NCBI GenBank assembly: GCA_016713135.1
Contig: JADJPR010000022.1
Span: forward strand, 320,861 to 384,860
From: Rhodanobacteraceae bacterium
Lineage (GTDB): Bacteria > Pseudomonadota > Gammaproteobacteria > Xanthomonadales > SZUA-5
Direction: 5' to 3'
DNA: 64,000 nt
Under the pieces are notes generated by a model, which saw only the letters and a program-made list of their open reading frames with translations, did not search any database and was not told the origin of the DNA. Position numbers and translations under genes: made by a program. Position 1 is the stretch's first letter. Each line of letters starts with the position of its first letter. Of this stretch, positions 1 through 64,000 are shown piece after piece.

Positions 1-1
1 A

Positions 2-628
2 CTGGCGGCCGAAGGCCTGGTCGATGCGGTCGACGCCTATCATGAGGGCATCGCATTCAACGCCGACGAAGTCGCTGCGCTGTTCCGCGCCGCGGCCGCG
101 CTGAAACTGCCGGTACGCCTGCACGCAGACCAGTTGAGCGACCAGCAGGGCGCCGCGCTCGCCGCCGCGCACGGCGCGCTTTCGGCCGACCATCTGGAAT
201 GCACCGACGCCGCGGGCTGCGCCGCACTGGCGCGCGCGGGCACCGTGGCGGTTCTGTTGCCCGCCGCCTACCTGGTGCTCAAGGAAACCCGCAAACCACC
301 GGTGACGCAGCTACGTGAGGCAGGCGCCGCGATGGCAGTCGCCACCGACGTCAATCCCGGCACATCGCCGCTATTGTCGCTGCGCACGGCGATGAGCCTG
401 GCGATCAGCCTGTTCGACCTGCAGGTGGAGGAAGCCCTGCTCGGCACCACGCTGCATGCGGCAAAGGCGCTGGGTCTGCAAGAGACGCACGGCATCCTCG
501 CGCCCGGAAAGCGCGCGGATTTCGTCTGCTGGGAAGCGGAATCGCCGGCCGAGCTGGTCTACTGGCTCGGCGGGGTGCTCGCACGCGAAGTGGTCGCGGG
601 CGGCAACATCATCCACGGCCGCCCCTAA
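2..628 (+). CDS. hutI: imidazolonepropionase, C-terminal part (5' end lies outside the window)
   Basis: The frame is open from the window edge. The translation ...VRLHADQLSDQQGAALAAAHGALSADHLE...ATDVNPGTSP...GKRADFV fits the amidohydrolase-fold HutI. Confidence 0.85.
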   Translation: MAAEGLVDAVDAYHEGIAFNADEVAALFRAAAALKLPVRLHADQLSDQQGAALAAAHGALSADHLECTDAAGCAALARAGTVAVLLPAAYLVLKETRKPPVTQLREAGAAMAVATDVNPGTSPLLSLRTAMSLAISLFDLQVEEALLGTTLHAAKALGLQETHGILAPGKRADFVCWEAESPAELVYWLGGVLAREVVAGGNIIHGRP

Positions 629-664
629 CAGCATTGATGCCGGAACGGGGCGACCTGCGACTGG

Positions 665-689
665 CGTGCGGCGGAATGCCCGCCGCGCG
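665..689. terminator. GC-rich hairpin between the convergent hutI and bTHX-like genes
   Basis: gcggcgg (668-674) pairs with ccgccgc (680-686) across a 5-nt loop, and the stem can be extended with one G-U pair. There is no clear T-tract. Confidence 0.3.
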
Positions 690-691
690 GC

Positions 692-829
692 TCAGCCCTT
701 CTTGGCGGCCTTGGCCGGCGCCGCGACGACTGCCTTCTTCGCCCGCTGCAGGCGGCTGTTGCCGTAGGAACCCTTGAAGATCTTGCCCTTGCGGCTGCGC
801 TTGTCGCCACGACCCATGTTCTTCTCCAT
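692..829 (-). CDS. small basic ribosomal protein, bTHX-like (45 aa; alternative start at 817 gives 41 aa)
   Basis: The 3' part of the 692..1324 track ORF reads MEKNMGRGDKRSRKGKIFKGSYGNSRLQRAKKAVVAAPAKAAKKG. The GRGDKRSRKGKIFKGSYG core matches my recollection of THX. Confidence 0.6.
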   Translation of the reverse strand: MEKNMGRGDKRSRKGKIFKGSYGNSRLQRAKKAVVAAPAKAAKKG

Positions 830-873
830 CCTTGCAGTGCTGGCCGGCACCGTGCCGAACCAAACCGCGAAGA

Positions 874-1878
874 CTAACAGGTCGCGCCGCGGGCTGCACC
901 TGCCCATGCCAGTGCGTGCGCCGCGAGCGCGCGTCCGCTGAGCCAGGCGCCCTCCAACCGCGAACCACAGCACCAGTCGCCACCCAGGGCGATCCGGCGC
1001 GTCGCATCCGCCAGCGCGCCCGCATCCAGGGGCGCCTCGGCGAGGGCGTAGCGCCAGCGATGCGCCCACCAACGCGCCGGTGCGTGCCCGCTCCCGGTGA
1101 TCCCGGCGAAGGCGGCGAGGATCTCCGGCCCCACAGCATCCGGCGTCGACTCCAGGTGTGCGCGGCTGAACCTTGGGCCGGCATGCACCAGCCAGCGCTC
1201 CCCTGATGGCCGCAGCGGCTTGCTGCTGTCGCGCGCGATCCATGAAAGTGGCCCGTGATTGACGAAGGCCGCGTCGAATTCGAGCTCGATGGGGCGATCG
1301 AATTCCAGCATCACCGCCCAGCACGGGGCGAAGCGGATCGCCGCGGCATCGCGCGAGACCGCCTCATGCGGCAGCAACTCGACCGCCTGGGTCGCCGGCA
1401 GGGTGCACAGCAGGCTGGCGAATGGCCCCTCGCGACCACCGTCGGCGAGTTGCAGCCACCACCCGTGCGCGTCGCGCGTGCAATCGACCACCCGCCGGCT
1501 GCACTGGACATCCAGCCCCAGGAGCAAATCGGCCGCCAGTGCCGACATCCCGGGCTGCGCCACCCAGCGGGTCTCGTGGGTTCCCGGTTCCCGGCGGCCG
1601 TCGGCATCGATGACGCTCATCCGTGGCTGCCAGCGAGCGACGACGCCGCGCTCGCGCAGGCGATCGACCGCCGCGATGAAGGCGGGATCGCGCGCCGTGA
1701 AGTACTGTGCGCCGTGGTCGAAATGCGCGCCGTCGCGTACCCGCGTCGCGGCGCGACCGCCGGGCGCGCGACCCTTGTCGTAGACGCGGACGGCGACTCC
1801 GTTGTCCGCCAGCGCGCGGGCGGCGCTGGCGCCAGCGATCCCGGCGCCGAGGACGGCAACCACTTCCACGCCGCCCAT
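874..1878 (-). CDS. NAD(P)/FAD-dependent oxidoreductase (COG3380-like)
   Basis: A Rossmann motif VAVLGAGIAGASAARALA follows the start MGGVEV. The start overlaps the upstream stop as ATGA (plus strand tcat at 1876-1880). Confidence 0.8.
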   Translation of the reverse strand: MGGVEVVAVLGAGIAGASAARALADNGVAVRVYDKGRAPGGRAATRVRDGAHFDHGAQYFTARDPAFIAAVDRLRERGVVARWQPRMSVIDADGRREPGTHETRWVAQPGMSALAADLLLGLDVQCSRRVVDCTRDAHGWWLQLADGGREGPFASLLCTLPATQAVELLPHEAVSRDAAAIRFAPCWAVMLEFDRPIELEFDAAFVNHGPLSWIARDSSKPLRPSGERWLVHAGPRFSRAHLESTPDAVGPEILAAFAGITGSGHAPARWWAHRWRYALAEAPLDAGALADATRRIALGGDWCCGSRLEGAWLSGRALAAHALAWAGAARGATC

Positions 1879-2339
1879 CAACCGGCTCCGGACAGCACGG
1901 CGATGAGCACCACGTGCACCACCACCACCGCGCCGGAGAGCCGCGCGCGCAGCTTCATGAACCACGCTGGCCATTCCGGCGACGGCCGGCGCATCACGTC
2001 GAAGAAGCCGATCACGGCATACACCAGCGCCAGGATCTTCAGCGCGTCGAGCGGCTGGACCAGCAGGCTGCCGCAGGCGATGAGGCTGGGAAACACCGAC
2101 AGCGCCAGCGGACGCCAGCCGGCCTCACCCAGCGCCGCGCCCCAGCGAACTCCGCCGAGAAAGGACAGGATCACTGCCGAATAGGCGACGAAAGCCTGCA
2201 GCGCGAGCGCCCGCAGCGGCGCGTCTTCGACGATCATTGCGCCCAGCGCCGCGGCCGCAAACGGGATCAACCCGGTCCCGCCCAGCCACGCGGCAGCGGG
2301 CGGGATCTGTCTCGACATGAACGCACCGGGTGCCGCCAA
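1878..2339 (-). CDS. DUF3429-like membrane protein
   Basis: Polytopic hydrophobic protein containing YSAVILSFLGGVRWGAAL. It appears translationally coupled to the downstream oxidoreductase. An alternative start lies at 2318. Confidence 0.7.
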   Translation of the reverse strand: MAAPGAFMSRQIPPAAAWLGGTGLIPFAAAALGAMIVEDAPLRALALQAFVAYSAVILSFLGGVRWGAALGEAGWRPLALSVFPSLIACGSLLVQPLDALKILALVYAVIGFFDVMRRPSPEWPAWFMKLRARLSGAVVVVHVVLIAVLSGAG

Positions 2340-2412
2340 GCTCTACTCCTTCACCGCGGGCCGACACCGCTTCCGGTCAGCTGCCGCCACCAAACTGCAG
2401 GAATTGCGAATC

Positions 2413-2913
2413 ATGGAATACCTGGATGTGCTGGAAAGGTGCAGGACGACCCTGCCCCAGCCCTTTGGGCGTGGATCCGACGCGGAGCGCGATGCCCTGG
2501 CGCGCTTCGCCCGGTTTTTCTCCGACTTCTCGCCGGACAAGGTTGACCGGCTGGTCGACCTGACTTATGCGCCGGATGTGTGGTTCAACGATACGTTGAA
2601 GACGATTCGCGGCCGCGACGCCCTGCGAGGCTACCTGCGCCACAGCGCCGAAGCCGTGGAGAGCTGCCGCGTCGAGATCCTGGACACCCTCGGCAACGAC
2701 CGCGGGGACTATTACCTGCGTTGGACGATGGTGATCCGTTTCCGCCGTTTCAAGCGGGGGCAGGACACCCAGACCATCGGCATGAGCCATTTGCGCTTCA
2801 ACGCCGAAGGCCTGGTGCTGCTGCACCAGGACTACTGGGATTCGACCGCTGGGCTGTTCGAGCACGTGCCGCTGCTCGGCACCGGCATCCGCGCGATCAA
2901 GCGGCGGGTCTGA
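2413..2913 (+). CDS. NTF2/SnoaL-like family protein
   Basis: The start MEYLDVLERC was chosen inside the 2317..2913 ORF. The ...YYLRWTMVIRFRRF...LHQDYWD pattern is typical of SnoaL-like folds. Confidence 0.65.
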   Translation: MEYLDVLERCRTTLPQPFGRGSDAERDALARFARFFSDFSPDKVDRLVDLTYAPDVWFNDTLKTIRGRDALRGYLRHSAEAVESCRVEILDTLGNDRGDYYLRWTMVIRFRRFKRGQDTQTIGMSHLRFNAEGLVLLHQDYWDSTAGLFEHVPLLGTGIRAIKRRV

Positions 2914-2914
2914 T

Positions 2915-3697
2915 TCACACGCGAGGGGGGCGGCGCCTGGCCGCCGGCTTGCCGCCCTGCCCGACTTCCTCGCGCAGCGACTGCAGCAGCGAGAACTGGA
3001 AGGGTCGCATGCCGATCACCAGGCCCACGCCGCGGCGCTTGGCGCCGGGCAGGCTGGCGTCCACCGACGCCAATTCGGTGAATTCGCGCACCATGCGTTC
3101 CAGTCGTCGGCGCAGCAGCGCCAGCGAAGCGCTGCCCAGTTCCTTGACCTCCAGGCGCAGCAGCGCATCGCTGCCCTCGAAGCTGCCGCGGAAGAACTCG
3201 ACCAGCGCGCTGCGCGCCCAGCGCCGCATTACCGGCCCCTGCGCGCGCCATTCGAAATCCCGCGCCACGCATAACCTCACGCGGTTCTCCGGTTGCAGTT
3301 CGAGCAGTTTCAGGCGGTCCAGCCGCGCCAACAGGCGCACGATCGCGGTGTCGGCGATGCCGAACTCCTGCTGCACCTCGGCCACGCTCCAGTCATTGCA
3401 CAACAGGTGGAACAGGATCAGCAGCCGCGGCTCCTCGGCCAGCGCTTCCTCCTGCGCCAGGTTGAGCTCGCTCGCCTGCTCGGACACCCGGCGGCCACTC
3501 TTGGCGAGCTCGAAGAAATCGATCTCGAGCACTGCGCAGATGCGCTCCAGGCGTTCCAGTGTGATCCCGCCACGCGAGAACATGCGCTTGACGCTCGGCT
3601 CGGACAGATCGAGGGCGCGGGCGAGGTCCGCATAGCGCAGGTTGCGCGCCTTCAACTGTCGCTTGAGCGCCTCGCGCAGGCGCAGGGCTTCGCTCAT
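2915..3697 (-). CDS. XRE-type helix-turn-helix transcriptional regulator
   Basis: N-terminal HTH: LRYADLARALDLSEPSVKRMFSRGGITLERLERICAVLEIDFFEL. It is divergent from the FAD oxidoreductase gene. Confidence 0.75.
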   Translation of the reverse strand: MSEALRLREALKRQLKARNLRYADLARALDLSEPSVKRMFSRGGITLERLERICAVLEIDFFELAKSGRRVSEQASELNLAQEEALAEEPRLLILFHLLCNDWSVAEVQQEFGIADTAIVRLLARLDRLKLLELQPENRVRLCVARDFEWRAQGPVMRRWARSALVEFFRGSFEGSDALLRLEVKELGSASLALLRRRLERMVREFTELASVDASLPGAKRRGVGLVIGMRPFQFSLLQSLREEVGQGGKPAARRRPPRV

Positions 3698-3816
3698 GGG
3701 TGCGCTCCGCGGATCGCCGTCCGCTCCGGTAGGTATCGCCATTCGATACCTTGAACGCACGTATTGCAACATGTGCGGTGCACGCACAGCCTGCGGCCAC
3801 CCACCCGGAGGCCGCC

Positions 3817-5217
3817 ATGAGCGTCATCGATCCCGTCGCCACCCGCAGCGTCCGTCTCAACGACGTGCACTCGCGCCTCAACGCCACCCAGGTTGCCGAG
3901 GTCCTGCGACCGGTGTCGGTCGAGGCGGCGGCCTCGATGATCCGGCGCGCGGCACGCAGCGGCGCGCCGCTGGTGCCGATGGGCGCGCAGCATGCGATGG
4001 GCGGACAGCAATACCTCGACGGCGGCCTGGTGATTGACACCGCCGGGCTCGACCGCATCGAGCAGTTCGACGATGTCCGCGGCCTGGTGACCGTCGAAGG
4101 GGGCATCCGCTGGCCGGCGCTGCTCGACTGGCTGCAGCGCAGCCCGCGCAACTCCGGCCGCTGGACGGTGCGCCAGAAACAGACTGGCGGCGACAACTTC
4201 AGCCTCGGTGGCTCGGTCGCGGCAAACGTGCATGGCCGGATCCTCGGCCACGGTCCGCTGGTGGACGACATCGAATGGCTGGAGATCGTCGATGCCAGCG
4301 GCGAGCGCCGCAAACTCAGTCGCAACGAGGATCCGCTGCACTTCGCCCACGTGGTCGGCGGCTATGGCCTGTTCGGCCTGGTCACGCGGGTCTGCCTGCG
4401 CCTCACCCGCGAGCAGACGCTCGAGCGCGAGGTGTCGCTCGAACGCGTCGGCACGCTGATGCAGCGCTTCGACGAGGCCATCGCGCGGGGCTGCCGCTAT
4501 GGCGATTTCCAGTTCGCGGTCGATCCGGACAGCCCGGATTTCCTCGACCTCGGCATCCTGTCCTGCTACCGGCCGGTGGATGCCGAACCCAGCCAGAATC
4601 CGCTGGCGCTGGGCAACGACGGCTTCCGTCATTTGCTGCACCTGGCGCACGTGGACAAGACCCGTGCATTCGACGAGTACGCGGCGCACTATCAGCGCAG
4701 CCACGGCCAGCGCTATCCGCTGTTGGCGCAGCACAGCGGGATCTACCTCGACGGCTACCACGATGCCATCGACCACGCGCTCTGCCACCACGGCTCGGAG
4801 ATGATCAGCGAGTTGTACGTTCCGCGCCCGCAGTTCGCGCGTTTCATGGGCCTCGCGGCCGAGACCCTGCGCCGTCACCGCGCGGATCCGATCTACGGCA
4901 CCGTGCGCCTGATCGAGCCCGACCGCACCACCGCACTGCCCTGGGCGCGCGAAGCCTGGGCCTGCACCGTCTTCAACCTGCACGTGCAGCACCGCGGCAA
5001 CGGCCCGCTGGAGGCCGCTGCAGCCTTCCGCGGCCTGATCGACTGCGCGCTCGATTGCGGCGGCAGTTACTACCTCACCTACCACCGCTGGGCCCGCCCG
5101 GATCAGCTGGAAGCCGCACACCCAGGCATCCGTGCATTCCTGGCGCACAAGCGCGAATTGGATCCGCGCGGCGTGTTCCAGAGCGACTGGTACCGGCATC
5201 TGCTGCGCTGTCTCTGA
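3817..5217 (+). CDS. FAD-binding (PCMH-type) oxidoreductase
   Basis: GGAG lies 7 nt upstream of the ATG. The N-terminal FAD-binding domain reads ...PLVPMGAQHAMGGQQYLDGGLVIDTAGLDRI...VTVEGGIRW. Confidence 0.8.
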   Translation: MSVIDPVATRSVRLNDVHSRLNATQVAEVLRPVSVEAAASMIRRAARSGAPLVPMGAQHAMGGQQYLDGGLVIDTAGLDRIEQFDDVRGLVTVEGGIRWPALLDWLQRSPRNSGRWTVRQKQTGGDNFSLGGSVAANVHGRILGHGPLVDDIEWLEIVDASGERRKLSRNEDPLHFAHVVGGYGLFGLVTRVCLRLTREQTLEREVSLERVGTLMQRFDEAIARGCRYGDFQFAVDPDSPDFLDLGILSCYRPVDAEPSQNPLALGNDGFRHLLHLAHVDKTRAFDEYAAHYQRSHGQRYPLLAQHSGIYLDGYHDAIDHALCHHGSEMISELYVPRPQFARFMGLAAETLRRHRADPIYGTVRLIEPDRTTALPWAREAWACTVFNLHVQHRGNGPLEAAAAFRGLIDCALDCGGSYYLTYHRWARPDQLEAAHPGIRAFLAHKRELDPRGVFQSDWYRHLLRCL

Positions 5218-5246
5218 GCCCAACCCCTTCCTGACGGAGTCCTGCC

Positions 5247-5678
5247 ATGATCAAGACCCTGATGCATTTGCTGCCAGCCTGCCTGGTTGCAGCGAACGCC
5301 AACGCCCTGGAGGCGACGCAGCTGACCGGTCACTGGGAGGGCTCTGGACGTTATTACGAGGTCCGCTTGCAGCGAGAACTGCCGGCACCCCGGTTTGAAC
5401 TGACGATCGACGCCGACCTGGTGTTGCGCGGCAAGCTTGGCGACGCCACCATCGTGCCCGCGCGGCCGCGCAAGACCGGCGACCGGGTCGATTACTACCT
5501 GGCACTCGATGGCCGCGTCGCGCCGGGAGAGTCGATGCAAGGCAAGGACCATGTCCTGATCCTGATCCATGGGCTCGACGCGGACAGTTTCGAGGCCGAT
5601 TTCCACCTGAAGGACTCGTTCGGCTTCGACTTCAGCATGCACCCCGGCGAATTGCACGGCAACCGTCACCAGCCCTGA
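5247..5678 (+). CDS. hypothetical exported protein
   Basis: Signal-peptide-like N-terminus MIKTLMHLLPACLVAANANA. Third-position GC is high. No family was recognised. Confidence 0.5.
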   Translation: MIKTLMHLLPACLVAANANALEATQLTGHWEGSGRYYEVRLQRELPAPRFELTIDADLVLRGKLGDATIVPARPRKTGDRVDYYLALDGRVAPGESMQGKDHVLILIHGLDADSFEADFHLKDSFGFDFSMHPGELHGNRHQP

Positions 5679-5751
5679 GGCCGCGATCACCTGCCCGGGC
5701 GGCGGCGCGGCGGGATAGCATCGCCCGCACAACCGGCAGCGGGGGAGGACG

Positions 5752-6531
5752 ATGGCAGCTGATCGCAACGATGCGGCACCCGAGGACACGCGTCCCTTCG
5801 TCGTTCCTTGCGCCGACTTGACGCCCGCAGCCCCCTGGCGCTGGCTGCGCCTGGGCTGGCAGGATTTGCGCGCCGCGCCGGGGCTGTCGCTGGTTTTCGG
5901 TGGGGTGATCCTGCTGGTCAGCATCGGCGTCTCGGCGCTGGCCTGGTACCTCGGGCGCTTCGCGCTGCTGGCAACCTTGGTGTCGGGTTTCGTTTTCGTG
6001 GCGCCGCTGATCGGCGTCGGGCTCTATTGTGTCAGCCGCGAACTGGCGGCCGGCCGTCGACCCACGCTCGACAAGTCTTTCGTGCTCGCACGGCGTGTGG
6101 TCGGCCAGGCCGGCGTGTTCGCGCTGGCGCAGCTGGTGATCCTGCTGCTGTGGTCGCGCGCCGGGATGATGATCAATGTGTTCGTGCCGGTGCAGGCAGA
6201 CGACTGGCCGGCATTGATCGAATACCTCGCGATCGGCTCGGCCGTGGGCTCGATCTTCGCCTCGTTCACCTTCGCCACTGCAGCATTCTCGCTGCCGATG
6301 ATCGCCGATCGTGATGTCGACATGGTGACCGCCTGCGTGTCCAGCGTGAACGCGGTGCTGCGCAACAAATGGACCATGCTGCTGTGGGGCGCGCTGATCG
6401 CGCTACTGACGGCGATTGGATTCGTCACCGCCTACCTCGGCCTGGTGGTGATCATGCCCTGGCTGGCCTATGCGGCCTGGCACGCCTATCGCGAAACCCT
6501 GGACGCCTCGGCCTGGCCGGCGCTGGACTGA
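5752..6531 (+). CDS. DUF2189-like integral membrane protein
   Basis: WRWLRLGWQDLRAAPGLSLVFGG is followed by several transmembrane segments. Confidence 0.7.
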   Translation: MAADRNDAAPEDTRPFVVPCADLTPAAPWRWLRLGWQDLRAAPGLSLVFGGVILLVSIGVSALAWYLGRFALLATLVSGFVFVAPLIGVGLYCVSRELAAGRRPTLDKSFVLARRVVGQAGVFALAQLVILLLWSRAGMMINVFVPVQADDWPALIEYLAIGSAVGSIFASFTFATAAFSLPMIADRDVDMVTACVSSVNAVLRNKWTMLLWGALIALLTAIGFVTAYLGLVVIMPWLAYAAWHAYRETLDASAWPALD

Positions 6532-6621
6532 TCGCCGCCACAGTGACTTTCGCCCCTGTACGGGCGGGATGGCGGGCGTAGCCTCGCGACCCTTGTTCAC
6601 ACTCAGGTCGGACGCCCGCCC

Positions 6622-8012
6622 ATGCTGCCTGCACGCCCGCGCACCTTGCTGTCGCTTGCCCTCACCCTCTCCCTGCCGATGTTCGCGGCCGCCGCGGATG
6701 CCGATCGCTGGGAGATCCCGGTGGCGGTCAGGACCCTCGACAATGGCCTGACGGTGGTCGTTTCGAGGACCGCAGCGCGCCGGTCGTCGGCGTCAGCGTG
6801 GTCTACAAGGTCGGTATGCGGCTGGAGCCGAAGAACCGTACCGGTTTCGCGCACCTGTTCGAGCACCTGATGTTCGAGGGCACGCCGAACGCGCCGGAAG
6901 GCACCTTCGACAAGGTCATCACCGGCGGCGGCGGCCGCAACAACGGCTCCACCCGGCCGGACTACACCAACTACATCGAAGTGGCACCGGCCTCCGCGCT
7001 GGAGCCCATCCTGTGGCTGGAGGCGGACCGCATGACTACCCTGGACTTCAACGAGAAGACCCTGAAGAACCAGCAGGACGTGGTCAAGGAAGAGATCCGC
7101 GTCAACGTGAAGAACCAGCCCTACGGCGGCTTCATGTGGATCGACATCTCGCAGCACGCCTTCCAGAAGTGGGAGAACAACCACGACGGTTACGGCAGCT
7201 TCGTCGACCTGGACAACGCCAGCCTGGACGACGTGCGCGCCTTCCACCGCGACTATTACGGCCCGAACAACGCCGTGATCGCGATGGCCGGCGACATCAG
7301 CGCCGAGGAAGGCTTCAAGCTGGCCGAGAAGTACTTCGGCAAGATCGAGCGCCGCGAGACGCCGCCGCCCCCGGATGTGAGCGAGCCGTTGAACACCAAG
7401 GAAAAACGCATCACCCAGGCTGACGACCTGGCCCAGGTGCCGGCGGTGGCCGTTGCGTGGAAAATCGCCGAGCGCGGCAGCCCGGACCAGGCGCCGTTCG
7501 CGGTGCTCGCCGAAGTGCTCGCCGGCGGCGATGCCTCGCGCATGTACCAGGGTCTGGTGAAGGGCAAGGAAATGGCCCTGAACATCGATTTCCTGTTCGG
7601 CCTTACCAGCCCCTTCGAGTTCGACGGCCCGACCCTGTTGACGCTGTTCGCGCTGTACAAGCCGAACGTCACCAGCGAGCAGCTGATCGCGGAGATGGAC
7701 GCGCAGATCGCGAAGATCGTCGCCGAAGGGGTCTCCGACGAGGAGCTCGCGCGGGTCAAGACCGGAATGCTCGCGGACTGGAACAACGGCAACGAGAGCC
7801 TGCTGAGCCGCGCCGACAACCTGGCGATCTTCCAGGCGCTGTGGGGCGACGCGAAGGTCATCAACCAGGTGCCGGGCTGGATCGAAGGCGTGACCTCCGA
7901 CGACTTGAAACGTGTCGCGAAGAAGTACCTGACCGCCGAGAACCGCACCGTCATCGATCGCAAGCCGAAGGCCATGCTGGCCGACGCTGCCGCCAGCAAG
8001 AACGAGGGCTGA
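6622..8012 (+). pseudogene. M16 (pitrilysin-family) zinc peptidase, catalytic partner; one frameshift as sequenced
   Basis: The signal peptide plus LDNGLTVVV (ORF 6622..6870) continues in another frame as VVGVSVVYKVG...GFAHLFEHLMFEG (HxxEH motif; ORF 6798..8012). One base appears to be missing near 6765-6767 (tcgagg where tcggagg is expected). Confidence 0.8.
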
Positions 8013-8017
8013 GAACC

Positions 8018-9421
8018 ATGAACAAGACTCTGATCGCTGCGCTGATCGCCGCGCTGCTCGCCCCGGTCGCCTATGCCGACACCTTCGCCATGCCCAAGGA
8101 CCTGCCAGCGTATGCGCCGGACAAGCCGCTGCCGGTACCGGAGATCGCCAAGAAGACGCTGGAAAACGGCCTCACCGTGTGGGTGCTGCCGCGCGATGGC
8201 GTGCCGCGCGTCGATTACGTGCTGGCGTTCAAGGGCGCGGGCCTCGCGGCGGATCCGGCGGACATGCCGGGCTTTGCGTCTACCCTTGCGAGCATGCTCA
8301 GCGAGGGCACCGAGAAGCGCGATTCCAAGGCGATCGCCGAGACCGCGCAGAGCTATGGCGGCAGCGTGGGCGCCGGCGCCGGCAACGACGGCCTGACCCT
8401 GTACGCCAATGCCACTGCCTCGAAGGCCGAGGCGATGATGCAGCTGCTGGCGCAGATCGCGCGCACGCCGAACTTCCCGGAAAAGGAAGTAGCTTTGGCC
8501 AAGGCGAATGCGCTGCAGGGTCTCAAGGCCGCCGAGGCGCAGCCCGGATTCCGCGCCTCGCGCGCGATCTCCAAGGCGGTCTATGGCGACCACCCGTATG
8601 CACGCACGCAGGCCACCGAGGAAGCGATCAACGCGGTCACCCGCGAGAAGCTGCAGCAGGCCTATGCCGAGCGTATCCGCCCGGACCAGGCGCTGCTGGT
8701 GGTGACCGGACGCATCGAGGCCGAGGCCGCGTTCAAACTGGCAGAGTCTGCCCTTGGTGACTGGAAGGCCAGCGGCGACGCGCCCAAGGCCGCGCCAGCT
8801 GCGCGTACCGAGGCCGAACCGAGCTTCGTCCACCTGCCGCGCGAAGGCAGTGTGCAGTCCAGCGTGCGCATCGGCCGCCCGGCGATCCCGGCCACCCATG
8901 CGGACTACATCCCGCTGCGCCTGACCACCACCATCCTCGGCGGTGGATTCAGCAGCCGCCTGATGCAGAACCTGCGCGAAGACAAGGGCTACACCTATGG
9001 CGCGGGCGTGGGCTTCGGCGCCAATGCATCCGGCGGCTCCCTGATCGCCAGTTCCGACGTGCGCAACGAAGTCACCGGAAAGGCCGTCGGCGAGTTCTTC
9101 GCTGAGTACAAGCGCATCGGCGAGGAAGCGGTCAGTGCCGAAGAACTCGACATGAACAAGCGCTACGTCGCCGGCGGCTACTTGATCAGCAACCAGTTGC
9201 AGGGCGCAGTCGCCGGAACGCTGGCCGGCAACTGGCTTATCGGCTTGCCGCCGGAGTTCCTCGGCGAGTTCGTGCCCAAGGTGCGCGAGGTCAGTGCCGA
9301 GCAGGTCCAGGCGATGGGCACCAAGTACTTCAAGCCTGATGCGCAGTCCATCGTTGTCGTTGGCGACGAGGCGGTGGTCGAGCAACTGAAGGGCTACGGC
9401 AAGTTCGAGGACGTCCACTGA
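8018..9421 (+). CDS. M16 family peptidase, non-catalytic partner (no HxxEH)
   Basis: The start MNKTLIAALIAALLAPVAYA (signal peptide) lies 6 nt after the upstream stop. The M16 fold pattern is present without the zinc motif. Confidence 0.85.
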   Translation: MNKTLIAALIAALLAPVAYADTFAMPKDLPAYAPDKPLPVPEIAKKTLENGLTVWVLPRDGVPRVDYVLAFKGAGLAADPADMPGFASTLASMLSEGTEKRDSKAIAETAQSYGGSVGAGAGNDGLTLYANATASKAEAMMQLLAQIARTPNFPEKEVALAKANALQGLKAAEAQPGFRASRAISKAVYGDHPYARTQATEEAINAVTREKLQQAYAERIRPDQALLVVTGRIEAEAAFKLAESALGDWKASGDAPKAAPAARTEAEPSFVHLPREGSVQSSVRIGRPAIPATHADYIPLRLTTTILGGGFSSRLMQNLREDKGYTYGAGVGFGANASGGSLIASSDVRNEVTGKAVGEFFAEYKRIGEEAVSAEELDMNKRYVAGGYLISNQLQGAVAGTLAGNWLIGLPPEFLGEFVPKVREVSAEQVQAMGTKYFKPDAQSIVVVGDEAVVEQLKGYGKFEDVH

Positions 9422-9431
9422 GTTCGCGCAT

Positions 9432-9459
9432 GCCGCCACCGCCTCAGCGCGGTGGCGGC
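9432..9459. terminator. Perfect 11-bp stem hairpin between convergent genes
   Basis: gccgccaccgc (9432-9442) pairs with gcggtggcggc (9449-9459) across a 6-nt loop. The loop contains the stop codon of the minus-strand gene. Confidence 0.45.
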
Positions 9460-9863
9460 AGCCGCTGGTCCACGTTGCGCCGCGCGCGCGACATCTGGCG
9501 TTCGGCCCAGCGCTTCAGCACCTTCGCCCGGCGGGCTCCAGCCTGCGGGTCGCGCAGCACTTCCTCGACGTTGTTCAACACGCTGTCGACCGGCCCGTGA
9601 GCCTGGCTCGACGGGCCGCGGGCGGCTGCCCACAAGTCGATCCATTCATCGCTGCGGCGCCCGAAATCGAGCACGGCGCGAAAGTAGCGCGGCTCCTGGC
9701 GCTTGCTCAGCGCCGCATCGAGCAGGGCGGCGGCTAGAGACAGCGGACTGAGCGCCAGGTCGCGCGCCGCTTCGATGAGCAGTTTCAGTTGCAGCACCAG
9801 GACGTCGCGCGCCAGCACGCGCTCATGAGAGACCGGCGGTTCGTGCATGGTGGTCGCAAGCAA
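9444..9863 (-). CDS. hypothetical protein
   Basis: Coding-like composition and a plausible helical protein. No family was recognised. An alternative start lies at 9848. Confidence 0.5.
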   Translation of the reverse strand: MLATTMHEPPVSHERVLARDVLVLQLKLLIEAARDLALSPLSLAAALLDAALSKRQEPRYFRAVLDFGRRSDEWIDLWAAARGPSSQAHGPVDSVLNNVEEVLRDPQAGARRAKVLKRWAERQMSRARRNVDQRLPPPR

Positions 9864-9921
9864 GGAGGGACGCCGAGCATAGTCGGCGTCCCACGAGCAT
9901 GGCAGTGACGGAAGGCGCGGG

Positions 9922-11040
9922 TCAGCCTTCCGGTGTCAGCTTCAGCAGGCGTGCGCCGCCACCATCCTCCAGCAACCAGATCGCTCCATCCGGCCCCTGC
10001 TCCACTTCGCGGATGCGCTCGCCCATGGCGTAGCGCGCCGCCTCGCGTGCGCTCGTGCCGTCGATCTCGACGCGCACCAGCGCCTTGGAGCCCATCCCAG
10101 CGATCAGCGCATCGCCCGTCCAGTCGGCGAACATCTCGCCGCGGTAGAAAATGAAATCGCCGGGCGCGATCACCGGGGTCCAGCTGATCTCCGGCGCGTT
10201 GAATTCCGGACGGGTGTCGTGGTCGGGAATGTCGCGGCCGTCATAGTGGCTGCCGTTGGAGACCACCGGCCAGCCGTAGTTCGATCCGCGCTCGATCAGG
10301 TTGAACTCGTCGCCACCGGCAGGACCGTGCTCGATCTCCCACAAGCGCCCCTGTGCATCGAAGGCGATACCCAGCGGATTGCGCAATCCGAGCGCCCAGA
10401 TCTGCGCGGTCACGCCGCCCTTGTCGCTGAAGGGATTGTCGCCGGGCACGCTGCCGTCATCGTTCAGGCGCACCATCTTGCCCAGATTGCCGCTCATGTC
10501 CTGCGCCGGGTCGAAATGCTGGCGATCGCCGGAACTGATGTAGAGGTGGCCATCCGGGCTCAAGGCGATGCGGTGGCCGAAATGACCGCGTCCGCTCATT
10601 TTTGGCGACTGGCGCCAGATCACCGCCAAATCGGTGAGCGCGCCGCCGCCGGCATCGTCCAGCGCCAACTTCGCGCGTGCCACTGCAGCACCGATCTTGC
10701 CGTCTTCGCCCGCCTCCGCATAGCTCAGGTAAACCCACTTGTTTTCCGCGAATTTCGGGTGCAGGACGACGTCGCCGAAGCCACCCTGGCCGCCATAGGC
10801 CACCTTGGGCACGCCACTGATGTCGCCAGTCGCGCCACCGATGGCGTGCAGCTTGAGCCGGCCCTGCTTCTCGGTCACCAGCAAGCGCCCGTCCGGCAGG
10901 AAGGCCATCGCCCAGGGCTCGTCGAACGTCGCCACTTCCTCGACCTTGAATGGCGCGGGGGAAGCCGGCGGCGCATCGGCGAAACTGCAGGCGTTGAGCG
11001 CCAGGCAGAGCGTGGCGGTGAGCAGCGTGGGACGGAACAT
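9922..11040 (-). CDS. PQQ-dependent sugar (aldose/sorbosone) dehydrogenase, lipoprotein
   Basis: Lipobox LALNAC. The beta-propeller signature reads DEPWAMAFLPDGRLLVTEKQGRLKL...GGQGGFGDVVLHP...HFGHRIALSPDG...NPLGIAFD...EHGPAGGDE. Confidence 0.85.
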   Translation of the reverse strand: MFRPTLLTATLCLALNACSFADAPPASPAPFKVEEVATFDEPWAMAFLPDGRLLVTEKQGRLKLHAIGGATGDISGVPKVAYGGQGGFGDVVLHPKFAENKWVYLSYAEAGEDGKIGAAVARAKLALDDAGGGALTDLAVIWRQSPKMSGRGHFGHRIALSPDGHLYISSGDRQHFDPAQDMSGNLGKMVRLNDDGSVPGDNPFSDKGGVTAQIWALGLRNPLGIAFDAQGRLWEIEHGPAGGDEFNLIERGSNYGWPVVSNGSHYDGRDIPDHDTRPEFNAPEISWTPVIAPGDFIFYRGEMFADWTGDALIAGMGSKALVRVEIDGTSAREAARYAMGERIREVEQGPDGAIWLLEDGGGARLLKLTPEG

Positions 11041-11188
11041 GGCGGGCTCCAGATGTTCTTCGCGAAATCACTATTTTGGCACGCACCCGCGCCATGCCGG
11101 CGTCAAGGGCGCCTTGCACGGTTAACATGGGCGCAGCGCAACGCGAAGTCGCCCCTTGGGCCGCGCGGCCTGTTTTTCTTGTCGGCAT

Positions 11189-11293
11189 AGGACGCCAAGG
11201 ACGCAAAGACGAGCAGGGAAAATGCGCGCACCGGCGGGCAAAATCAGGCCAGTCGGCAGATTGCTCTTCTTGGCGTCCTTTGCGTCCTTTGCG
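11189..11293. repeat. Intergenic repeat built from GACGC(C/A)AAG units in imperfect inverted orientation
   Basis: aggacgccaaggacgcaaag (11189-11208) faces cttggcgtcctttgcgtcctttgc (11269-11292). The core gacgcaaagacgagcaggg resembles ggcgcaaagaacgagcgaggg at 17123-17143. Confidence 0.45.
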
Positions 11294-11319
11294 GATCCAA
11301 CGCATTTGGAATCTGGACC

Positions 11320-12504
11320 ATGACGACGCATCTATTCGACGCGATCATCCTCGGCGGCGGCGCCGCCGGGCTGATGTGCGCGCTGACCGCCGGCCGGCGC
11401 GGGCGCCGGGCGCTGGTGATCGAGCACGCCAACCGGGTCGGCAAGAAGATCCTGATGTCCGGCGGCGGGCGCTGCAACTTCACCAATGTCGGCACCGCGC
11501 CAGGGAACTTCCTGTCGGCCAATCCGCATTTCTGCAAGTCGGCGCTAGCGCGCTACCGGCCGGCGGATTTCATCTCGATGGTCGAGCGCCACGGCATCGG
11601 CTTCCACGAGAAGGAACTCGGCCAGCTGTTCTGCAACGACTCGTCGAAGCAGATCGTCGCGATGCTGCTCACCGAATGCGCGCAGGCCGGTGTGCGCATC
11701 GAAACCGGCTGTGCGGTGAGCGCGGTCGCCCGGGTCGACGACGCATTCCGGGTCGACTGCACCCTGGGCCCGGTGACCGCGCCGTCGCTGGTGGTGGCCA
11801 CCGGAGGCCTGTCGATCCCGTCGATGGGCGCCAGCGGCTTCGGCTATGACCTCGCGCGCCAGTTCGGCCACCGCGTGCTGCCGACACGCGCGGGCCTGGT
11901 GCCTTTGACGCTGACCGGCTCGCACCTGGAGCATTGGAGTCCGCTCAGTGGCGTGTCGCTGCCGGTGCGCGCCAGCGCCGGGCGCACACGCTTCGAGCAC
12001 GACATGCTGCTGACGCATCGCGGCCTGAGCGGCCCGGCGATCCTGCAGATCTCCAGCTACTGGCAACCCGGCGATCTATTGCGAATCGATTTGCTGCCGG
12101 GCCGGGATCCGCTCGAGTACCTGCTCGCCGCGCAGAAGCAGCGGCCGGCGGCGGGCCTGCCTGGCGCGCTCGCCGAGGCGCTGCCGAAGCGCTTCGCCCA
12201 GCGCTTCGCCGAGTTGTATGCGGACGAACGCCCGCTGCGCCAGTTCAACAAGCCGGAACTGACGGCATTGGCGGCGCGCCTGGCCGACTGGCCGGTGGTC
12301 CCGAGCGGCACCGAGGGCTATCGCACCGCCGAGGTCACCCTCGGCGGCGTCGACACCGACCAGGTATCGTCGTCCACCATGATGTCGAAGGAGGTGACCG
12401 GGCTGCACTTCGTCGGCGAGGTGCTGGATGTCACCGGCCACCTCGGCGGCTACAACTTCCAGTGGGCCTGGGCCTCCGGACACGCTGCCGGCAGCGCCAT
12501 CTGA
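11320..12504 (+). CDS. HI0933/YhiN (BaiN-like) family flavoprotein
   Basis: DAIILGGGAAGLMCALTAGRRG...KILMSGGGRCNFTN is the family signature. Confidence 0.85.
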   Translation: MTTHLFDAIILGGGAAGLMCALTAGRRGRRALVIEHANRVGKKILMSGGGRCNFTNVGTAPGNFLSANPHFCKSALARYRPADFISMVERHGIGFHEKELGQLFCNDSSKQIVAMLLTECAQAGVRIETGCAVSAVARVDDAFRVDCTLGPVTAPSLVVATGGLSIPSMGASGFGYDLARQFGHRVLPTRAGLVPLTLTGSHLEHWSPLSGVSLPVRASAGRTRFEHDMLLTHRGLSGPAILQISSYWQPGDLLRIDLLPGRDPLEYLLAAQKQRPAAGLPGALAEALPKRFAQRFAELYADERPLRQFNKPELTALAARLADWPVVPSGTEGYRTAEVTLGGVDTDQVSSSTMMSKEVTGLHFVGEVLDVTGHLGGYNFQWAWASGHAAGSAI

Positions 12505-12566
12505 GAACTTGCGCCCGCGGCGCCGCTCCCCGAGCATCCGCGACCGCCCGGGACCGAACCACGACC

Positions 12567-14168
12567 ATGCTGCGCCTCACCGAGATCAAGCTGCCGCTCG
12601 ACCACCCGCCGGAGGCGCTGCGCGCGGCGATCCTCGAGCGCCTGGGCGTGCCGGACGCGCAACTGGCCGGCTTCAAGGTCTACAAGCGCAGCTATGACGC
12701 ACGCAAGCGCTCGGCGATCCTGTTGATCTACACGGTCGATGTGGAACTCGCGCCAGCGACCGAAACATCGCTGCTCCAACGCGGCGTGCCGCACCTGGTC
12801 GCCAGCCCGGACCAGCGCTACCGCTTTGTCGCGCATGCGCCGCCCGGCCTGAGCGAACGCCCGGTGATCATCGGCTTTGGCCCCTGCGGCCTGTTCGCGG
12901 CGCTGATCCTGGCGCAGAGCGGATTCCGGCCGATCGTGCTCGAGCGCGGCCGTGCGGTGCGCCAGCGCACCAAGGACACCTGGGGCCTGTGGCGGCAGCA
13001 GCGACTGGACCCGGAGTCCAATGTCCAGTTCGGCGAAGGCGGCGCCGGGACATTCTCCGACGGCAAGCTCTACAGCCAGATCAAGGATCCGCAGCATTAC
13101 GGGCGCAAGGTGCTGGAGGAATTCGTCAAAGCTGGCGCGCCGGACGAAATCCTGTACGTGAGCAAGCCGCATATCGGCACCTTCCGCCTGGTCAGCATGG
13201 TCGAGCGCATGCGCGCCGGGATCATCGCGCTCGGCGGCGAGATTCGCTTCGAGGCGCGCGTCGAGGACCTGCTGCTGGACGATTCGCACGCGGTGCGAGG
13301 CTTGCGCCTGGCGGATGGCGAAGAACTCGCATGCCGCCACGTCGTGCTGGCCATCGGCCACAGCGCGCGCGACACCTTCCGCATGCTGTACGCGCGCGGT
13401 GTGCACATCGATGCCAAGCCTTTCTCGATCGGCTTCCGCATCGAGCATCCGCAATCGCTGGTGGACCAGGCGCGCTTCGGCGCATTCGCCGGGCATCCGC
13501 TGCTGGGCGCCGCCGACTACAAGCTGGTGCATCACTGCGGCAACGGGCGCTCGGTCTACAGTTTCTGCATGTGCCCGGGGGGCACTGTGGTGGCGGCCAC
13601 GTCCGAGGCCGGCCAGGTGGTCACCAACGGCATGAGCCAGTATTCGCGCAACGAGCGCAACGCGAATGCCGGCCTGGTCGTGGGGATCAGCCCGGCCGAC
13701 TACCCCGGCGATCCGTTGGCCGGCATCGAGTTCCAGCGTCGGCTCGAAAAGCACGCCTTCGAGCTTGGCGGCGGCGGCTATATCGCGCCGGGCCAGCGGG
13801 TCGCCGACTTCCTCCAAGGGATCCCCTCGCGCGGCTTCGGCGGGGTGGAGCCGTCCTACAAACCCGGCGTGCTGCCCTGCGATCTCGCGACCGCCCTGCC
13901 CGGCTACGCCATCGCGGCGATCCGCGAGGCGATCCCGGCGCTCGACCGCCAGCTGAAGGGCTTCGCGCTCGGCGATGCGGTGCTGACCGGCGTCGAGACC
14001 CGCACCTCCTCGCCCATCCGCATCCAGCGCGGCGAGCACTACCAGAGCGTCAACACGCCGGGCCTGTACCCGGCCGGCGAAGGCGCCAGTTACGCCGGCG
14101 GCATCTACTCGGCGGCCATCGACGGCATCGAGGTGGCGCAGGCGGTGGCGCTGGCGATGACCCGGTGA
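12567..14168 (+). CDS. FAD-dependent protein (COG2509-like dehydrogenase)
   Basis: The start MLRLTEIKLPLDH was chosen inside the 11934..14168 ORF. Contains VIIGFGPCGLFAALILAQSG and FCMCPGG motifs. Confidence 0.8.
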   Translation: MLRLTEIKLPLDHPPEALRAAILERLGVPDAQLAGFKVYKRSYDARKRSAILLIYTVDVELAPATETSLLQRGVPHLVASPDQRYRFVAHAPPGLSERPVIIGFGPCGLFAALILAQSGFRPIVLERGRAVRQRTKDTWGLWRQQRLDPESNVQFGEGGAGTFSDGKLYSQIKDPQHYGRKVLEEFVKAGAPDEILYVSKPHIGTFRLVSMVERMRAGIIALGGEIRFEARVEDLLLDDSHAVRGLRLADGEELACRHVVLAIGHSARDTFRMLYARGVHIDAKPFSIGFRIEHPQSLVDQARFGAFAGHPLLGAADYKLVHHCGNGRSVYSFCMCPGGTVVAATSEAGQVVTNGMSQYSRNERNANAGLVVGISPADYPGDPLAGIEFQRRLEKHAFELGGGGYIAPGQRVADFLQGIPSRGFGGVEPSYKPGVLPCDLATALPGYAIAAIREAIPALDRQLKGFALGDAVLTGVETRTSSPIRIQRGEHYQSVNTPGLYPAGEGASYAGGIYSAAIDGIEVAQAVALAMTR

Positions 14169-15100
14169 ACCGGCCGCGCTTCCGCCTGCCGCCGCTGCCC
14201 GGATACCTGTCCTGTCGCAAGGTACTGACCGCGCCGTTCGAGGGCTCGTTGATCGACGCGATGTGCGCGCACTATGCCGAGGTGCCGCGCCAAGAACTGG
14301 AGCAGCGCTTCGCCCAGCGGCATGTGTTCGGCGAGGACGGCCAGCCGGTGGCTGCCGACCTGCCCTTCCGCGCGCCGTTCGAGGTGCACTACTACCGGCC
14401 CTTCGCCGAAGCGCCGATTCCGGTGCGCGAAGCGATCCTGCACGAAGACGAATACCTCATCGCGGTCGACAAACCGCACTTCCTGCCGGTGCATCCGGCG
14501 GGCAAATACCTGCGGGAAACCCTGGTCGAGCGCCTGCGCCAGCGGCTCGGTTGCGCCGACCTGTCGCCGTTGCACCGGCTGGACCGCGCCACCGCCGGCG
14601 TGGTCTTGTTCGCGCGTCATGCGGCCACCCGCGGCGCTTACCAGAACCGGTTTCGCGACCGCCTGGTCGAGAAGCGCTACGAGGCCTGGGCGCCGCCGCT
14701 GCCGGAGCGAGTGTTTCCTCTCGACTACGCTTCACGCCTGGAGCGCCACGCCGACGGCTTCCGCAGCGAGGAAGTCCCGGGCGAGCCGAACGCGCACACC
14801 CGCATCGAGGTGATCGAGCGCGGTGAGACGCTGTGGCGCTACGCCTTGTATCCCAGCAGCGGCCAGATGCACCAGCTGCGCGCCCAGATGTCCGCACTCG
14901 GCGCGCCGATCGTCAACGACGACTGGTACCCGGTGGCGCAGCCGAGCGGCCCGGATGATTACTCGCGGCCGCTGCAACTGCTGGCTGAAAGTCTGGCCTT
15001 CGACGATCCCGTAACGGGGGCGCGGCGCGAATTCCGCAGCGACATCCGGCTGAGTCGCCGTGTGCAGATCGAAACTCAGTACCTTGGGAACCGAGCGTAG
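14165..15100 (+). CDS. RluA-family pseudouridine synthase
   Basis: The GTG start overlaps the upstream stop (gtga at 14165-14168). Catalytic motif SPLHRLDRATAGVVLFA. An ATG at about 14260 is an alternative start. Confidence 0.75.
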   Translation: MNRPRFRLPPLPGYLSCRKVLTAPFEGSLIDAMCAHYAEVPRQELEQRFAQRHVFGEDGQPVAADLPFRAPFEVHYYRPFAEAPIPVREAILHEDEYLIAVDKPHFLPVHPAGKYLRETLVERLRQRLGCADLSPLHRLDRATAGVVLFARHAATRGAYQNRFRDRLVEKRYEAWAPPLPERVFPLDYASRLERHADGFRSEEVPGEPNAHTRIEVIERGETLWRYALYPSSGQMHQLRAQMSALGAPIVNDDWYPVAQPSGPDDYSRPLQLLAESLAFDDPVTGARREFRSDIRLSRRVQIETQYLGNRA

Positions 15101-15265
15101 CCCGATGTGCGGCGCCAGCCGCTCACCGGGTACTTGCCGCAAGCGCCCGGTAAACGCGCGGGCTACGCGACTCGACCCGCGGCAAGCCGAAGTTCGGGTC
15201 CAGTTCGTTCCAGCATTCACCGCGCCGATCGCCAACGAGGGAACGATCACCGCGAGGAGAGTCGC

Positions 15266-15823
15266 TCAAGGCCGCCAGTTGGCGTGCGCCTCCCAGAAGG
15301 CCACGCTGCGCCGGTAGGCTTCGCGGTCCAGCGCCACGCCCGAACCGCCTTCGGCCACACCCAGCGCATTGCGCATCATTGTGATCGGCACCATCGGGAT
15401 CTCGTCAGGCGCCATCGTGTAGAGGCAACCGACGATGCCCCAGTCGGCATCGATTGGCGTGCCTTCCTTCGCCAACTGCGCGCGGCTGTAGAGAATCGGC
15501 AGCAAGTACGCCGCCACCGGCGGCTCCAGGCCCTCGAACCAGCGCACCAGCACCGGCAATTCCTCGCGCGTACGCGCCTCGTAGCCACTGCGCAGCCGGT
15601 GGCGGTTCTCGTCCGTGATGGCGATCACCGAACAGCGCGTCGATGTCCAGTTGCGATGCGCATGCAGCACGCAGAACGGCGCATAGCCGGAGATCACGCG
15701 TTCCGGCGCGCGCGCGTTGAGCTGGTCGACGAACTCCTCGGCGCTGCAGTCCTGGATGGCCGTGATGCGCCGGTCGCGCGGGAACAATCGGGCGCGGGCG
15801 AATTCGGTCATCGCAATCGACAT
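15266..15823 (-). CDS. conserved hypothetical protein (DUF3228-like)
   Basis: Coding-like codon usage. The family assignment is from memory only. Confidence 0.55.
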   Translation of the reverse strand: MSIAMTEFARARLFPRDRRITAIQDCSAEEFVDQLNARAPERVISGYAPFCVLHAHRNWTSTRCSVIAITDENRHRLRSGYEARTREELPVLVRWFEGLEPPVAAYLLPILYSRAQLAKEGTPIDADWGIVGCLYTMAPDEIPMVPITMMRNALGVAEGGSGVALDREAYRRSVAFWEAHANWRP

Positions 15824-15835
15824 GCAGTGGATTCC

Positions 15836-16054
15836 TCACTGGAAAGTGCGCGAAAGCTCCGACAGCTCCTGCGGCGTCCGGGCTTCGCCGGAGTGGATGA
15901 TCGCATCCACCTGCTCCGGCGTGATCGGATCGCGCCAGGGGCTGTCCACATTGTTGCGATAGACCCGCGTACGCAGGGTCAGTGTCGCCTGGTTGAGCTT
16001 CTGCCCCGGCCAGTCGATCTGCGGAGCGTCGTTCGACCAGCGCACGCAGCCCAA
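15836..16054 (-). CDS. small hypothetical protein
   Basis: 72-aa ORF with GC-rich third positions, ending 12 nt upstream of the DUF3228-like gene start. No family was recognised. Confidence 0.4.
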   Translation of the reverse strand: MGCVRWSNDAPQIDWPGQKLNQATLTLRTRVYRNNVDSPWRDPITPEQVDAIIHSGEARTPQELSELSRTFQ

Positions 16055-16160
16055 CGCCGGTCAAGCGCGGCCAGACGTGGGCGGCCGACTTGCGATGATC
16101 TCGCGATACGCCTGCCGGGGGCGAATGTGTATCGTCATCGCCCCGGAACGAGACAACGCC

Positions 16161-16868
16161 ATGGATAACGGCTGGGACGCCTCTGCGCGCGCATGGATCG
16201 AAGTCATCGGCGACGACGGCGACTGGGGCCGGCGGCATGTGCTGGATGCCCCGATGTTGGCGCGCGTGCGCGGCCGCGGCTTCCGCGAAGCGCTCGACAT
16301 CGGCTGCGGCGAAGGACGCTTCTGCCGCATGCTGGCGGCAGAAGGCATCGCGTGCATCGGCATCGACCCGACCGAGGAACTGATCGCCACCGCCCGATTG
16401 CGTGATCCGGACGGCGACTACCGCGTCGAGCCCGCCGAGTCCCTGAGCCTGAAGGATGCCAGCGTGGACCTGGCGGTTGCCTACTTGTCGCTGATCGACA
16501 TCGGCAGACTCAAGCCAGCCCTGGCCGAAGCGCACCGCGTGCTGCGGCCCGGCGGGAGCTTCCTGATCGCCAACCTGCAGAGCTTCAACACCGCTGCCAT
16601 TCCGCTTGGCTGGACCCACGAGCCCGACGGCAGCCGCCGCTTCTGCATCGACCACTACCTGTGCGTGCGGCCAGTCGAGACCGCCTGGCGCGGCATCCGC
16701 ATCGTCAACTGGCACCGGCCGATGCACCACTACATGCAGGGCTTGCTCGATGCAGGATTCGACCTGGTCTACTTCGACGAACCCGCACCCTACGGCGTGG
16801 ACGACGACAAGGCCGAACGCTACCGCCGCGCGCCGAATTTCCTCGTGATGGAGTGGCGCAAGCGCTGA
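16161..16868 (+). CDS. class I SAM-dependent methyltransferase
   Basis: The start MDNGWDAS was chosen. Motif I reads ALDIGCGEGRFCRML, and the post-I region reads GIDPTEELI. Confidence 0.8.
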   Translation: MDNGWDASARAWIEVIGDDGDWGRRHVLDAPMLARVRGRGFREALDIGCGEGRFCRMLAAEGIACIGIDPTEELIATARLRDPDGDYRVEPAESLSLKDASVDLAVAYLSLIDIGRLKPALAEAHRVLRPGGSFLIANLQSFNTAAIPLGWTHEPDGSRRFCIDHYLCVRPVETAWRGIRIVNWHRPMHHYMQGLLDAGFDLVYFDEPAPYGVDDDKAERYRRAPNFLVMEWRKR

Positions 16869-16883
16869 TGGAGCTCAGATGTC

Positions 16884-16906
16884 GTCGGATGTCGCGCGCA
16901 TCCGAC
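16884..16906 (+). terminator. Hairpin just after the methyltransferase stop
   Basis: gtcggatg (16884-16891) pairs with catccgac (16899-16906) across a 7-nt loop. There is no T-tract. Confidence 0.35.
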
Positions 16907-17007
16907 AGCCGATGCGCATGTCCATCTGGGCGGCCACCAGGCTGGTACGGAACACACCCGGCGCTGAATTGACGGCGGTCAAGATCCTGGCCACTGGCGC
17001 GACCAAG

Positions 17008-17260
17008 CTAGCCCGGATGTTTCATGAAGGCACGCGGATGATCGCGAAGGGCTTTGCGCCGGGATCGAGGCGCGAGGAGGAGGAATGGTTGTTCCATTGC
17101 GACGACGAGCAACGAAGAGACCGGCGCAAAGAACGAGCGAGGGCTGCGTGAGCGAGGAAATGGTGCGTCCGGTCCGAGAGCGCGCAAAACACGGCGATTC
17201 CCGTGTCACAACATAGAAGTCGATCCATTTCCTCGCGACTTCATGAAACATCCGGGCTAG
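17008..17260. mobile_element. MITE-like element with 22-bp perfect terminal inverted repeats
   Basis: ctagcccggatgtttcatgaag (17008-17029) is the exact reverse complement of cttcatgaaacatccgggctag (17239-17260). There is an internal 11-bp inverted repeat, ctttgcgccgg (17052-17062) against ccggcgcaaag (17121-17131). GC looks lower than in the flanks, and no plausible ORF is present. Confidence 0.5.
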
Positions 17261-17290
17261 GAATATCCCCCGGCTTTCGGGAGTCTGATC

Positions 17291-20200
17291 GTGGTGCAAC
17301 ACGCGATTTTCCTGGCAGCGGCGCTGCTGCTGAACGCACTGTGCGCAGAGCCTGTCACTGCCGTGCCCGCTTCCACCGCGCAGGAATCGGCGGTGGCCGA
17401 GGCGGCGCAGCACCTGGCCCGCGGTGACGCCGGATCGGCACTGGCGGTCCTGAAGCCACTACCCGACTCGGTCCCGGTGCTGCTGCTGCGCGGCGCGGCA
17501 AAGCAGGAATTGCTGCAATGGGACTCCGCCCTGGCTGACTTCGAGCGCGCGTTGGAGACTGATCCGCGCAGTGCCGATGCCTACACGGCCCGCGGCCATT
17601 GGTATGCCATCGATGGCAAGGATGCGAAGGCGGTCGCCGACTTCGACCGTGCCCTCGCCATCGACCCCGGACACCGCGACGCCTTGTTCCGCCGCGCCAC
17701 TGCCCACTTCCGGCGCAACCGGTTCGCCGCAGCCCGCGCCGATTGCCTGGCCCTGCTGGCGATCGAGCCGGCGCACGCCGACGCCACGGAACTGTTGGCC
17801 GACGTCGAGCGCAAACTTGGCATCGCCGGCGCGCGCCCGTCGCCACCGGCGGAACCGCCAGCTGCGCCGACGCGTCCCGCTGTCGTGTCCGCTCCTCCCC
17901 CGCCGCCCGCGCCCGCAACGGTGCCAGCGTCGGTCGGCAACACGCCTGCGCAGGCAGCGACATCGGGCGCGAGCGGGCTTCCGCCGATTGCGCTGCCGCC
18001 CCTGCCCCGGCCCAGCGCCGTCAATCTGCCGGCGCCGCGCTTCGCCAGCCAGCAGGCCTGCAACATCGAGTACTGGAGCATGGCGGGCGCGCCCTGGGGA
18101 GGCGCGAAGGCGTCCAGCTCCCCGCCGACCGCGGCCGACAACGCGTTCACCGACGCCGAGTACCGCGCGCTGGTGAGTCGCGTGCAGGCCGCCATCGCGC
18201 AGCTGTACGCGCCGATGACCGCAACGCAGCAAACCCGCTTCGAGGCCTTGTGGGCGCCGTTCCACGACTACCCGAACGCAGCCGACCAGCGCTATTTCGC
18301 TGCCTTCCTGCCGCTGATGGACGAGTACCTGCGCCTGCGCGCGGCGATTGCCGCGGTCGATGTCGCCCAGCAGGATGCACTGTTGGCGGCCGGCGTGGCT
18401 GCGGCGCTGGGCGATGAGGCTGGCGTACGCGATGCGCTCGATCTCGGTTTCATGCAGGTGCAGCAGGCGCGTGAGCATGAGATGGCGCTGTACGGCGTGC
18501 AGCGGCAGATGCGCGACCTCGGCGATGCGCCGAATCCCCTGGCCGAACGTTGCGCCGCGCGGCGCCGCCACCAGCAAGCGCGCGCAGCGCTGCAGCCGGC
18601 GAACGGCGTCTACGTGCTCAGCGAGACCTGGCACGCGCTGGCGCCGGCGAGCCGCGATCCGGAGCGGACCGAAGTCACCGTGCGCGGGGATCGCGCAGTC
18701 ACCGCCAGCTCGGCGCGGATCGAGATGCGTACGCCCCAGGTGGAGTCGGGCGCCGCGCGGGCGCCCGATCCGGTCGCGGTGGAGATCGGCCGTGTCAGCG
18801 TGGCGATCGACTGGGACGTGCCACCGATGTTCGCGCTCGACGAGGCCATCAGTGGCGAGATCCGCATCCGCGATGCGGGCAGTCGCGGCGATCTCGACCG
18901 CCGGGGCTACATCGTGGTCGCGTACAAGTTGCTGCGCGACGACGCCTGTGTTCCGGCGCTGGTCAATTTCCGCGAAGATCCGTCGACGAATACCGAGCGC
19001 TATGGTGCCGTGTGCCAGAACCGCCTCGGCGTCTACGGCGATGGCATCGAGATCCGCCAGCGCAACGGCACCCACGCCGTGCGGAATGCGGCCGCGCTGG
19101 CCGCCCCGGAGGGGCCGCTGCGGGCGGCGTCGGTTGCCGGGCGCACGCCTCAGCCCAGCCTGCTGATCGTGGTCGACATCGATTCCACCGCGCGCTTCTT
19201 CTACCGCTACCGCCTGCGCGACGCCAGCGATTCGACTGCGCTGGCCAATCCCGAACAACTGGGACAGGCCGGAAGCCAACGCGAGCCGCCCCCCGATCCG
19301 CAGGCTGCGATCGCCGAGGCCATCGCCCAACGCCGCGCGCTGGTTGACGCGTTGGGCCAGCTGGAAGCCAGCTGGCAGCGCGAGCTGGACGCGGTCCGTG
19401 CCGGCGTCGCCAACCGTCCGGCGACTGCCGCCGAAACCGAGCAGATCGCACAACTGGAACAACGCGTGTTGCAGCAGCAGGCGAACCGCCAGGCCGAACT
19501 GGACGCCATCGCGACCCTCCAGACCGGCGTGATCGCGCGCACGCCGAGCGCCTGGGACCGGCGCGAAACCGAGCGCTTCCGCCAGCGCATCATCGACGAA
19601 TCCGCCCAACTGACGCGCCTGCTGCATGTCGCGGCCGCGCTGCCGCGCCTGGCGCGGATGGCCAGCGACGGCGGCCGCCTGCACGCGGCCACCCTGCAGC
19701 AGATGCGCGAGGCCCTCGCGCAGCCCGACCCGATGCCGGCAATGCAGCGCATCGGCGCCAGCGTGCGCGCGCATTTCGAGGGGGAGCAGGCCGTTGCGCT
19801 GGCGGAGAAGGAGCGCGCCGACTGGCGTTACACGATCCCGGCGTGGACGCGCACCGGCGCGGACGCTGCGATGTTCCTGGGCGCGATGCTTGGCGGTGGC
19901 GGGGCCATGCTGGTTGGCAGTTATGGTGTGGGCACCGGCTATTTCGACGGCGGCGCGCGCCAGGCTGCAGAGAACGGCGTGCGCAGCGCCAGCCAGGTGG
20001 TCGATGTGGTGTGGGGCGCCTGGCAAGGCTACTTCGCGCGCGACCCCGCCACCGGCCAGTGGCGCGGCTGGGCCGGCGCGGCAGAAAGCACCGCGACGAT
20101 GTTCGTGATGAATGTCGTCACCGGACGCGTGGCCGCCCACCTGCACGGCGGCAAGCTGCCGGCGGACGTGCCGATCCCGCAACCGCGGGCAGGCGCCAAG

Positions 20201-21832
20201 CCGCGACAGGGCCCCGAGTTTGCGGCGTTCAAGACCGGCGAGCAGCGCCTCGCCGATGATCTTGCCGCGCTCGAACGCCAGCACGCGGGCAAGCCGGCGA
20301 ACGATCCGCAGCGCATCGCGGCGCAGGCCGAGATCGAGCGCCGCCACAAGATCGTGCTGCAGCGCCAGCGCTACGATGCCGCGCGCGCCGAGGCGACTCG
20401 CCGGCATGAAGCGACGATCCCGCCCGAGGCGCGCCGCGCCGACGGCAGCGTCGACACCAACCACCCCGGATATCGCAAGGCCCGCGCTGCCTGGGAGCAG
20501 GAACTGCAGCAAATCGCAGCACAACACAACGCGGACTACCAGCAGCGCATCGCCGAGCATGCCGACGCACTCGAGGCGGCTGGCGCGCACAACGCCGCGG
20601 CCGAACTGCGCGCGCAGATCGCCGGCCAGGCACCGCGCAAGCGTGCCCAGAGCAACGCCGAGCTCGACATGTCGGGCGGCCTGCCGCAATCGATCAAGAG
20701 CGATATCGACCTGACCGAATACGCGCCCGGCTCCGCGCGCCGGTTCGCCGATGCGATGCGCAAGCGCGGTCATCACGTCGAGGAATACGCCGACCGCTAC
20801 GTGATCACGGATACCGATACCACGGTGTGGAAACTGCCGCCCGCGGTGCAGGACATGCCGGGCAGCGGTGCCTGGATGGCCCGCGTGCACCTGGACACTT
20901 TCGCCGGTAGCGACAAGTTCCCGACGCCGGGTGGGGTGCACTACACCACCGGCGGCGCCGCCGGCGTGGCTGACCCGAAGGGCGCGGTCATCTCGAACCT
21001 CAAGAAAGGCACCGAGGCCGGGCTCGGGCGCACCGACGACGTGGACCTGCACGTGATCAGCAAGAGCACGGTCAAGATCGTCGAGGTGGCCAATGCGAGC
21101 ACGGATGGCGCGCCACTCAGCGCACCCCTGCTGGCGAAGGCCACCGGCATGCGCAAACATCAATTGCCCGAGCAGGCCGGCGTGGTCACCTTCGGTGCCT
21201 CCCCGGCGGCCAAGGCGCGCGAGCAGGCGGCCTTCCTGCAGGAATCGCGCAAGCTGGTCATCCAGGCCTATTTGCGCGCCGCGCAGAAATCGGCACAGTT
21301 GAATGCGCGGCGACAGCTGCAACTGGCGCAGGCGCTGGCCGCCGGCGATCGCGCAGCCGCGGCGCGCCTGCGTTACGAACTGCAGATCTCGCGCGGCGCC
21401 AACGAGGCAGCCCTCGACAACCTGGGGCAACAGGATCCGCAGCTGATCGCACAGATCCTGCGCGCCGAAGCCGCCGCCAGCAGCGGCGAGCTCGGCCAGT
21501 TGGCCGGCGACCCGCCGTCGTCGGCACCTGGCGTGGGCTGGCTGTGGTCGCGCGCCTGGCGTGGCGACGGGCACCAACCGCCGGCGCTGCCAGCGACGCC
21601 CCTGCCGCCCATCCCGGCACTGGACGCACTCGGGCGCCGCTGCAGCCAGGCCTCGGCCAAGCTCGCTGAGCAACTCAAGGTGATGCCGCCGCAAGGCGCC
21701 GAAGCCAAGCACCTGGCGCGGCTGCAGCAACTGCTCGCGGCTGGCGCCGGCGACCCGGCTGGCGCCATCGCCAGCGTGCGTCGCCACACCGGCTACGAGC
21801 TGGCGACGGTGCTGCAGCAATGGGGGCTGTGA
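17291..21832 (+). CDS. 1513-aa orphan exported protein: signal peptide, TPR repeats, Pro/Ala-rich linker, coiled-coil regions, glycine-zipper hydrophobic segment and an unknown C-terminal region
   Basis: GGGAG (17279-17283) precedes a GTG start. Signal peptide: MVQHAIFLAAALLLNALCAEP. TPR-like repeats: ...ADFERALETDPRSADAYTARGHWY...ADFDRALAIDPGHRDALFRRA.... Linker: PSPPAEPPAAPTRPAVVSAPPPPPAPA. Glycine-rich segment: AAMFLGAMLGGGGAMLVGSYGVGTG. Confidence 0.75.
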   Translation: MVQHAIFLAAALLLNALCAEPVTAVPASTAQESAVAEAAQHLARGDAGSALAVLKPLPDSVPVLLLRGAAKQELLQWDSALADFERALETDPRSADAYTARGHWYAIDGKDAKAVADFDRALAIDPGHRDALFRRATAHFRRNRFAAARADCLALLAIEPAHADATELLADVERKLGIAGARPSPPAEPPAAPTRPAVVSAPPPPPAPATVPASVGNTPAQAATSGASGLPPIALPPLPRPSAVNLPAPRFASQQACNIEYWSMAGAPWGGAKASSSPPTAADNAFTDAEYRALVSRVQAAIAQLYAPMTATQQTRFEALWAPFHDYPNAADQRYFAAFLPLMDEYLRLRAAIAAVDVAQQDALLAAGVAAALGDEAGVRDALDLGFMQVQQAREHEMALYGVQRQMRDLGDAPNPLAERCAARRRHQQARAALQPANGVYVLSETWHALAPASRDPERTEVTVRGDRAVTASSARIEMRTPQVESGAARAPDPVAVEIGRVSVAIDWDVPPMFALDEAISGEIRIRDAGSRGDLDRRGYIVVAYKLLRDDACVPALVNFREDPSTNTERYGAVCQNRLGVYGDGIEIRQRNGTHAVRNAAALAAPEGPLRAASVAGRTPQPSLLIVVDIDSTARFFYRYRLRDASDSTALANPEQLGQAGSQREPPPDPQAAIAEAIAQRRALVDALGQLEASWQRELDAVRAGVANRPATAAETEQIAQLEQRVLQQQANRQAELDAIATLQTGVIARTPSAWDRRETERFRQRIIDESAQLTRLLHVAAALPRLARMASDGGRLHAATLQQMREALAQPDPMPAMQRIGASVRAHFEGEQAVALAEKERADWRYTIPAWTRTGADAAMFLGAMLGGGGAMLVGSYGVGTGYFDGGARQAAENGVRSASQVVDVVWGAWQGYFARDPATGQWRGWAGAAESTATMFVMNVVTGRVAAHLHGGKLPADVPIPQPRAGAKPRQGPEFAAFKTGEQRLADDLAALERQHAGKPANDPQRIAAQAEIERRHKIVLQRQRYDAARAEATRRHEATIPPEARRADGSVDTNHPGYRKARAAWEQELQQIAAQHNADYQQRIAEHADALEAAGAHNAAAELRAQIAGQAPRKRAQSNAELDMSGGLPQSIKSDIDLTEYAPGSARRFADAMRKRGHHVEEYADRYVITDTDTTVWKLPPAVQDMPGSGAWMARVHLDTFAGSDKFPTPGGVHYTTGGAAGVADPKGAVISNLKKGTEAGLGRTDDVDLHVISKSTVKIVEVANASTDGAPLSAPLLAKATGMRKHQLPEQAGVVTFGASPAAKAREQAAFLQESRKLVIQAYLRAAQKSAQLNARRQLQLAQALAAGDRAAAARLRYELQISRGANEAALDNLGQQDPQLIAQILRAEAAASSGELGQLAGDPPSSAPGVGWLWSRAWRGDGHQPPALPATPLPPIPALDALGRRCSQASAKLAEQLKVMPPQGAEAKHLARLQQLLAAGAGDPAGAIASVRRHTGYELATVLQQWGL

Positions 21833-22090
21833 CGAGCTGTTGCGCGCAACATCACAGGAAGCAACCGGCCGTGAGCCCCGCTGCGGGCTTTCTGCGGCAC
21901 CGGGCGTCTCCGTTTCGATTGCCCAACCCCGTCGAAAACGCCAGCATGCGCAGCCCGCCCCGGATGCGATGGCGGCAAGGACCGGTGGTGTCAGGCGGCA
22001 CTTCCTGCTGTGCCGCATGCGTTTTGCCTCCCGGGAGTTCCTGGGCCCTGGATCAACCGGGAGTTTTCAACGAATGCTGGAATCGCCAGG

Positions 22091-22915
22091 ATGATCGACA
22101 GGATCGAATTGCTCAAGAAGGGGTTGACCGGGGAACTGCACGAGGAGTCATTCTGGCGACCGATCAGACCGACAAGCGTCCGAGCATCCAGTGCGGCAAA
22201 ACAACTGCTCTTGCGCAAGTCGATCGAATGGCTTGAACGACGCGGCTGCCGGGTATTCCTCCCGATTGTCCCGGACGCCAACGCCCGCCAGTGGCGCGAG
22301 CTTGGGAAGGACCATCCGATCGTCGGCTTCACCATGGTCGGCCGCAAGCGGCTCGACAACGTCGAAGCGTGCGTTCGCGAGGTCGAGCGCAACGGAGTCG
22401 CCGGTGCATTCGTCGAATGCGGCGTCTGGCGCGGCGGCGTCGGCATCCTGGCGAAGGCAGTGCTGGCTGAACTGGGTTCGGACCGCAGCGTCTGGCTCTG
22501 CGATTCATTCCGGGGTCTGCCGCCGCCCACATTCGAGCAGGACGCGGGATATGACTTCTGCGACATGAACGACTATCTGGGGGTGTCCAGGGACCGCGTT
22601 GCCGCGAACTTCGGGCAATTCGGTCTGCTCGACGAACGCGTGCATTTCCTCGAGGGATTTTTCAGCGACACCCTGGCCACCGCGGATATCGGCGAGATCG
22701 CGGTACTGCGCCTCGATGGCGACCTCTATGAATCCACCTGGCAGGGCCTGGTGGCGCTGTTCCCGAAGGTGTCCCGTGGCGGTTATGTGATCATCGACGA
22801 CTATGGCGTGCTGGAACCGTGTCGCCGCGCCGTGCATGATTTCCTTGCGCGCGAGAAACTCAATCCGGAGCTCATCGATATCGATGGGACCGGAGTTTAC
22901 TGGCGCGTCGGATAG
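22091..22915 (+). CDS. TylF/MycF-family (macrocin-O-type) SAM methyltransferase
   Basis: FTMVGRKRLDNVEACV...GAFVECGVWRGGVGIL...LRLDGDLYEST...GGYVIIDDYG is the family pattern. Confidence 0.8.
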   Translation: MIDRIELLKKGLTGELHEESFWRPIRPTSVRASSAAKQLLLRKSIEWLERRGCRVFLPIVPDANARQWRELGKDHPIVGFTMVGRKRLDNVEACVREVERNGVAGAFVECGVWRGGVGILAKAVLAELGSDRSVWLCDSFRGLPPPTFEQDAGYDFCDMNDYLGVSRDRVAANFGQFGLLDERVHFLEGFFSDTLATADIGEIAVLRLDGDLYESTWQGLVALFPKVSRGGYVIIDDYGVLEPCRRAVHDFLAREKLNPELIDIDGTGVYWRVG

Positions 22916-23076
22916 AGCACCCATGACCCCAGGGAAGCGCCGACCCGGCCGCGCGGGCACCCGGGGCACTTCGGCGCGGTTTCACTCCCGTTGCCGCCGC
23001 GAACCCGCAGGAATTCGCCCGAGAGCCCGCGTCCTGGAACTGCACGATGCCCGCCCGATCCGATGATGAACTCGGC

Positions 23077-24960
23077 ATGCGCCGGCCCATTGCCCGGCGC
23101 GACTTCCTGCAAGGAGTCGCAATGGGTGTCGGCGGACTGCTGGGCGGTCTTGCGCCGCAGCTCCTGGCCGCTGCTGATGCACTTGCCGAACAGGATCGCC
23201 GCGGCTACTACCCGCCTACGCGACTCGGACTGCGAGGCAGTCATCCAGGCGCATTCGAGGCCGCCCATGCCCTGCGTGGGCAGGGTTCGCTCGAAGGCAC
23301 CAGCGTCATTCGTGAGACCGGCGAGCAATACGACCTGATCGTGGTCGGGGCGGGCATCAGCGGCCTGGCTGCGGCGCACTACTACCGCGCATCAGCGCCG
23401 GGAGCGCGAGTCCTCATCCTCGAGAATCACGACGACTTCGGCGGCCATGCCAGGCGCAACGAGTTCCATCTCGACGGGCGCACCCACTTGCTGAATGGCG
23501 GCTCGCGTCTGATCGAGAGTCCACGACCCTACGGCCGCGTGGCGGCGGGCCTGCTACGCACGCTCGGGATCGACGCCAGGGCGCTCGACGCCGCTTGCAG
23601 CGCCCACGGCTTTTATGCCTCGCTGGGACTGCGCGCCGGGGTCCATTTCGATCGTGAGACTTTCGGTGCCGACCGTCTGGTGCTGCGCCAGGGCGACGGT
23701 CGCGAACAGACCCGGGATTTTTTGGCACAGGCTCCGTTGTCGGACGCAGTACGCGCAGACATCCTGCGCATCGAGCACGGCCACGAGGACCATCTGCCCG
23801 GGCGGGAATCCGCGGCCAAGAAGGACTACCTCTCGCGAATCTCCTACGAACACTACCTGCTGCGCATCGCGAAGGCCGATCCCGGCGTCCTGCCTTACTA
23901 CCTGCACGCGACCGACAGTCTCTGGGGATGCGGCATCGACGCGGTGCCGGCGCTCGATTGCTGGGGCGTCGGGCTCCCGGGCTTCCAGGGACTGGGGCTG
24001 GAGCCCGGCGCCGCGCCACGCATGGGCTTCACGCCAGCCGGCTATGCGGCCACTGGCGGCTCAGACACTTTCCATTTTCCTGATGGCAATGCGTCGATCG
24101 CCCGGCTGTTGGTCCGGCGACTGGTACACGCTGCCATACCTGGAACCGATGCGCGCGATGTGGTGACCGCCATGGCCGACTACACCCAGCTCGACCGTGC
24201 ATCCTCTTCCACCCGCATCCGCCTGAACAGCACGGTGCTGCGCGTGCGGAACCTCGACGGCGCCGGCGCCGAAGTGATCTACGCGCGTGGCGGTGAACTG
24301 CATCGCAGCAAGACGAAGCACTGCGTACTGGCATGCTGGAACATGATGATTCCCTATCTGTGCCCGGAACTGCCGCGGGCGCAGCGGAGTGCGCTCCGGC
24401 AACTGGTCAAGACCCCTCTGGTCTATGCCAGCGTCGCCCTCAGGGACTGGCGCGCATGGGCACGGCTGCGGGTGCATCACATCGATGCTCCTGGCGGGTA
24501 CTTCTCGAGTTTCGGTCTCAACGACGTCGTCGACATCGGCAACTACCGCAGCGTCCGTTCCCCGGAGCAGCCCATCCTGATCCGCATGGAGCGCACGCCA
24601 GCCAGTTACGGGCTGCCAGAGCGTGAGCAGCACAAGGCAGGGCGCGCCGAGTTGCTGGCGACGCCCTTCGCCAGTTTCGAGCGGGCCATCCGCGAACAAC
24701 TCGGTCGCACCCTGGGTGCCGGCGGCTTCGATCCCGCGCGTGACATCCGCGGCATCGCAGTCAATCGCTGGCCGCACGGCTATGCACCGGAGTACAACAG
24801 CCTGGTGGACGGCGACACGCCACCCGAGCGGATGCCGAATGTCCTGGGGCGTACCCGATTCGGCCAGATCGCCATCGCCAATTCGGATGCCGGGATGGGC
24901 GCCTATGCCGACGTCGCCATCGAACAGGCGCATCGCGCGGTACAGGATCTGATCGCCTGA
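23077..24960 (+). CDS. Tat-exported NAD(P)/FAD-dependent oxidoreductase (amine-oxidase / spermidine-dehydrogenase-like)
   Basis: Twin-arginine signal: MRRPIARRDFLQGVAMGVGG. Dinucleotide motif: DLIVVGAGISGLAAAHYY. Confidence 0.8.
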   Translation: MRRPIARRDFLQGVAMGVGGLLGGLAPQLLAAADALAEQDRRGYYPPTRLGLRGSHPGAFEAAHALRGQGSLEGTSVIRETGEQYDLIVVGAGISGLAAAHYYRASAPGARVLILENHDDFGGHARRNEFHLDGRTHLLNGGSRLIESPRPYGRVAAGLLRTLGIDARALDAACSAHGFYASLGLRAGVHFDRETFGADRLVLRQGDGREQTRDFLAQAPLSDAVRADILRIEHGHEDHLPGRESAAKKDYLSRISYEHYLLRIAKADPGVLPYYLHATDSLWGCGIDAVPALDCWGVGLPGFQGLGLEPGAAPRMGFTPAGYAATGGSDTFHFPDGNASIARLLVRRLVHAAIPGTDARDVVTAMADYTQLDRASSSTRIRLNSTVLRVRNLDGAGAEVIYARGGELHRSKTKHCVLACWNMMIPYLCPELPRAQRSALRQLVKTPLVYASVALRDWRAWARLRVHHIDAPGGYFSSFGLNDVVDIGNYRSVRSPEQPILIRMERTPASYGLPEREQHKAGRAELLATPFASFERAIREQLGRTLGAGGFDPARDIRGIAVNRWPHGYAPEYNSLVDGDTPPERMPNVLGRTRFGQIAIANSDAGMGAYADVAIEQAHRAVQDLIA

Positions 24961-25231
24961 GGACCGACATTCCCGTCGCTGCCGCGCACTCCGGCGCAAG
25001 CACCCCGCGTGAGCGCTCAGCCAGGCGAATCCGTTCGCGCACATCGCCTGAGGAGGATTTCCACCCAGCGCGGGATCCCCGGTATCCGCCATCCACGGGG
25101 AACGCTGCGCCCGGCGCGTAACCGTGGGCCCTGTGCGCTCGTCAAACCCGCCGGTGAATCGCCCCCGTGCGCCCACCGGTTCCGTCCCGCAGTCATCCAT
25201 TGAGCCCGAGGAGGCGCGCTTGTCGGCCCGC

Positions 25232-25786
25232 ATGAGTCCACGCCTGGAAATCCTGATCGGCGCTGCGGCAGTGCTGATCTCGCTGGCTTCGCTGGGCCTG
25301 ACGATCAGCGCGAACCGCACCCAGGAGCGACTGCTGGCCGCAAGCACCTGGCCGTTCCTGGTCTATGGGACCGGCAACCGGATGGAAGACGGGACGTCGG
25401 CGATCAGCCTTGCGCTGCACAACGGTGGCGTCGGCCCGGCAAGGCTGGCGTGGCTGCAGGTCCTGTACGACGGCCAACCGCGCTTCGATGCAGCGTCGCT
25501 CCTGCACGCCTGCTGCAACCCGGGGATGTTGCCGATCAGCACGGTCACCTCGGCGGGCGGCGGTGTGCTTGGCGCCGATTCCAAGGCTACGTTCCTGGTT
25601 TTTCCGGAATCGGGCAACGACCCCGGGGTGTGGTCGGCATTCAATCGCCGCCGGTTCGAGGTCGAGGTTCGGGCCTGCTTCTGTTCGGTACTCAAGGAAT
25701 GCTGGCTGCTGGAGCCGGCACAACGGGAACCGATGCCAACGGCCAGTTGCCCGTCCCTTGATGACGCGCAGGTGTGGCACGGGTGA
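25232..25786 (+). CDS. hypothetical membrane-anchored Cys-rich protein
   Basis: N-terminal transmembrane segment: MSPRLEILIGAAAVLISLASLGLTI. Cysteines include the paired CC and CFC motifs. No family was recognised. Confidence 0.5.
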   Translation: MSPRLEILIGAAAVLISLASLGLTISANRTQERLLAASTWPFLVYGTGNRMEDGTSAISLALHNGGVGPARLAWLQVLYDGQPRFDAASLLHACCNPGMLPISTVTSAGGGVLGADSKATFLVFPESGNDPGVWSAFNRRRFEVEVRACFCSVLKECWLLEPAQREPMPTASCPSLDDAQVWHG

Positions 25787-26063
25787 CCCTGGCGATGGTC
25801 AAGACCTGAACTGCCATCCTGTCCGGTCCGCCACGCGGCCGATCGGCGCGTCTCGCGTTGCGACTGAATACGTATGCAACCGATTGTGATGCATCCCCGC
25901 TGAGTCATAGGCTGCATCCCGCGACGACCGCCTGAATACGACGGCAACGGGAGGGGACGATCCGGCACAGCCTGTGATCGCCCGATGCCGGCATCCACCC
26001 GGCGCGGCCGCGCACGGATGGCAAGCGCCATCCGGTCCGAGACGCTGGATTGGGGAGAATCCG

Positions 26064-28235
26064 ATGGACCTGCGCACCACGGGCGCGGCGCTGCGCGCGC
26101 CTGCCCGCAACACCCTGTGCACGCTGCTGCTCGCCGGCCTCGCGCTGGCGGGCGTGTCCCATGCCGACGCGCAGACCCTGCGCCCTGGCTACAACCGCGA
26201 CGTGATCTACCAGGTTTTCGTCGACCGCTTCTTCGACGGCACCACGAGCAACAACCCGTCGGGCGACCCGCTGTTCGACGCCAGCGGCGCCAACCTGCAG
26301 AAGTACATGGGCGGCGACTTCCAGGGGCTCGCCGCGAAAATGAGCTACCTGTCGAACATGGGCGTCAGCGCGATCTGGGTGACCTCGCCGCTGGACAACC
26401 GCAATGTGCAGGCGCTGGCCGGCTCGCTGTCGCCCTACCACGGCTACGAGATGCGCGACACGCTCAAGCCGCACGAGCACTTCACGCCCACCGCACGTTC
26501 CTGGCAGCCCTTCACCGATTTCGTCACCGCCGCGCACAACGCCGGCATCAAGGTGATCGTCGACTTCGCACCGAACCACTCCAATGTCCGCGGTTCCGGC
26601 GAGGACGGCGCGCTGTACGCCAACGGCGTGCTGCAGGCCACCTACACCTCCAATCCGTCGAACTTCTTCTTCACCGGCCCGAATATGGGCGGCTCGCAGT
26701 GGGATTCGCCCTACGAGACCCAGTACTACACGATCTACGACCTCGCCGACCTCAACCAGACCCACCCGACGGTCGATTCGCTGCTGAAAGCTGCGGTCGC
26801 GAACCTGCAGTCGATGGGCGTCGACGGCTTCCGCATCGACGCCACCAAGCACGTCAACTGGGGCTGGCAATACAGCCTGGCCAACCACATCCAGACCCAG
26901 CGCGAGAGCTTCGTGTTCGGCGAATGGGTGGCGGACGACGCCAACAACCCGCTGTACCGGGACCTGCTGAAGTTCAGCAACAAGAGCGGCGTGGCCGAGC
27001 TCAACTTCCCGCTGTTCACCACCATCAACAGCGTGTTCGGCCAGGGCGGTTCCTTCGTCAACCTCAACAACGTGGTCGTCCAGCAGCAGGCCGACTTCGC
27101 CTACCAGAACGATTTCGTCAACTTCGTCGACAACCACGACCGCAAGCGCTTCCTGACCGTCGACACCAGCGCCGACGACCGCAAGCACCTGCACGCGGCC
27201 CTCGCGTACGTACTGACCGCGCGCGGCATTCCGTGCATTTACTATGGGACCGAGCAGTACCTCGAAGGCGGTGACGATCCGGACAACCGCCGGCGCATGC
27301 CCGCCTTCAGCGAGACCACCACCGCCTTCAAGCTGATCAAGAGCCTGTCGACCCTGCGCCGCAACAACGAGGCGCTCGGCTACGGTTCGATCACCCAGCG
27401 CTGGATCAACGCCAACACCTTCATCTACGAGCGCAAGTTCTACGACTCGGTGGTGGTGGTGGCGATCAACAAGGGCGCCAGCGCGCAGAGCGTCAGCGGC
27501 CTCGTGACCTCGCTGCCGACCGGATCGTACGCGAACTACCTCTCCGGCATCATCAGCGGACCGTCGTTGACCGCCACCGGCGCGACCAGCGGCGGCTACA
27601 ACACCGCGAGTTTCTCGCTGCCCGCGAACAGCATCGCCGTCTGGCAGCGCGACCCGACGGTTTCGACGCCGCAACTCGGCAACGTCACGCCGACCGCGGC
27701 GCAACCGGGCGTGCGCGTGGTGATCGCCGGCCAGGGATTCGGCGGCGCGACGGGCTCGGTCAAGTTCGGCAGCACTGCCGCCACCATCGTCAGCTGGAAC
27801 GACCAGCAGGTCGTCGCCACCGTGCCCGCGGTCACTCAGGGCGTGCACGCGGTCACCGTGACCCGCTCGGGTAGCGTCACGCCCTCGAACAGCTTCAACT
27901 TCACCGCCTACCAGGGCAAGCTGATCCCGGTGACCTTCACCGTCAACAACGCCGCGCCGACCAATCCGGGCGACAACATCTACCTGACCGGCAACACCGT
28001 CGAACTCGGCAACTGGGCGAGCACCACCGGCGGCGCCGTCGGCGCGATGCTGACCAATGCCAGCACCTACCCGAACTGGTGGCTGACCGTCAGCGTGCCG
28101 GCCGGCAAGACCCTGCAATTCAAGGCCATCCGCATCCGCGCCGATGGCAGCGTGACCTGGGAGGCCGGCGCAAACCACAGCTACACGGTGCCTGCCTCCG
28201 GCGTCGGCAACGTGAATATCAACTGGCAGTACTGA
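26064..28235 (+). CDS. secreted GH13 alpha-amylase / cyclomaltodextrin-glucanotransferase-like enzyme with IPT and CBM20 domains
   Basis: GGGGAG ribosome-binding site. GH13 regions: DFAPNH, GFRIDATKH, FGEWV and FVDNHD. C-terminal starch-binding module: ...IYLTGNTVELGNWAS...WWLTVSVPAGKTLQFKAIR. Confidence 0.85.
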   Translation: MDLRTTGAALRAPARNTLCTLLLAGLALAGVSHADAQTLRPGYNRDVIYQVFVDRFFDGTTSNNPSGDPLFDASGANLQKYMGGDFQGLAAKMSYLSNMGVSAIWVTSPLDNRNVQALAGSLSPYHGYEMRDTLKPHEHFTPTARSWQPFTDFVTAAHNAGIKVIVDFAPNHSNVRGSGEDGALYANGVLQATYTSNPSNFFFTGPNMGGSQWDSPYETQYYTIYDLADLNQTHPTVDSLLKAAVANLQSMGVDGFRIDATKHVNWGWQYSLANHIQTQRESFVFGEWVADDANNPLYRDLLKFSNKSGVAELNFPLFTTINSVFGQGGSFVNLNNVVVQQQADFAYQNDFVNFVDNHDRKRFLTVDTSADDRKHLHAALAYVLTARGIPCIYYGTEQYLEGGDDPDNRRRMPAFSETTTAFKLIKSLSTLRRNNEALGYGSITQRWINANTFIYERKFYDSVVVVAINKGASAQSVSGLVTSLPTGSYANYLSGIISGPSLTATGATSGGYNTASFSLPANSIAVWQRDPTVSTPQLGNVTPTAAQPGVRVVIAGQGFGGATGSVKFGSTAATIVSWNDQQVVATVPAVTQGVHAVTVTRSGSVTPSNSFNFTAYQGKLIPVTFTVNNAAPTNPGDNIYLTGNTVELGNWASTTGGAVGAMLTNASTYPNWWLTVSVPAGKTLQFKAIRIRADGSVTWEAGANHSYTVPASGVGNVNINWQY

Positions 28236-28245
28236 GCGTCCGGGA

Positions 28246-28268
28246 GGCGCCGGCGTCTCGCCGGCGCC
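28246..28268. terminator. Hairpin between the convergent amylase and FG-GAP genes
   Basis: ggcgccggcg (28246-28255) pairs with cgccggcgcc (28259-28268) across a 3-nt loop. A second, weaker hairpin lies at 28286-28306. Confidence 0.4.
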
Positions 28269-28346
28269 ACCCGAAGGCAGGCAGTCTCTCCCGTCGATGG
28301 GGAGAGGTATTCCATTTCTCCAGGGTCCGGCCCGCCGGTGAGAAGT

Positions 28347-30323
28347 TCACTCGAAGCCGTTGCGGAACACGTCCTCGGTCTGGCCAAAGTAGAGGCTCCA
28401 GGCGCCGTTGTTGGTCCCTGGGCCGACGTCGCGGCCGGGCTCACCCACGGCGACGTCCGCTGCGGCGTCAGCGTTGAATCGTCCAGTGGCGACACTGGTG
28501 CCGAAGGCGGCATCGGTCTGGTCGCTCTCGAGCTGCAGTGTCGGCGCCGATGGCCATCCGCCCGGCTGGGACAAGTAGATCTTCACCTTGCCGGCAGTCA
28601 GCCCGGAGTTGTTGAGCGCCCTCGGCGCACCGACCACCAGTTCATCGCGGCCATCGCCATTGATGTCCTCCAGCGCAGCCACACTCCGTCCAAAGTCCTC
28701 GGCGACCTGGATTCCCAGCAAGGTCGCATCGACCACGGTGTCGATCGCACCGCTGCCGCCATGCCAGACCTGCACGGCGCCGGTCCCCGCGGCCACACTC
28801 GAATTGAGTGGCGCGCCGGAGATCACGTCGTCGATGCCATCGCCATTGACATCCCCGAGCGCGACCGACGCCCCGCCCGCCGCCCCTGCGCGACCACCGC
28901 GCAGGATCGCGTCCGCGGTCGTGTCCAGCGCCCCGGTGCCGCCGAAGAAGACTGCCGCTGCGCCTTCGTCAATGAAGTTGCTGCCCGATTCATAGCCCGG
29001 CGCACCGACCACCACATCGGCAATTCCGTCGCCATTGACATCTCTTCCGCCCGCCACTGACGCACCGGCATTGACCGAGAGGTCGGGGATCGCCAGCACG
29101 GCGTCGACCGTTGCGTCGAAGGCGCTGCCACCAAAGTAGATGAAGGCGCCGCCCTGGTCCGGCCGTCCACCCGGGTTGTAGCGGGTCACGCCCACCGCCA
29201 GGTCATCGACGCCATCGTTGTTGACATCACCGACCCCGCGCACGGACGCGCCCATGTTTGCGCCACCCTGCGGACTCACGATGGTCGCGTCAGCCACCGG
29301 ATTAAAGGCGCCAGAACCACCAAAATAGACAAAGGCTGCGCCCGAGTTGGTGCCCGCAGTGCCATCGAAGCTGGGAGCGCCGACTACGACATCATCGAAT
29401 CCATCGTCGTTCAGATCGCCGGCCCCACCCACTCCCGCACCAAAGAAGGCGCTCCCCTGGTTCACCGTCAAGAAGGTGGAATTGGTGTAGCTCGGGCCCA
29501 GGTAAACGAAGGCCGCGCCGTTGTCGGTAAGGCCATCGTCCCAGCGGAAGGCGCCGACCACCAGGTCGTCGATGCCGTCGTTGTTGACGTCACCGGCATT
29601 CGCCAGGCGGATGCCAAACTCTGCGCCGCTCTGCGCGCTGCTGCGGACGATGTCCGGGGTCCGCTGCAACAGCGGATCGACCGTCACCGGGTAACGCGCG
29701 CCCCGGTCGTCGACGCGGATGAGCACCTGCTGGGGCGCCTCGACGTGCATGCTCGCCGGGAGGATGCGGCCATTGGCGTCCCATACCTTCAGGTGCCGGT
29801 AGTGAAGCGCATCCTCGCCGCGGCCGAACACAATCGTGTCCGCTGCCAACAGCTGCGCCGGGCGGTCGCTCGTCAGATGGAACTCGAGGGCGCCATCGCC
29901 CGGTGGCGGCACCGACAGGTCGAAGCCGTGTTCGAGGCCGTCCGGGCGATTGACGTACCACTCGGTCAGGGCGCGGCTACGACGCTCGACGCGCTCGCCG
30001 ACCGCGACCAGCACGCCCTCCGCGTTTGGCTGCAACCTTCCCGGCCGCCCGTAATGCATCAGGCTCAATCGCAGCAATGGACGCGCCTCGCGGGTGCGCT
30101 CGACCAGTTCGATCCCGTTACCGCCGAACCAGGTGCGGAAACCCTGGGCGCGGTTGGGCGCCTGCAGTCCTTCGGGCTGCTGCGATGCATGGTATTCACG
30201 CGCAGCCATGGATGGGATCAGGTGTTCTGGCAAGCTCGCTGCGGCCGCTGGCGCAGAGCCCGGCAGGAAACCGAGGCACCACAGGCAAAGGGCGCCCCGG
30301 CGCATCAGGGATAAGGCAGTCAT
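28347..30323 (-). CDS. secreted FG-GAP (integrin-alpha-like) repeat protein
   Basis: Repeated FG...GDVNNDGIDDLVVGA units occur at least six times (GDLNDDGFDDVVVGAP, GDVNGDGIDDVISGAP and others). A signal peptide follows MTALSLMRRGALCLWCLG. Alternative starts lie at 30305 and 30371. Confidence 0.8.
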   Translation of the reverse strand: MTALSLMRRGALCLWCLGFLPGSAPAAAASLPEHLIPSMAAREYHASQQPEGLQAPNRAQGFRTWFGGNGIELVERTREARPLLRLSLMHYGRPGRLQPNAEGVLVAVGERVERRSRALTEWYVNRPDGLEHGFDLSVPPPGDGALEFHLTSDRPAQLLAADTIVFGRGEDALHYRHLKVWDANGRILPASMHVEAPQQVLIRVDDRGARYPVTVDPLLQRTPDIVRSSAQSGAEFGIRLANAGDVNNDGIDDLVVGAFRWDDGLTDNGAAFVYLGPSYTNSTFLTVNQGSAFFGAGVGGAGDLNDDGFDDVVVGAPSFDGTAGTNSGAAFVYFGGSGAFNPVADATIVSPQGGANMGASVRGVGDVNNDGVDDLAVGVTRYNPGGRPDQGGAFIYFGGSAFDATVDAVLAIPDLSVNAGASVAGGRDVNGDGIADVVVGAPGYESGSNFIDEGAAAVFFGGTGALDTTADAILRGGRAGAAGGASVALGDVNGDGIDDVISGAPLNSSVAAGTGAVQVWHGGSGAIDTVVDATLLGIQVAEDFGRSVAALEDINGDGRDELVVGAPRALNNSGLTAGKVKIYLSQPGGWPSAPTLQLESDQTDAAFGTSVATGRFNADAAADVAVGEPGRDVGPGTNNGAWSLYFGQTEDVFRNGFE

Positions 30324-30438
30324 CGTTGATCTCGACGGTGGTGGGAGGCGTCGCCGACCGGCGACTGCCACAGTGTCCGATCACCGCTTCAGGCTGTCGT
30401 CCCATAGATGGGAGATGGCGGGTGCTGTGCGCGCGACG

Positions 30439-32388
30439 TCAGGCGCTGACCGTCGTCCCGATGCCAGCCACCGGCTCCAGCGGCAGATCCAGGCGAACCC
30501 GGGTACCGGAGGATGTCGACTCGATGGCGAGTTGCGCTCCGATCTCTCGGGCGCGCGCTCGCATGCTGGCGAGCCCGCGTCCCATGGGCGCGTCTGCGGC
30601 GATGCCGGCACCGTCGTCGGCCACCGTCAACTGCACCCCACGATCCGTGCTGCGCGCCGCGATCTGCAGGCGGCGCGGACGCGCGTGCCGGCAGGCATTG
30701 CTCACCGCCTCCTGCAGGACGCGCAGCAAATGCAGGCTCACGCGCGTGCCCAGCACGGGGTCGGCCGGGCCGAGGGCAACCTCGAACGTGAGTTCGATGC
30801 CAGCGCCCTGCAACTGCTCGCGCAGTCGGCGCTCGAAGCCCATCAGCGCATCCGAGAGCGTTGTCTCCGGCGCATCCAGGGCGTCGACCATCAAGCGCAA
30901 ATCGGCGAGGCTGGCAGACACCTGCTCCTCGACGCGCCCCAGCGTCGGCTGGCCATGCCGCAACTGCATCTGCAGCCCGAGCAGGTTGCCGCCCACCCCA
31001 TCGTGCATGTCGCGCACGATACGCTGGCGCTCCTCCAGTGCCGCATGCCGGGCAAGCAGTTGTTTCTCGCGCTCATGGACCACCGCGAGTTCCGCCTCGC
31101 GTTGCCCCAGCCGCTGGGCCAGCACTGCGTTCGCATTCGTGACCACCCGCCGAGCGGCGGTGGCTTCGCGCGCGAGGGCTGCGACCATGCCCAGCCCCAG
31201 CAGCAGCCCGCTCAGCGGCGCGGCATAGAAGGTCAGCGGAATCTGGGGCATCCACGGCACGTGCAGCTTGAGGGTGGCGTCAGCACTGTCGACCAGCAAT
31301 GCGGTCAGGCAAACCATCAGCATGCTGCGTTCCAGCCAGTGACGCCCGCCTTCACGACCCACAGCGATCGCCAGCAATGCGGTGCCACCGATGCAGAACA
31401 CCGCAGTGACCAGCAGGCTCAGCATCGGGAAGCTGCCCAGCCAGCGGCGCGGATCGCCGAGGCCGCTGACCACCACCAGCCATGCCAGCACCATGCCGGC
31501 CTGCACCACTGCCCAGGTCCATGGCACCGCGCGGCGCAGGCCACGTGGAGCCAGGGTCTGGTGCGCAATGTAGTAGGCCGCGGCGATGGCCAGCGCGTTG
31601 GCGAGCGAGTAGTACGCAAGAATGGTGGCCTCGCGCGACATCGCAAACGGCGGCGAGAACGCCACCGCGTAGCTGCCGAGCGCCCAAACCAGCAGCAACA
31701 CAATCAGCGCGCGCACCCGTGGGCGGTCTTCCGCCGGCCAGTTGACCGCAAGGCACAGCAGCGCCGTGAACAGCAGGATTCCCACCGCCACCAGCGGCAA
31801 GTCCACGTTGAACAGCTTGCCGTAGCCAAAGGCGCGGGCCACGGTTTCCGCTGGCCCGATCTGGAACTCGGGAAACACATGCGCATACCCCTCGCTGGCG
31901 ACCAGCACGCTGACCTGGTTCTCGCCCACGCGCAGCCCGGCGGCGGGCAGCATGTAGAACACCGGTTCCCATCCGGCGCCCCCACTGAAGCTGTCGAGCG
32001 GCACATTCGGCTTGACCACCTCGTCGTTGAGGCGGATCTCCTGGATCGAGCGCCGCGCGCCGAGGTAGAGCGCCAGATCGCCGGAAACCTCGTCGACCGC
32101 AAACGGGATCTCGAAACGCACTTTCGACGGCGCGCCCTCGAGCATCGCCTTGTAGTTGGGATCCGGCTCATACGCAGCGCGCAGGCGCGGTGCGTCTGGC
32201 GCAATCTGGCCGGCATCGTCCAGGGCGATGTACTCGACGAAGGGCCGCGCTTCCATCGTCGATGGCCGTGCCGCGGTTTCGGCCGTGCCGATCGCCACCC
32301 AGAACACCAGTTGCGCCGCGAGCAAGGCCGCCAGTCCCCACAACAGGGCGATTCCGGTCGCCGCCCCGCTCCGCCGCATGGTGCTCAC
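30439..32388 (-). CDS. 7TMR-DISM-type sensor histidine kinase (HisKA_3 / NarX-like core)
   Basis: An N-terminal periplasmic domain is followed by about seven transmembrane helices. Contains an H-box (IVRDMHDGVGGNLLGL) and an HATPase_c region (LLRVLQEAVSNACRHA...DDGAGI). It overlaps the regulator gene by 4 nt. Confidence 0.85.
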   Translation of the reverse strand: MSTMRRSGAATGIALLWGLAALLAAQLVFWVAIGTAETAARPSTMEARPFVEYIALDDAGQIAPDAPRLRAAYEPDPNYKAMLEGAPSKVRFEIPFAVDEVSGDLALYLGARRSIQEIRLNDEVVKPNVPLDSFSGGAGWEPVFYMLPAAGLRVGENQVSVLVASEGYAHVFPEFQIGPAETVARAFGYGKLFNVDLPLVAVGILLFTALLCLAVNWPAEDRPRVRALIVLLLVWALGSYAVAFSPPFAMSREATILAYYSLANALAIAAAYYIAHQTLAPRGLRRAVPWTWAVVQAGMVLAWLVVVSGLGDPRRWLGSFPMLSLLVTAVFCIGGTALLAIAVGREGGRHWLERSMLMVCLTALLVDSADATLKLHVPWMPQIPLTFYAAPLSGLLLGLGMVAALAREATAARRVVTNANAVLAQRLGQREAELAVVHEREKQLLARHAALEERQRIVRDMHDGVGGNLLGLQMQLRHGQPTLGRVEEQVSASLADLRLMVDALDAPETTLSDALMGFERRLREQLQGAGIELTFEVALGPADPVLGTRVSLHLLRVLQEAVSNACRHARPRRLQIAARSTDRGVQLTVADDGAGIAADAPMGRGLASMRARAREIGAQLAIESTSSGTRVRLDLPLEPVAGIGTTVSA

Positions 32389-33062
32389 GGGCTACGCAAT
32401 GTGATCAAGACCTCTTGCACGGCGTTGAACACCGCTTCGGAGCGCGACCCCGCCGCCAGCTTCGGGTAAAGGTTCTTGACGTGGTGCGCCACCGTCCCGC
32501 GCGAGATCCCCAAGCGCAGCGCCACCTCACGGTAAGACAGGCCACGCGCCAGAGCCTCCAGGACCTCCTGCTCGCGCGCAGTCAACGCCATCAGTCGGTG
32601 CACGCTGCGGGCCGGCGCTGCCGGACCACTGGCGCGGCTCTCGTCGGCGCGCAGGCGGCGGAGCAGGAAGCCAGCCACCGCGGGAGAGATCGGTGAGGCG
32701 CCAGCGGCCGCGTCCCGCACGGCATCCAGAAGTACCTCAGTCGATGCCGTCTTCAGCACATAGCCGTCCACACCCGCGGCGATCGCCTCCACCACGCTGG
32801 TCTCGTCCCCGAAGACTGTGAAGGCGACGATTGCAGGCGCCGGCACGCGCTCGCGCAACGCCGACACAAGGCTTGTGCCACGACCATCCGGCAGGCCGAG
32901 GTCCAGCAGCACCACATCGGCCGGCACCGTCAGGCTGGCGCGCGCCTGGCTGACACTGTTGGCGGTCCAGACCACGCTCACGCCCTCCGCCTGGCGCAGG
33001 CCATGGGCGACCGCATCGAGCACGGCCGGCTGGTCCTCGATGATCGCAACACGCAGCGTCAT
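32385..33062 (-). CDS. LuxR/NarL-family response regulator
   Basis: The start MTLRVAIIEDQP was chosen. Receiver domain: DVVLLDLGLPDG. C-terminal HTH: LTAREQEVLEALARGLSYREVALRLGISRGTVAHHVKNLY. Confidence 0.9.
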   Translation of the reverse strand: MTLRVAIIEDQPAVLDAVAHGLRQAEGVSVVWTANSVSQARASLTVPADVVLLDLGLPDGRGTSLVSALRERVPAPAIVAFTVFGDETSVVEAIAAGVDGYVLKTASTEVLLDAVRDAAAGASPISPAVAGFLLRRLRADESRASGPAAPARSVHRLMALTAREQEVLEALARGLSYREVALRLGISRGTVAHHVKNLYPKLAAGSRSEAVFNAVQEVLITLRSP

Positions 33063-33403
33063 GCCGGCCGTGCGCGGCGATCGGCAGATGCATCGGACAT
33101 GCTTGCTCGCATCCCGCCCCCGCTTGATGTCAACCCGTCCTTGATACGAGCTCCGGCATCCGCGCGCATATCCCGGATGTGGGATGCCCGAACTGCCGCC
33201 ACCCGGCCGGTGTGAGCATCGCACGCGCCTGCGGCTGGTCCAACCGCGGCAGGAGCTCGCAAGCCGATTGTGCTGGTTCTCTGGCCCAGGAACTGCCAAC
33301 AAGAATCCGACCGACGCCGGGTGCTTCTCCAGGGCTCTGGACCGGGGGCCTGTCGATGCTCTGCCGAAGGCCAAGCAGAAACGGGGCTTCGCGGATCTTG
33401 CCG

Positions 33404-36097
33404 TCAACCCTCATGTACCTGCAGCGCGGCCCAGTACCAGGGATGCTCGAGCCCGGCGGATGTTGCCGCCGGCGCCACGCCACCCACCCCACGTACGGTG
33501 TCGTCGCTGCCGGCATCTGCCGGATGCAGCATCTGCAGCATGGCGCTGCGCAGCGCATCTGCGGGGTCGCCGGCGTCCGCACGCGCAGCGTAGAAGCGTG
33601 CAACCAGGTCGGCCGTCGCCGCATCATGCGTCGGCCACAGGCTGGCAACGACGCTGCGCGCGCCGGCGCCGCGGAAGGCGCGCACGAAGCCGACCACGCC
33701 CTCGCCGTCGAAGTTGCCACCCAGCGCGGTCTCACAGCCAGACAGGACCACCAGGTCCGCGCGCAGGTGCAACTGCTCCTGCACCTCCCAGACTTGCAGC
33801 CAACCGTTCTCCGCGCCACCAGGCGTGAGCAGCAGCGCCGAATCGAGCGGGTTGGCGGGGTCCGTCAGCGAGTGAACGGCCAGGTGCAACAGGGCAGCCT
33901 GGGGGGCCGCAGCCTTCAGTTGCGCCTCGCTGGCATCGGCGCCCACCAGCGCTTGCATGCGCGCATCGCGACGCGCCAACGCCTGGACCTCGCGTCGCGC
34001 GCCGGGGAGTGGCGCCAGCAGCGTGGCGCCGGTGCGGGTCCATGCCAGCGTCGGGGCGTTGCCGAGGTCCCCCAGGGCGGCATCCCCGAGAGCCAGCCAG
34101 GCGCCGCCCGCGTCCGCGCGCGTCGCCGGGTCGCCCAGGCCATCGCGCAGGCGTACGCTCGCGCGTTGCACCAGGTATTCGCCTTGTCGCGCGTCCCATA
34201 GCGCGGCGAAGGGCAATTCGTGCAGCACGTCGTCGGCGACGATCGCGATGCGCGGATATCGATCGATGCGCGCACCGAGCGGCGCGAGCAGTTGCCGGTA
34301 CAGCGCATCGCCCTGGGCATGAATTGCGGCGAGGTCGCGCATGTCCCGGCGGGCGATCAGGGCGCGCCAGTCGCGCACCGCCTGACGCAACTGCGCGCGA
34401 TCCAGCGGCAACGGCAAGGCTTCGGTCGGCAGGCCGCTGCGCAACAGGAAGACCACGCTGCGGTGCTCGCCGAGGGCGTACACCAGAAGGGCTTCACCGG
34501 CATCGCCCGGGGCGAGTGCCACGCCGGCATCGCCTTGGGCCTGCCCGGCGTGTGCCATCCGTTCGGCGCGCTCGCGCCGCAACTCCTCCACGCGCGCCAG
34601 CGCGGCCGCCCGCTCCTTCGCGTCGCCGGCATTGTTGAGGGCCTGCCAGGCGCGTTCATAGGCGAGCGACAGCTGCCGGGCGGCCGGATCGGTGGCGACG
34701 CGCGCGCGCAGTTCGCGCCCTTGGCGCCACGCAATCCGGTGGGCACGCTGCAACACTTCCAGGGCCGCCGCCGGGCCACGCGCATCGAGGGTGGCCAGCA
34801 TGCAGTCGCGATAGACATCGACGAAGCGCGCGCGGAAGCGCATCTGCGCGTAGTCGTCGGCGCCGAGGGAGAAACTGGCGCTGTCGAGCACGTCTGCGGC
34901 GGCGCACCAGGCCCGCCGCGCCGCACGCGGACGACCCGCAGCGGCCTCGATGCGCCCGCTGCGATGGAGTGCTTCGGCGTGTTCGACACTGTCCGGAGAG
35001 ATCTTTCGCCAGCTTGCCAGCGACTCGCCCACCGCCGAGCGCGCCGCCGCATGACGCCCGAGCGCAGACAAGGCGCTCGCGCGCGCCGCTGCGGTGCGCG
35101 CCACATCCAGCGCCCGTTGCGCGCGCTTGAAGCCAGCCTCTGCCCGCTGCAGCAGTTCCAGGGCCTTCGCGGGATTTGTCTCTGCCAGCGCCCGGCCATG
35201 ATGCAGATCAGCCTGCGCACGGCATTCGCAATCCGGCTCGGTGTGCGCCGCGGCCGCGCTGGCACGTGCAAAACCAGCCAGGGCAGCCCCACGATCGCCG
35301 CGCTGGAGGTCGAGTTCGGCCTGGTCGATCAGGGTATGGACGCGTCGGGGGCCCAGCGCCGGCGCGTCCGCCAATGCATCGAGCGAGCGAGTCAGCCACT
35401 GCGCGGCCGCATCGTAGTCGCCGCGCAGGCGCTCCAGGTTGGCGACGTTCGCAGCGACCGCCGCGTACTCGCTGCCGCGCACCTGCTTCTGCGCACGGTA
35501 TTCGCTCTCCGCAGCGAGCAGGCTGGCGTAGGCTTCCGCCAGCCGCCCAGACTCCTTCAGCAGCAGTCCGAGGTTGTGCTGCAACTGGGCACGCACACTG
35601 CGCTCGGGCGCGCTGTCGCCGAGCAGGCCCAGACCATGGCGGAACCGCGCCTCGGCCTCGCCGGCCCGCCCGGCCTCGGCCAACTGGGTGCCGAGCACAT
35701 TGGCTGCCGCGGCGCGGTAGTAACCCGCCGATTGCAGACTCTCCAACAGGCCGGCGGCCTCCTCGGCGACCGCCAGCGCCCGCGCATGATCCCCTGCGCT
35801 GCTGGCGTAGCCGGCGAGCTTGAGCCCGGCGAGCGCAGCATTCAACGAACCTGGCATCAAGGCCTGCCAGGTGCGGTACAACTCTTCCTGCAGCGCCAGC
35901 GCGCGTTCCGGCTGATCCAGCTTGCTGTGCATCTGCGCCGTCGCATCCAGTGCCACCGCCGCCTCCAGGCAATCCGCGCACAGCGCCGCGAACGCGCTGC
36001 GGGCGCGCTCCAGCTGCGCCAGGCCCAGCGCGAATTCGCTACGTTGGCCGTGCGCCCAGGCCAGGCGCACCAGTAGTTGCGCGTCCCAGGCGTGCAA
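33404..36097 (-). CDS. TPR-repeat CHAT-domain (caspase-like) protease
   Basis: A long TPR-like N-terminal region. The C-terminal CHAT domain carries His (LLHLAVHSL) and Cys (LVVLSGCETALG) dyad motifs. The track start is a TTG, and the reading frame stays open upstream of it. Confidence 0.8.
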   Translation of the reverse strand: MHAWDAQLLVRLAWAHGQRSEFALGLAQLERARSAFAALCADCLEAAVALDATAQMHSKLDQPERALALQEELYRTWQALMPGSLNAALAGLKLAGYASSAGDHARALAVAEEAAGLLESLQSAGYYRAAAANVLGTQLAEAGRAGEAEARFRHGLGLLGDSAPERSVRAQLQHNLGLLLKESGRLAEAYASLLAAESEYRAQKQVRGSEYAAVAANVANLERLRGDYDAAAQWLTRSLDALADAPALGPRRVHTLIDQAELDLQRGDRGAALAGFARASAAAAHTEPDCECRAQADLHHGRALAETNPAKALELLQRAEAGFKRAQRALDVARTAAARASALSALGRHAAARSAVGESLASWRKISPDSVEHAEALHRSGRIEAAAGRPRAARRAWCAAADVLDSASFSLGADDYAQMRFRARFVDVYRDCMLATLDARGPAAALEVLQRAHRIAWRQGRELRARVATDPAARQLSLAYERAWQALNNAGDAKERAAALARVEELRRERAERMAHAGQAQGDAGVALAPGDAGEALLVYALGEHRSVVFLLRSGLPTEALPLPLDRAQLRQAVRDWRALIARRDMRDLAAIHAQGDALYRQLLAPLGARIDRYPRIAIVADDVLHELPFAALWDARQGEYLVQRASVRLRDGLGDPATRADAGGAWLALGDAALGDLGNAPTLAWTRTGATLLAPLPGARREVQALARRDARMQALVGADASEAQLKAAAPQAALLHLAVHSLTDPANPLDSALLLTPGGAENGWLQVWEVQEQLHLRADLVVLSGCETALGGNFDGEGVVGFVRAFRGAGARSVVASLWPTHDAATADLVARFYAARADAGDPADALRSAMLQMLHPADAGSDDTVRGVGGVAPAATSAGLEHPWYWAALQVHEG

Positions 36098-36110
36098 CCG
36101 CCCGCCGGAT

Positions 36111-36800
36111 TCAGCGCGCGGCCAGCGACGCCAGCGATGCCACGATGCGGTCGAGTTCGCGCCGTTCCATCCAGACGCGCACGCGCGCCTCCTCGCCGGC
36201 CGCGCCCAACACCGGATCCACCGTCACCCTGTCGAGCATCGCGAGCCGTGCCAGCACCTCGTCGCCCGCACCACGCGCCATCAGCGCCGCTCGCGCGGCG
36301 TATATGGCCGTGAACGCCCGCCATTCGGCCAGCGCGGGCGTCTGCGAGACCAGCGCCCATGCTTCCGCCCATGCCTTGCGACCGGACTCCGATTGCGGCA
36401 GTTCGCGGGTCGCACGCAGTGCCAGCAACGCGGTGTCGAGGTCCGCGAGTGGGCCGCGGGCCTCCGGCGCGGGCCGCAACTGGAGCTCGACGCTCATTGG
36501 CGTCCACGCGATCCAGCGGCGCTTTCCTTCGCGCTCGACCTCCAGCTCGGCCGGTGCGAGCGGCAATACTTGCCACTGGAAGCGCACCACCGCGGCGATG
36601 CTGTCGAAGGCGAACTCGCCACCCGGTCCCCGGGCGCGCAGCAGGCGGTCGCCCGCCTGGACGTCCGGCGCTGATGCCGAGGCCATGCGCGTGACGGCCT
36701 CCACCACCGGCTGGGCGTTCGCCGCCATGCCGAGCAGCCCCAACCAGGCTGCAAGCAACCAGGCCACCGCCGCGCCCACCTGCCCCGTCGCCATCCTCAT
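36111..36800 (-). CDS. signal-peptide protein, possibly the detached N-terminal part of the TPR-CHAT protein
   Basis: Signal peptide: MRMATGQVGAAVAWLLAAWLGLLGMAANA. A PDZ-like stretch reads DVQAGDRLLRARG. Its stop lies 13 nt upstream of the CHAT ORF start, in a different frame. Confidence 0.55.
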   Translation of the reverse strand: MRMATGQVGAAVAWLLAAWLGLLGMAANAQPVVEAVTRMASASAPDVQAGDRLLRARGPGGEFAFDSIAAVVRFQWQVLPLAPAELEVEREGKRRWIAWTPMSVELQLRPAPEARGPLADLDTALLALRATRELPQSESGRKAWAEAWALVSQTPALAEWRAFTAIYAARAALMARGAGDEVLARLAMLDRVTVDPVLGAAGEEARVRVWMERRELDRIVASLASLAAR

Positions 36801-37015
36801 GTCGAGTCCCCGCCGCGCGCCGCTTTCTGCCCGCAGTCACAAACGCATCATCGCGCCGACTCGCACGCCAGCGGATCTACCCCAACGCTGTACAGAAAAA
36901 CCCAGGACCCGGGGCCAACGCGATCCGTATTCCGGCGGTGCACTGTCCCCTGCCATTGGTTGGTTGAAGAAATTTCCGATGCATTTTGGCCCGAGGCTAG
37001 GCGAGAGGAGGGTGA

Positions 37016-37076
37016 AAGCCGACGGCTTGCGCGGCATGCCGCGCGCCGGCTTGAACGCCCGCAACTGGTTGCGGGC
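37016..37076. repeat. Cluster of three adjacent palindromes/hairpins in a divergent intergenic region
   Basis: aagccgacggctt (37016-37028). gcgcggcatgccgcgc (37029-37044), a 16-bp perfect palindrome also found at 42622-42637. gcccgcaactggttgcgggc (37057-37076). Confidence 0.4.
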
Positions 37077-37332
37077 GGGAACCGGCATAGCAGGCCGATG
37101 GCGACGACGAACAACGACGCATTCGGGGCAAAAGGTGCGGAAAGAATTCATCGAATTGATGGCAATGGACACCAGAAGGACGCAGCCCCTTCCTCTGGCT
37201 TTCCCGGCGCGGATCTGAAGGCGCTGCCGGGTTGGCATTGGCTATGATCGCGAGTCGAAAAAGGTCAGCAGCCATCGATTGACCCTTTCAGCCAAGTTGA
37301 CCGCGGTGATTCCACTGAGCAAGGAGAAGGAC

Positions 37333-37809
37333 ATGAAGCATGCATTCTGGCTCGCCGTCATGCTGTGCCTGGGTAGTCAGGCCATGGCTGCCGAGCAGCC
37401 ATCAGCCGAACAGCCGACCTTTCTCGACCTGGTCGCGGCCCAGAAGGCACTGCGCAAGGAGATTGCGGCCGGCAAGCAGACCTTTTCGCCAGACCAGCGC
37501 GAGAGCTTGTACAAGGCGCAGGACACGCTTTTCGCGCTTGCCGACGAGAACCCGACCGATGCCGACCTCAGCGAGGACGAATGGGTCAAGGCATTCAACG
37601 CACAGGAACAGATCCACCAGATTCTCACCGAAGCTGCCGCCGACGAGCGCGTGGTGTGCCGGCGTGAGAAACCAACCGGCTCCAATCGCAAGCAGTCAAT
37701 CTGCCGCACCGTGTCCGAATGGCGTGGCCTGCAGGCCAACCAGGCCGACCTGGTGCGCATGAGTCGCGAGGGCTCGACCGGGCCCCGGGCAAGCACAGGC
37801 GCCCAATAA
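37333..37809 (+). CDS. hypothetical exported protein
   Basis: AAGGAGAAGG ribosome-binding site. Signal peptide: MKHAFWLAVMLCLGSQAMA. No family was recognised. Confidence 0.55.
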   Translation: MKHAFWLAVMLCLGSQAMAAEQPSAEQPTFLDLVAAQKALRKEIAAGKQTFSPDQRESLYKAQDTLFALADENPTDADLSEDEWVKAFNAQEQIHQILTEAAADERVVCRREKPTGSNRKQSICRTVSEWRGLQANQADLVRMSREGSTGPRASTGAQ

Positions 37810-37867
37810 ATCGGCGACATTCCGGCGAAAGTCATTCAAGAACTTGGCAGGACAGCACGCAGGTCCC

Positions 37868-38296
37868 TCAGCCACCCGCCTCGCGCACCGGCAGCCTCAC
37901 CACCTGAGCGTGCTCGCCGCACAGGGTCAGGGTCAGTTCGATCTCGTCACTGACGGCGAACGCACCCTTGGGCTGAATCAGCATCAGGTGCCGGCCGCCG
38001 GGTGCCAATTCGGCCTTGTCGCCCGGGGCAATCTCGATCTGCTCCAGCTTGCGCATGCGCATGACGCCGTTCTCATGGGTCATGTCGTGCATCTCGACGC
38101 GCTCGAAGGATGGCGAACTGGCGGCGGTGACGGTGACCGCCTGATCGCCGTCGTTGGCCAGTGTCAGGTAACCGGCCATGACGGTGGCGGTAGGCGGCGC
38201 CGCGCGCGCCCAGGCGGCGCTGACCGTCAGATCGCCACAGGCATGGGCCTGGGTGACGGCCAGTCCGAGCAACAACGAAGCAACAAGGGTCTTCAT
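37868..38296 (-). CDS. periplasmic copper chaperone PCu(A)C (DUF461)
   Basis: A signal peptide is followed by AWARAAPPTATVMAGYLTL...VEMHDMTHENGVMRMR (H(M)x10Mx21HxM-type Cu(I) motif). Confidence 0.8.
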   Translation of the reverse strand: MKTLVASLLLGLAVTQAHACGDLTVSAAWARAAPPTATVMAGYLTLANDGDQAVTVTAASSPSFERVEMHDMTHENGVMRMRKLEQIEIAPGDKAELAPGGRHLMLIQPKGAFAVSDEIELTLTLCGEHAQVVRLPVREAGG

Positions 38297-38375
38297 CTTT
38301 CCGGTCCTTGAGTCGGGATTCCTGGGGGCAATGCTATGTTGTGGCAACTGAACTCAAGTCCGCAGGGGCCATCAC

Positions 38376-39131
38376 ATGCTTGACCGGCATCAACACGGCG
38401 ACATCCTCGAACTGCGGCTGGCACGCCCGCCGGTGAATGCGCTCAATCCGGACCTTATCGCAGCACTGCGCGCTGCGGTGCTTGCCGCGCCGGGCGAAGG
38501 TGCGCGCGCGCTGGTGATTTCCTCGCACCCGGGCCTGTTCAGTGCCGGGCTGGATGTCCCTGCCCTGCTCAAGCTGGACCGCGCCGGCATGATCGAACTC
38601 TGGCGCAGCTTCTCCGGCCTGCTCGGCGCGATCGCGTGCTCGCCGATCCCCACGGTCGCCGCCATCACCGGCCACAGCCCGGCGGGTGGCACCGTGATCG
38701 CACTGAACTGCGACTACCGCGTCATGGCCGAGGGACCGTTCAAGCTCGGCCTCAACGAGACGCAAGTGGGGCTGGCGCTGCCGCGCACGATCTATGCCTC
38801 GCTCGCCCGGTTGCTCGGCCCGCACCGCGCCGAGCGTCACGTGGTTGCGGGCAACATGATCGAATCCGCCGAGGCGCTGCGCATCGGGCTGGTAGACGAA
38901 CTGGCGGCGCCCGACCAGGTGGTGTTCCGCGCACTCGACTGGTGCCGCTTCCACCTGGGCCTGCCGCAGCGCGCCATGCGCCTCAACCGCGAGACCGCCC
39001 GCGCCGACCTGCGCGCGCTCTACCAGGCCGAGGACCCGGCGCTGGTCGAGGAATTCGTCGACGGCTGGTTCCACCCCGAGACCCAGGCGGTCCTGCACGC
39101 GCTGGTGGCGAAGCTCAAGGCCAGGGCCTGA
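38376..39131 (+). CDS. enoyl-CoA hydratase/isomerase (crotonase) family protein
   Basis: ILELRLARPPVNALNPDLI...LVISSHPGLFSAGLDV...ITGHSPAGG is the crotonase pattern. Confidence 0.8.
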   Translation: MLDRHQHGDILELRLARPPVNALNPDLIAALRAAVLAAPGEGARALVISSHPGLFSAGLDVPALLKLDRAGMIELWRSFSGLLGAIACSPIPTVAAITGHSPAGGTVIALNCDYRVMAEGPFKLGLNETQVGLALPRTIYASLARLLGPHRAERHVVAGNMIESAEALRIGLVDELAAPDQVVFRALDWCRFHLGLPQRAMRLNRETARADLRALYQAEDPALVEEFVDGWFHPETQAVLHALVAKLKARA

Positions 39132-39137
39132 GCGGGA

Positions 39138-39536
39138 TCAGTCCGCCAACCGGGCGGCCGCCTGTTCCCAGTTCCGGCCGTCGAAGCGCTCCAGCACACC
39201 CAGGTGGGCTGCACCGCCCTCGATACAACGCAGGTTGACGCTCCAGCAATCCGGATGCGAACGCGGCTGGTAGAAGCTCTTGATGCCGCAACTGCGGCAG
39301 AAGAGATGAGCCGCGGCGCCGCTGCCGAAACGGTATTCGCCGAGCGCGCCGCTGGGCGTGAGCAATTCGAATGCCGCGTGTGGCACGGTGACGTGCAGGT
39401 AAGCGGTCATGCTGCAGATCGAGCAGTTGCACTCCAATACGTCGAGTTTCTCCGGCCCACGGAAGCGGAATCGAACCGCGCCGCAATGACAGCCGCCGTG
39501 GTACTCAACATCGCCTTGATTGACGAAATCCGCCAT
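39138..39536 (-). CDS. GFA (glutathione-dependent formaldehyde-activating-like) family protein
   Basis: Zinc-binding Cys pattern: GGCHCGAVRF...CNCSIC...FCRSCG. Confidence 0.85.
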   Translation of the reverse strand: MADFVNQGDVEYHGGCHCGAVRFRFRGPEKLDVLECNCSICSMTAYLHVTVPHAAFELLTPSGALGEYRFGSGAAAHLFCRSCGIKSFYQPRSHPDCWSVNLRCIEGGAAHLGVLERFDGRNWEQAAARLAD

Positions 39537-39540
39537 GGCG

Positions 39541-39693
39541 TCAGAACAGGGTGTAGATGAAGGGCGCGATCACCGATCCCTTGACCGCCACCAGAATGCC
39601 GCCGATGGCCACCAACACCAGCACGATCGGCATCAGCCAGTACTTCTTGCGCACCCGCAGGAAGGCCCAGAGTTCACGCAGGATGTCGAGCAT
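39541..39693 (-). CDS. DUF5989-like small membrane protein (50 aa)
   Basis: MLDILRELWAFLRVRKKYWLMPIVLVLVAIGGILVAVKGSVIAPFIYTLF. The C-terminal APFIYTLF motif is characteristic of the family as I recall it. Confidence 0.6.
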   Translation of the reverse strand: MLDILRELWAFLRVRKKYWLMPIVLVLVAIGGILVAVKGSVIAPFIYTLF

Positions 39694-39862
39694 GGGCGGG
39701 GTTTGCAGCCAGAGATCGCGCAAGTATCGCGCATGGCCCGCCATTCGCCATAGGTCGCGCTCCCCACGTCGCTGGCTTGGGCCATAATCGTGGGCTGTTC
39801 CGGTTGCCAGGCCTTCCCGGGCCGGCGCCGGGCGTGAAGTCCCTTCCCCACGGAGCCCGATC

Positions 39863-42544
<2,682 letters not shown>

Positions 42545-42822
42545 GGCCGACGGACGCCTCCTGCCGTCCATGGCGGCGGTCGCGTCCTGCCGGGCCATCC
42601 TTGGCCCGGCGTTCAGCCCTCGCGCGGCATGCCGCGCGTCGGCTCCGCCGACCGGGCCTCACCCGCCACGGCGGCATCCTGCCGTACGTGTTGCGCCAGC
42701 TGGCGGCCTGACCGGCGCCCTCCACCACCCGGTGCGCCACGCGTACCGGGTGGCGTCCAGCGACGCCGTGCATGCAGTTTCAGCCGTTATGCTCTGGGGC
42801 CTCTGCCCTGGAAGCCCATCCC

Positions 42823-43197
42823 ATGAGCGCAGCTGCACAGCCCCTCAACGTGCTCGGCACGCCGCTGAAGCCTTGTAGCACCGAGCCGATGACCGGATGG
42901 TTCCGCGATGGCTGCTGTCGCGGCGATCCGGCCGATCGCGGGTTGCACCTGATCTGCGCCGTGATGACCGCCGAATTCCTGCGCTTTTCGAAGGCCGAAG
43001 GCAACGACCTCAGCACGCCGCGGCCGGAATACGGTTTTCCCGGGTTGCTGCCGGGGGACCGCTGGTGCCTGTGCGCGACGCGCTGGCGCGATGCCTACGC
43101 CGCCGGCATGGCGCCGCAGGTGGTGCTGGAGGCCACCCACCTGAACGCGCTGGGCGTGGTCTCGCTGGATCAGCTGCGCGAGTACGCCGCGGCCTGA
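42823..43197 (+). CDS. DUF2237 family protein
   Basis: TGWFRDGCC...HLICAVMTAEFLRFSKAEGNDLSTP...GDRWCLCATRW is the family pattern. Confidence 0.75.
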   Translation: MSAAAQPLNVLGTPLKPCSTEPMTGWFRDGCCRGDPADRGLHLICAVMTAEFLRFSKAEGNDLSTPRPEYGFPGLLPGDRWCLCATRWRDAYAAGMAPQVVLEATHLNALGVVSLDQLREYAAA

Positions 43198-43213
43198 GGT
43201 CCGGGGCCGGCGC

Positions 43214-43855
43214 TCAGGGCGCGCCAGCCACTTCGACCATCGCTTCGTTGCGCCGCAGCGGCGGCAACACCCAGGGCGCGTTGTAGCGCGCGGTCCACGG
43301 TGCACCCACGGTCTCGATGCCCGCATCGGCCAGCGCCTGCGTGAGTTCGGCCGTGTGCCCGGCGAACTGCGCCTCGGTTCCACGTCCGGAAAATCGCAGG
43401 GCCGCGACCCGCCTGCCGGGCACCTGGCGCAGCACCACTCGCGGGTCGAGCGGCTGCGGCAGCGTCTCCAGGGTGTAGCCGGCCGGCATGTAGAACGCGA
43501 TTCGCCAACGGCCATCGCCCTCGCTTGCCGCGTCCACTGGCGCTGTCATGGCGATCTTTTGCCCAACGTCGGGCGCCATCGCCACCGGCGCGGTCATCGC
43601 GATCTTCTCGTCGCCACGGTTGTCGCCGAAGATATAGCCCGCCAGCCGGCGGAAACCGACATTGCCTGCGTCGCCATAAGAGCCACCGTCGACCAGGGTT
43701 TCGGCGACCACGGTATCGCCGTAGCGTCGGATCTCGACGCCGGATTCCAGCGTGCGTTCGACTGTGTACGGGACCTGCTCGGTTGCCATCGCCACCTCGG
43801 TTTGCAAACTCGCAGCCAGGAAAGCAGCGAGGGATGCCATCAGCCGTCCAGTCAT
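43214..43855 (-). CDS. SOUL heme-binding-like protein, exported
   Basis: A signal peptide is followed by VPYTVERTLESGVEIRRY...FRRLAGYIFGDNRG..KIAMTAPV. Confidence 0.75.
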   Translation of the reverse strand: MTGRLMASLAAFLAASLQTEVAMATEQVPYTVERTLESGVEIRRYGDTVVAETLVDGGSYGDAGNVGFRRLAGYIFGDNRGDEKIAMTAPVAMAPDVGQKIAMTAPVDAASEGDGRWRIAFYMPAGYTLETLPQPLDPRVVLRQVPGRRVAALRFSGRGTEAQFAGHTAELTQALADAGIETVGAPWTARYNAPWVLPPLRRNEAMVEVAGAP

Positions 43856-43924
43856 GCTCAGATTCCGGATCCAGGGTGGACAGCATGGAGCATGCCGCGT
43901 GTGCGCCATGCATCTGGCTGCGCG

Positions 43925-46150
43925 TCAGCGGAGGCCGCGCGCCACCCACACCTGCCCCAGGCTGATCGCGCCGTCGTTCGGCGGCAGCAGGCGGGGCAGC
44001 AAGGGCTTCAGTCCCTGCGCACGCAACCCCGATACCAGGTTCTCGGCCAGCACCCGGTTCAGCAGGCAACCGCCGCCCAGAGCCACCGTGTCCAGCCCCT
44101 GCGCGCGCGCCGCCGTGCCGACCCATTCGGCCAGTGCTGCCGCCAGCGTGCCGTGGAACAAGTTGGCGCCGTCGACCGGGCTGATCCCGGGTTGCGCGAG
44201 TGCAGCCAGCAACGGCGTGGGATCGAGTACGCCATTCTCGATGCGCCAGCCGCCCGCGAGCACGCGCGGCGCGTCGACCAGCCCTTCCAGTGCCATCGGC
44301 GCCTGTCCCTCATGGCTGGAATGCCAGTGCAGCCCGAGCAGGCCGCAGGCGGCATCGAACCAGCGTCCGGCGCTGGTGGTGAGTGGTGCCAGGCCGCGGT
44401 CGAGCACTTGGCGCACTGCCGGCGCCAGGCTTTCCGCGCCGAATCGCGCCGGGATCTGCTCGCCCTGCCCGGCCAAGTGCAGCGCCGCCGCGGCGCACCG
44501 CCAGGTCTCGCGCGCGCAGCGGTCGCCGCCCGGCAGCGGCAACGGTCGCAGGTGGCCGATGCGCTCACAACGTGCGCCATCCACGCGCAGCAACTCGCCG
44601 CCCCAGGCGCCCCCGTCGTCGCCCATCCCATAGCCATCCAGCGCCACGCCGAGCACGCCGTGGTGCACCGCATGCTCGGCGAGTACCGCCGCGATATGCG
44701 CATGGTGGTGCTGCACCCGGGTCAGCGGCAGGCCGCTGGCGCGCGCCAGCTCGCTGCTGGCGAAATCCGGGTGCAGATCGCAGACCACACGTTCCGGGCG
44801 CACGGCGAGGATGCGCGACAGCTGCCTCGCGGTTTCCTGCAGGAAGCGGCGGGCCTCGGGATTGTCGAGATCGCCAACATGCTGCGACACGAAGGCCTGG
44901 CGTCCACGCGTGATGCAAAGCGTGTTCTTGAGGTAAGCGCCGACGCCCAGCAGCGGCGGCCCGTCGCTGCCCAGGTCGATCGGCTCCGGCACGTAGCCGC
45001 GCGCGCGGCGGATGAAGGCCGGCGCGCCGTCGACCAGGTGCATCACCGAGTCGTCGCAGCGCACCAGGATCGGGCGGTCGTGGCCGACGATACGATCGGC
45101 GATGCCCGCGAGGCGTTCGCGCGCGGCCTCGTCGGTGTGCACCAGCGGTTCGCCGTGCGGATTGGCGCTGGTCATCACCAGCGCCAGCGGCCAAGGCTGG
45201 CGCAACCAGTCGTCGCCCGCCGGCTCGCCGGCCGCCGCATGACACAGCAGCCAGTGGATCGGCGTGTACGGCAGCATCACGCCGACGCTCGGCAGATCCT
45301 GGGAGACCGACGGCGCAAGGCCATGGCTGGCCTGCGCGCGCAGCACCACAATCGGGCGTTCGCGCGATTGCAGCAGGCGTGCCGCGGTGTCGTCGACCTG
45401 CGCCACCCGGCGCGCCGATGCGAGATTGCTGACCATCACCGCCAGCGGCTTGGCTTCGCGCTGCTTGCGCGCGCGCAGCCGCGCAACGGCCGCCTCGTTG
45501 CGCGCATCACAGACCAGGTGGAAGCCGCCGAGTCCCTTGAGCGCGACGATCTCGCCGGCGGCCAGCCAGGCCATGATCTCGCGCGGATCGGCGTCGAGCC
45601 GCGGCCCGCACGCGCTGCAAGCGGTGGACTCGGCGTGGAAGCGACGGTTGCCGGGATCACGGTACTCGCGCTCACAATCGGGGCACAGCGGGAATCCTGC
45701 CAACGCGGTCTGCGGCCGGTCGTATGGGAGAGAGGCGCAGATCGTGAAGCGCGGTCCGCAGTGGGTGCAGGTGATGAAGGGATAATGAAAGCGCCGGTCG
45801 GCGGGATCGAGGAGTTCGCCCAGGCAGTCGGTGCAGACGCCGACATCCGGGCCGATGCTGGTGCTGAGCGCCCCACCCGCCGGACTGTCGACGATCCGGA
45901 AGCCGTCCTCCCGGTCCACCGTCTCGATCGCGCCCACCTCGATCGAATCGATGCGCGCCAGCGACGGCGGATCTCCGGTGAGTGCCGCGGCCAGTTCCTC
46001 GCTGCGCGGCCCCTGGACCTCGATCAGGACGCCCTGCGCATCGTTGCGCACCCAGCCGACCAGCCCCAGGCGGTGCGCCAGCGCGTGCACGCTGGGCCGC
46101 AAGCCGACGCCCTGCACCCGGCCGCGCACGCGGATGCGCAGGCGCGGCAC
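43925..46150 (-). CDS. hypF: carbamoyltransferase HypF
   Basis: Acylphosphatase N-terminus: IRVRGRVQGVGLRPSV. Two CxxC-x18-CxxC zinc-finger pairs. A YrdC-like and Kae1-like C-terminal region. Confidence 0.9.
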   Translation of the reverse strand: MPRLRIRVRGRVQGVGLRPSVHALAHRLGLVGWVRNDAQGVLIEVQGPRSEELAAALTGDPPSLARIDSIEVGAIETVDREDGFRIVDSPAGGALSTSIGPDVGVCTDCLGELLDPADRRFHYPFITCTHCGPRFTICASLPYDRPQTALAGFPLCPDCEREYRDPGNRRFHAESTACSACGPRLDADPREIMAWLAAGEIVALKGLGGFHLVCDARNEAAVARLRARKQREAKPLAVMVSNLASARRVAQVDDTAARLLQSRERPIVVLRAQASHGLAPSVSQDLPSVGVMLPYTPIHWLLCHAAAGEPAGDDWLRQPWPLALVMTSANPHGEPLVHTDEAARERLAGIADRIVGHDRPILVRCDDSVMHLVDGAPAFIRRARGYVPEPIDLGSDGPPLLGVGAYLKNTLCITRGRQAFVSQHVGDLDNPEARRFLQETARQLSRILAVRPERVVCDLHPDFASSELARASGLPLTRVQHHHAHIAAVLAEHAVHHGVLGVALDGYGMGDDGGAWGGELLRVDGARCERIGHLRPLPLPGGDRCARETWRCAAAALHLAGQGEQIPARFGAESLAPAVRQVLDRGLAPLTTSAGRWFDAACGLLGLHWHSSHEGQAPMALEGLVDAPRVLAGGWRIENGVLDPTPLLAALAQPGISPVDGANLFHGTLAAALAEWVGTAARAQGLDTVALGGGCLLNRVLAENLVSGLRAQGLKPLLPRLLPPNDGAISLGQVWVARGLR

Positions 46151-46152
46151 GC

Positions 46153-46992
46153 TCAGGCCCGCAATGCGCTGCGGGCGGAATCGATCCAGTCCGACCAGGC
46201 GTCAAGACCCTCGCCGCTGCGCGCCGACGTCCGGATCACCTCGATGTCGGGCTGCACCCGCCGCGCATTGGCGATCAGCAAGTCGACATCGAAATCGAGA
46301 TGCGGCAGGAGGTCGCACTTGGACACCAGCATCAGGCGCGAAGCCGCGAAAATGTTGGGGTACTTGAGCGGCTTGTCCTCGCCCTCGGTGACCGATGCCA
46401 GCACCACCTTGTGCGCCTCGCCGAGGTCGAAGCCCGCTGGGCACACCAGGTTGCCGACGTTTTCGATGAAGACTACGCCGCCATCGACTGCCGGCAGTCG
46501 CTCCAGCGCACGCGCGACCATCGACGCATCCAGGTGGCAGCCCTTGCCGGTGTTGACCTGGATCGCCGGGACTCCGGTGGCGCGGATACGCTCGGCATCG
46601 TGACTGGTCTGCTGGTCGCCCTCGATCACGCCGAGCGGCATCCCGCCGCGCGCCCGCATGGCCTGCAGCGTGCGCACCAGCAGGCTGGTCTTGCCCGACC
46701 CGGGGCTGGACACCAGGTTCAGTGCGAGCACCTGATGGGCGCTGAAGTGAGCGCGATTGCGCTGCGCCCATGCGGCGTTCTTCGACAACAGGTCCGCCTC
46801 GATGCGCACCAAGCGCGATTCGCTGATACCGGGCGCCGACAGTCCGGAGGCGCTTGCCGCGATCAGTCCGCGATCCACCGCCGCTTCCTCGGGGGCCACC
46901 AGTTCCAGCGGCTCCGTGGGAGCGCGATGCTTCCAGACCAGCCCGGCATGGATGCTCACCTCGCCCTTGCCGCAACCGCACACGGTGCACAT
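46153..46992 (-). CDS. hypB: hydrogenase nickel-incorporation GTPase HypB
   Basis: N-terminal MCTVCGCG nickel site. P-loop: [11 protein letters not shown]. Also contains [10 protein letters not shown]. Confidence 0.9.
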
Positions 46993-47062
46993 CGCCGGAT
47001 CTCCCGCAGCCACGCGATGGGCGCCAGCTTAGCGCGACGCCGGCCGGTGGAAATGAGCAGGA

Positions 47063-48022
47063 TCAACCTGCGGTGTCGGCAGAACGTAACTCGACGGCCA
47101 CGCAGGGATCGAACGCGGCGATGATCCAGCGCACGGCGCGCAGCGGATCGCGCGCCTGGCGCAAGTGCGCCAGCAGCTGCACCGCCGGACCGCCGGGCGC
47201 AAATTGGCGATCCGTCGGCGCCTCGACCTGGCAACCCACCCAACGGCCTCCAGCCAGCGTCACGCGGTACTCCAGGGGTCCGCGCGCGGTCTGCACGCTG
47301 CCTTGCCCGGTGCCGGCCCATTGCCGGTTGAGATCCGCTGCGGCGGGCGATGGCAGCAAGACTGCGCTGGACTGCAAGCGTGCCGCCAGGATTCCAAGGC
47401 CCGCGCGCGTGCCGTTCGCCAGTTCCTCGAAGCTTCGCTGCAACCAGCCGCGCCACAGCGCTCCGGCGCCGGCGAGCGCCTGGTCGATGCCGCCCTGCAC
47501 ACGTTCGCCCGCCCGCAAGGACTGCAGGCCGGACTGCAGCTCCGCCAGATGTTCGCGCGCCTGCTGCAGGGCAGGCAGGTCGGGAGACAGTCGTCCACCG
47601 CCGGGGCGGCACCAGTCGCCATCCGGATAACTGGCTCGGGCGATTTGCGCGACCAGCTTGCGCGCCGCCGCCACCGGCGCCGGCTCCATCGGGAGCGCCA
47701 GCAGTTGCATCCAGTCGATGCACTCGCGCCAGATGTGCGCGGCCACCGCATCGGCGATTGCCAGCGTGGCGCGCGCAGCGACGTGCGCAGGATCGGGCAC
47801 GATCCCGGCGGCGTTCTCCACCGCCTCCAGGGCCGCCAGCGCATGCGCGCTGCCGCACAACGGAAACAGCTTCGGCAACAGCCGCAGGCAGTCGTCTGGC
47901 GTGCGGCCCTCGAGCCCATTCAGGATTCGCAACGGGCGCTGCAACTGCAGGTCGACGCCGTCCACCCTGCACCCGTCGGCGCGCACGCGCGCGATCAGCA
48001 CACCGCTGTCGGCTGCCACCAT
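47063..48022 (-). CDS. hupK: HupK/HoxV-like large-subunit-related scaffold protein
   Basis: LFPLCGSAHALA resembles the degenerate L1 motif, and the C-terminal FDPCVAVEL retains a single Cys. The gene sits between hypA and hypB. The start is uncertain. Confidence 0.6.
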   Translation of the reverse strand: MVAADSGVLIARVRADGCRVDGVDLQLQRPLRILNGLEGRTPDDCLRLLPKLFPLCGSAHALAALEAVENAAGIVPDPAHVAARATLAIADAVAAHIWRECIDWMQLLALPMEPAPVAAARKLVAQIARASYPDGDWCRPGGGRLSPDLPALQQAREHLAELQSGLQSLRAGERVQGGIDQALAGAGALWRGWLQRSFEELANGTRAGLGILAARLQSSAVLLPSPAAADLNRQWAGTGQGSVQTARGPLEYRVTLAGGRWVGCQVEAPTDRQFAPGGPAVQLLAHLRQARDPLRAVRWIIAAFDPCVAVELRSADTAG

Positions 48023-48042
48023 CCCAAGGGCGCCCGCCGTGC

Positions 48043-48384
48043 TCAAGCGACCTCCATGGCGCTCAGGCGCAACTGCTCGCCGTCGTCGATCCGCAGCGCT
48101 GACCCGCCACACTCCGGGCAGGCGTCCTGGCGGCTGGTGATGGCAACGCCATGGCCGCAGTCGAAGCACCAGGCGCGGCCGGGAATGATCTCGATGTCCA
48201 GGTGTGCGCCTTCCGCCGGCCCGCCGCGTGCGGCGCAGTCGAAACAGAAAACCAGTGCGGCCGGCTCCACCTGCCCGAGAGCGCCGATCGCCAGTTGCAC
48301 GCGCAGCACTCGTGTCGCGCCTTCAGCCTGAAGGTGCTCGGTGAGCAGGTCGACCAGCGACAGGCAGAGCGACATCTCGTGCAT
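48043..48384 (-). CDS. hypA: hydrogenase maturation nickel metallochaperone HypA/HybF
   Basis: MHEMSL N-terminus plus a CxxC...CxxC zinc site (CFDCGH...CPECGG). Confidence 0.85.
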   Translation of the reverse strand: MHEMSLCLSLVDLLTEHLQAEGATRVLRVQLAIGALGQVEPAALVFCFDCAARGGPAEGAHLDIEIIPGRAWCFDCGHGVAITSRQDACPECGGSALRIDDGEQLRLSAMEVA

Positions 48385-48396
48385 GGCAGCCCTGGC

Positions 48397-48900
48397 CTAA
48401 GTCTCGGCGCGATCGGGGACCACCGGCGCCATCGGGCGCCATCCTGCAAGGAACGCACGCCGACCCGGGCTGTCCACGCGCGGCACCGCCGGCTTCGCGG
48501 CGAGCACCTGCGCCAGCACCCCCCGTGCCTCGTTGCAGGCATGCGCCTGCGAGCCGAAGGCGTGCATCGGCGAATGCAGCGAGTGCGCCCAGTAGGCGCC
48601 GATGCCCTCGTCCCCACCGTAGACGAATCGCCGGGAGCCACCCGGCAGCGGAATGCCCCGCGCCTGGCCGAAACGCGTCGGATCCACCGGTGCCTGCTCC
48701 AGTGGCAGCAGCATCAGGTTCATGAACCAGGGCGTGACCAGCACGCCGATCAGGTCCGACTCGTCGAAGTGCGTGAACCCGCAGGCTTCCACCGACAATT
48801 GCGCGTTGTAGAACGGCAGCTCGCGCATCCGGGTATCCCCGATCTCGCGGAAATGCACCGCAAGCGCGCAGACCCGGAGGTCACTGGCGTGGTTGTTCAT
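48397..48900 (-). CDS. hybE: HybE/HupJ-like hydrogenase assembly chaperone
   Basis: Position in the operon plus GVLVTPWFMNLMLLP. Its start overlaps the hypC stop (tcat at 48897-48900). Confidence 0.6.
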   Translation of the reverse strand: MNNHASDLRVCALAVHFREIGDTRMRELPFYNAQLSVEACGFTHFDESDLIGVLVTPWFMNLMLLPLEQAPVDPTRFGQARGIPLPGGSRRFVYGGDEGIGAYWAHSLHSPMHAFGSQAHACNEARGVLAQVLAAKPAVPRVDSPGRRAFLAGWRPMAPVVPDRAET

Positions 48901-49133
48901 CGCGCTTCCTCCATCAAGACCTGCAGGCGGGCGTAGAGCTCGAGCATCTCGCATGCCTCCGCAGGTGTCAGTTTCGCCAGCGCGTGACGTTGCGCCTGCA
49001 CCGCCAGGTAGTCGCCCACGTTCACGGGCTCATCCAGCAGGTGCAGCAAGACCGGCAATTGCGTGCCGCCGCGCTCGACCACGGCATGCCCCGGACCCAG
49101 TGCGACCACCTGCATGGGCACGCTCAGGCACAT
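48897..49133 (-). CDS. hypC: HypC/HybG/HupF family chaperone
   Basis: The MCLSVPMQVV N-terminus (essential Cys2) was chosen inside ORF 48897..49436. 78 aa. Confidence 0.85.
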   Translation of the reverse strand: MCLSVPMQVVALGPGHAVVERGGTQLPVLLHLLDEPVNVGDYLAVQAQRHALAKLTPAEACEMLELYARLQVLMEEAR

Positions 49134-49621
49134 CAGGCCACCTCCAGCGCCGGCACGGCGGCGACGCCCAGCCGCCGCAGGCGCGCGAGCACGCACTCCA
49201 GCGCTGCCTCGCAAGCGCGCTCGCCGATGGGTGTCAGCTCCGTGCCGAGTTCGATCCCGGCAGGTTCGACCGCCACCAGCGAAAGTCCCGCGGGCAAGGC
49301 ATCCATCAGCGCGGCCGCGGCGAGCAGGTCCGACAGGCCGATCTGGTGCGGCGAGATGCGTTGCTGGAAGAAAGCGGGCACCGCGGCGCCCTGAAACTCG
49401 TGGATTTCGCCGGGTGGACCGTCGAGCCGCGCGCAATCGACGATCAGCAGGTGCTCGCAGGCGGCCACGTCGTCGAGCAACACCATCCCCGAGGTGCCGC
49501 CGTCGAGCACCTGCACCTGCGCCGGCAGGCGCCAGCGGGCCTGCAGGCGTTGCACGACATGCACGCCGATGCCCTCGTCCTGGAGCAGGATGTTGCCGAT
49601 GCCGAGCACCAGGATGTCCAC
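49133..49621 (-). CDS. hybD: hydrogenase maturation endopeptidase (HybD/HupD)
   Basis: The GTG start lies 2 nt after the large-subunit stop. Sequence reads VDILVLGIGNILLQDEGIGVHV...DGGT. Confidence 0.85.
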   Translation of the reverse strand: MDILVLGIGNILLQDEGIGVHVVQRLQARWRLPAQVQVLDGGTSGMVLLDDVAACEHLLIVDCARLDGPPGEIHEFQGAAVPAFFQQRISPHQIGLSDLLAAAALMDALPAGLSLVAVEPAGIELGTELTPIGERACEAALECVLARLRRLGVAAVPALEVA

Positions 49622-49623
49622 CT

Positions 49624-51331
49624 TCAGAAGGCCTTGACTGAAACGATCGGGCGTCGCTGCGGATCGCTCATGTGGATCGCGCAGGCGATGCACGGATCGA
49701 AGCTGTGCACCGTGCGCAGTACCTCCAGCGGCAGCTCCGGATCCGCCACCGGATTGTCCAGCAGCGCTGCTTCGTAAGGCCCCGGGCGATCCTGGTCGTC
49801 GCGCGGGCCGGCGTTCCAGGTCGACGGAACCACGGCCTGGTAATTGCGGATCTTGCCGTCCTCGATCACCACCCAGTGCGAGAGCACGCCACGCGGCGCC
49901 TCGTGGAAGCCAAATCCACGGATCTCGCCCTTGGGGAACACAGGCCGGTTCCAGGTGTCGAAATCGCGCTTGGCGATGTTCGCCATCAGCAGCTTCCACT
50001 GGTTGACCAGGCTGTCGTGCAGCACCGCGCAGCGCACCGCCCGCGCAGCGATGCGACCGATGGTGGAATGCAGCGCGGACAGCGGGATCTGCGCGCCGGC
50101 GACCGCACTGGCCTGCGCCAGCAACTTGTCCAGATGGCGCTTGGTCGACGCGTGGCCGGCCGCTGCCATCGCCAGCACATTGGCCAGCGGGCCCACCTGC
50201 ACGCGTTCGCCGTGGAAGGTCGGCGCCTTGATCCAGGAGTATTTGCCGTCCTCCTGGAAGTCGGTGTAGTTGGGCTCGGTCTGGCCTTCCCAGGGATGCA
50301 GCGAAGGCTGGTCGCCCGCGTAGCGATACCAGGAATGCCCGACTTCCTCCTTCACGCCGTCGCGGAAGAAGGCATCCTGGTAGTCATCGATGGCGCGGAA
50401 CTTCGCGAGGTCGCCGTCCGGGATGTAGCCTCCTGGCAGTTCGAACTGCGTCCCCATCTCGTCGAGCGGCAGGTCCGGTGCCGACAGATAGTGCGTGATG
50501 CCCTTGCCATAGCCGGTCCAGTCCGCGTACAGCGCACCCACCGCGGCGACGTCCGCCATCATCGCGTTGTGCACGAAGTCGCCGAGTTCGTCGATCAGCG
50601 CCTTGACTGCGTGAAGGCGCTCCAGCGTCAGCGTCGACTGGCTGTCGGGGTTGATCGCATTGGAGACGCCGCCGACCGCGAGATTCTGGATGTGCGGCGT
50701 CTTCGCGCCGAGGATGGAGACGATCCGGTTGGCGCTGCGCTGCACTTCCAGCGCCTGCAGATAGTGCGCGGCCGCCATCAGGTTGGCATCCGGCGGCAGT
50801 TTCATCGCCGGGTGCCCCCAGTAGCCGGAGGCGTACACCCCGAGTTGGCCGCTGGCGACGAAGGTGCCCAGTCGATCGCGCGCCGCCTGCATCTGTTGCA
50901 CCGAGTTGCCCTTGTAGTCCGACAGCGACTGCGCCAGCGTTGCCGCGCCGCCTCGGATCGCCCTGCAGCGAGGACACGATGTCCACCCAGTCCAGCGCCG
51001 CCAGGTGGTAGAAGTGCACCAGGTGATCGTGGATGCCGTGCGCGCTGATGATCATGTTGCGGATGTACTGCGCGTTCAGCGGCACCGGCAGCTGCAGCGC
51101 GTTCTCCACCGCCCGCACCGAGGCCAGCGCGTGCACCGTGGTGCACACGCCGCAGATCCGCTGGGCGTAGACCCAGGCATCGCGCGGATCGCGCCCGCGC
51201 AGGATCAGCTCGATGCCGCGCCACATCTGGCCGGAGGACCAGGCCTTGGTCACGCGGCCGCCGTCCACCTCGACATCGACCCGCAGATGACCTTCGATGC
51301 GGGTGATGGGATCGATCACGACACGGGTCAT
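49624..51331 (-). pseudogene. hybC: [NiFe] hydrogenase large subunit (HybC-like); one frameshift as sequenced
   Basis: N-terminal ORF 50384..51331 carries [11 protein letters not shown]-terminal ORF 49624..50901 carries DPCIACAIH followed by a 15-aa cleavable tail. The frames switch within about 50941-50957. An AGGAG ribosome-binding site is present. Confidence 0.9.
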
Positions 51332-51344
51332 GGGAGACTCCTGA

Positions 51345-52502
51345 TCAGGCGTGCGCGGGCTGCCGCACCGGGGCGTGCAGGACTGGGAAGAGCTTGATGA
51401 CGACCAGGTAACCGAGGATCTCGAAGGCGATCATGCCCAGCGTGACCAGGATCTCCTGCACCGACGGGAAGTACGTATAGCCGGCGACCGCCGGCGTGTA
51501 GCCGACCAGATAGGCGTTGAAGCGATAGACGATCGCGAACAGCAGCAGCGCCAGCGCGGCCAGGAAGGTCCAGACCTCATCGCGCCGCGCCGCGGGCGAC
51601 AGGAATCCCACCGCAGCGAACAGCGCCAGCGCATTCTCGGACCAGAAGCTCGCCGCCAGCGGCGTCAGTTCCAGCGCGTCGCCAAGCGCGTCGCGCCACA
51701 GCAGGTCGGCCCAGCGCAGCAGCAGCCAGCCGGCCAGCAGCCAACCGATGACGCTCGACAGCCGTGCCAGCATGTGATGCTCCGACGCCAGGCGGAAGCT
51801 CTTGGTGACCACCGTGGCCTCGAACACCACCAGCGCATAGCCCATCGCCAGCACCGAGCTGACGAACAGCAGCGGCAGCCACGGCGTCAGGTACAAGGGC
51901 GACAGCTTGTGCCCGACCACCAGCAGGATCGACCCAAGCGAAGACTGGTGCATGAATGGCAGCAGGATGCCGATCGAGATGACCAGCCACATGACGCGGG
52001 CGATGCGCTGGCGCCATTTCTCGAGACCGAAGCGCTCCAGCACCATCGGCGAGTTTTCGACGAACAGCAGCAGGGTGTACGCACTGACGCACAGGCCGGT
52101 CTCCAGCATCACCGAGCTGAAATTCCAGTGCCACGGCAGCAGCAGGTTGTAGAACTGCCACCAGCGGCCCATGTCGATGATCGCGGCGGAGCCTGCCAGC
52201 ACGTACCCGAAAAGGCTGCTGACCAAGGCGGGCCGCATCAACGGGTGGTAGCGACCCTGGTTGAACACGTAAATCAGCATGGCCATGGCAAAGCCGCCGC
52301 AGCCGAGCGAACTGCCGATGATCAGGTCCCAGGTCACCCACAGGCCCCAGGGATACCCCGCACTCAGGTTGCTGACGTCGCCCAGGCCGTAGATGAAGCG
52401 CTTCAGCAGCACGATGCCCGCAATCGAGGCCAGCAACCCGAGCACCAGGCTGAAAGGCGTGAACAGCGAAACCCCACGCAGCCGCTGCGGATGACCGGAC
52501 AT
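51345..52502 (-). CDS. hybB: NrfD/HybB-type integral membrane subunit
   Basis: About 10 transmembrane helices. Located between the FeS subunit and the large subunit, as in E. coli hybOABC. Confidence 0.85.
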
Positions 52503-52503
52503 C

Positions 52504-53511
52504 TCAGTGCTCCTCGTGGTCCTGCGCGTCGATGCCGGGCTTGTTGCGTCGAACGACCCAAGCCAACCCGAACAGCGCCACCGCAGGCGCCAGCAAGTAG
52601 TTGTAAAGTTTGTGCTGCAAACCCTCGACGAAGCGCACCGGCGCGTCCGGCCCGAGCGTGGGCAGGCCGAGTTTCTCGAAGGGCACGGCGCTCAGGTAAC
52701 GCACCTGGGTGCCGCCGACCTCGGTCTGGCCATAGACATGCTTCTGGTAGAGCGCAATCGCCGCCTCGTGCATCGGCCGGTCGCCGCGGATATCGCCGCG
52801 CGGGAACTGATGCAGGGTGCCAGGCTCCGCGGCCAGGCGTTGTTCGGCCTCTGCCTGCAGATCGGCCACCGGGCCAAACAGCGAAGCACCCGTCGGACAC
52901 ACGTCGCAGCATGCCGGAATGCCTCCCTGCGCCTGCAAGTGCGCGCACATCTGGCATTTGTTGATCTGCCCGAAAGGTTTGCCCAGATCGAACTGCGGCA
53001 CGCCGAAAGGACAGCCGTAAGAGCAGTAGCGGCATCCCAGGCAGGCATCGGCGTCGTGGGTCACGATGCCTGTGACCGGATCCTTGATCATCGCGCCGAC
53101 CGGGCACACCGAGACGCAACTGGCATCCACACAATGCAGGCAGTTGCGCTTGACGAAGGCAAAACCGTCGGTTGCACGATCCTTCACCGAGGCATCGCCG
53201 TCGCGATAGACCTTGATGACATTGAGGGTGACGCCATCGAGGTCCTCGGCCAGCGCCCAGGTGTTCGCGGCGTTCCAGTCGGCCAGCGGCGCTGGCGTCG
53301 CGCCCGATTCGACTCCGTTGGCGGCGCGGCAGGCCGACACGCAGGCCTGGCAGCCGATGCACAGGGTCGAATCGAACAGCATGCCGAGCGCCCCTTCGGG
53401 CATTGCCTTGGGTTCCCGCGAGAGCGCCTGCGCAGGCGTCGATGCCAGGCACGCCGCCGTCGCCGCTCCGGCGCCCGCGCCGGTGAGGAACTGTCGCCGA
53501 GAGAGTGTCAT
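52504..53511 (-). CDS. hybA: 4x[4Fe-4S] ferredoxin-type subunit HybA, Tat-exported
   Basis: Tat signal: MTLSRRQFLTGAGAG. Multiple CxxCxxCxxxC(P) motifs and a C-terminal transmembrane helix. Confidence 0.85.
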   Translation of the reverse strand: MTLSRRQFLTGAGAGAATAACLASTPAQALSREPKAMPEGALGMLFDSTLCIGCQACVSACRAANGVESGATPAPLADWNAANTWALAEDLDGVTLNVIKVYRDGDASVKDRATDGFAFVKRNCLHCVDASCVSVCPVGAMIKDPVTGIVTHDADACLGCRYCSYGCPFGVPQFDLGKPFGQINKCQMCAHLQAQGGIPACCDVCPTGASLFGPVADLQAEAEQRLAAEPGTLHQFPRGDIRGDRPMHEAAIALYQKHVYGQTEVGGTQVRYLSAVPFEKLGLPTLGPDAPVRFVEGLQHKLYNYLLAPAVALFGLAWVVRRNKPGIDAQDHEEH

Positions 53512-53512
53512 G

Positions 53513-54685
53513 TCACACCTCCCGCCCGGACTTCTTCTCCGCCTTGTCGCGCTCTTCCGCCATGTTTCGGGTGAACATCGCGCCGGCCCCGAGCGCCACG
53601 CCGATCACGCCACCCACCAGCGCCGCGGCGCCGGGGCTTGCGCCCTGTCCGCGTGCGCCGTCGACCGACGGATACAGCGATGGCGGCGTCTGCGACACCA
53701 AGTCGGCCAGCGCATGGATCGGCTTGCTGAAACCGACACCCTTCTCGGTGCAGCCAAAGCAGGGTGCGCCGATGCCGACCGGCCAGTTGCCCTCCCCCAC
53801 GTCGCCGAAGCCGATCGCCGGGCAGTTCGCATGCGTCTCGGGCCCCTTGCAGCCGATCTTGTACAAGCAGAAGCCCTGGCGGTGCCCGGCGTCGCCGAAT
53901 TCGAGCGCGAAGCGCCCGGCGTCGAAATGCGGCCGGCGCTCGCAGTTCTCATGGATCAGGCGGCCGTATGCGAACTTCGGCCGGTTGTGTGCATCCAGCG
54001 CCGGCGCTTCGCCGAAGGTCAGGAGGTGCAGCACGGTCGACAGGAAGTTGTAGGGATTGGGCGGACATCCCGGGATGTTGATCACCGTCTTGCCGGGGAT
54101 CACCTCCTGCGTCCCCACCGCGCCGGTCGGGTTCGGATGCGCCGACTGCACGCCGCCCCAAGCCGCGCAGGAACCGATCGCAATCACTGCCGCAGCGCCC
54201 GCCGCCGCCTCGCGCACCAGTTCCACCTGAGTGCGGCCGCCGACCTTGCAGTAGATGCCACCCTCGGCCATCGGCGTGCCGCCTTCGGTGACCAGGATGT
54301 ACTTGCCGCGGTATTCCTCCATCACCTTGTGCTTGTGATCGAGCGCCTGCTTGCCGGCGCCCACGCACAGAGTGTCGTGGTAGTCCAGCGAGATGACGTC
54401 GAGCAGCAGGGACTCCAGCGTCGGGTGGTAGGCGCGCAGCAAGGTCTCTGTGCAGCCGGTGCACTCCTGGCCGTGCAGCCAGATCACAGGGGGACGCATC
54501 GGATTCTCGGCCGCGAGCGCCATGCGCACACCCGCCGCCTGGCTCAATCCCATCGTGGCCGCCACGCCCGCACAGAACTTGAGCATCTGCCGTCGCGTCA
54601 AGCCGCCGAGCAGGCTGATCGGGAGATCCGCCTGTGGGTCCAGCAGCCCTGCGAACGAATCCTGCCGTTCCACGTCGATGCTCAT
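53513..54685 (-). CDS. hybO: [NiFe] hydrogenase small subunit, Tat-exported
   Basis: GGGGAG ribosome-binding site. Tat signal: LTRRQMLKFCAG. Proximal-cluster motif: WLHGQECTGCTE. Also GSCAAWGG, and a C-terminal transmembrane anchor. Confidence 0.9.
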   Translation of the reverse strand: MSIDVERQDSFAGLLDPQADLPISLLGGLTRRQMLKFCAGVAATMGLSQAAGVRMALAAENPMRPPVIWLHGQECTGCTETLLRAYHPTLESLLLDVISLDYHDTLCVGAGKQALDHKHKVMEEYRGKYILVTEGGTPMAEGGIYCKVGGRTQVELVREAAAGAAAVIAIGSCAAWGGVQSAHPNPTGAVGTQEVIPGKTVINIPGCPPNPYNFLSTVLHLLTFGEAPALDAHNRPKFAYGRLIHENCERRPHFDAGRFALEFGDAGHRQGFCLYKIGCKGPETHANCPAIGFGDVGEGNWPVGIGAPCFGCTEKGVGFSKPIHALADLVSQTPPSLYPSVDGARGQGASPGAAALVGGVIGVALGAGAMFTRNMAEERDKAEKKSGREV

Positions 54686-54888
54686 GGCGCCACTCCCCGA
54701 CCGAAGCTGCCCCGGGGCATGCGAGCCGGGGACGACCGCAACATTGCGAGACATCGTGGGCGCGCTGCAGGCGGCCGCATTGATCCCAATCAAACCCGCG
54801 GACTTTGACGAATGTCATGGCGCACCCCGGCTTTAGGGTGGTCAATGACGCGCATGGCCGGCATTCGCGTCGAGTCGGGAGGTGTACC

Positions 54889-55329
54889 GTGGCCAGCGCA
54901 TCCAGGGTGGTGATGCTCGCGGCGGCGATCGCTGCTGTGACTGGCGCCGCGTGGCTGGCGGTCGTCGATCGCGCGCCCGAGGCAGACACCCTGCGCCGGG
55001 TCGATGGCCTGCGCTACAACACCGTGTCACCGTCGGAACATGGCGCGCTGGCGCCGTGCGCGGTCTGCCATCGACTCAGCGCCGCGGGCGCCGAGGGCCC
55101 GACGCCCTCGCTGCGGAACATCATCGGCAGCGCCAAAGGCGCTTCGCGCTGGTTTGGTTATTCGCCTGCGCTGGCCACGGCCGGCGGGACATGGACCGCG
55201 GAGGAGATCGATGATTATCTCGCCGACCCGGTGGCCTTCCTCCCCGGTACCAGCAAGACCCTGTCGCAGGTACGCGACCCCGAAGAGCGCCGGCGCATCG
55301 TCGATGCCCTGCGTGAGCTCACCCCATGA
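54889..55329 (+). CDS. membrane-anchored c2-like c-type cytochrome lacking the usual Met ligand
   Basis: GGGAGG (54877-54882) precedes a GTG start. An N-terminal transmembrane segment is followed by a CAVCH heme site. The region that aligns with PGTKM reads PGTSKTL. Confidence 0.7.
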   Translation: MASASRVVMLAAAIAAVTGAAWLAVVDRAPEADTLRRVDGLRYNTVSPSEHGALAPCAVCHRLSAAGAEGPTPSLRNIIGSAKGASRWFGYSPALATAGGTWTAEEIDDYLADPVAFLPGTSKTLSQVRDPEERRRIVDALRELTP

Positions 55330-55345
55330 AAGAGGCTTGATCACC

Positions 55346-55957
55346 ATGTCCGCGACGACTGGATTCTCGATGAAGCGCGTGCTGACCGCCCTGTTGCTGG
55401 GAGCCACTGCACTGCCCGCGCCGCTACTTGCGCATGCTGGCCCCGGCACCCACGACGGGTTCCTGGCGGGGATGCTGCACCCGGTGGCAGGCCTGGACCA
55501 TGTCCTGGTGATGCTCGGCGTCGGTGTCCTCGGCGTCGCGGTTGGCGGCCGAGCCCGCTGGTCGCTGCCGCTGGTGTTCGTCGCGAGCATGGCCTTGGCA
55601 ACGCTGGCGGGCATTTCCGGACTGGCCGGTTCGCAGCCAGCCGAGCATCTGATCGCCATCAGTGTGTTGGCCATCGGCGTGCCGCTCGCCCTGGCAACAC
55701 GTTTGTCGCTGCCGGCCGCAGCGCTGCTGGTCGCCCTGTGCGCCGTGGTACACGGACACGCCCATGGTGTCGAAGCCGCGGCTGGTGTCGCCGTTGGGTC
55801 CTATCTCGCCGGCATGCTGATCGCGACTTCGCTCCTGCACGCAAGTGGTGTACTGATCGCCGCGGGCCTGCGCCGGCCGATCCTCGCCGGAGTGCAGCCG
55901 ATCCGCTTGCTGGGAGTCGCGATGGTGGTCGCCGGCATGGTGCTCACGATCACCTGA
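55346..55957 (+). CDS. hupE: HupE/UreJ family nickel transporter
   Basis: The signal peptide is followed by HAGPGTHDGFLAGMLHPVAGLDHVL and AVVHGHAHG motifs. An alternative start lies at 55370. Confidence 0.85.
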   Translation: MSATTGFSMKRVLTALLLGATALPAPLLAHAGPGTHDGFLAGMLHPVAGLDHVLVMLGVGVLGVAVGGRARWSLPLVFVASMALATLAGISGLAGSQPAEHLIAISVLAIGVPLALATRLSLPAAALLVALCAVVHGHAHGVEAAAGVAVGSYLAGMLIATSLLHASGVLIAAGLRRPILAGVQPIRLLGVAMVVAGMVLTIT

Positions 55958-55986
55958 GGACTGAGCCCGTCGCCGAAAGTGGCGGC

Positions 55987-56461
55987 TCAGGCCCAGTCGG
56001 GGGGGGGAGTAGAGAAGCAGATACACCGCAAGTCCGGACGTCGAGACATACATCCACAGCGGCCAGGTCCAGCGCGCCAGGGCACGGTGGCTCGCGACCC
56101 GTTGCCGCAAGCCGCGCGCCGCCGTCATCGCGATCAGCGGCAAGGACATCGCCGCGAGCGTCACATGGCTGATGAGCAGGGTGTAGTAGACCGGACGGAT
56201 CCAGCCCTGGCCGCGGAAGCGGAAGATCGGCGCGCCGTAGTGGTAGGCGATGTACGAGACCAGGAACAGGGCCGAGACCGCAAGCGCGGCGAGCATCGTG
56301 CGCCGGTGCGCTTCGACCTGCTTCGCCTTGATCTGCCTGCGCGCCAGCAGCAACAGGACCGCACTCAGGCCATTCAGGCTCGCGTTCAGGTGCGGCAGCC
56401 AGCTGACGTAGTCCACTTGGGTTCCGCGTTGCGCCAGGATGGCCGCAAGCTCGCAGGACAT
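55987..56461 (-). pseudogene. DUF420 (CtaM-like) membrane protein; 3' end frameshifted at a G9 run
   Basis: As sequenced, the ORF (55424..56488) runs antisense through hupE. Removing one base from the 9-nt homopolymer at 55999-56007 gives ...VYLLLYSPPDWA followed by a stop at 55987. Confidence 0.6.
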
Positions 56462-56527
56462 CGCAGCCGAAGCATTGATGGCAGTCAAGCACCCGGCTGA
56501 CCGCCGTCAAGGCAGCGGATCCACTCG

Positions 56528-57178
56528 ATGCCTACGCTGGAATCCATGAAGCCCGCTCGACATGCGCTGATCCTCACGGCCGCTGCCGCATTGGCCCTGC
56601 TCTGGCTGGGCCGTGCCAACCAGGACAGCGACCTTTGGGAACAGGCACCGGCCGAGGTTCAGGCCGTCCTGTGGCCGGTGCCGCGACCGGTCGCCGGGTT
56701 CAACCTGGTGGACCAGCACGGCCAGTCGTTTGCCGCCGAAGACCTGCGCGGACACTGGAGCCTGATGTACTTCGGTTACCTGCAGTGCCCGGATGTCTGT
56801 CCCACCACCCTGCAGGCACTGCGCGGTGTCCAGCGCTTGCAAGCCACTCAACCAGATGCGCGCGTCACCCGGCATGTCTTCGTCAGTGTCGATCCCGCCA
56901 ACGACAGCCCGGAACGGATCGCTGCCTACCTCGGATACTTTGGCGATGCCTTCACCGGCCTCGCCGGCAATCCGGCGGAACTGCAGAAGCTCACCGACTC
57001 GCTCGGCGTGATCCACGCCGAGCATGTGGACCAGGCCGGTGTGCGCAGCATCGACCACACCACCGCGATCATCGTGGTGGATCCTGAAGGCAGGGGTGTG
57101 GGTGCCCTGACCGCGCCGCACGACCCTGCATCCATGCTGCAGCGGCTGCGCGCACTGCAGGAGTACCTCTCGCGCTGA
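56528..57178 (+). CDS. SCO1/SenC family copper chaperone
   Basis: Thioredoxin-like CPDVCP motif in ...WSLMYFGYLQCPDVCPTTL..., plus a conserved His in SIDHTTAIIVVDPEG. Confidence 0.8.
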   Translation: MPTLESMKPARHALILTAAAALALLWLGRANQDSDLWEQAPAEVQAVLWPVPRPVAGFNLVDQHGQSFAAEDLRGHWSLMYFGYLQCPDVCPTTLQALRGVQRLQATQPDARVTRHVFVSVDPANDSPERIAAYLGYFGDAFTGLAGNPAELQKLTDSLGVIHAEHVDQAGVRSIDHTTAIIVVDPEGRGVGALTAPHDPASMLQRLRALQEYLSR

Positions 57179-57183
57179 GCGAG

Positions 57184-58294
57184 TCAGACCGCCGGCCGGC
57201 CGCCCCGGCTGAGCAGCCACAGCACGGCGCTCAGCAGCACCACCGCCCCGCCCTGGTGCAAGGTGCCCAGCCAGACCGGCACGTGCAGCAGCAGCGTCGC
57301 GATCCCGAGGCTCACCTGGAGCAGCACGGCGAGCAGCAGCCAGTGGGCGGCACGACGCTGCTGCGCGTCCAGCACCGGGCTGCGTCGCCATACCCACCAT
57401 ATGCCGGCGACGATGCCGAGCGCGCCGAGCGCCAGCACGCGGTGCACGAACTGCACCGTCACCGGGTTCTCGAGGAAGTTCAGCCACCAGGGATCGAAGG
57501 TCCACATGCCCGGTGGGACCAGGTGCGTGCCCATCAGCGGGAAAGTGTTGTAGATCAGCCCGGCGCGCATGCCCGCCACGAAGGCACCGAACACGATGGT
57601 CACGGCCAACCAGCCCAGCAGGATCTTCGGGGTGCGCCCGAGCGCTTGGGCGGTCGGCGCGACCGGCCACAAGGTGCGCACCGCGAGCCAGAACATCGAG
57701 GCATAGATCAGCAGCGCAAGAGACAGATGCGCCGCCAGGCGGTAGTGGCTGACTCGCGGAATGTCGACCAGCCCGCTCTTGACCATGAACCAGCCCATGT
57801 AGCCCTGCGCCGCGCCGAGCGCCAGGATGCCGACCAGCGGCCAGCGCAACTGCGGCGGAATCGCCCGGCGTAGCCAGAACCACAGCAGCGGCAGCGCGAA
57901 CATCAGCCCGAGCACGCGCGCCAGCAACCGGTGGCCGTATTCGTACCAGAAGATCAGTTTGAAGTCGTCCAGGCTCATGCCCCGGTTGACCTTGGTGTAC
58001 TGCGGGCTCTGCCGGTACTTTTCGAATTCCGCCTGCCAGGCCTCGTCGCCCATCGGTGGCAGCACCCCGGTCACCGGGCGCCAGTCAACGATCGACAGGC
58101 CCCGACTCGGTCAGGCGCGTGGCGCCACCGAGCATCACCAGGGCCAGCAGCGTCGCGCAGCACACGATCAACCAGATGCCGATCGCCCGCTCCTGCGCGC
58201 GCTCCACGTCAGCATGCCCATCACCATCGTCGCCACGATCCACTCCGGAAACCCCGCCGGATACCAGCATCGCCCCGGCCACGCAAGCTGTCAT
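57184..58294 (-). pseudogene. ctaA: COX15/CtaA heme A synthase; one frameshift as sequenced
   Basis: N-terminal ORF 58085..58336 (...LGGATRLTESG) and ORF 57184..58074 (VTGVLPPMGDEAWQAEFEKY...) join if one C is removed from cccc at 58100-58103. That restores TESGLSIVDWRPV. The start is uncertain. Confidence 0.8.
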
Positions 58295-58422
58295 CCGTGA
58301 AGGCCGGCGATCTGGCGCACGGTTGACCTGTGTCAATTACACGCGGGTACCCGCGGGCAGCAAATACGGGCCGATTGTCGGCCGTTGCCGGCATGCACCT
58401 ACACCCTTGGGGAGGCGACCCG

Positions 58423-58575
58423 ATGAGCGATAACGACGAAAACGAAAAGGTGCCGATGATGCAGCAGTTGCTGGATAACCCGTTCCTGCTGCTGTTCCTC
58501 GGCGTGCTGGTTCCCATGGTGATCTATACCCTGTGGGGTGTCATCGACATCCTGACCATTCCAGCGGCGAAGTAA
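58423..58575 (+). CDS. 50-aa single-transmembrane peptide, possible subunit IIa-like component of the oxidase
   Basis: GGAGG lies 7 nt upstream. Sequence: MSDNDENEKVPMMQQLLDNPFLLLFLGVLVPMVIYTLWGVIDILTIPAAK. It sits directly upstream of subunit II. Confidence 0.5.
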   Translation: MSDNDENEKVPMMQQLLDNPFLLLFLGVLVPMVIYTLWGVIDILTIPAAK

Positions 58576-58604
58576 ACCGATATCCACTACTGGGGAATAT
58601 ATCC

Positions 58605-59145
58605 ATGAGCGCCATTTTACCGCCGGCCGAACGACTCTGGTGGAAACATCCGCTGGACCGGGTCGAAGGCACCTGGATCGCGATTGCATTCGTCTGGTGC
58701 ATGATCATGTTCTTCATGATGATCTACTGGCACGCATACGGTAAACAGAATCTTTCGACTGAAACCTACAAGACCACGCCGGAAATGTTTGCGGCGAAAG
58801 CCCAGAAAATGGTCGACCACTACACGGTGCGCAACGAAACCGACATGCAAACGCCCGTGGTGGCGCCGCCGGCAGGCAGCGATGTCTACCTGATCGCGCG
58901 CCTGTGGAACTTCTGGCCGATCCTGGAACTGGAAAAGGACAAGACCTATCGCCTGCACCTGACCTCGATGGATTACAACCATGGATTTCTCGCTGCAGCC
59001 GGCCAACATCAATATCCAGATCGTGCCCGGCTACGAGCATGTGATCACGGTCACGCCCAACCAGAGCGGCACCTTCTCGGTGGTATGCAACGAGTTCTGC
59101 GGAATCGGCCATCACATGATGGTCGGGCGCATTTACGTCAAGTAA
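58605..59145 (+). pseudogene. heme-copper oxidase subunit II (CuA cupredoxin, no cytochrome c domain); one frameshift as sequenced
   Basis: ...LTSMDYNHGF / SLQPANINIQIVPG...VVCNEFCGIGHHMMVGRIYVK. There is an extra T in the ttt run at 58986-58988. CuA ligands H, C, E, C, H and M are all present. Confidence 0.85.
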
Positions 59146-59157
59146 CGGAGACCGGCC

Positions 59158-60860
59158 ATGTCCCAGGCAACAACTTACCGGACCTGCCCGCGTTCCGGGC
59201 TGCAGTTCGAATCCCAGGCTGAAAAACTGATGATCGCCAACGCCGTGGCGGCGGTGGTGTTCCTGCTGATCGGCGGCATCCTCGCCGTCGGCGTGGTGCT
59301 GACGCGCTGGCCGTCGATCCACTGGCTGGAGGCGGACACCTTCTACAAGGTGCTGACCGCGCACGGCATCGACATGCTGATCTTCTGGATCATCTTCTTC
59401 GAAATCGCGGTGCTGTATTTCTGCTCATCGACTTTGCTGCGCTGCCGGCTGGCCACGCCCAAAATAGCCTGGCTGGCGTTTGCGCTGATGGTGATCGGCG
59501 CGGTGGTCAACAACATCGCCGTCTACCAGGGCGGTTCCAGCGTGATGATGACCAGCTACGTGCCGATGATGGCGGCGCCGAGTTTCTACCTCGGCCTGAT
59601 CCTGTTTGCGGTGGGTGCCCTGATCGGGTGTTTCGTGTTCCTCGGCACACTGGTCGTCGCCAAGCGCGAGAGGACCTACCAGGGATCCGTGCCGCTGGTG
59701 ACCTTCGGCGCGATCACGGCCTGCATCATCGCGGTATTCACCATCGTTTCCGGCGCGATCATCCTGATCCCGACCTTCCTGATGTCGGTCGGTGTCATCG
59801 AGCACGTCGACGCGCTGATCTACCGCACGATCTGGTGGGCCTTCGGTCACTCGTCGCAGCAGATCAACGTCGCCGCGCACATCTCGATCTGGTACGCGGT
59901 GGCGGCGATTGCCTTCGGCGCGAAGCCGATGAGCGAACGCGTCTCGCGCGGCGCCTTCCTGCTCTACATCCTGTTCCTGCAGCTCGCCAGCGCGCACCAT
60001 CTGCTTGCCGATCCGGGCGTCAGCACCGAGTGGAAGGTCGTCAACACCAGCTATTTCATGTACTTCGCGGTGCTGGCCTCGATGATCCACGGCCTGACCA
60101 TTCCCGGTGCGATGGAAGTGGCGCAGCGCGCCAAGGGTTACAACAAGGGCCTGTTCGAATGGCTGCGCAAGGCGCCCTGGGGCAATCCGACCTTCTCCGG
60201 CGTGTTCATCTCGATCATCGGCTTCGGCTTCCTCGGCGGCATCTCCGGCGTGATGATGGGCACCGAGCAGCTGAACATGATCATCCACAACACGATCTAC
60301 GTACCGGGCCATTTCCACGCCACTGTGGTGGTCGGCACCACGCTGTCGTTCATGGCGCTGACGTACTTCCTGATCCCGGTGCTGTTCAAGCGTCAGATGA
60401 TCAACCCGGGCTGGCCAAGTGGCAGCCGTACCTGTTCGGCCTCTCGATGTACTTCTTCTGCCTGGTCATGATGGGCGCCGGCACGCTCGGCGTGTCCCGC
60501 CGTCACTGGGACATGGCCTTCAGCGGCAATGCGCTCGCGTATGAATGGCCGGGCGCGGCCTACCTGATGATGGGGCTGGTGGGCATCGCCGGCATCGCGG
60601 CCATCGTCGGTGGCGCGATCTACATCTACATCACGGTCGGTTCGTTGCTGTGGGGCAAGAAGCTGGAGAGCGGTGCATCGAGCAAGGAGACCACGCCGAT
60701 CCCGCTGCAGATCCCGTCCTCGGTCGCGGTGCAAAGCTACGGCTCGATGGGCTTCGCGGCGCCCGGCACCTTCGTGCTGGCGATGGTGTTCCTGGTCTCC
60801 TTCGTCCTCTACTACTTCATCAACTGGAAGTATCTGTCGACGCTGTGGGGGCTGAGCTGA
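59158..60860 (+). pseudogene. B-family-like heme-copper oxidase subunit I lacking the cross-link Tyr; one frameshift as sequenced
   Basis: Conserved motifs: LTAHG, WWAFGHSSQQ, SAHHLLADPG and HNTIYVPGHFH. The frame switches at about 60410-60411 (ggctgg where ggcctgg is expected), joining ...LFKRQMINPG to LAKWQPYLFG.... Confidence 0.85.
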
Positions 60861-60866
60861 TAGTCG

Positions 60867-60897
60867 CGCCGGGCCCGATGCCGAATCGGGCCCGGCG
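60867..60897 (+). terminator. Perfect 12-bp stem hairpin after subunit I
   Basis: cgccgggcccga (60867-60878) pairs with tcgggcccggcg (60886-60897) across a 7-nt loop. There is no T-tract, so it could equally be an attenuator or an mRNA-stability element. Confidence 0.4.
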
Positions 60898-61002
60898 TCG
60901 TGCATCCGGCAAGCTGGCCACGACGCCGCCCGTCCGCGAGGGCGTACCCAAACCGGAGCGGCGACCTCGCGCGCCCTGGATGTCCAGTACCCAGCCGGAA
61001 CC

Positions 61003-61905
61003 ATGACCATGAGCACCGCCGTCGCCTTCGCCGATCGATCCCTGCCGGCACTCGCCCGCGAGGTGCTCGGCCTGTTCAAGCTGCGCATCGGCGTGCTGAT
61101 CACGGTGACCGCGATGGTCGGATTCGTGGCCACGCCGGGACATGCAGCGAAAGGTTGGCAGGTGCTGGTACTCGCATTGTCCACCCTGGTTGCCGCCGCC
61201 GCGGCAGGCGCCTTCAACCAGTATCACGAGCGCGAGATCGACCGCCTGATGGTGCGCACGCGTGGCCGGGCATTCGCCAACGGCACCTTCTCCGCCAGTC
61301 CGGGCTGGTTGCTGCTGATGGCCTCGATGCTGGCCAGCAGCCACCGCGGGCGCCTGGTTGCTGGTCAACCCGCTGGCGGCTGCCTTCGTTTTCCTCGGCG
61401 CTTTCTTCTACGGGGTGGTCTACACCGTGTGGCTGAAGCGGCGCAGCTGGAGCAACATCGTCATCGGCGGATTGTCCGGCAGCTTCGCCGTACTCGCGGG
61501 CGCGGCGGCGTCCGATCCAGCCCTCGGCCCGCTGCCCTGGTCGCTGGCGCTGGTGCTGTTCCTGTGGACCCCGCCGCATTTCTGGAGCCTGGCGATCGCC
61601 TTCCGCGACGACTACGCCGCCGCCGGCATCCCGATGCTGCCCGTCGTCGTCGGCACGCCACGCGCGGCGCGCATCGTGCACTGGAGCACGCTTGCACTGG
61701 TGGCGTCTTCGCTGTTGCCATGTGCTTTCGGCGCGGGGTGGATCTACTTGTCGGCGCCGCGGTGGGCGGCGGTCTGTTCCTGTACCGCTCGTATCGGCTG
61801 GCGCACATGCCGACGCGGCAGACCGCGATCGCCTGCTTCCTCGCGTCGCTGGTGCAACTTTGCCTGGTGCTCGGCGCGATCTGCCTCGATGTCGCGCTGA
61901 GATGA
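61003..61905 (+). pseudogene. ctaB: protoheme IX farnesyltransferase (heme O synthase); two compensating frameshifts as sequenced
   Basis: The frame-1 N-terminus (...GAFNQYHEREIDRLMVRTRGRA...) switches at about 61330-61345. The middle part, in frame 2, reads LVNPLAAAFVFLGAFFYGVVYTVWLKRRS...LWTPPHFWSLA. It returns to frame 1 at about 61748-61752 (VGAAVGGGLFLYRSYRL...). Confidence 0.85.
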
Positions 61906-62763
61906 ACCCGATGCGCAGCGGCCCGCGGCGTCGAGCTGGCCTTTGGGGGGTGCTGGCGCTGCTCGTTTGGCTTCCCTGCATGGCGCAGGAAGCGGTGACT
62001 GTCGAAGCCGCGCAGGCCTTCGGCCTGGACCAGGAACAGGCCATCCGCGCCAGCCAGGCGGCCGTCGGCATGACCCCCGGCAACTACCAGCTTGCGCAAC
62101 CGCGAGGGCGTGGCCATCCCGCTGTCGCAGTTCCGCGGCAAGCCGCTGCTGGTGAACTTCATCTACACCGGTTGCTTCAAGGTCTGCCCGACCAGTTCGC
62201 GCGCCCTCAAGCGCGCGGTCGATGCGATGCGCGACCGCTTCGGCCACGACCAGTTCAACGTGGTCAGCATCGGCTTCAACCAGCCCACCGATTCACCGAT
62301 GGCCCTGCGCGAGTTCGCCGCGCAGCAGCGCATTGTCGATCCGAACTGGGAGTTTCTCAGCCCGCGCGAGGATGACGTCGCTGCGCTGGCGCGCGATTTC
62401 GGCTTCAGTTTCATCGCCACGCCGATCGGCTTCGACCACACCCTGCAGGTCAGCATTCTCGACCCTGCAGGACGGATCTCGACCCAGGTGTACGGCGATG
62501 CCTTCGCCGCCGACTCGCTCGGCGAACCGCTCAAACGCCTGCTCGCCGGAACCCTGGTCAGCGAAACTGCGAGCATCGCCGACCTGGTCGACAAGGTGCG
62601 CATCCTCTGCTCGGTGTACGACCCGGTCACCGGCAAGTACCGGGTCAACTACGCGATGTATCTGGAGATCGCCGGTGGACTCACCTTCATCCTGGCGATG
62701 CTCGCCTTTGCCGCCAGCGAGTTGCGCGCGCGGCGTGCGGCCGCGCGGCCGCGCGCCGGCTGA
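61902..62763 (+). pseudogene. SCO1/SenC-like protein with a C-terminal transmembrane helix; one frameshift as sequenced
   Basis: The start overlaps the ctaB stop (atga at 61902-61905). The signal peptide and ...GNYQL join RNREGVAIPLSQFRGKPLLVNFIYTGCFKVCP... if one T is removed at 62092-62093. Confidence 0.75.
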
Positions 62764-62774
62764 GCGCGCAACAG

Positions 62775-64000
62775 ATGGCCGAGGTCCAGCCGACCTGGTC
62801 CCGCCTGGAACGCCGGCTGGACCGCTGGTTCCCGCCCGGCCGCAATCCCCTGCTTCACCTGGGCAGCCTCGCGTGCCTGATGCTGGCACTCGTCCTGCTC
62901 AGCGGGATCTACCTGTTCATCGTCTTCGACACCTCGGCAGCCGGCGCCTACCGCTCCATCGAGTCGCTGGCGCGCGAACAGCCCCTGGCGGGGGGCTGGC
63001 TGCGCAGCCTGCATCGCTACGCGGCGGACGCGATGTTCCTGTTCACCATCGCGCACCTCGCACGCGAGTGGGCGCTGGGACGTTACCGCCATTTCCGCCG
63101 GGTGACCTGGTGGACCGGCATCCCGCTGCTGCTGTTCCTGTACCTGGGCGGCATCGGCGGCTTCTGGCTCAACTGGGACCAGTTGGGCCAGTACTCGGCG
63201 CTCGCCAGCGCAGAGCTGATCGATGCCCTGCCCTTCCTCGGCGCCGGACTCAGCCGCCAGTTCATAGGGGTCGCAGCGGTGAGCGACCGGCTGTTCTCGC
63301 TGCTGATCTTCGTGCACATCGGGGTCGCGCTGCTGCTGGTGTTCGGCCTGTGGTTCCATTTGCAGCGACTCGGCTGGCCGGCGGTGCTGCCGCCGCGACG
63401 GTTGACCATCGGCTCACTCGCCATGCTGGGTCTGCTCGCGCTGCTGCAGCCCGTGCTCAGCCAGGTGCCTGCCGACCTGGCGCATGCCCCGACGACACTC
63501 GCCTTCGACTGGATCCTGCTGCACCTGCACCCGCTCGCCGAGGCCCTGACACCGGGCTGGGTCTGGCTGCTCCTGCTGATTGCCTTCGTGATCCTGGTGT
63601 TGCTGCCTTGGCGCGGTGGCAATGCGGCCCCGGTCGCGGCCGTTGTCGACCCCGACCACTGCAACGGCTGCCGCCGCTGCACGGTCGATTGTCCGTTCGG
63701 GGCGATCTCGCTGACCCTGCACCCGAACGGGAAAGCCGGCCAGCAACTGGCCGTGGTGGACGCCGAGCGCTGCGCCAGTTGCGGCATCTGCGCCGGTGCC
63801 TGCCCCACGTCCACGCCTTTCCGCCGCGACCAACGCCTGACGGCAGGCATCGACATGCCGCAACTGCCGGTGGACGCATTGCGCCAGCGCGTGCGCGCGG
63901 CGCTGGACGCCCTGCCGGACATGCACAAGGTGCTGGTGTTCGGATGCGACCAGGGCGCGGACCTCGCCGCCATGCGCAGCTCCGGGGCGGCCGGCATCAG
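62775..64000 (+). CDS. diheme cytochrome b domain fused to a 2x[4Fe-4S] ferredoxin and an MvhD/FlpD-like domain (3' end outside the window)
   Basis: Hand translation from the ATG at 62775 runs to the window end without a stop; this ORF is not in the supplied track. His pairs spaced 14 residues apart occur in LHRYAADAMFLFTIAHL and VHIGVALLLVFGLWFH. Ferredoxin motifs: CNGCRRCTVDCP and CASCGICAGACP. These are followed by VLVFGCDQGADL. Confidence 0.75.
   Translation, partial: MAEVQPTWSRLERRLDRWFPPGRNPLLHLGSLACLMLALVLLSGIYLFIVFDTSAAGAYRSIESLAREQPLAGGWLRSLHRYAADAMFLFTIAHLAREWALGRYRHFRRVTWWTGIPLLLFLYLGGIGGFWLNWDQLGQYSALASAELIDALPFLGAGLSRQFIGVAAVSDRLFSLLIFVHIGVALLLVFGLWFHLQRLGWPAVLPPRRLTIGSLAMLGLLALLQPVLSQVPADLAHAPTTLAFDWILLHLHPLAEALTPGWVWLLLLIAFVILVLLPWRGGNAAPVAAVVDPDHCNGCRRCTVDCPFGAISLTLHPNGKAGQQLAVVDAERCASCGICAGACPTSTPFRRDQRLTAGIDMPQLPVDALRQRVRAALDALPDMHKVLVFGCDQGADLAAMRSSGAAGI

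Follow-up and report, generated by a model that had tools for sequence, protein, structure and literature searches.

A probable eNOR-family nitric oxide reductase annotated as cytochrome c oxidase in a Rhodanobacteraceae bacterium

The window analysed here is a stretch of 64,000 nucleotides from a Rhodanobacteraceae bacterium, and it carries the structural genes of a heme-copper enzyme on the forward strand. A small ORF (58423..58575) encodes a single-helix membrane peptide of 50 amino acids. It is followed by the genes for subunit II (58605..59145; 179 amino acids once repaired; Pfam COX2, E = 3.3e-6) and for the catalytic subunit I (59158..60860; 567 amino acids once repaired; Pfam COX1, E = 5.8e-64). 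An earlier note on this DNA had named the features lying between 58423 and 60860, and all of them were recovered at their coordinates. The small ORF is kept at the same position in 82/82 related loci, with the core QQLLDNPFLLLFLGV..P..VY.LWGV.DIL, and a small ORF likewise lies 5' of subunit II in homologues from Thermus, Thermomicrobium and Defluviimonas. No match for the peptide was found in Pfam or NCBIfam. It is probably a third subunit, and the proposed analogy is with subunit IIa of ba3 oxidase.

Subunit I shares 99% identity with an intact protein of 567 amino acids (P0001). Its best matches among solved structures are 7deg_A (E = 3.6e-47), another ba3-like chain that its entry names cytochrome c oxidase subunit I, followed by Thermus ba3 (E ~1e-43). 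The six canonical histidines claimed for it all map to ba3 counterparts in the HMMER alignment: the heme ligands H69 (LTAHG), H385 and H387 (PGHFH) correspond to H72, H384 and H386, and the metal ligands H231 (WWAFGH), H280 and H281 (SAHHLL) to H233, H282 and H283. The same alignment bears out the proposed replacement of the cross-link tyrosine by glutamine. The ba3 residue Y237 aligns with Q235, and the ba3 motif GHPIVY reads GHSSQQ here. Gln235 is no sequencing accident, since GHSSQQ[IV]N is read in 82 of the 82 related loci. As for subunit II, it consists of one transmembrane helix and a cupredoxin domain, and after repair it can be aligned with Thermus ba3 subunit II over the full length (E = 3.6e-16). 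Its CuA site is complete, as had been claimed, with the H of HGF and then C, C, H and M of CNEFCGIGHHMM matching the ba3 ligands. The CxxCH motif is absent from its sequence, in line with the proposed lack of heme c.

The genes around the structural pair point to heme A and copper assembly. A divergent ctaA/COX15 gene for heme A synthase lies on the reverse strand (57184..58294; Pfam COX15-CtaA, E = 4e-91, with an N-terminal fragment in another frame). Directly downstream of subunit I, on the forward strand, are ctaB/cyoE for heme O synthase (61003..61905; Pfam UbiA, in two frames), a SCO1/SenC-type copper chaperone gene 3' of ctaB (61902..62763; Pfam SCO1-SenC, E = 1.3e-11), and a gene fusing cytochrome b, two 4Fe-4S motifs and an MvhD/FlpD-like part (62775..64000; Cytochrome_B, E = 1.3e-20; Fer4). 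The last ORF ends at the window edge and is incomplete here. Upstream of the operon lie a second SCO1/SenC gene on the forward strand (56528..57178; Pfam SCO1-SenC, E = 5.5e-36) and a DUF420 membrane protein gene on the reverse strand (56010..56488; Pfam DUF420, E = 5.8e-40). The context described earlier, namely ctaB, SCO/SenC, a membrane redox ORF, ctaA and DUF420, is thus backed by Pfam matches throughout. Further upstream, a small c-type cytochrome with a CAVCH motif is encoded on the forward strand (54805..55329; Pfam Cytochrom_C, E = 0.0047, under the curated cutoff). It is a possible candidate for the electron donor of the enzyme.

Much of this neighbourhood recurs elsewhere. The ctaB gene is located 3' of subunit I in 70/80 related loci, the downstream SCO gene is present in 69/80, and the cytochrome b/4Fe-4S protein in all 63 of the related loci that reach far enough. 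The latter is an accessory redox protein conserved as part of the module; its intact homologue in one related locus (L002) also has FlpD, and both this protein and ctaB belong to the eNOR operon of Ferrigenium (Ferrigenium preprint). The second, upstream SCO gene has a match in 17 of the 65 related loci that reach far enough, at low identity (median 32%), and a DUF420 neighbour was also found in L002 and in another related locus, L001. The order of the module, i.e., small ORF, subunit II, subunit I, ctaB, SCO and cytochrome b/FeS with ctaA alongside, agrees with published eNOR operons and persists in the related loci. The likeness to the norSY-senC-orf1 clusters of sNOR that the earlier note had drawn is therefore a loose analogy only, as the gene order fits eNOR operons.

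Two more proteins are encoded in related loci, namely a heme-copper oxidoreductase (HCO)-like paralogue with no HH pair and a cytochrome b-2Fe2S-FAD-NAD protein. It is conceivable, though doubtful, that in Beta- and Gammaproteobacteria the eNOR core is part of a fixed module of nine genes, the products of which perhaps form one dedicated supercomplex. These nine may be the small peptide, subunit II, subunit I, ctaB, SCO, the cytochrome b-4Fe4S-MvhD-like protein, a 167-aa protein, the HCO-like paralogue and the cytochrome b-2Fe2S-FAD-NAD(P) protein; the window covers the first six. Such a supercomplex, if it is real, could feed the enzyme from quinol or NAD(P)H, bypassing bc1 and cytochrome c. 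Alternatively, it might link NO reduction with reverse electron flow, a speculation made in the Ferrigenium preprint.

Putative regulatory sites were found in the same region. An FNR/Dnr-type palindrome, TTGACctgtGTCAA, is located at 58323..58336, between the divergent ctaA and eNOR genes and 100 bp ahead of the small ORF. Further FNR-type boxes lie at the start of the DUF420 gene (56475-56488) and by the gene for the small c-type cytochrome (54780-54793). The pattern TTGAYN4RTCAA has 5 matches in the window versus 0.04 expected from shuffles. Moreover, 48/82 related loci have a box with at most one mismatch in the 250 nt ahead of the small ORF, compared to 11/410 control stretches. The putative FNR/Dnr-type site suggests that the operon may be controlled by oxygen or NO. 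Between 54.5 and 64 kb, a sigma-70 promoter scan gave no match and terminator-like sites did not exceed chance level. Counting against the NO-reductase reading, in Accumulibacter the homologous 'ba3' genes cluster with genes that are apparently FNR-repressed, and their transcript level is nearly flat over the anaerobic/microaerobic cycle.

Taken together, the locus very probably encodes a nitric oxide reductase of the eNOR family, a heme-copper branch derived from the B-type (ba3-like) oxygen reductases. This family was described in 2008 (Hemp & Gennis 2008). Its R. marinus member, which contains heme As, was characterised in 2024 and reduces NO but not O2 (Murali et al. 2024, PMC11214002). 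The residue at the position of the cross-linked tyrosine separates the families: it is Y in the oxidases, E in cNOR and qNOR, N in sNOR and Q in eNOR (PMC8756737 Table A4). Schwartz et al. number the eNOR glutamine 'Gln-323' in their alignment (PMC8756737). At this locus, that position is held by Q235. All six heme and binuclear-metal histidines, a CuA cupredoxin subunit II free of heme c and the K-channel-like residues, including the equivalent of Ser309, are also present, and the capacity for A-type heme is provided genetically by ctaA and ctaB, which flank the structural genes.

Phylogeny points in the same direction. Two neighbour-joining trees of 25-28 sequences, from both of which the R. 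marinus eNOR sequence is absent, recovered a Gln-carrying clade with 97-98% bootstrap, apart from the ba3-type oxidases. The second tree was anchored on plasmid-borne homologues of named isolates (T. thermophilus, T. roseum and Defluviimonas). There the clade has nine members, takes in the T. thermophilus, T. roseum, Defluviimonas and haloarchaeon homologues, and carries Gln in 9/9 at 98% bootstrap. Repaired and placed in a tree, as the earlier note had asked, subunit I falls outside the ba3-type oxidase clade. Within the Gln clade, Lys replaces the low-spin heme His in the Thermus homologue, a variant known for 'some eNORs' (Murali et al.), and the gene of this homologue adjoins two others, one annotated as nitrite reductase and one for an Rrf2 regulator. 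Placement in eNOR would thus draw on the family-specific residue, on the architecture of the operon and on the clade that carries Gln, with the R. marinus enzyme outside these trees.

The diagnostic Gln235 and the all-Gln clade argue for the NO-reducing, B-family-derived type that had been proposed, and they also favour eNOR in the choice among eNOR, sNOR and bNOR that had been left open. The sNOR family, which has Asn, no Ser309 equivalent and a conserved Glu at another place in the channel, was rejected on Gln235 and Ser308. The bNOR family (Bacillus azotoformans qCuANOR) is restricted to Bacillales (Murali et al.). It also has Asn where Gln stands here, and the nearest relatives of the present protein are Gamma- and Betaproteobacteria. 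A gNOR would show His -> Asp and no CuA ligands, whereas three His and a complete CuA are found. Likewise, nNOR, cNOR and qNOR have Glu, which serves as the fourth FeB ligand, and nNOR adds His/Met ligation of the low-spin heme, cNOR a heme c subunit and qNOR the use of quinol, as opposed to Gln235, His/His heme and a CuA subunit here. A B-family ba3-type O2 reductase would keep the cofactor Tyr of GHP[IVL]VY, which is Gln in this protein, and would not lie outside the ba3 clade.

NO-reductase activity is predicted for the enzyme. A periplasmic donor, probably a c-type cytochrome, would deliver electrons to CuA of subunit II, from where they would pass via the low-spin heme (His69/His387) to the binuclear site, made up of the high-spin heme (His385) and a metal on His231, His280 and His281. 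The two-electron reaction 2 NO -> N2O would not need the His-Tyr radical cofactor, the Tyr of which is replaced by Gln235, with the conserved Gln234 and Asn237 beside it. Protons would probably be taken up from the cytoplasm via a K-type channel comprising subunit II Glu21 and Thr314, His311, Ser308, Tyr246 and Ser259. S308 and H311 are invariant among the five Gln-carrying sequences of one alignment (A2). E21 (DRVEGTW) looks like Glu15 of ba3 subunit II, the K-path entrance, a resemblance judged by eye, as the alignment starts at residue 24. With proton uptake of this kind, NO reduction could conserve energy. A-type heme would be supplied by ctaB and ctaA, and copper would be loaded by the SCO proteins.

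An eNOR-family enzyme could also serve something other than respiratory NO reduction, e.g., microoxic NO detoxification, or a different substrate or electron route involving its linked partners. The wider window holds a [NiFe] hydrogenase cluster and housekeeping genes, and no nir, nos or nar gene was found within the 64 kb. The partners are unusual (cytochrome b-4Fe4S-FlpD, the HCO-like paralogue without HH pair, cytochrome b-2Fe2S-FAD-NAD protein), the R. marinus eNOR turns over only 0.68 NO per second (PMC11214002), and the literature leaves room for detoxification or a generalised role (PMC8756737; Ferrigenium preprint). Such a role nonetheless seems unlikely. NO reduction is the sole activity shown for the family (PMC11214002), the Thermus homologue has its nitrite reductase neighbour, and under denitrifying conditions the eNOR genes of Ferrigenium are its most abundantly transcribed heme-copper oxidoreductase genes (Ferrigenium preprint).

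The integrity of the genes has to be considered as well. A single frameshift had been claimed; a frameshift is indeed present, but there are two, one per subunit. Compared to the intact homologue L001, subunit II has one extra base near 58985, and in subunit I a C has dropped out of a CCCC run near 60405. By the same comparison, ctaA carries two single-base indels (~58098 and ~58207), as does ctaB (~61337 and ~61750). In the downstream SCO gene, a signal-peptide-like N-terminus (MNPMRSG...) at 61902 lies in another frame than the SCO domain, which suggests a frame change near 62090. With both subunits, ctaA and ctaB frameshifted, the operon might be a decaying pseudogene cluster from which this organism makes no enzyme. 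This appears quite improbable, as the same kind of break is found elsewhere in the window, where aconitase is spread over three frames and the large subunit of the [NiFe] hydrogenase over two. As these genes, ctaA and ctaB are likewise interrupted by single-base indels, both subunit frameshifts are probably sequence errors and not gene decay. Pervasive decay reaching a gene of the TCA cycle is unlikely, so that sequence-wide error offers the simpler account. Furthermore, neither in-frame stops nor larger deletions are present, and, indels aside, the eNOR genes diverge from L001 almost only at third codon positions. Identities at codon positions 1/2/3 are 98.2/99.6/88.5% for subunit I and 98.9/100/90.6% for subunit II, and this drop mainly at the third position indicates strong purifying selection on both subunits.

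It is highly improbable that the enzyme is a genuine O2 reductase with a redox-active Tyr from another helix, like cbb3 (C-family): one tyrosine, Tyr299 (motif N296-T-S-Y299), which the ba3 alignment puts on helix VIII and above the serine of the K-path, is kept only in the Gln235-carrying clade, and every database source calls the protein cytochrome c oxidase, but those names are automatic annotations, Tyr299 would point ~180 degrees away from the channel-facing Ser308 by helical phase as judged from residue spacing, the models of these families have no migrated Tyr (Murali et al.), the Gln stands at the position of the metal-binding Glu of cNOR/qNOR (PMC8756737), and the purified R. marinus enzyme showed no O2 reduction with several donors (PMC11214002).

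Relatives of the predicted eNOR are encoded in at least 585 species genomes, and subunit I is 83-96% identical to the best 80 of these relatives. Among the matches listed, the nearest are from Gamma- and Betaproteobacteria, and several of the closest database relatives are MAGs with isolate names suggesting wastewater or sludge. Look-ups of the protein clusters returned 'cytochrome c oxidase' names only. A literature search on eNOR in Steroidobacter, Dokdonella, Casimicrobium and Thermomonas found no paper joining these terms. Accessory genes in the related loci reach just 57-65% identity, compared to the 83-96% of subunit I. That the entire cluster was recently transferred from Beta- to Gammaproteobacteria or the reverse is thus unsupported, and the core enzyme seems simply very constrained. 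The GC content dips over the locus (0.61 vs 0.67) because of the hydrophobic amino-acid composition. A foreign origin was rejected, as the GC3 of subunit I (0.88, with GC1 0.53 and GC2 0.45) is like that of its neighbours.

As an eNOR, the protein is an ordinary member of an already described family. Enzymology gains nothing new from it, since the family, the diagnostic residue, the operon and the activity have all been published. The main value lies in the correction of an annotation, as an eNOR is filed in the databases as a cytochrome oxidase. Under that label, an automated pipeline would count an extra oxidase and no NO reductase. The eNOR identity alters the predicted nitrogen metabolism of this Rhodanobacteraceae bacterium, which becomes a possible producer of N2O, perhaps during aerobic or microoxic denitrification.

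The ba3 cytochrome c oxidase is an O2 reducer, and the present protein shares with the Thermus enzyme (PDB 1EHK, 1XME) the six His ligands, the CuA subunit II and a small single-helix upstream ORF. Its K-path is kept at 4/6 positions, with Tyr248, Ser261, Ser309 and Thr315 corresponding to Y246, S259, S308 and T314. The two proteins nevertheless fall into clearly separate clades in both trees and differ by the changes Tyr237->Gln235, Val236->Gln234, Trp239->Asn237, Thr312->His311 and Tyr244->Ile242. A Tyr-retaining, archaeal GHxxQY clade is the sister of the Gln clade in the neighbour-joining trees (85-94% bootstrap) and has Gln234, Asn237, Tyr270 and His311 in common with the present protein. 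In contrast, it keeps the cross-link Tyr and is therefore presumably an oxygen reductase; it probably represents the K-family O2 reductases of the Hemp/Murali classification. K and eNOR families cluster together (FIND preprint), and the sister position fits this published closeness.

Among the NO reductases, cNOR and qNOR share the predicted chemistry and a non-Tyr residue four positions past the first metal His. They differ in having Glu, a heme c subunit or quinol donor and no CuA, and they have no conserved cytoplasmic proton channel (Murali et al.). The sNOR and bNOR types are B-family-derived with a CuA subunit and no Tyr, as here, and sNOR adjoins SenC/SCO, but both have Asn at the Tyr position. 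B-family-like K-channel residues with the Ser309 equivalent are kept in eNOR, whereas sNOR is without Ser309 (Murali et al.). Published eNORs and the present enzyme have in common these K-channel-like residues, Gln for the cross-linked Tyr, the metal and heme histidines, a CuA subunit II and ctaA/ctaB neighbours. The Ferrigenium operon has the same order of subunit II, subunit I, heme O synthase, SCO and cytochrome b/FeS. The low-spin heme is His/His here and His/Lys in the eNOR-like homologue of Thermus.

Judged by its residues, the enzyme encoded at 58423-60860 belongs to the eNOR family, i.e., the ba3-like heme-copper NO reductases in which Gln replaces the cross-linked Tyr. Three genes in the same orientation, each with a plausible ribosome-binding site, make up this region: an ORF of 50 aa with one hydrophobic helix (58423-58575), subunit II (58605-59145; 179 aa once repaired) and subunit I (59158-60860; 567 aa once repaired). 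The repaired subunits I and II matched the Pfam families COX1 (E = 5.8e-64) and COX2 (E = 3.3e-6), respectively. No NCBIfam equivalog reached the cutoff in the search with the gene products of this region. The repaired subunit I shares 99% identity with P0001, an intact protein from the database. Among solved structures, the top match was 7deg_A (E = 3.6e-47), a chain deposited under the name cytochrome c oxidase subunit I, and the Thermus ba3 chains came next (E ~1e-43). For the 50-aa ORF, no family match was obtained. It is kept in all 82 related loci, and in the homologues from Thermus, Thermomicrobium and Defluviimonas a counterpart precedes the subunit II gene. This ORF probably encodes a third subunit, so far missed by annotation, comparable to subunit IIa of ba3.

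The indels were located against L001, an intact homologous contig from a Rhodanobacteraceae MAG (GCA_016788105.1). Subunit II carries one extra base near 58985, and subunit I lacks one C from a CCCC run near 60405. Single-base indels also occur in ctaA (57184-58294) and ctaB (61003-61905), two in each. The downstream SCO gene, ending at 62763, probably contains one as well. Furthermore, aconitase is split over three frames (39899-42544) and the [NiFe] hydrogenase large subunit over two (49624-51331); a GC3 frame scan reproduced both sets of frame switches. Indels aside, nearly all differences between the eNOR genes and L001 fall at third codon positions. Identities at codon positions 1, 2 and 3 are 98.2, 99.6 and 88.5% for subunit I, and 98.9, 100 and 90.6% for subunit II. 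The simplest reading of these comparisons is region-wide sequence errors, at about one indel per kilobase relative to L001, rather than decay specific to eNOR.

The earlier note had described retained heme and metal histidines, a Tyr replaced by Gln, and a subunit II with a complete CuA site and no heme c domain; all three observations were confirmed. When the alignment was mapped to native ba3 numbering, H72, H233, H282/H283 and H384/H386 of ba3 corresponded to H69, H231, H280/H281 and H385/H387 of subunit I, and Y237 to Q235. Neighboring residues have changed too (V236 to Q234, W239 to N237). The motif GHSSQQ[IV]N is read in 82/82 related loci, and the Gln is therefore a fixed feature of the lineage. 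Over its whole length, the repaired subunit II can be aligned with that of ba3, with all CuA ligands matched, and its repaired junction HGFSLQ pairs with HGFHVE. No heme c motif was found in subunit II. Along the K-path, the equivalents of Tyr248 (Y246), Ser261 (S259), Ser309 (S308) and Thr315 (T314) are kept, while T312 is replaced by H311 and Y244 by I242.

An exhaustive search with HMMER, covering 1.84 billion cluster representatives, returned 1439 relatives at E <= 0.001. Full-length representatives, with the R. marinus eNOR sequence left out, were aligned and placed in two neighbor-joining trees with bootstrap. The earlier note had proposed repairing the frameshift and placing subunit I in such a tree. 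The repaired protein falls in a single clade of proteins that carry Gln in the Tyr position (97-98% support). The members of this clade are the window protein, close proteobacterial homologues, a metagenomic protein of 52% identity and one from the haloarchaeon Natrarchaeobius. The second tree adds plasmid-borne homologues from the named isolates Defluviimonas sp., Thermomicrobium roseum DSM 5159 and Thermus thermophilus TTHNAR1, at 62, 44 and 44% identity, respectively. The sister group is an archaeal GHxxQY clade in which the Tyr is retained (85-94% support), in agreement with the published clustering of eNOR with the K-family oxidases. The ba3-type enzymes form a clade of their own. A third related heme-copper oxidase (HCO) clade (P0178, P0191 and P0226 in the protein alignment A1; 100% bootstrap) includes a Dehalococcoidia MAG. 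Its members have FH(V/I)(N/Y)HY at the first histidine of the binuclear-site metal, LYHL in place of the HH pair, and Tyr in place of the high-spin heme ligand His (YFH, YLH, YVH).

At the Tyr position, O2 reductases have Y, cNOR and qNOR E, sNOR N, and eNOR Q; a single proton channel is predicted for eNOR (PMC8756737 Table A4, after Hemp & Gennis 2008). The K channel of eNOR and bNOR is B-family-like and includes Ser309, which sNOR lacks (Murali et al. 2024, PMC11214002). Because Gln is found together with the retained K-path residues, including the Ser309 equivalent, the protein is assigned to eNOR and to no other NOR family. The earlier reading of an NO-reducing, B-family-derived type, for which no family had been chosen, is thus supported by the residue key, the K-path and the Gln clade. 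Alternatively, the enzyme could be an oxidase whose redox-active Tyr is supplied from elsewhere, i.e., Tyr299, which is conserved in the Gln-carrying clade only. The R. marinus enzyme, the sole eNOR with direct biochemistry, argues strongly against this: its turnover was 0.68 NO per second at 25 °C, and with a range of donors it did not reduce O2 (PMC11214002). It carries heme As in both heme sites and was expressed under microoxic conditions only (PMC11214002). The remaining candidates were rejected: sNOR and bNOR, whose active site is that of sNOR (PMC11214002), for N against Q235 and, in sNOR, for the missing Ser309 against S308; gNOR, which has Asp for a metal-binding His and no CuA (PMC11214002), against all His and a complete CuA here; and cNOR/qNOR (E) and O2 reductases (Y) by the residue key. 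As an eNOR, the window enzyme should, by homology with that of R. marinus, reduce NO and not O2. Electrons would enter via CuA, and protons would probably be taken from the cytoplasm via the K-type path, making NO reduction electrogenic, as has been predicted for the family.

The Thermus TTHNAR1 subunit I reads GHGAQQVN, and its second low-spin heme histidine is replaced by Lys (HFK), exactly the His/Lys variant reported for "some eNORs" (Murali et al. 2024, PMC11214002). Its genes (small ORF, subunit II, subunit I) lie at 11307-13668 of L083, the locus on plasmid 4, a megaplasmid, and adjoin annotated genes for nitrite reductase, a multicopper oxidase, cytochrome c, cytochrome P460 and an Rrf2-family regulator. 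This operon is annotated as a cbb3-type oxidase.

Relatives are widespread. A word-indexed search gave at least 8000 matches at E <= 1e-10, the best 120 being 86-99% identical. Among species-representative genomes, at least 585 carry a gene for a relative; the best 80 of these (83-96% identical) span Rhodanobacteraceae and other Lysobacterales, Steroidobacteraceae, Woeseiaceae, many Burkholderiales and Rhodocyclaceae. Median identity across the related loci is 88% for subunit I versus 57-65% for accessory genes. Between Gamma- and Betaproteobacteria (L003-L082, further related loci, compared with the window), subunit I shows unusually high conservation. At third codon positions, too, identity to L001 is higher for core genes (0.89-0.91) than for flanking genes (0.59-0.79). 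Any one of three causes could account for this: strong constraint, codon bias, or recombination of the core genes.

Five perfect matches to the FNR/Dnr-type palindrome TTGAYN4RTCAA occur in the window (16969, 38380, 54780, 56475 and 58323), versus 0.04 expected by chance. Three lie in or beside the eNOR cluster: 54780 overlaps the start of the listed hydrogenase small-subunit ORF, 56475 that of the DUF420 ORF, and 58323 (TTGACctgtGTCAA) is located 100 bp 5' of the small ORF. A box with at most one mismatch is found 5' of the small ORF in 48/82 related loci versus 11/410 control stretches. The box at 38380 adjoins a PCuAC copper-chaperone gene (37868-38353). FNR sites were also predicted upstream of the Accumulibacter "ba3" operon, whose genes responded little and were grouped with FNR-repressed genes (Camejo et al.). 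eNOR occurs in many Accumulibacter strains, and transcriptomes of this kind have been cited for its high expression (Murali et al. 2024, PMC11214002). The distribution of boxes suggests a small oxygen- or NO-responsive regulon over copper and heme delivery and eNOR.

No nir, nos or nar genes were found within the 64-kb window; apart from the eNOR cluster, it carries housekeeping genes, a PCuAC copper-chaperone gene and, together with hyp genes and HupE, a [NiFe] hydrogenase cluster. The uptake-hydrogenase cluster (43925-55957) directly adjoins the eNOR cluster and encodes HypF, HypB, the large subunit, a HybB-like cytochrome b, a HybA-like FeS protein (the latter two judged from sequence only), the small subunit and HupE/UreJ. 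NO reduction could conceivably be coupled to the oxidation of hydrogen. At L002, another related locus, the upstream genes shown are different ones, among them those for a Crp/FNR-type regulator and coproporphyrinogen oxidase; of the hydrogenase cluster, no more than a HypF fragment appears, at the edge of the stretch.

The eNOR genes are flanked by ctaA/COX15 (57184-58294, minus strand), ctaB (61003-61905), SCO1/SenC genes upstream (56528-57178) and downstream (61902-62763), a DUF420 gene and a cytochrome b-4Fe4S fusion, which starts at 62775 and is cut at the window end. Among related loci extending far enough, this cytochrome b-Fer4-FlpD gene is kept in 63/63, ctaA is found in only 10/65, and the upstream SCO protein has a match, of low identity, in 17/65. 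ctaA is present in many eNOR operons, and the Magnetospirillum eNOR neighborhood includes both ctaA and ctaB (Murali et al. 2024, PMC11214002). In L002 (15602-19571) and 60 related loci, three more genes follow past the window end: a 167-aa protein, a 527-aa HCO-like paralogue and a cytochrome b-Fer2 (2Fe2S)-FAD-NAD(P) fusion. In the paralogue, the heme histidines and the first histidine ligand of the binuclear-site metal (GGGHALQF) are retained, and PYAYLAH replaces the HH pair.

The family is already known, biochemically characterized and very widespread, and the locus is a further member of it; the practical value of the assignment lies in annotation correction. The Ferrigenium straubiae eNOR operon comprises eNOR II, eNOR I, heme O synthase, sco1, a scaffold protein, a cytochrome b/[Fe-S] protein and a cytochrome b/[Fe-S]/FAD/NADH protein (2026 preprint). 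The HCO-like paralogue may be its "eNOR scaffold protein", and the same arrangement is seen in the related loci, running on beyond the window end.
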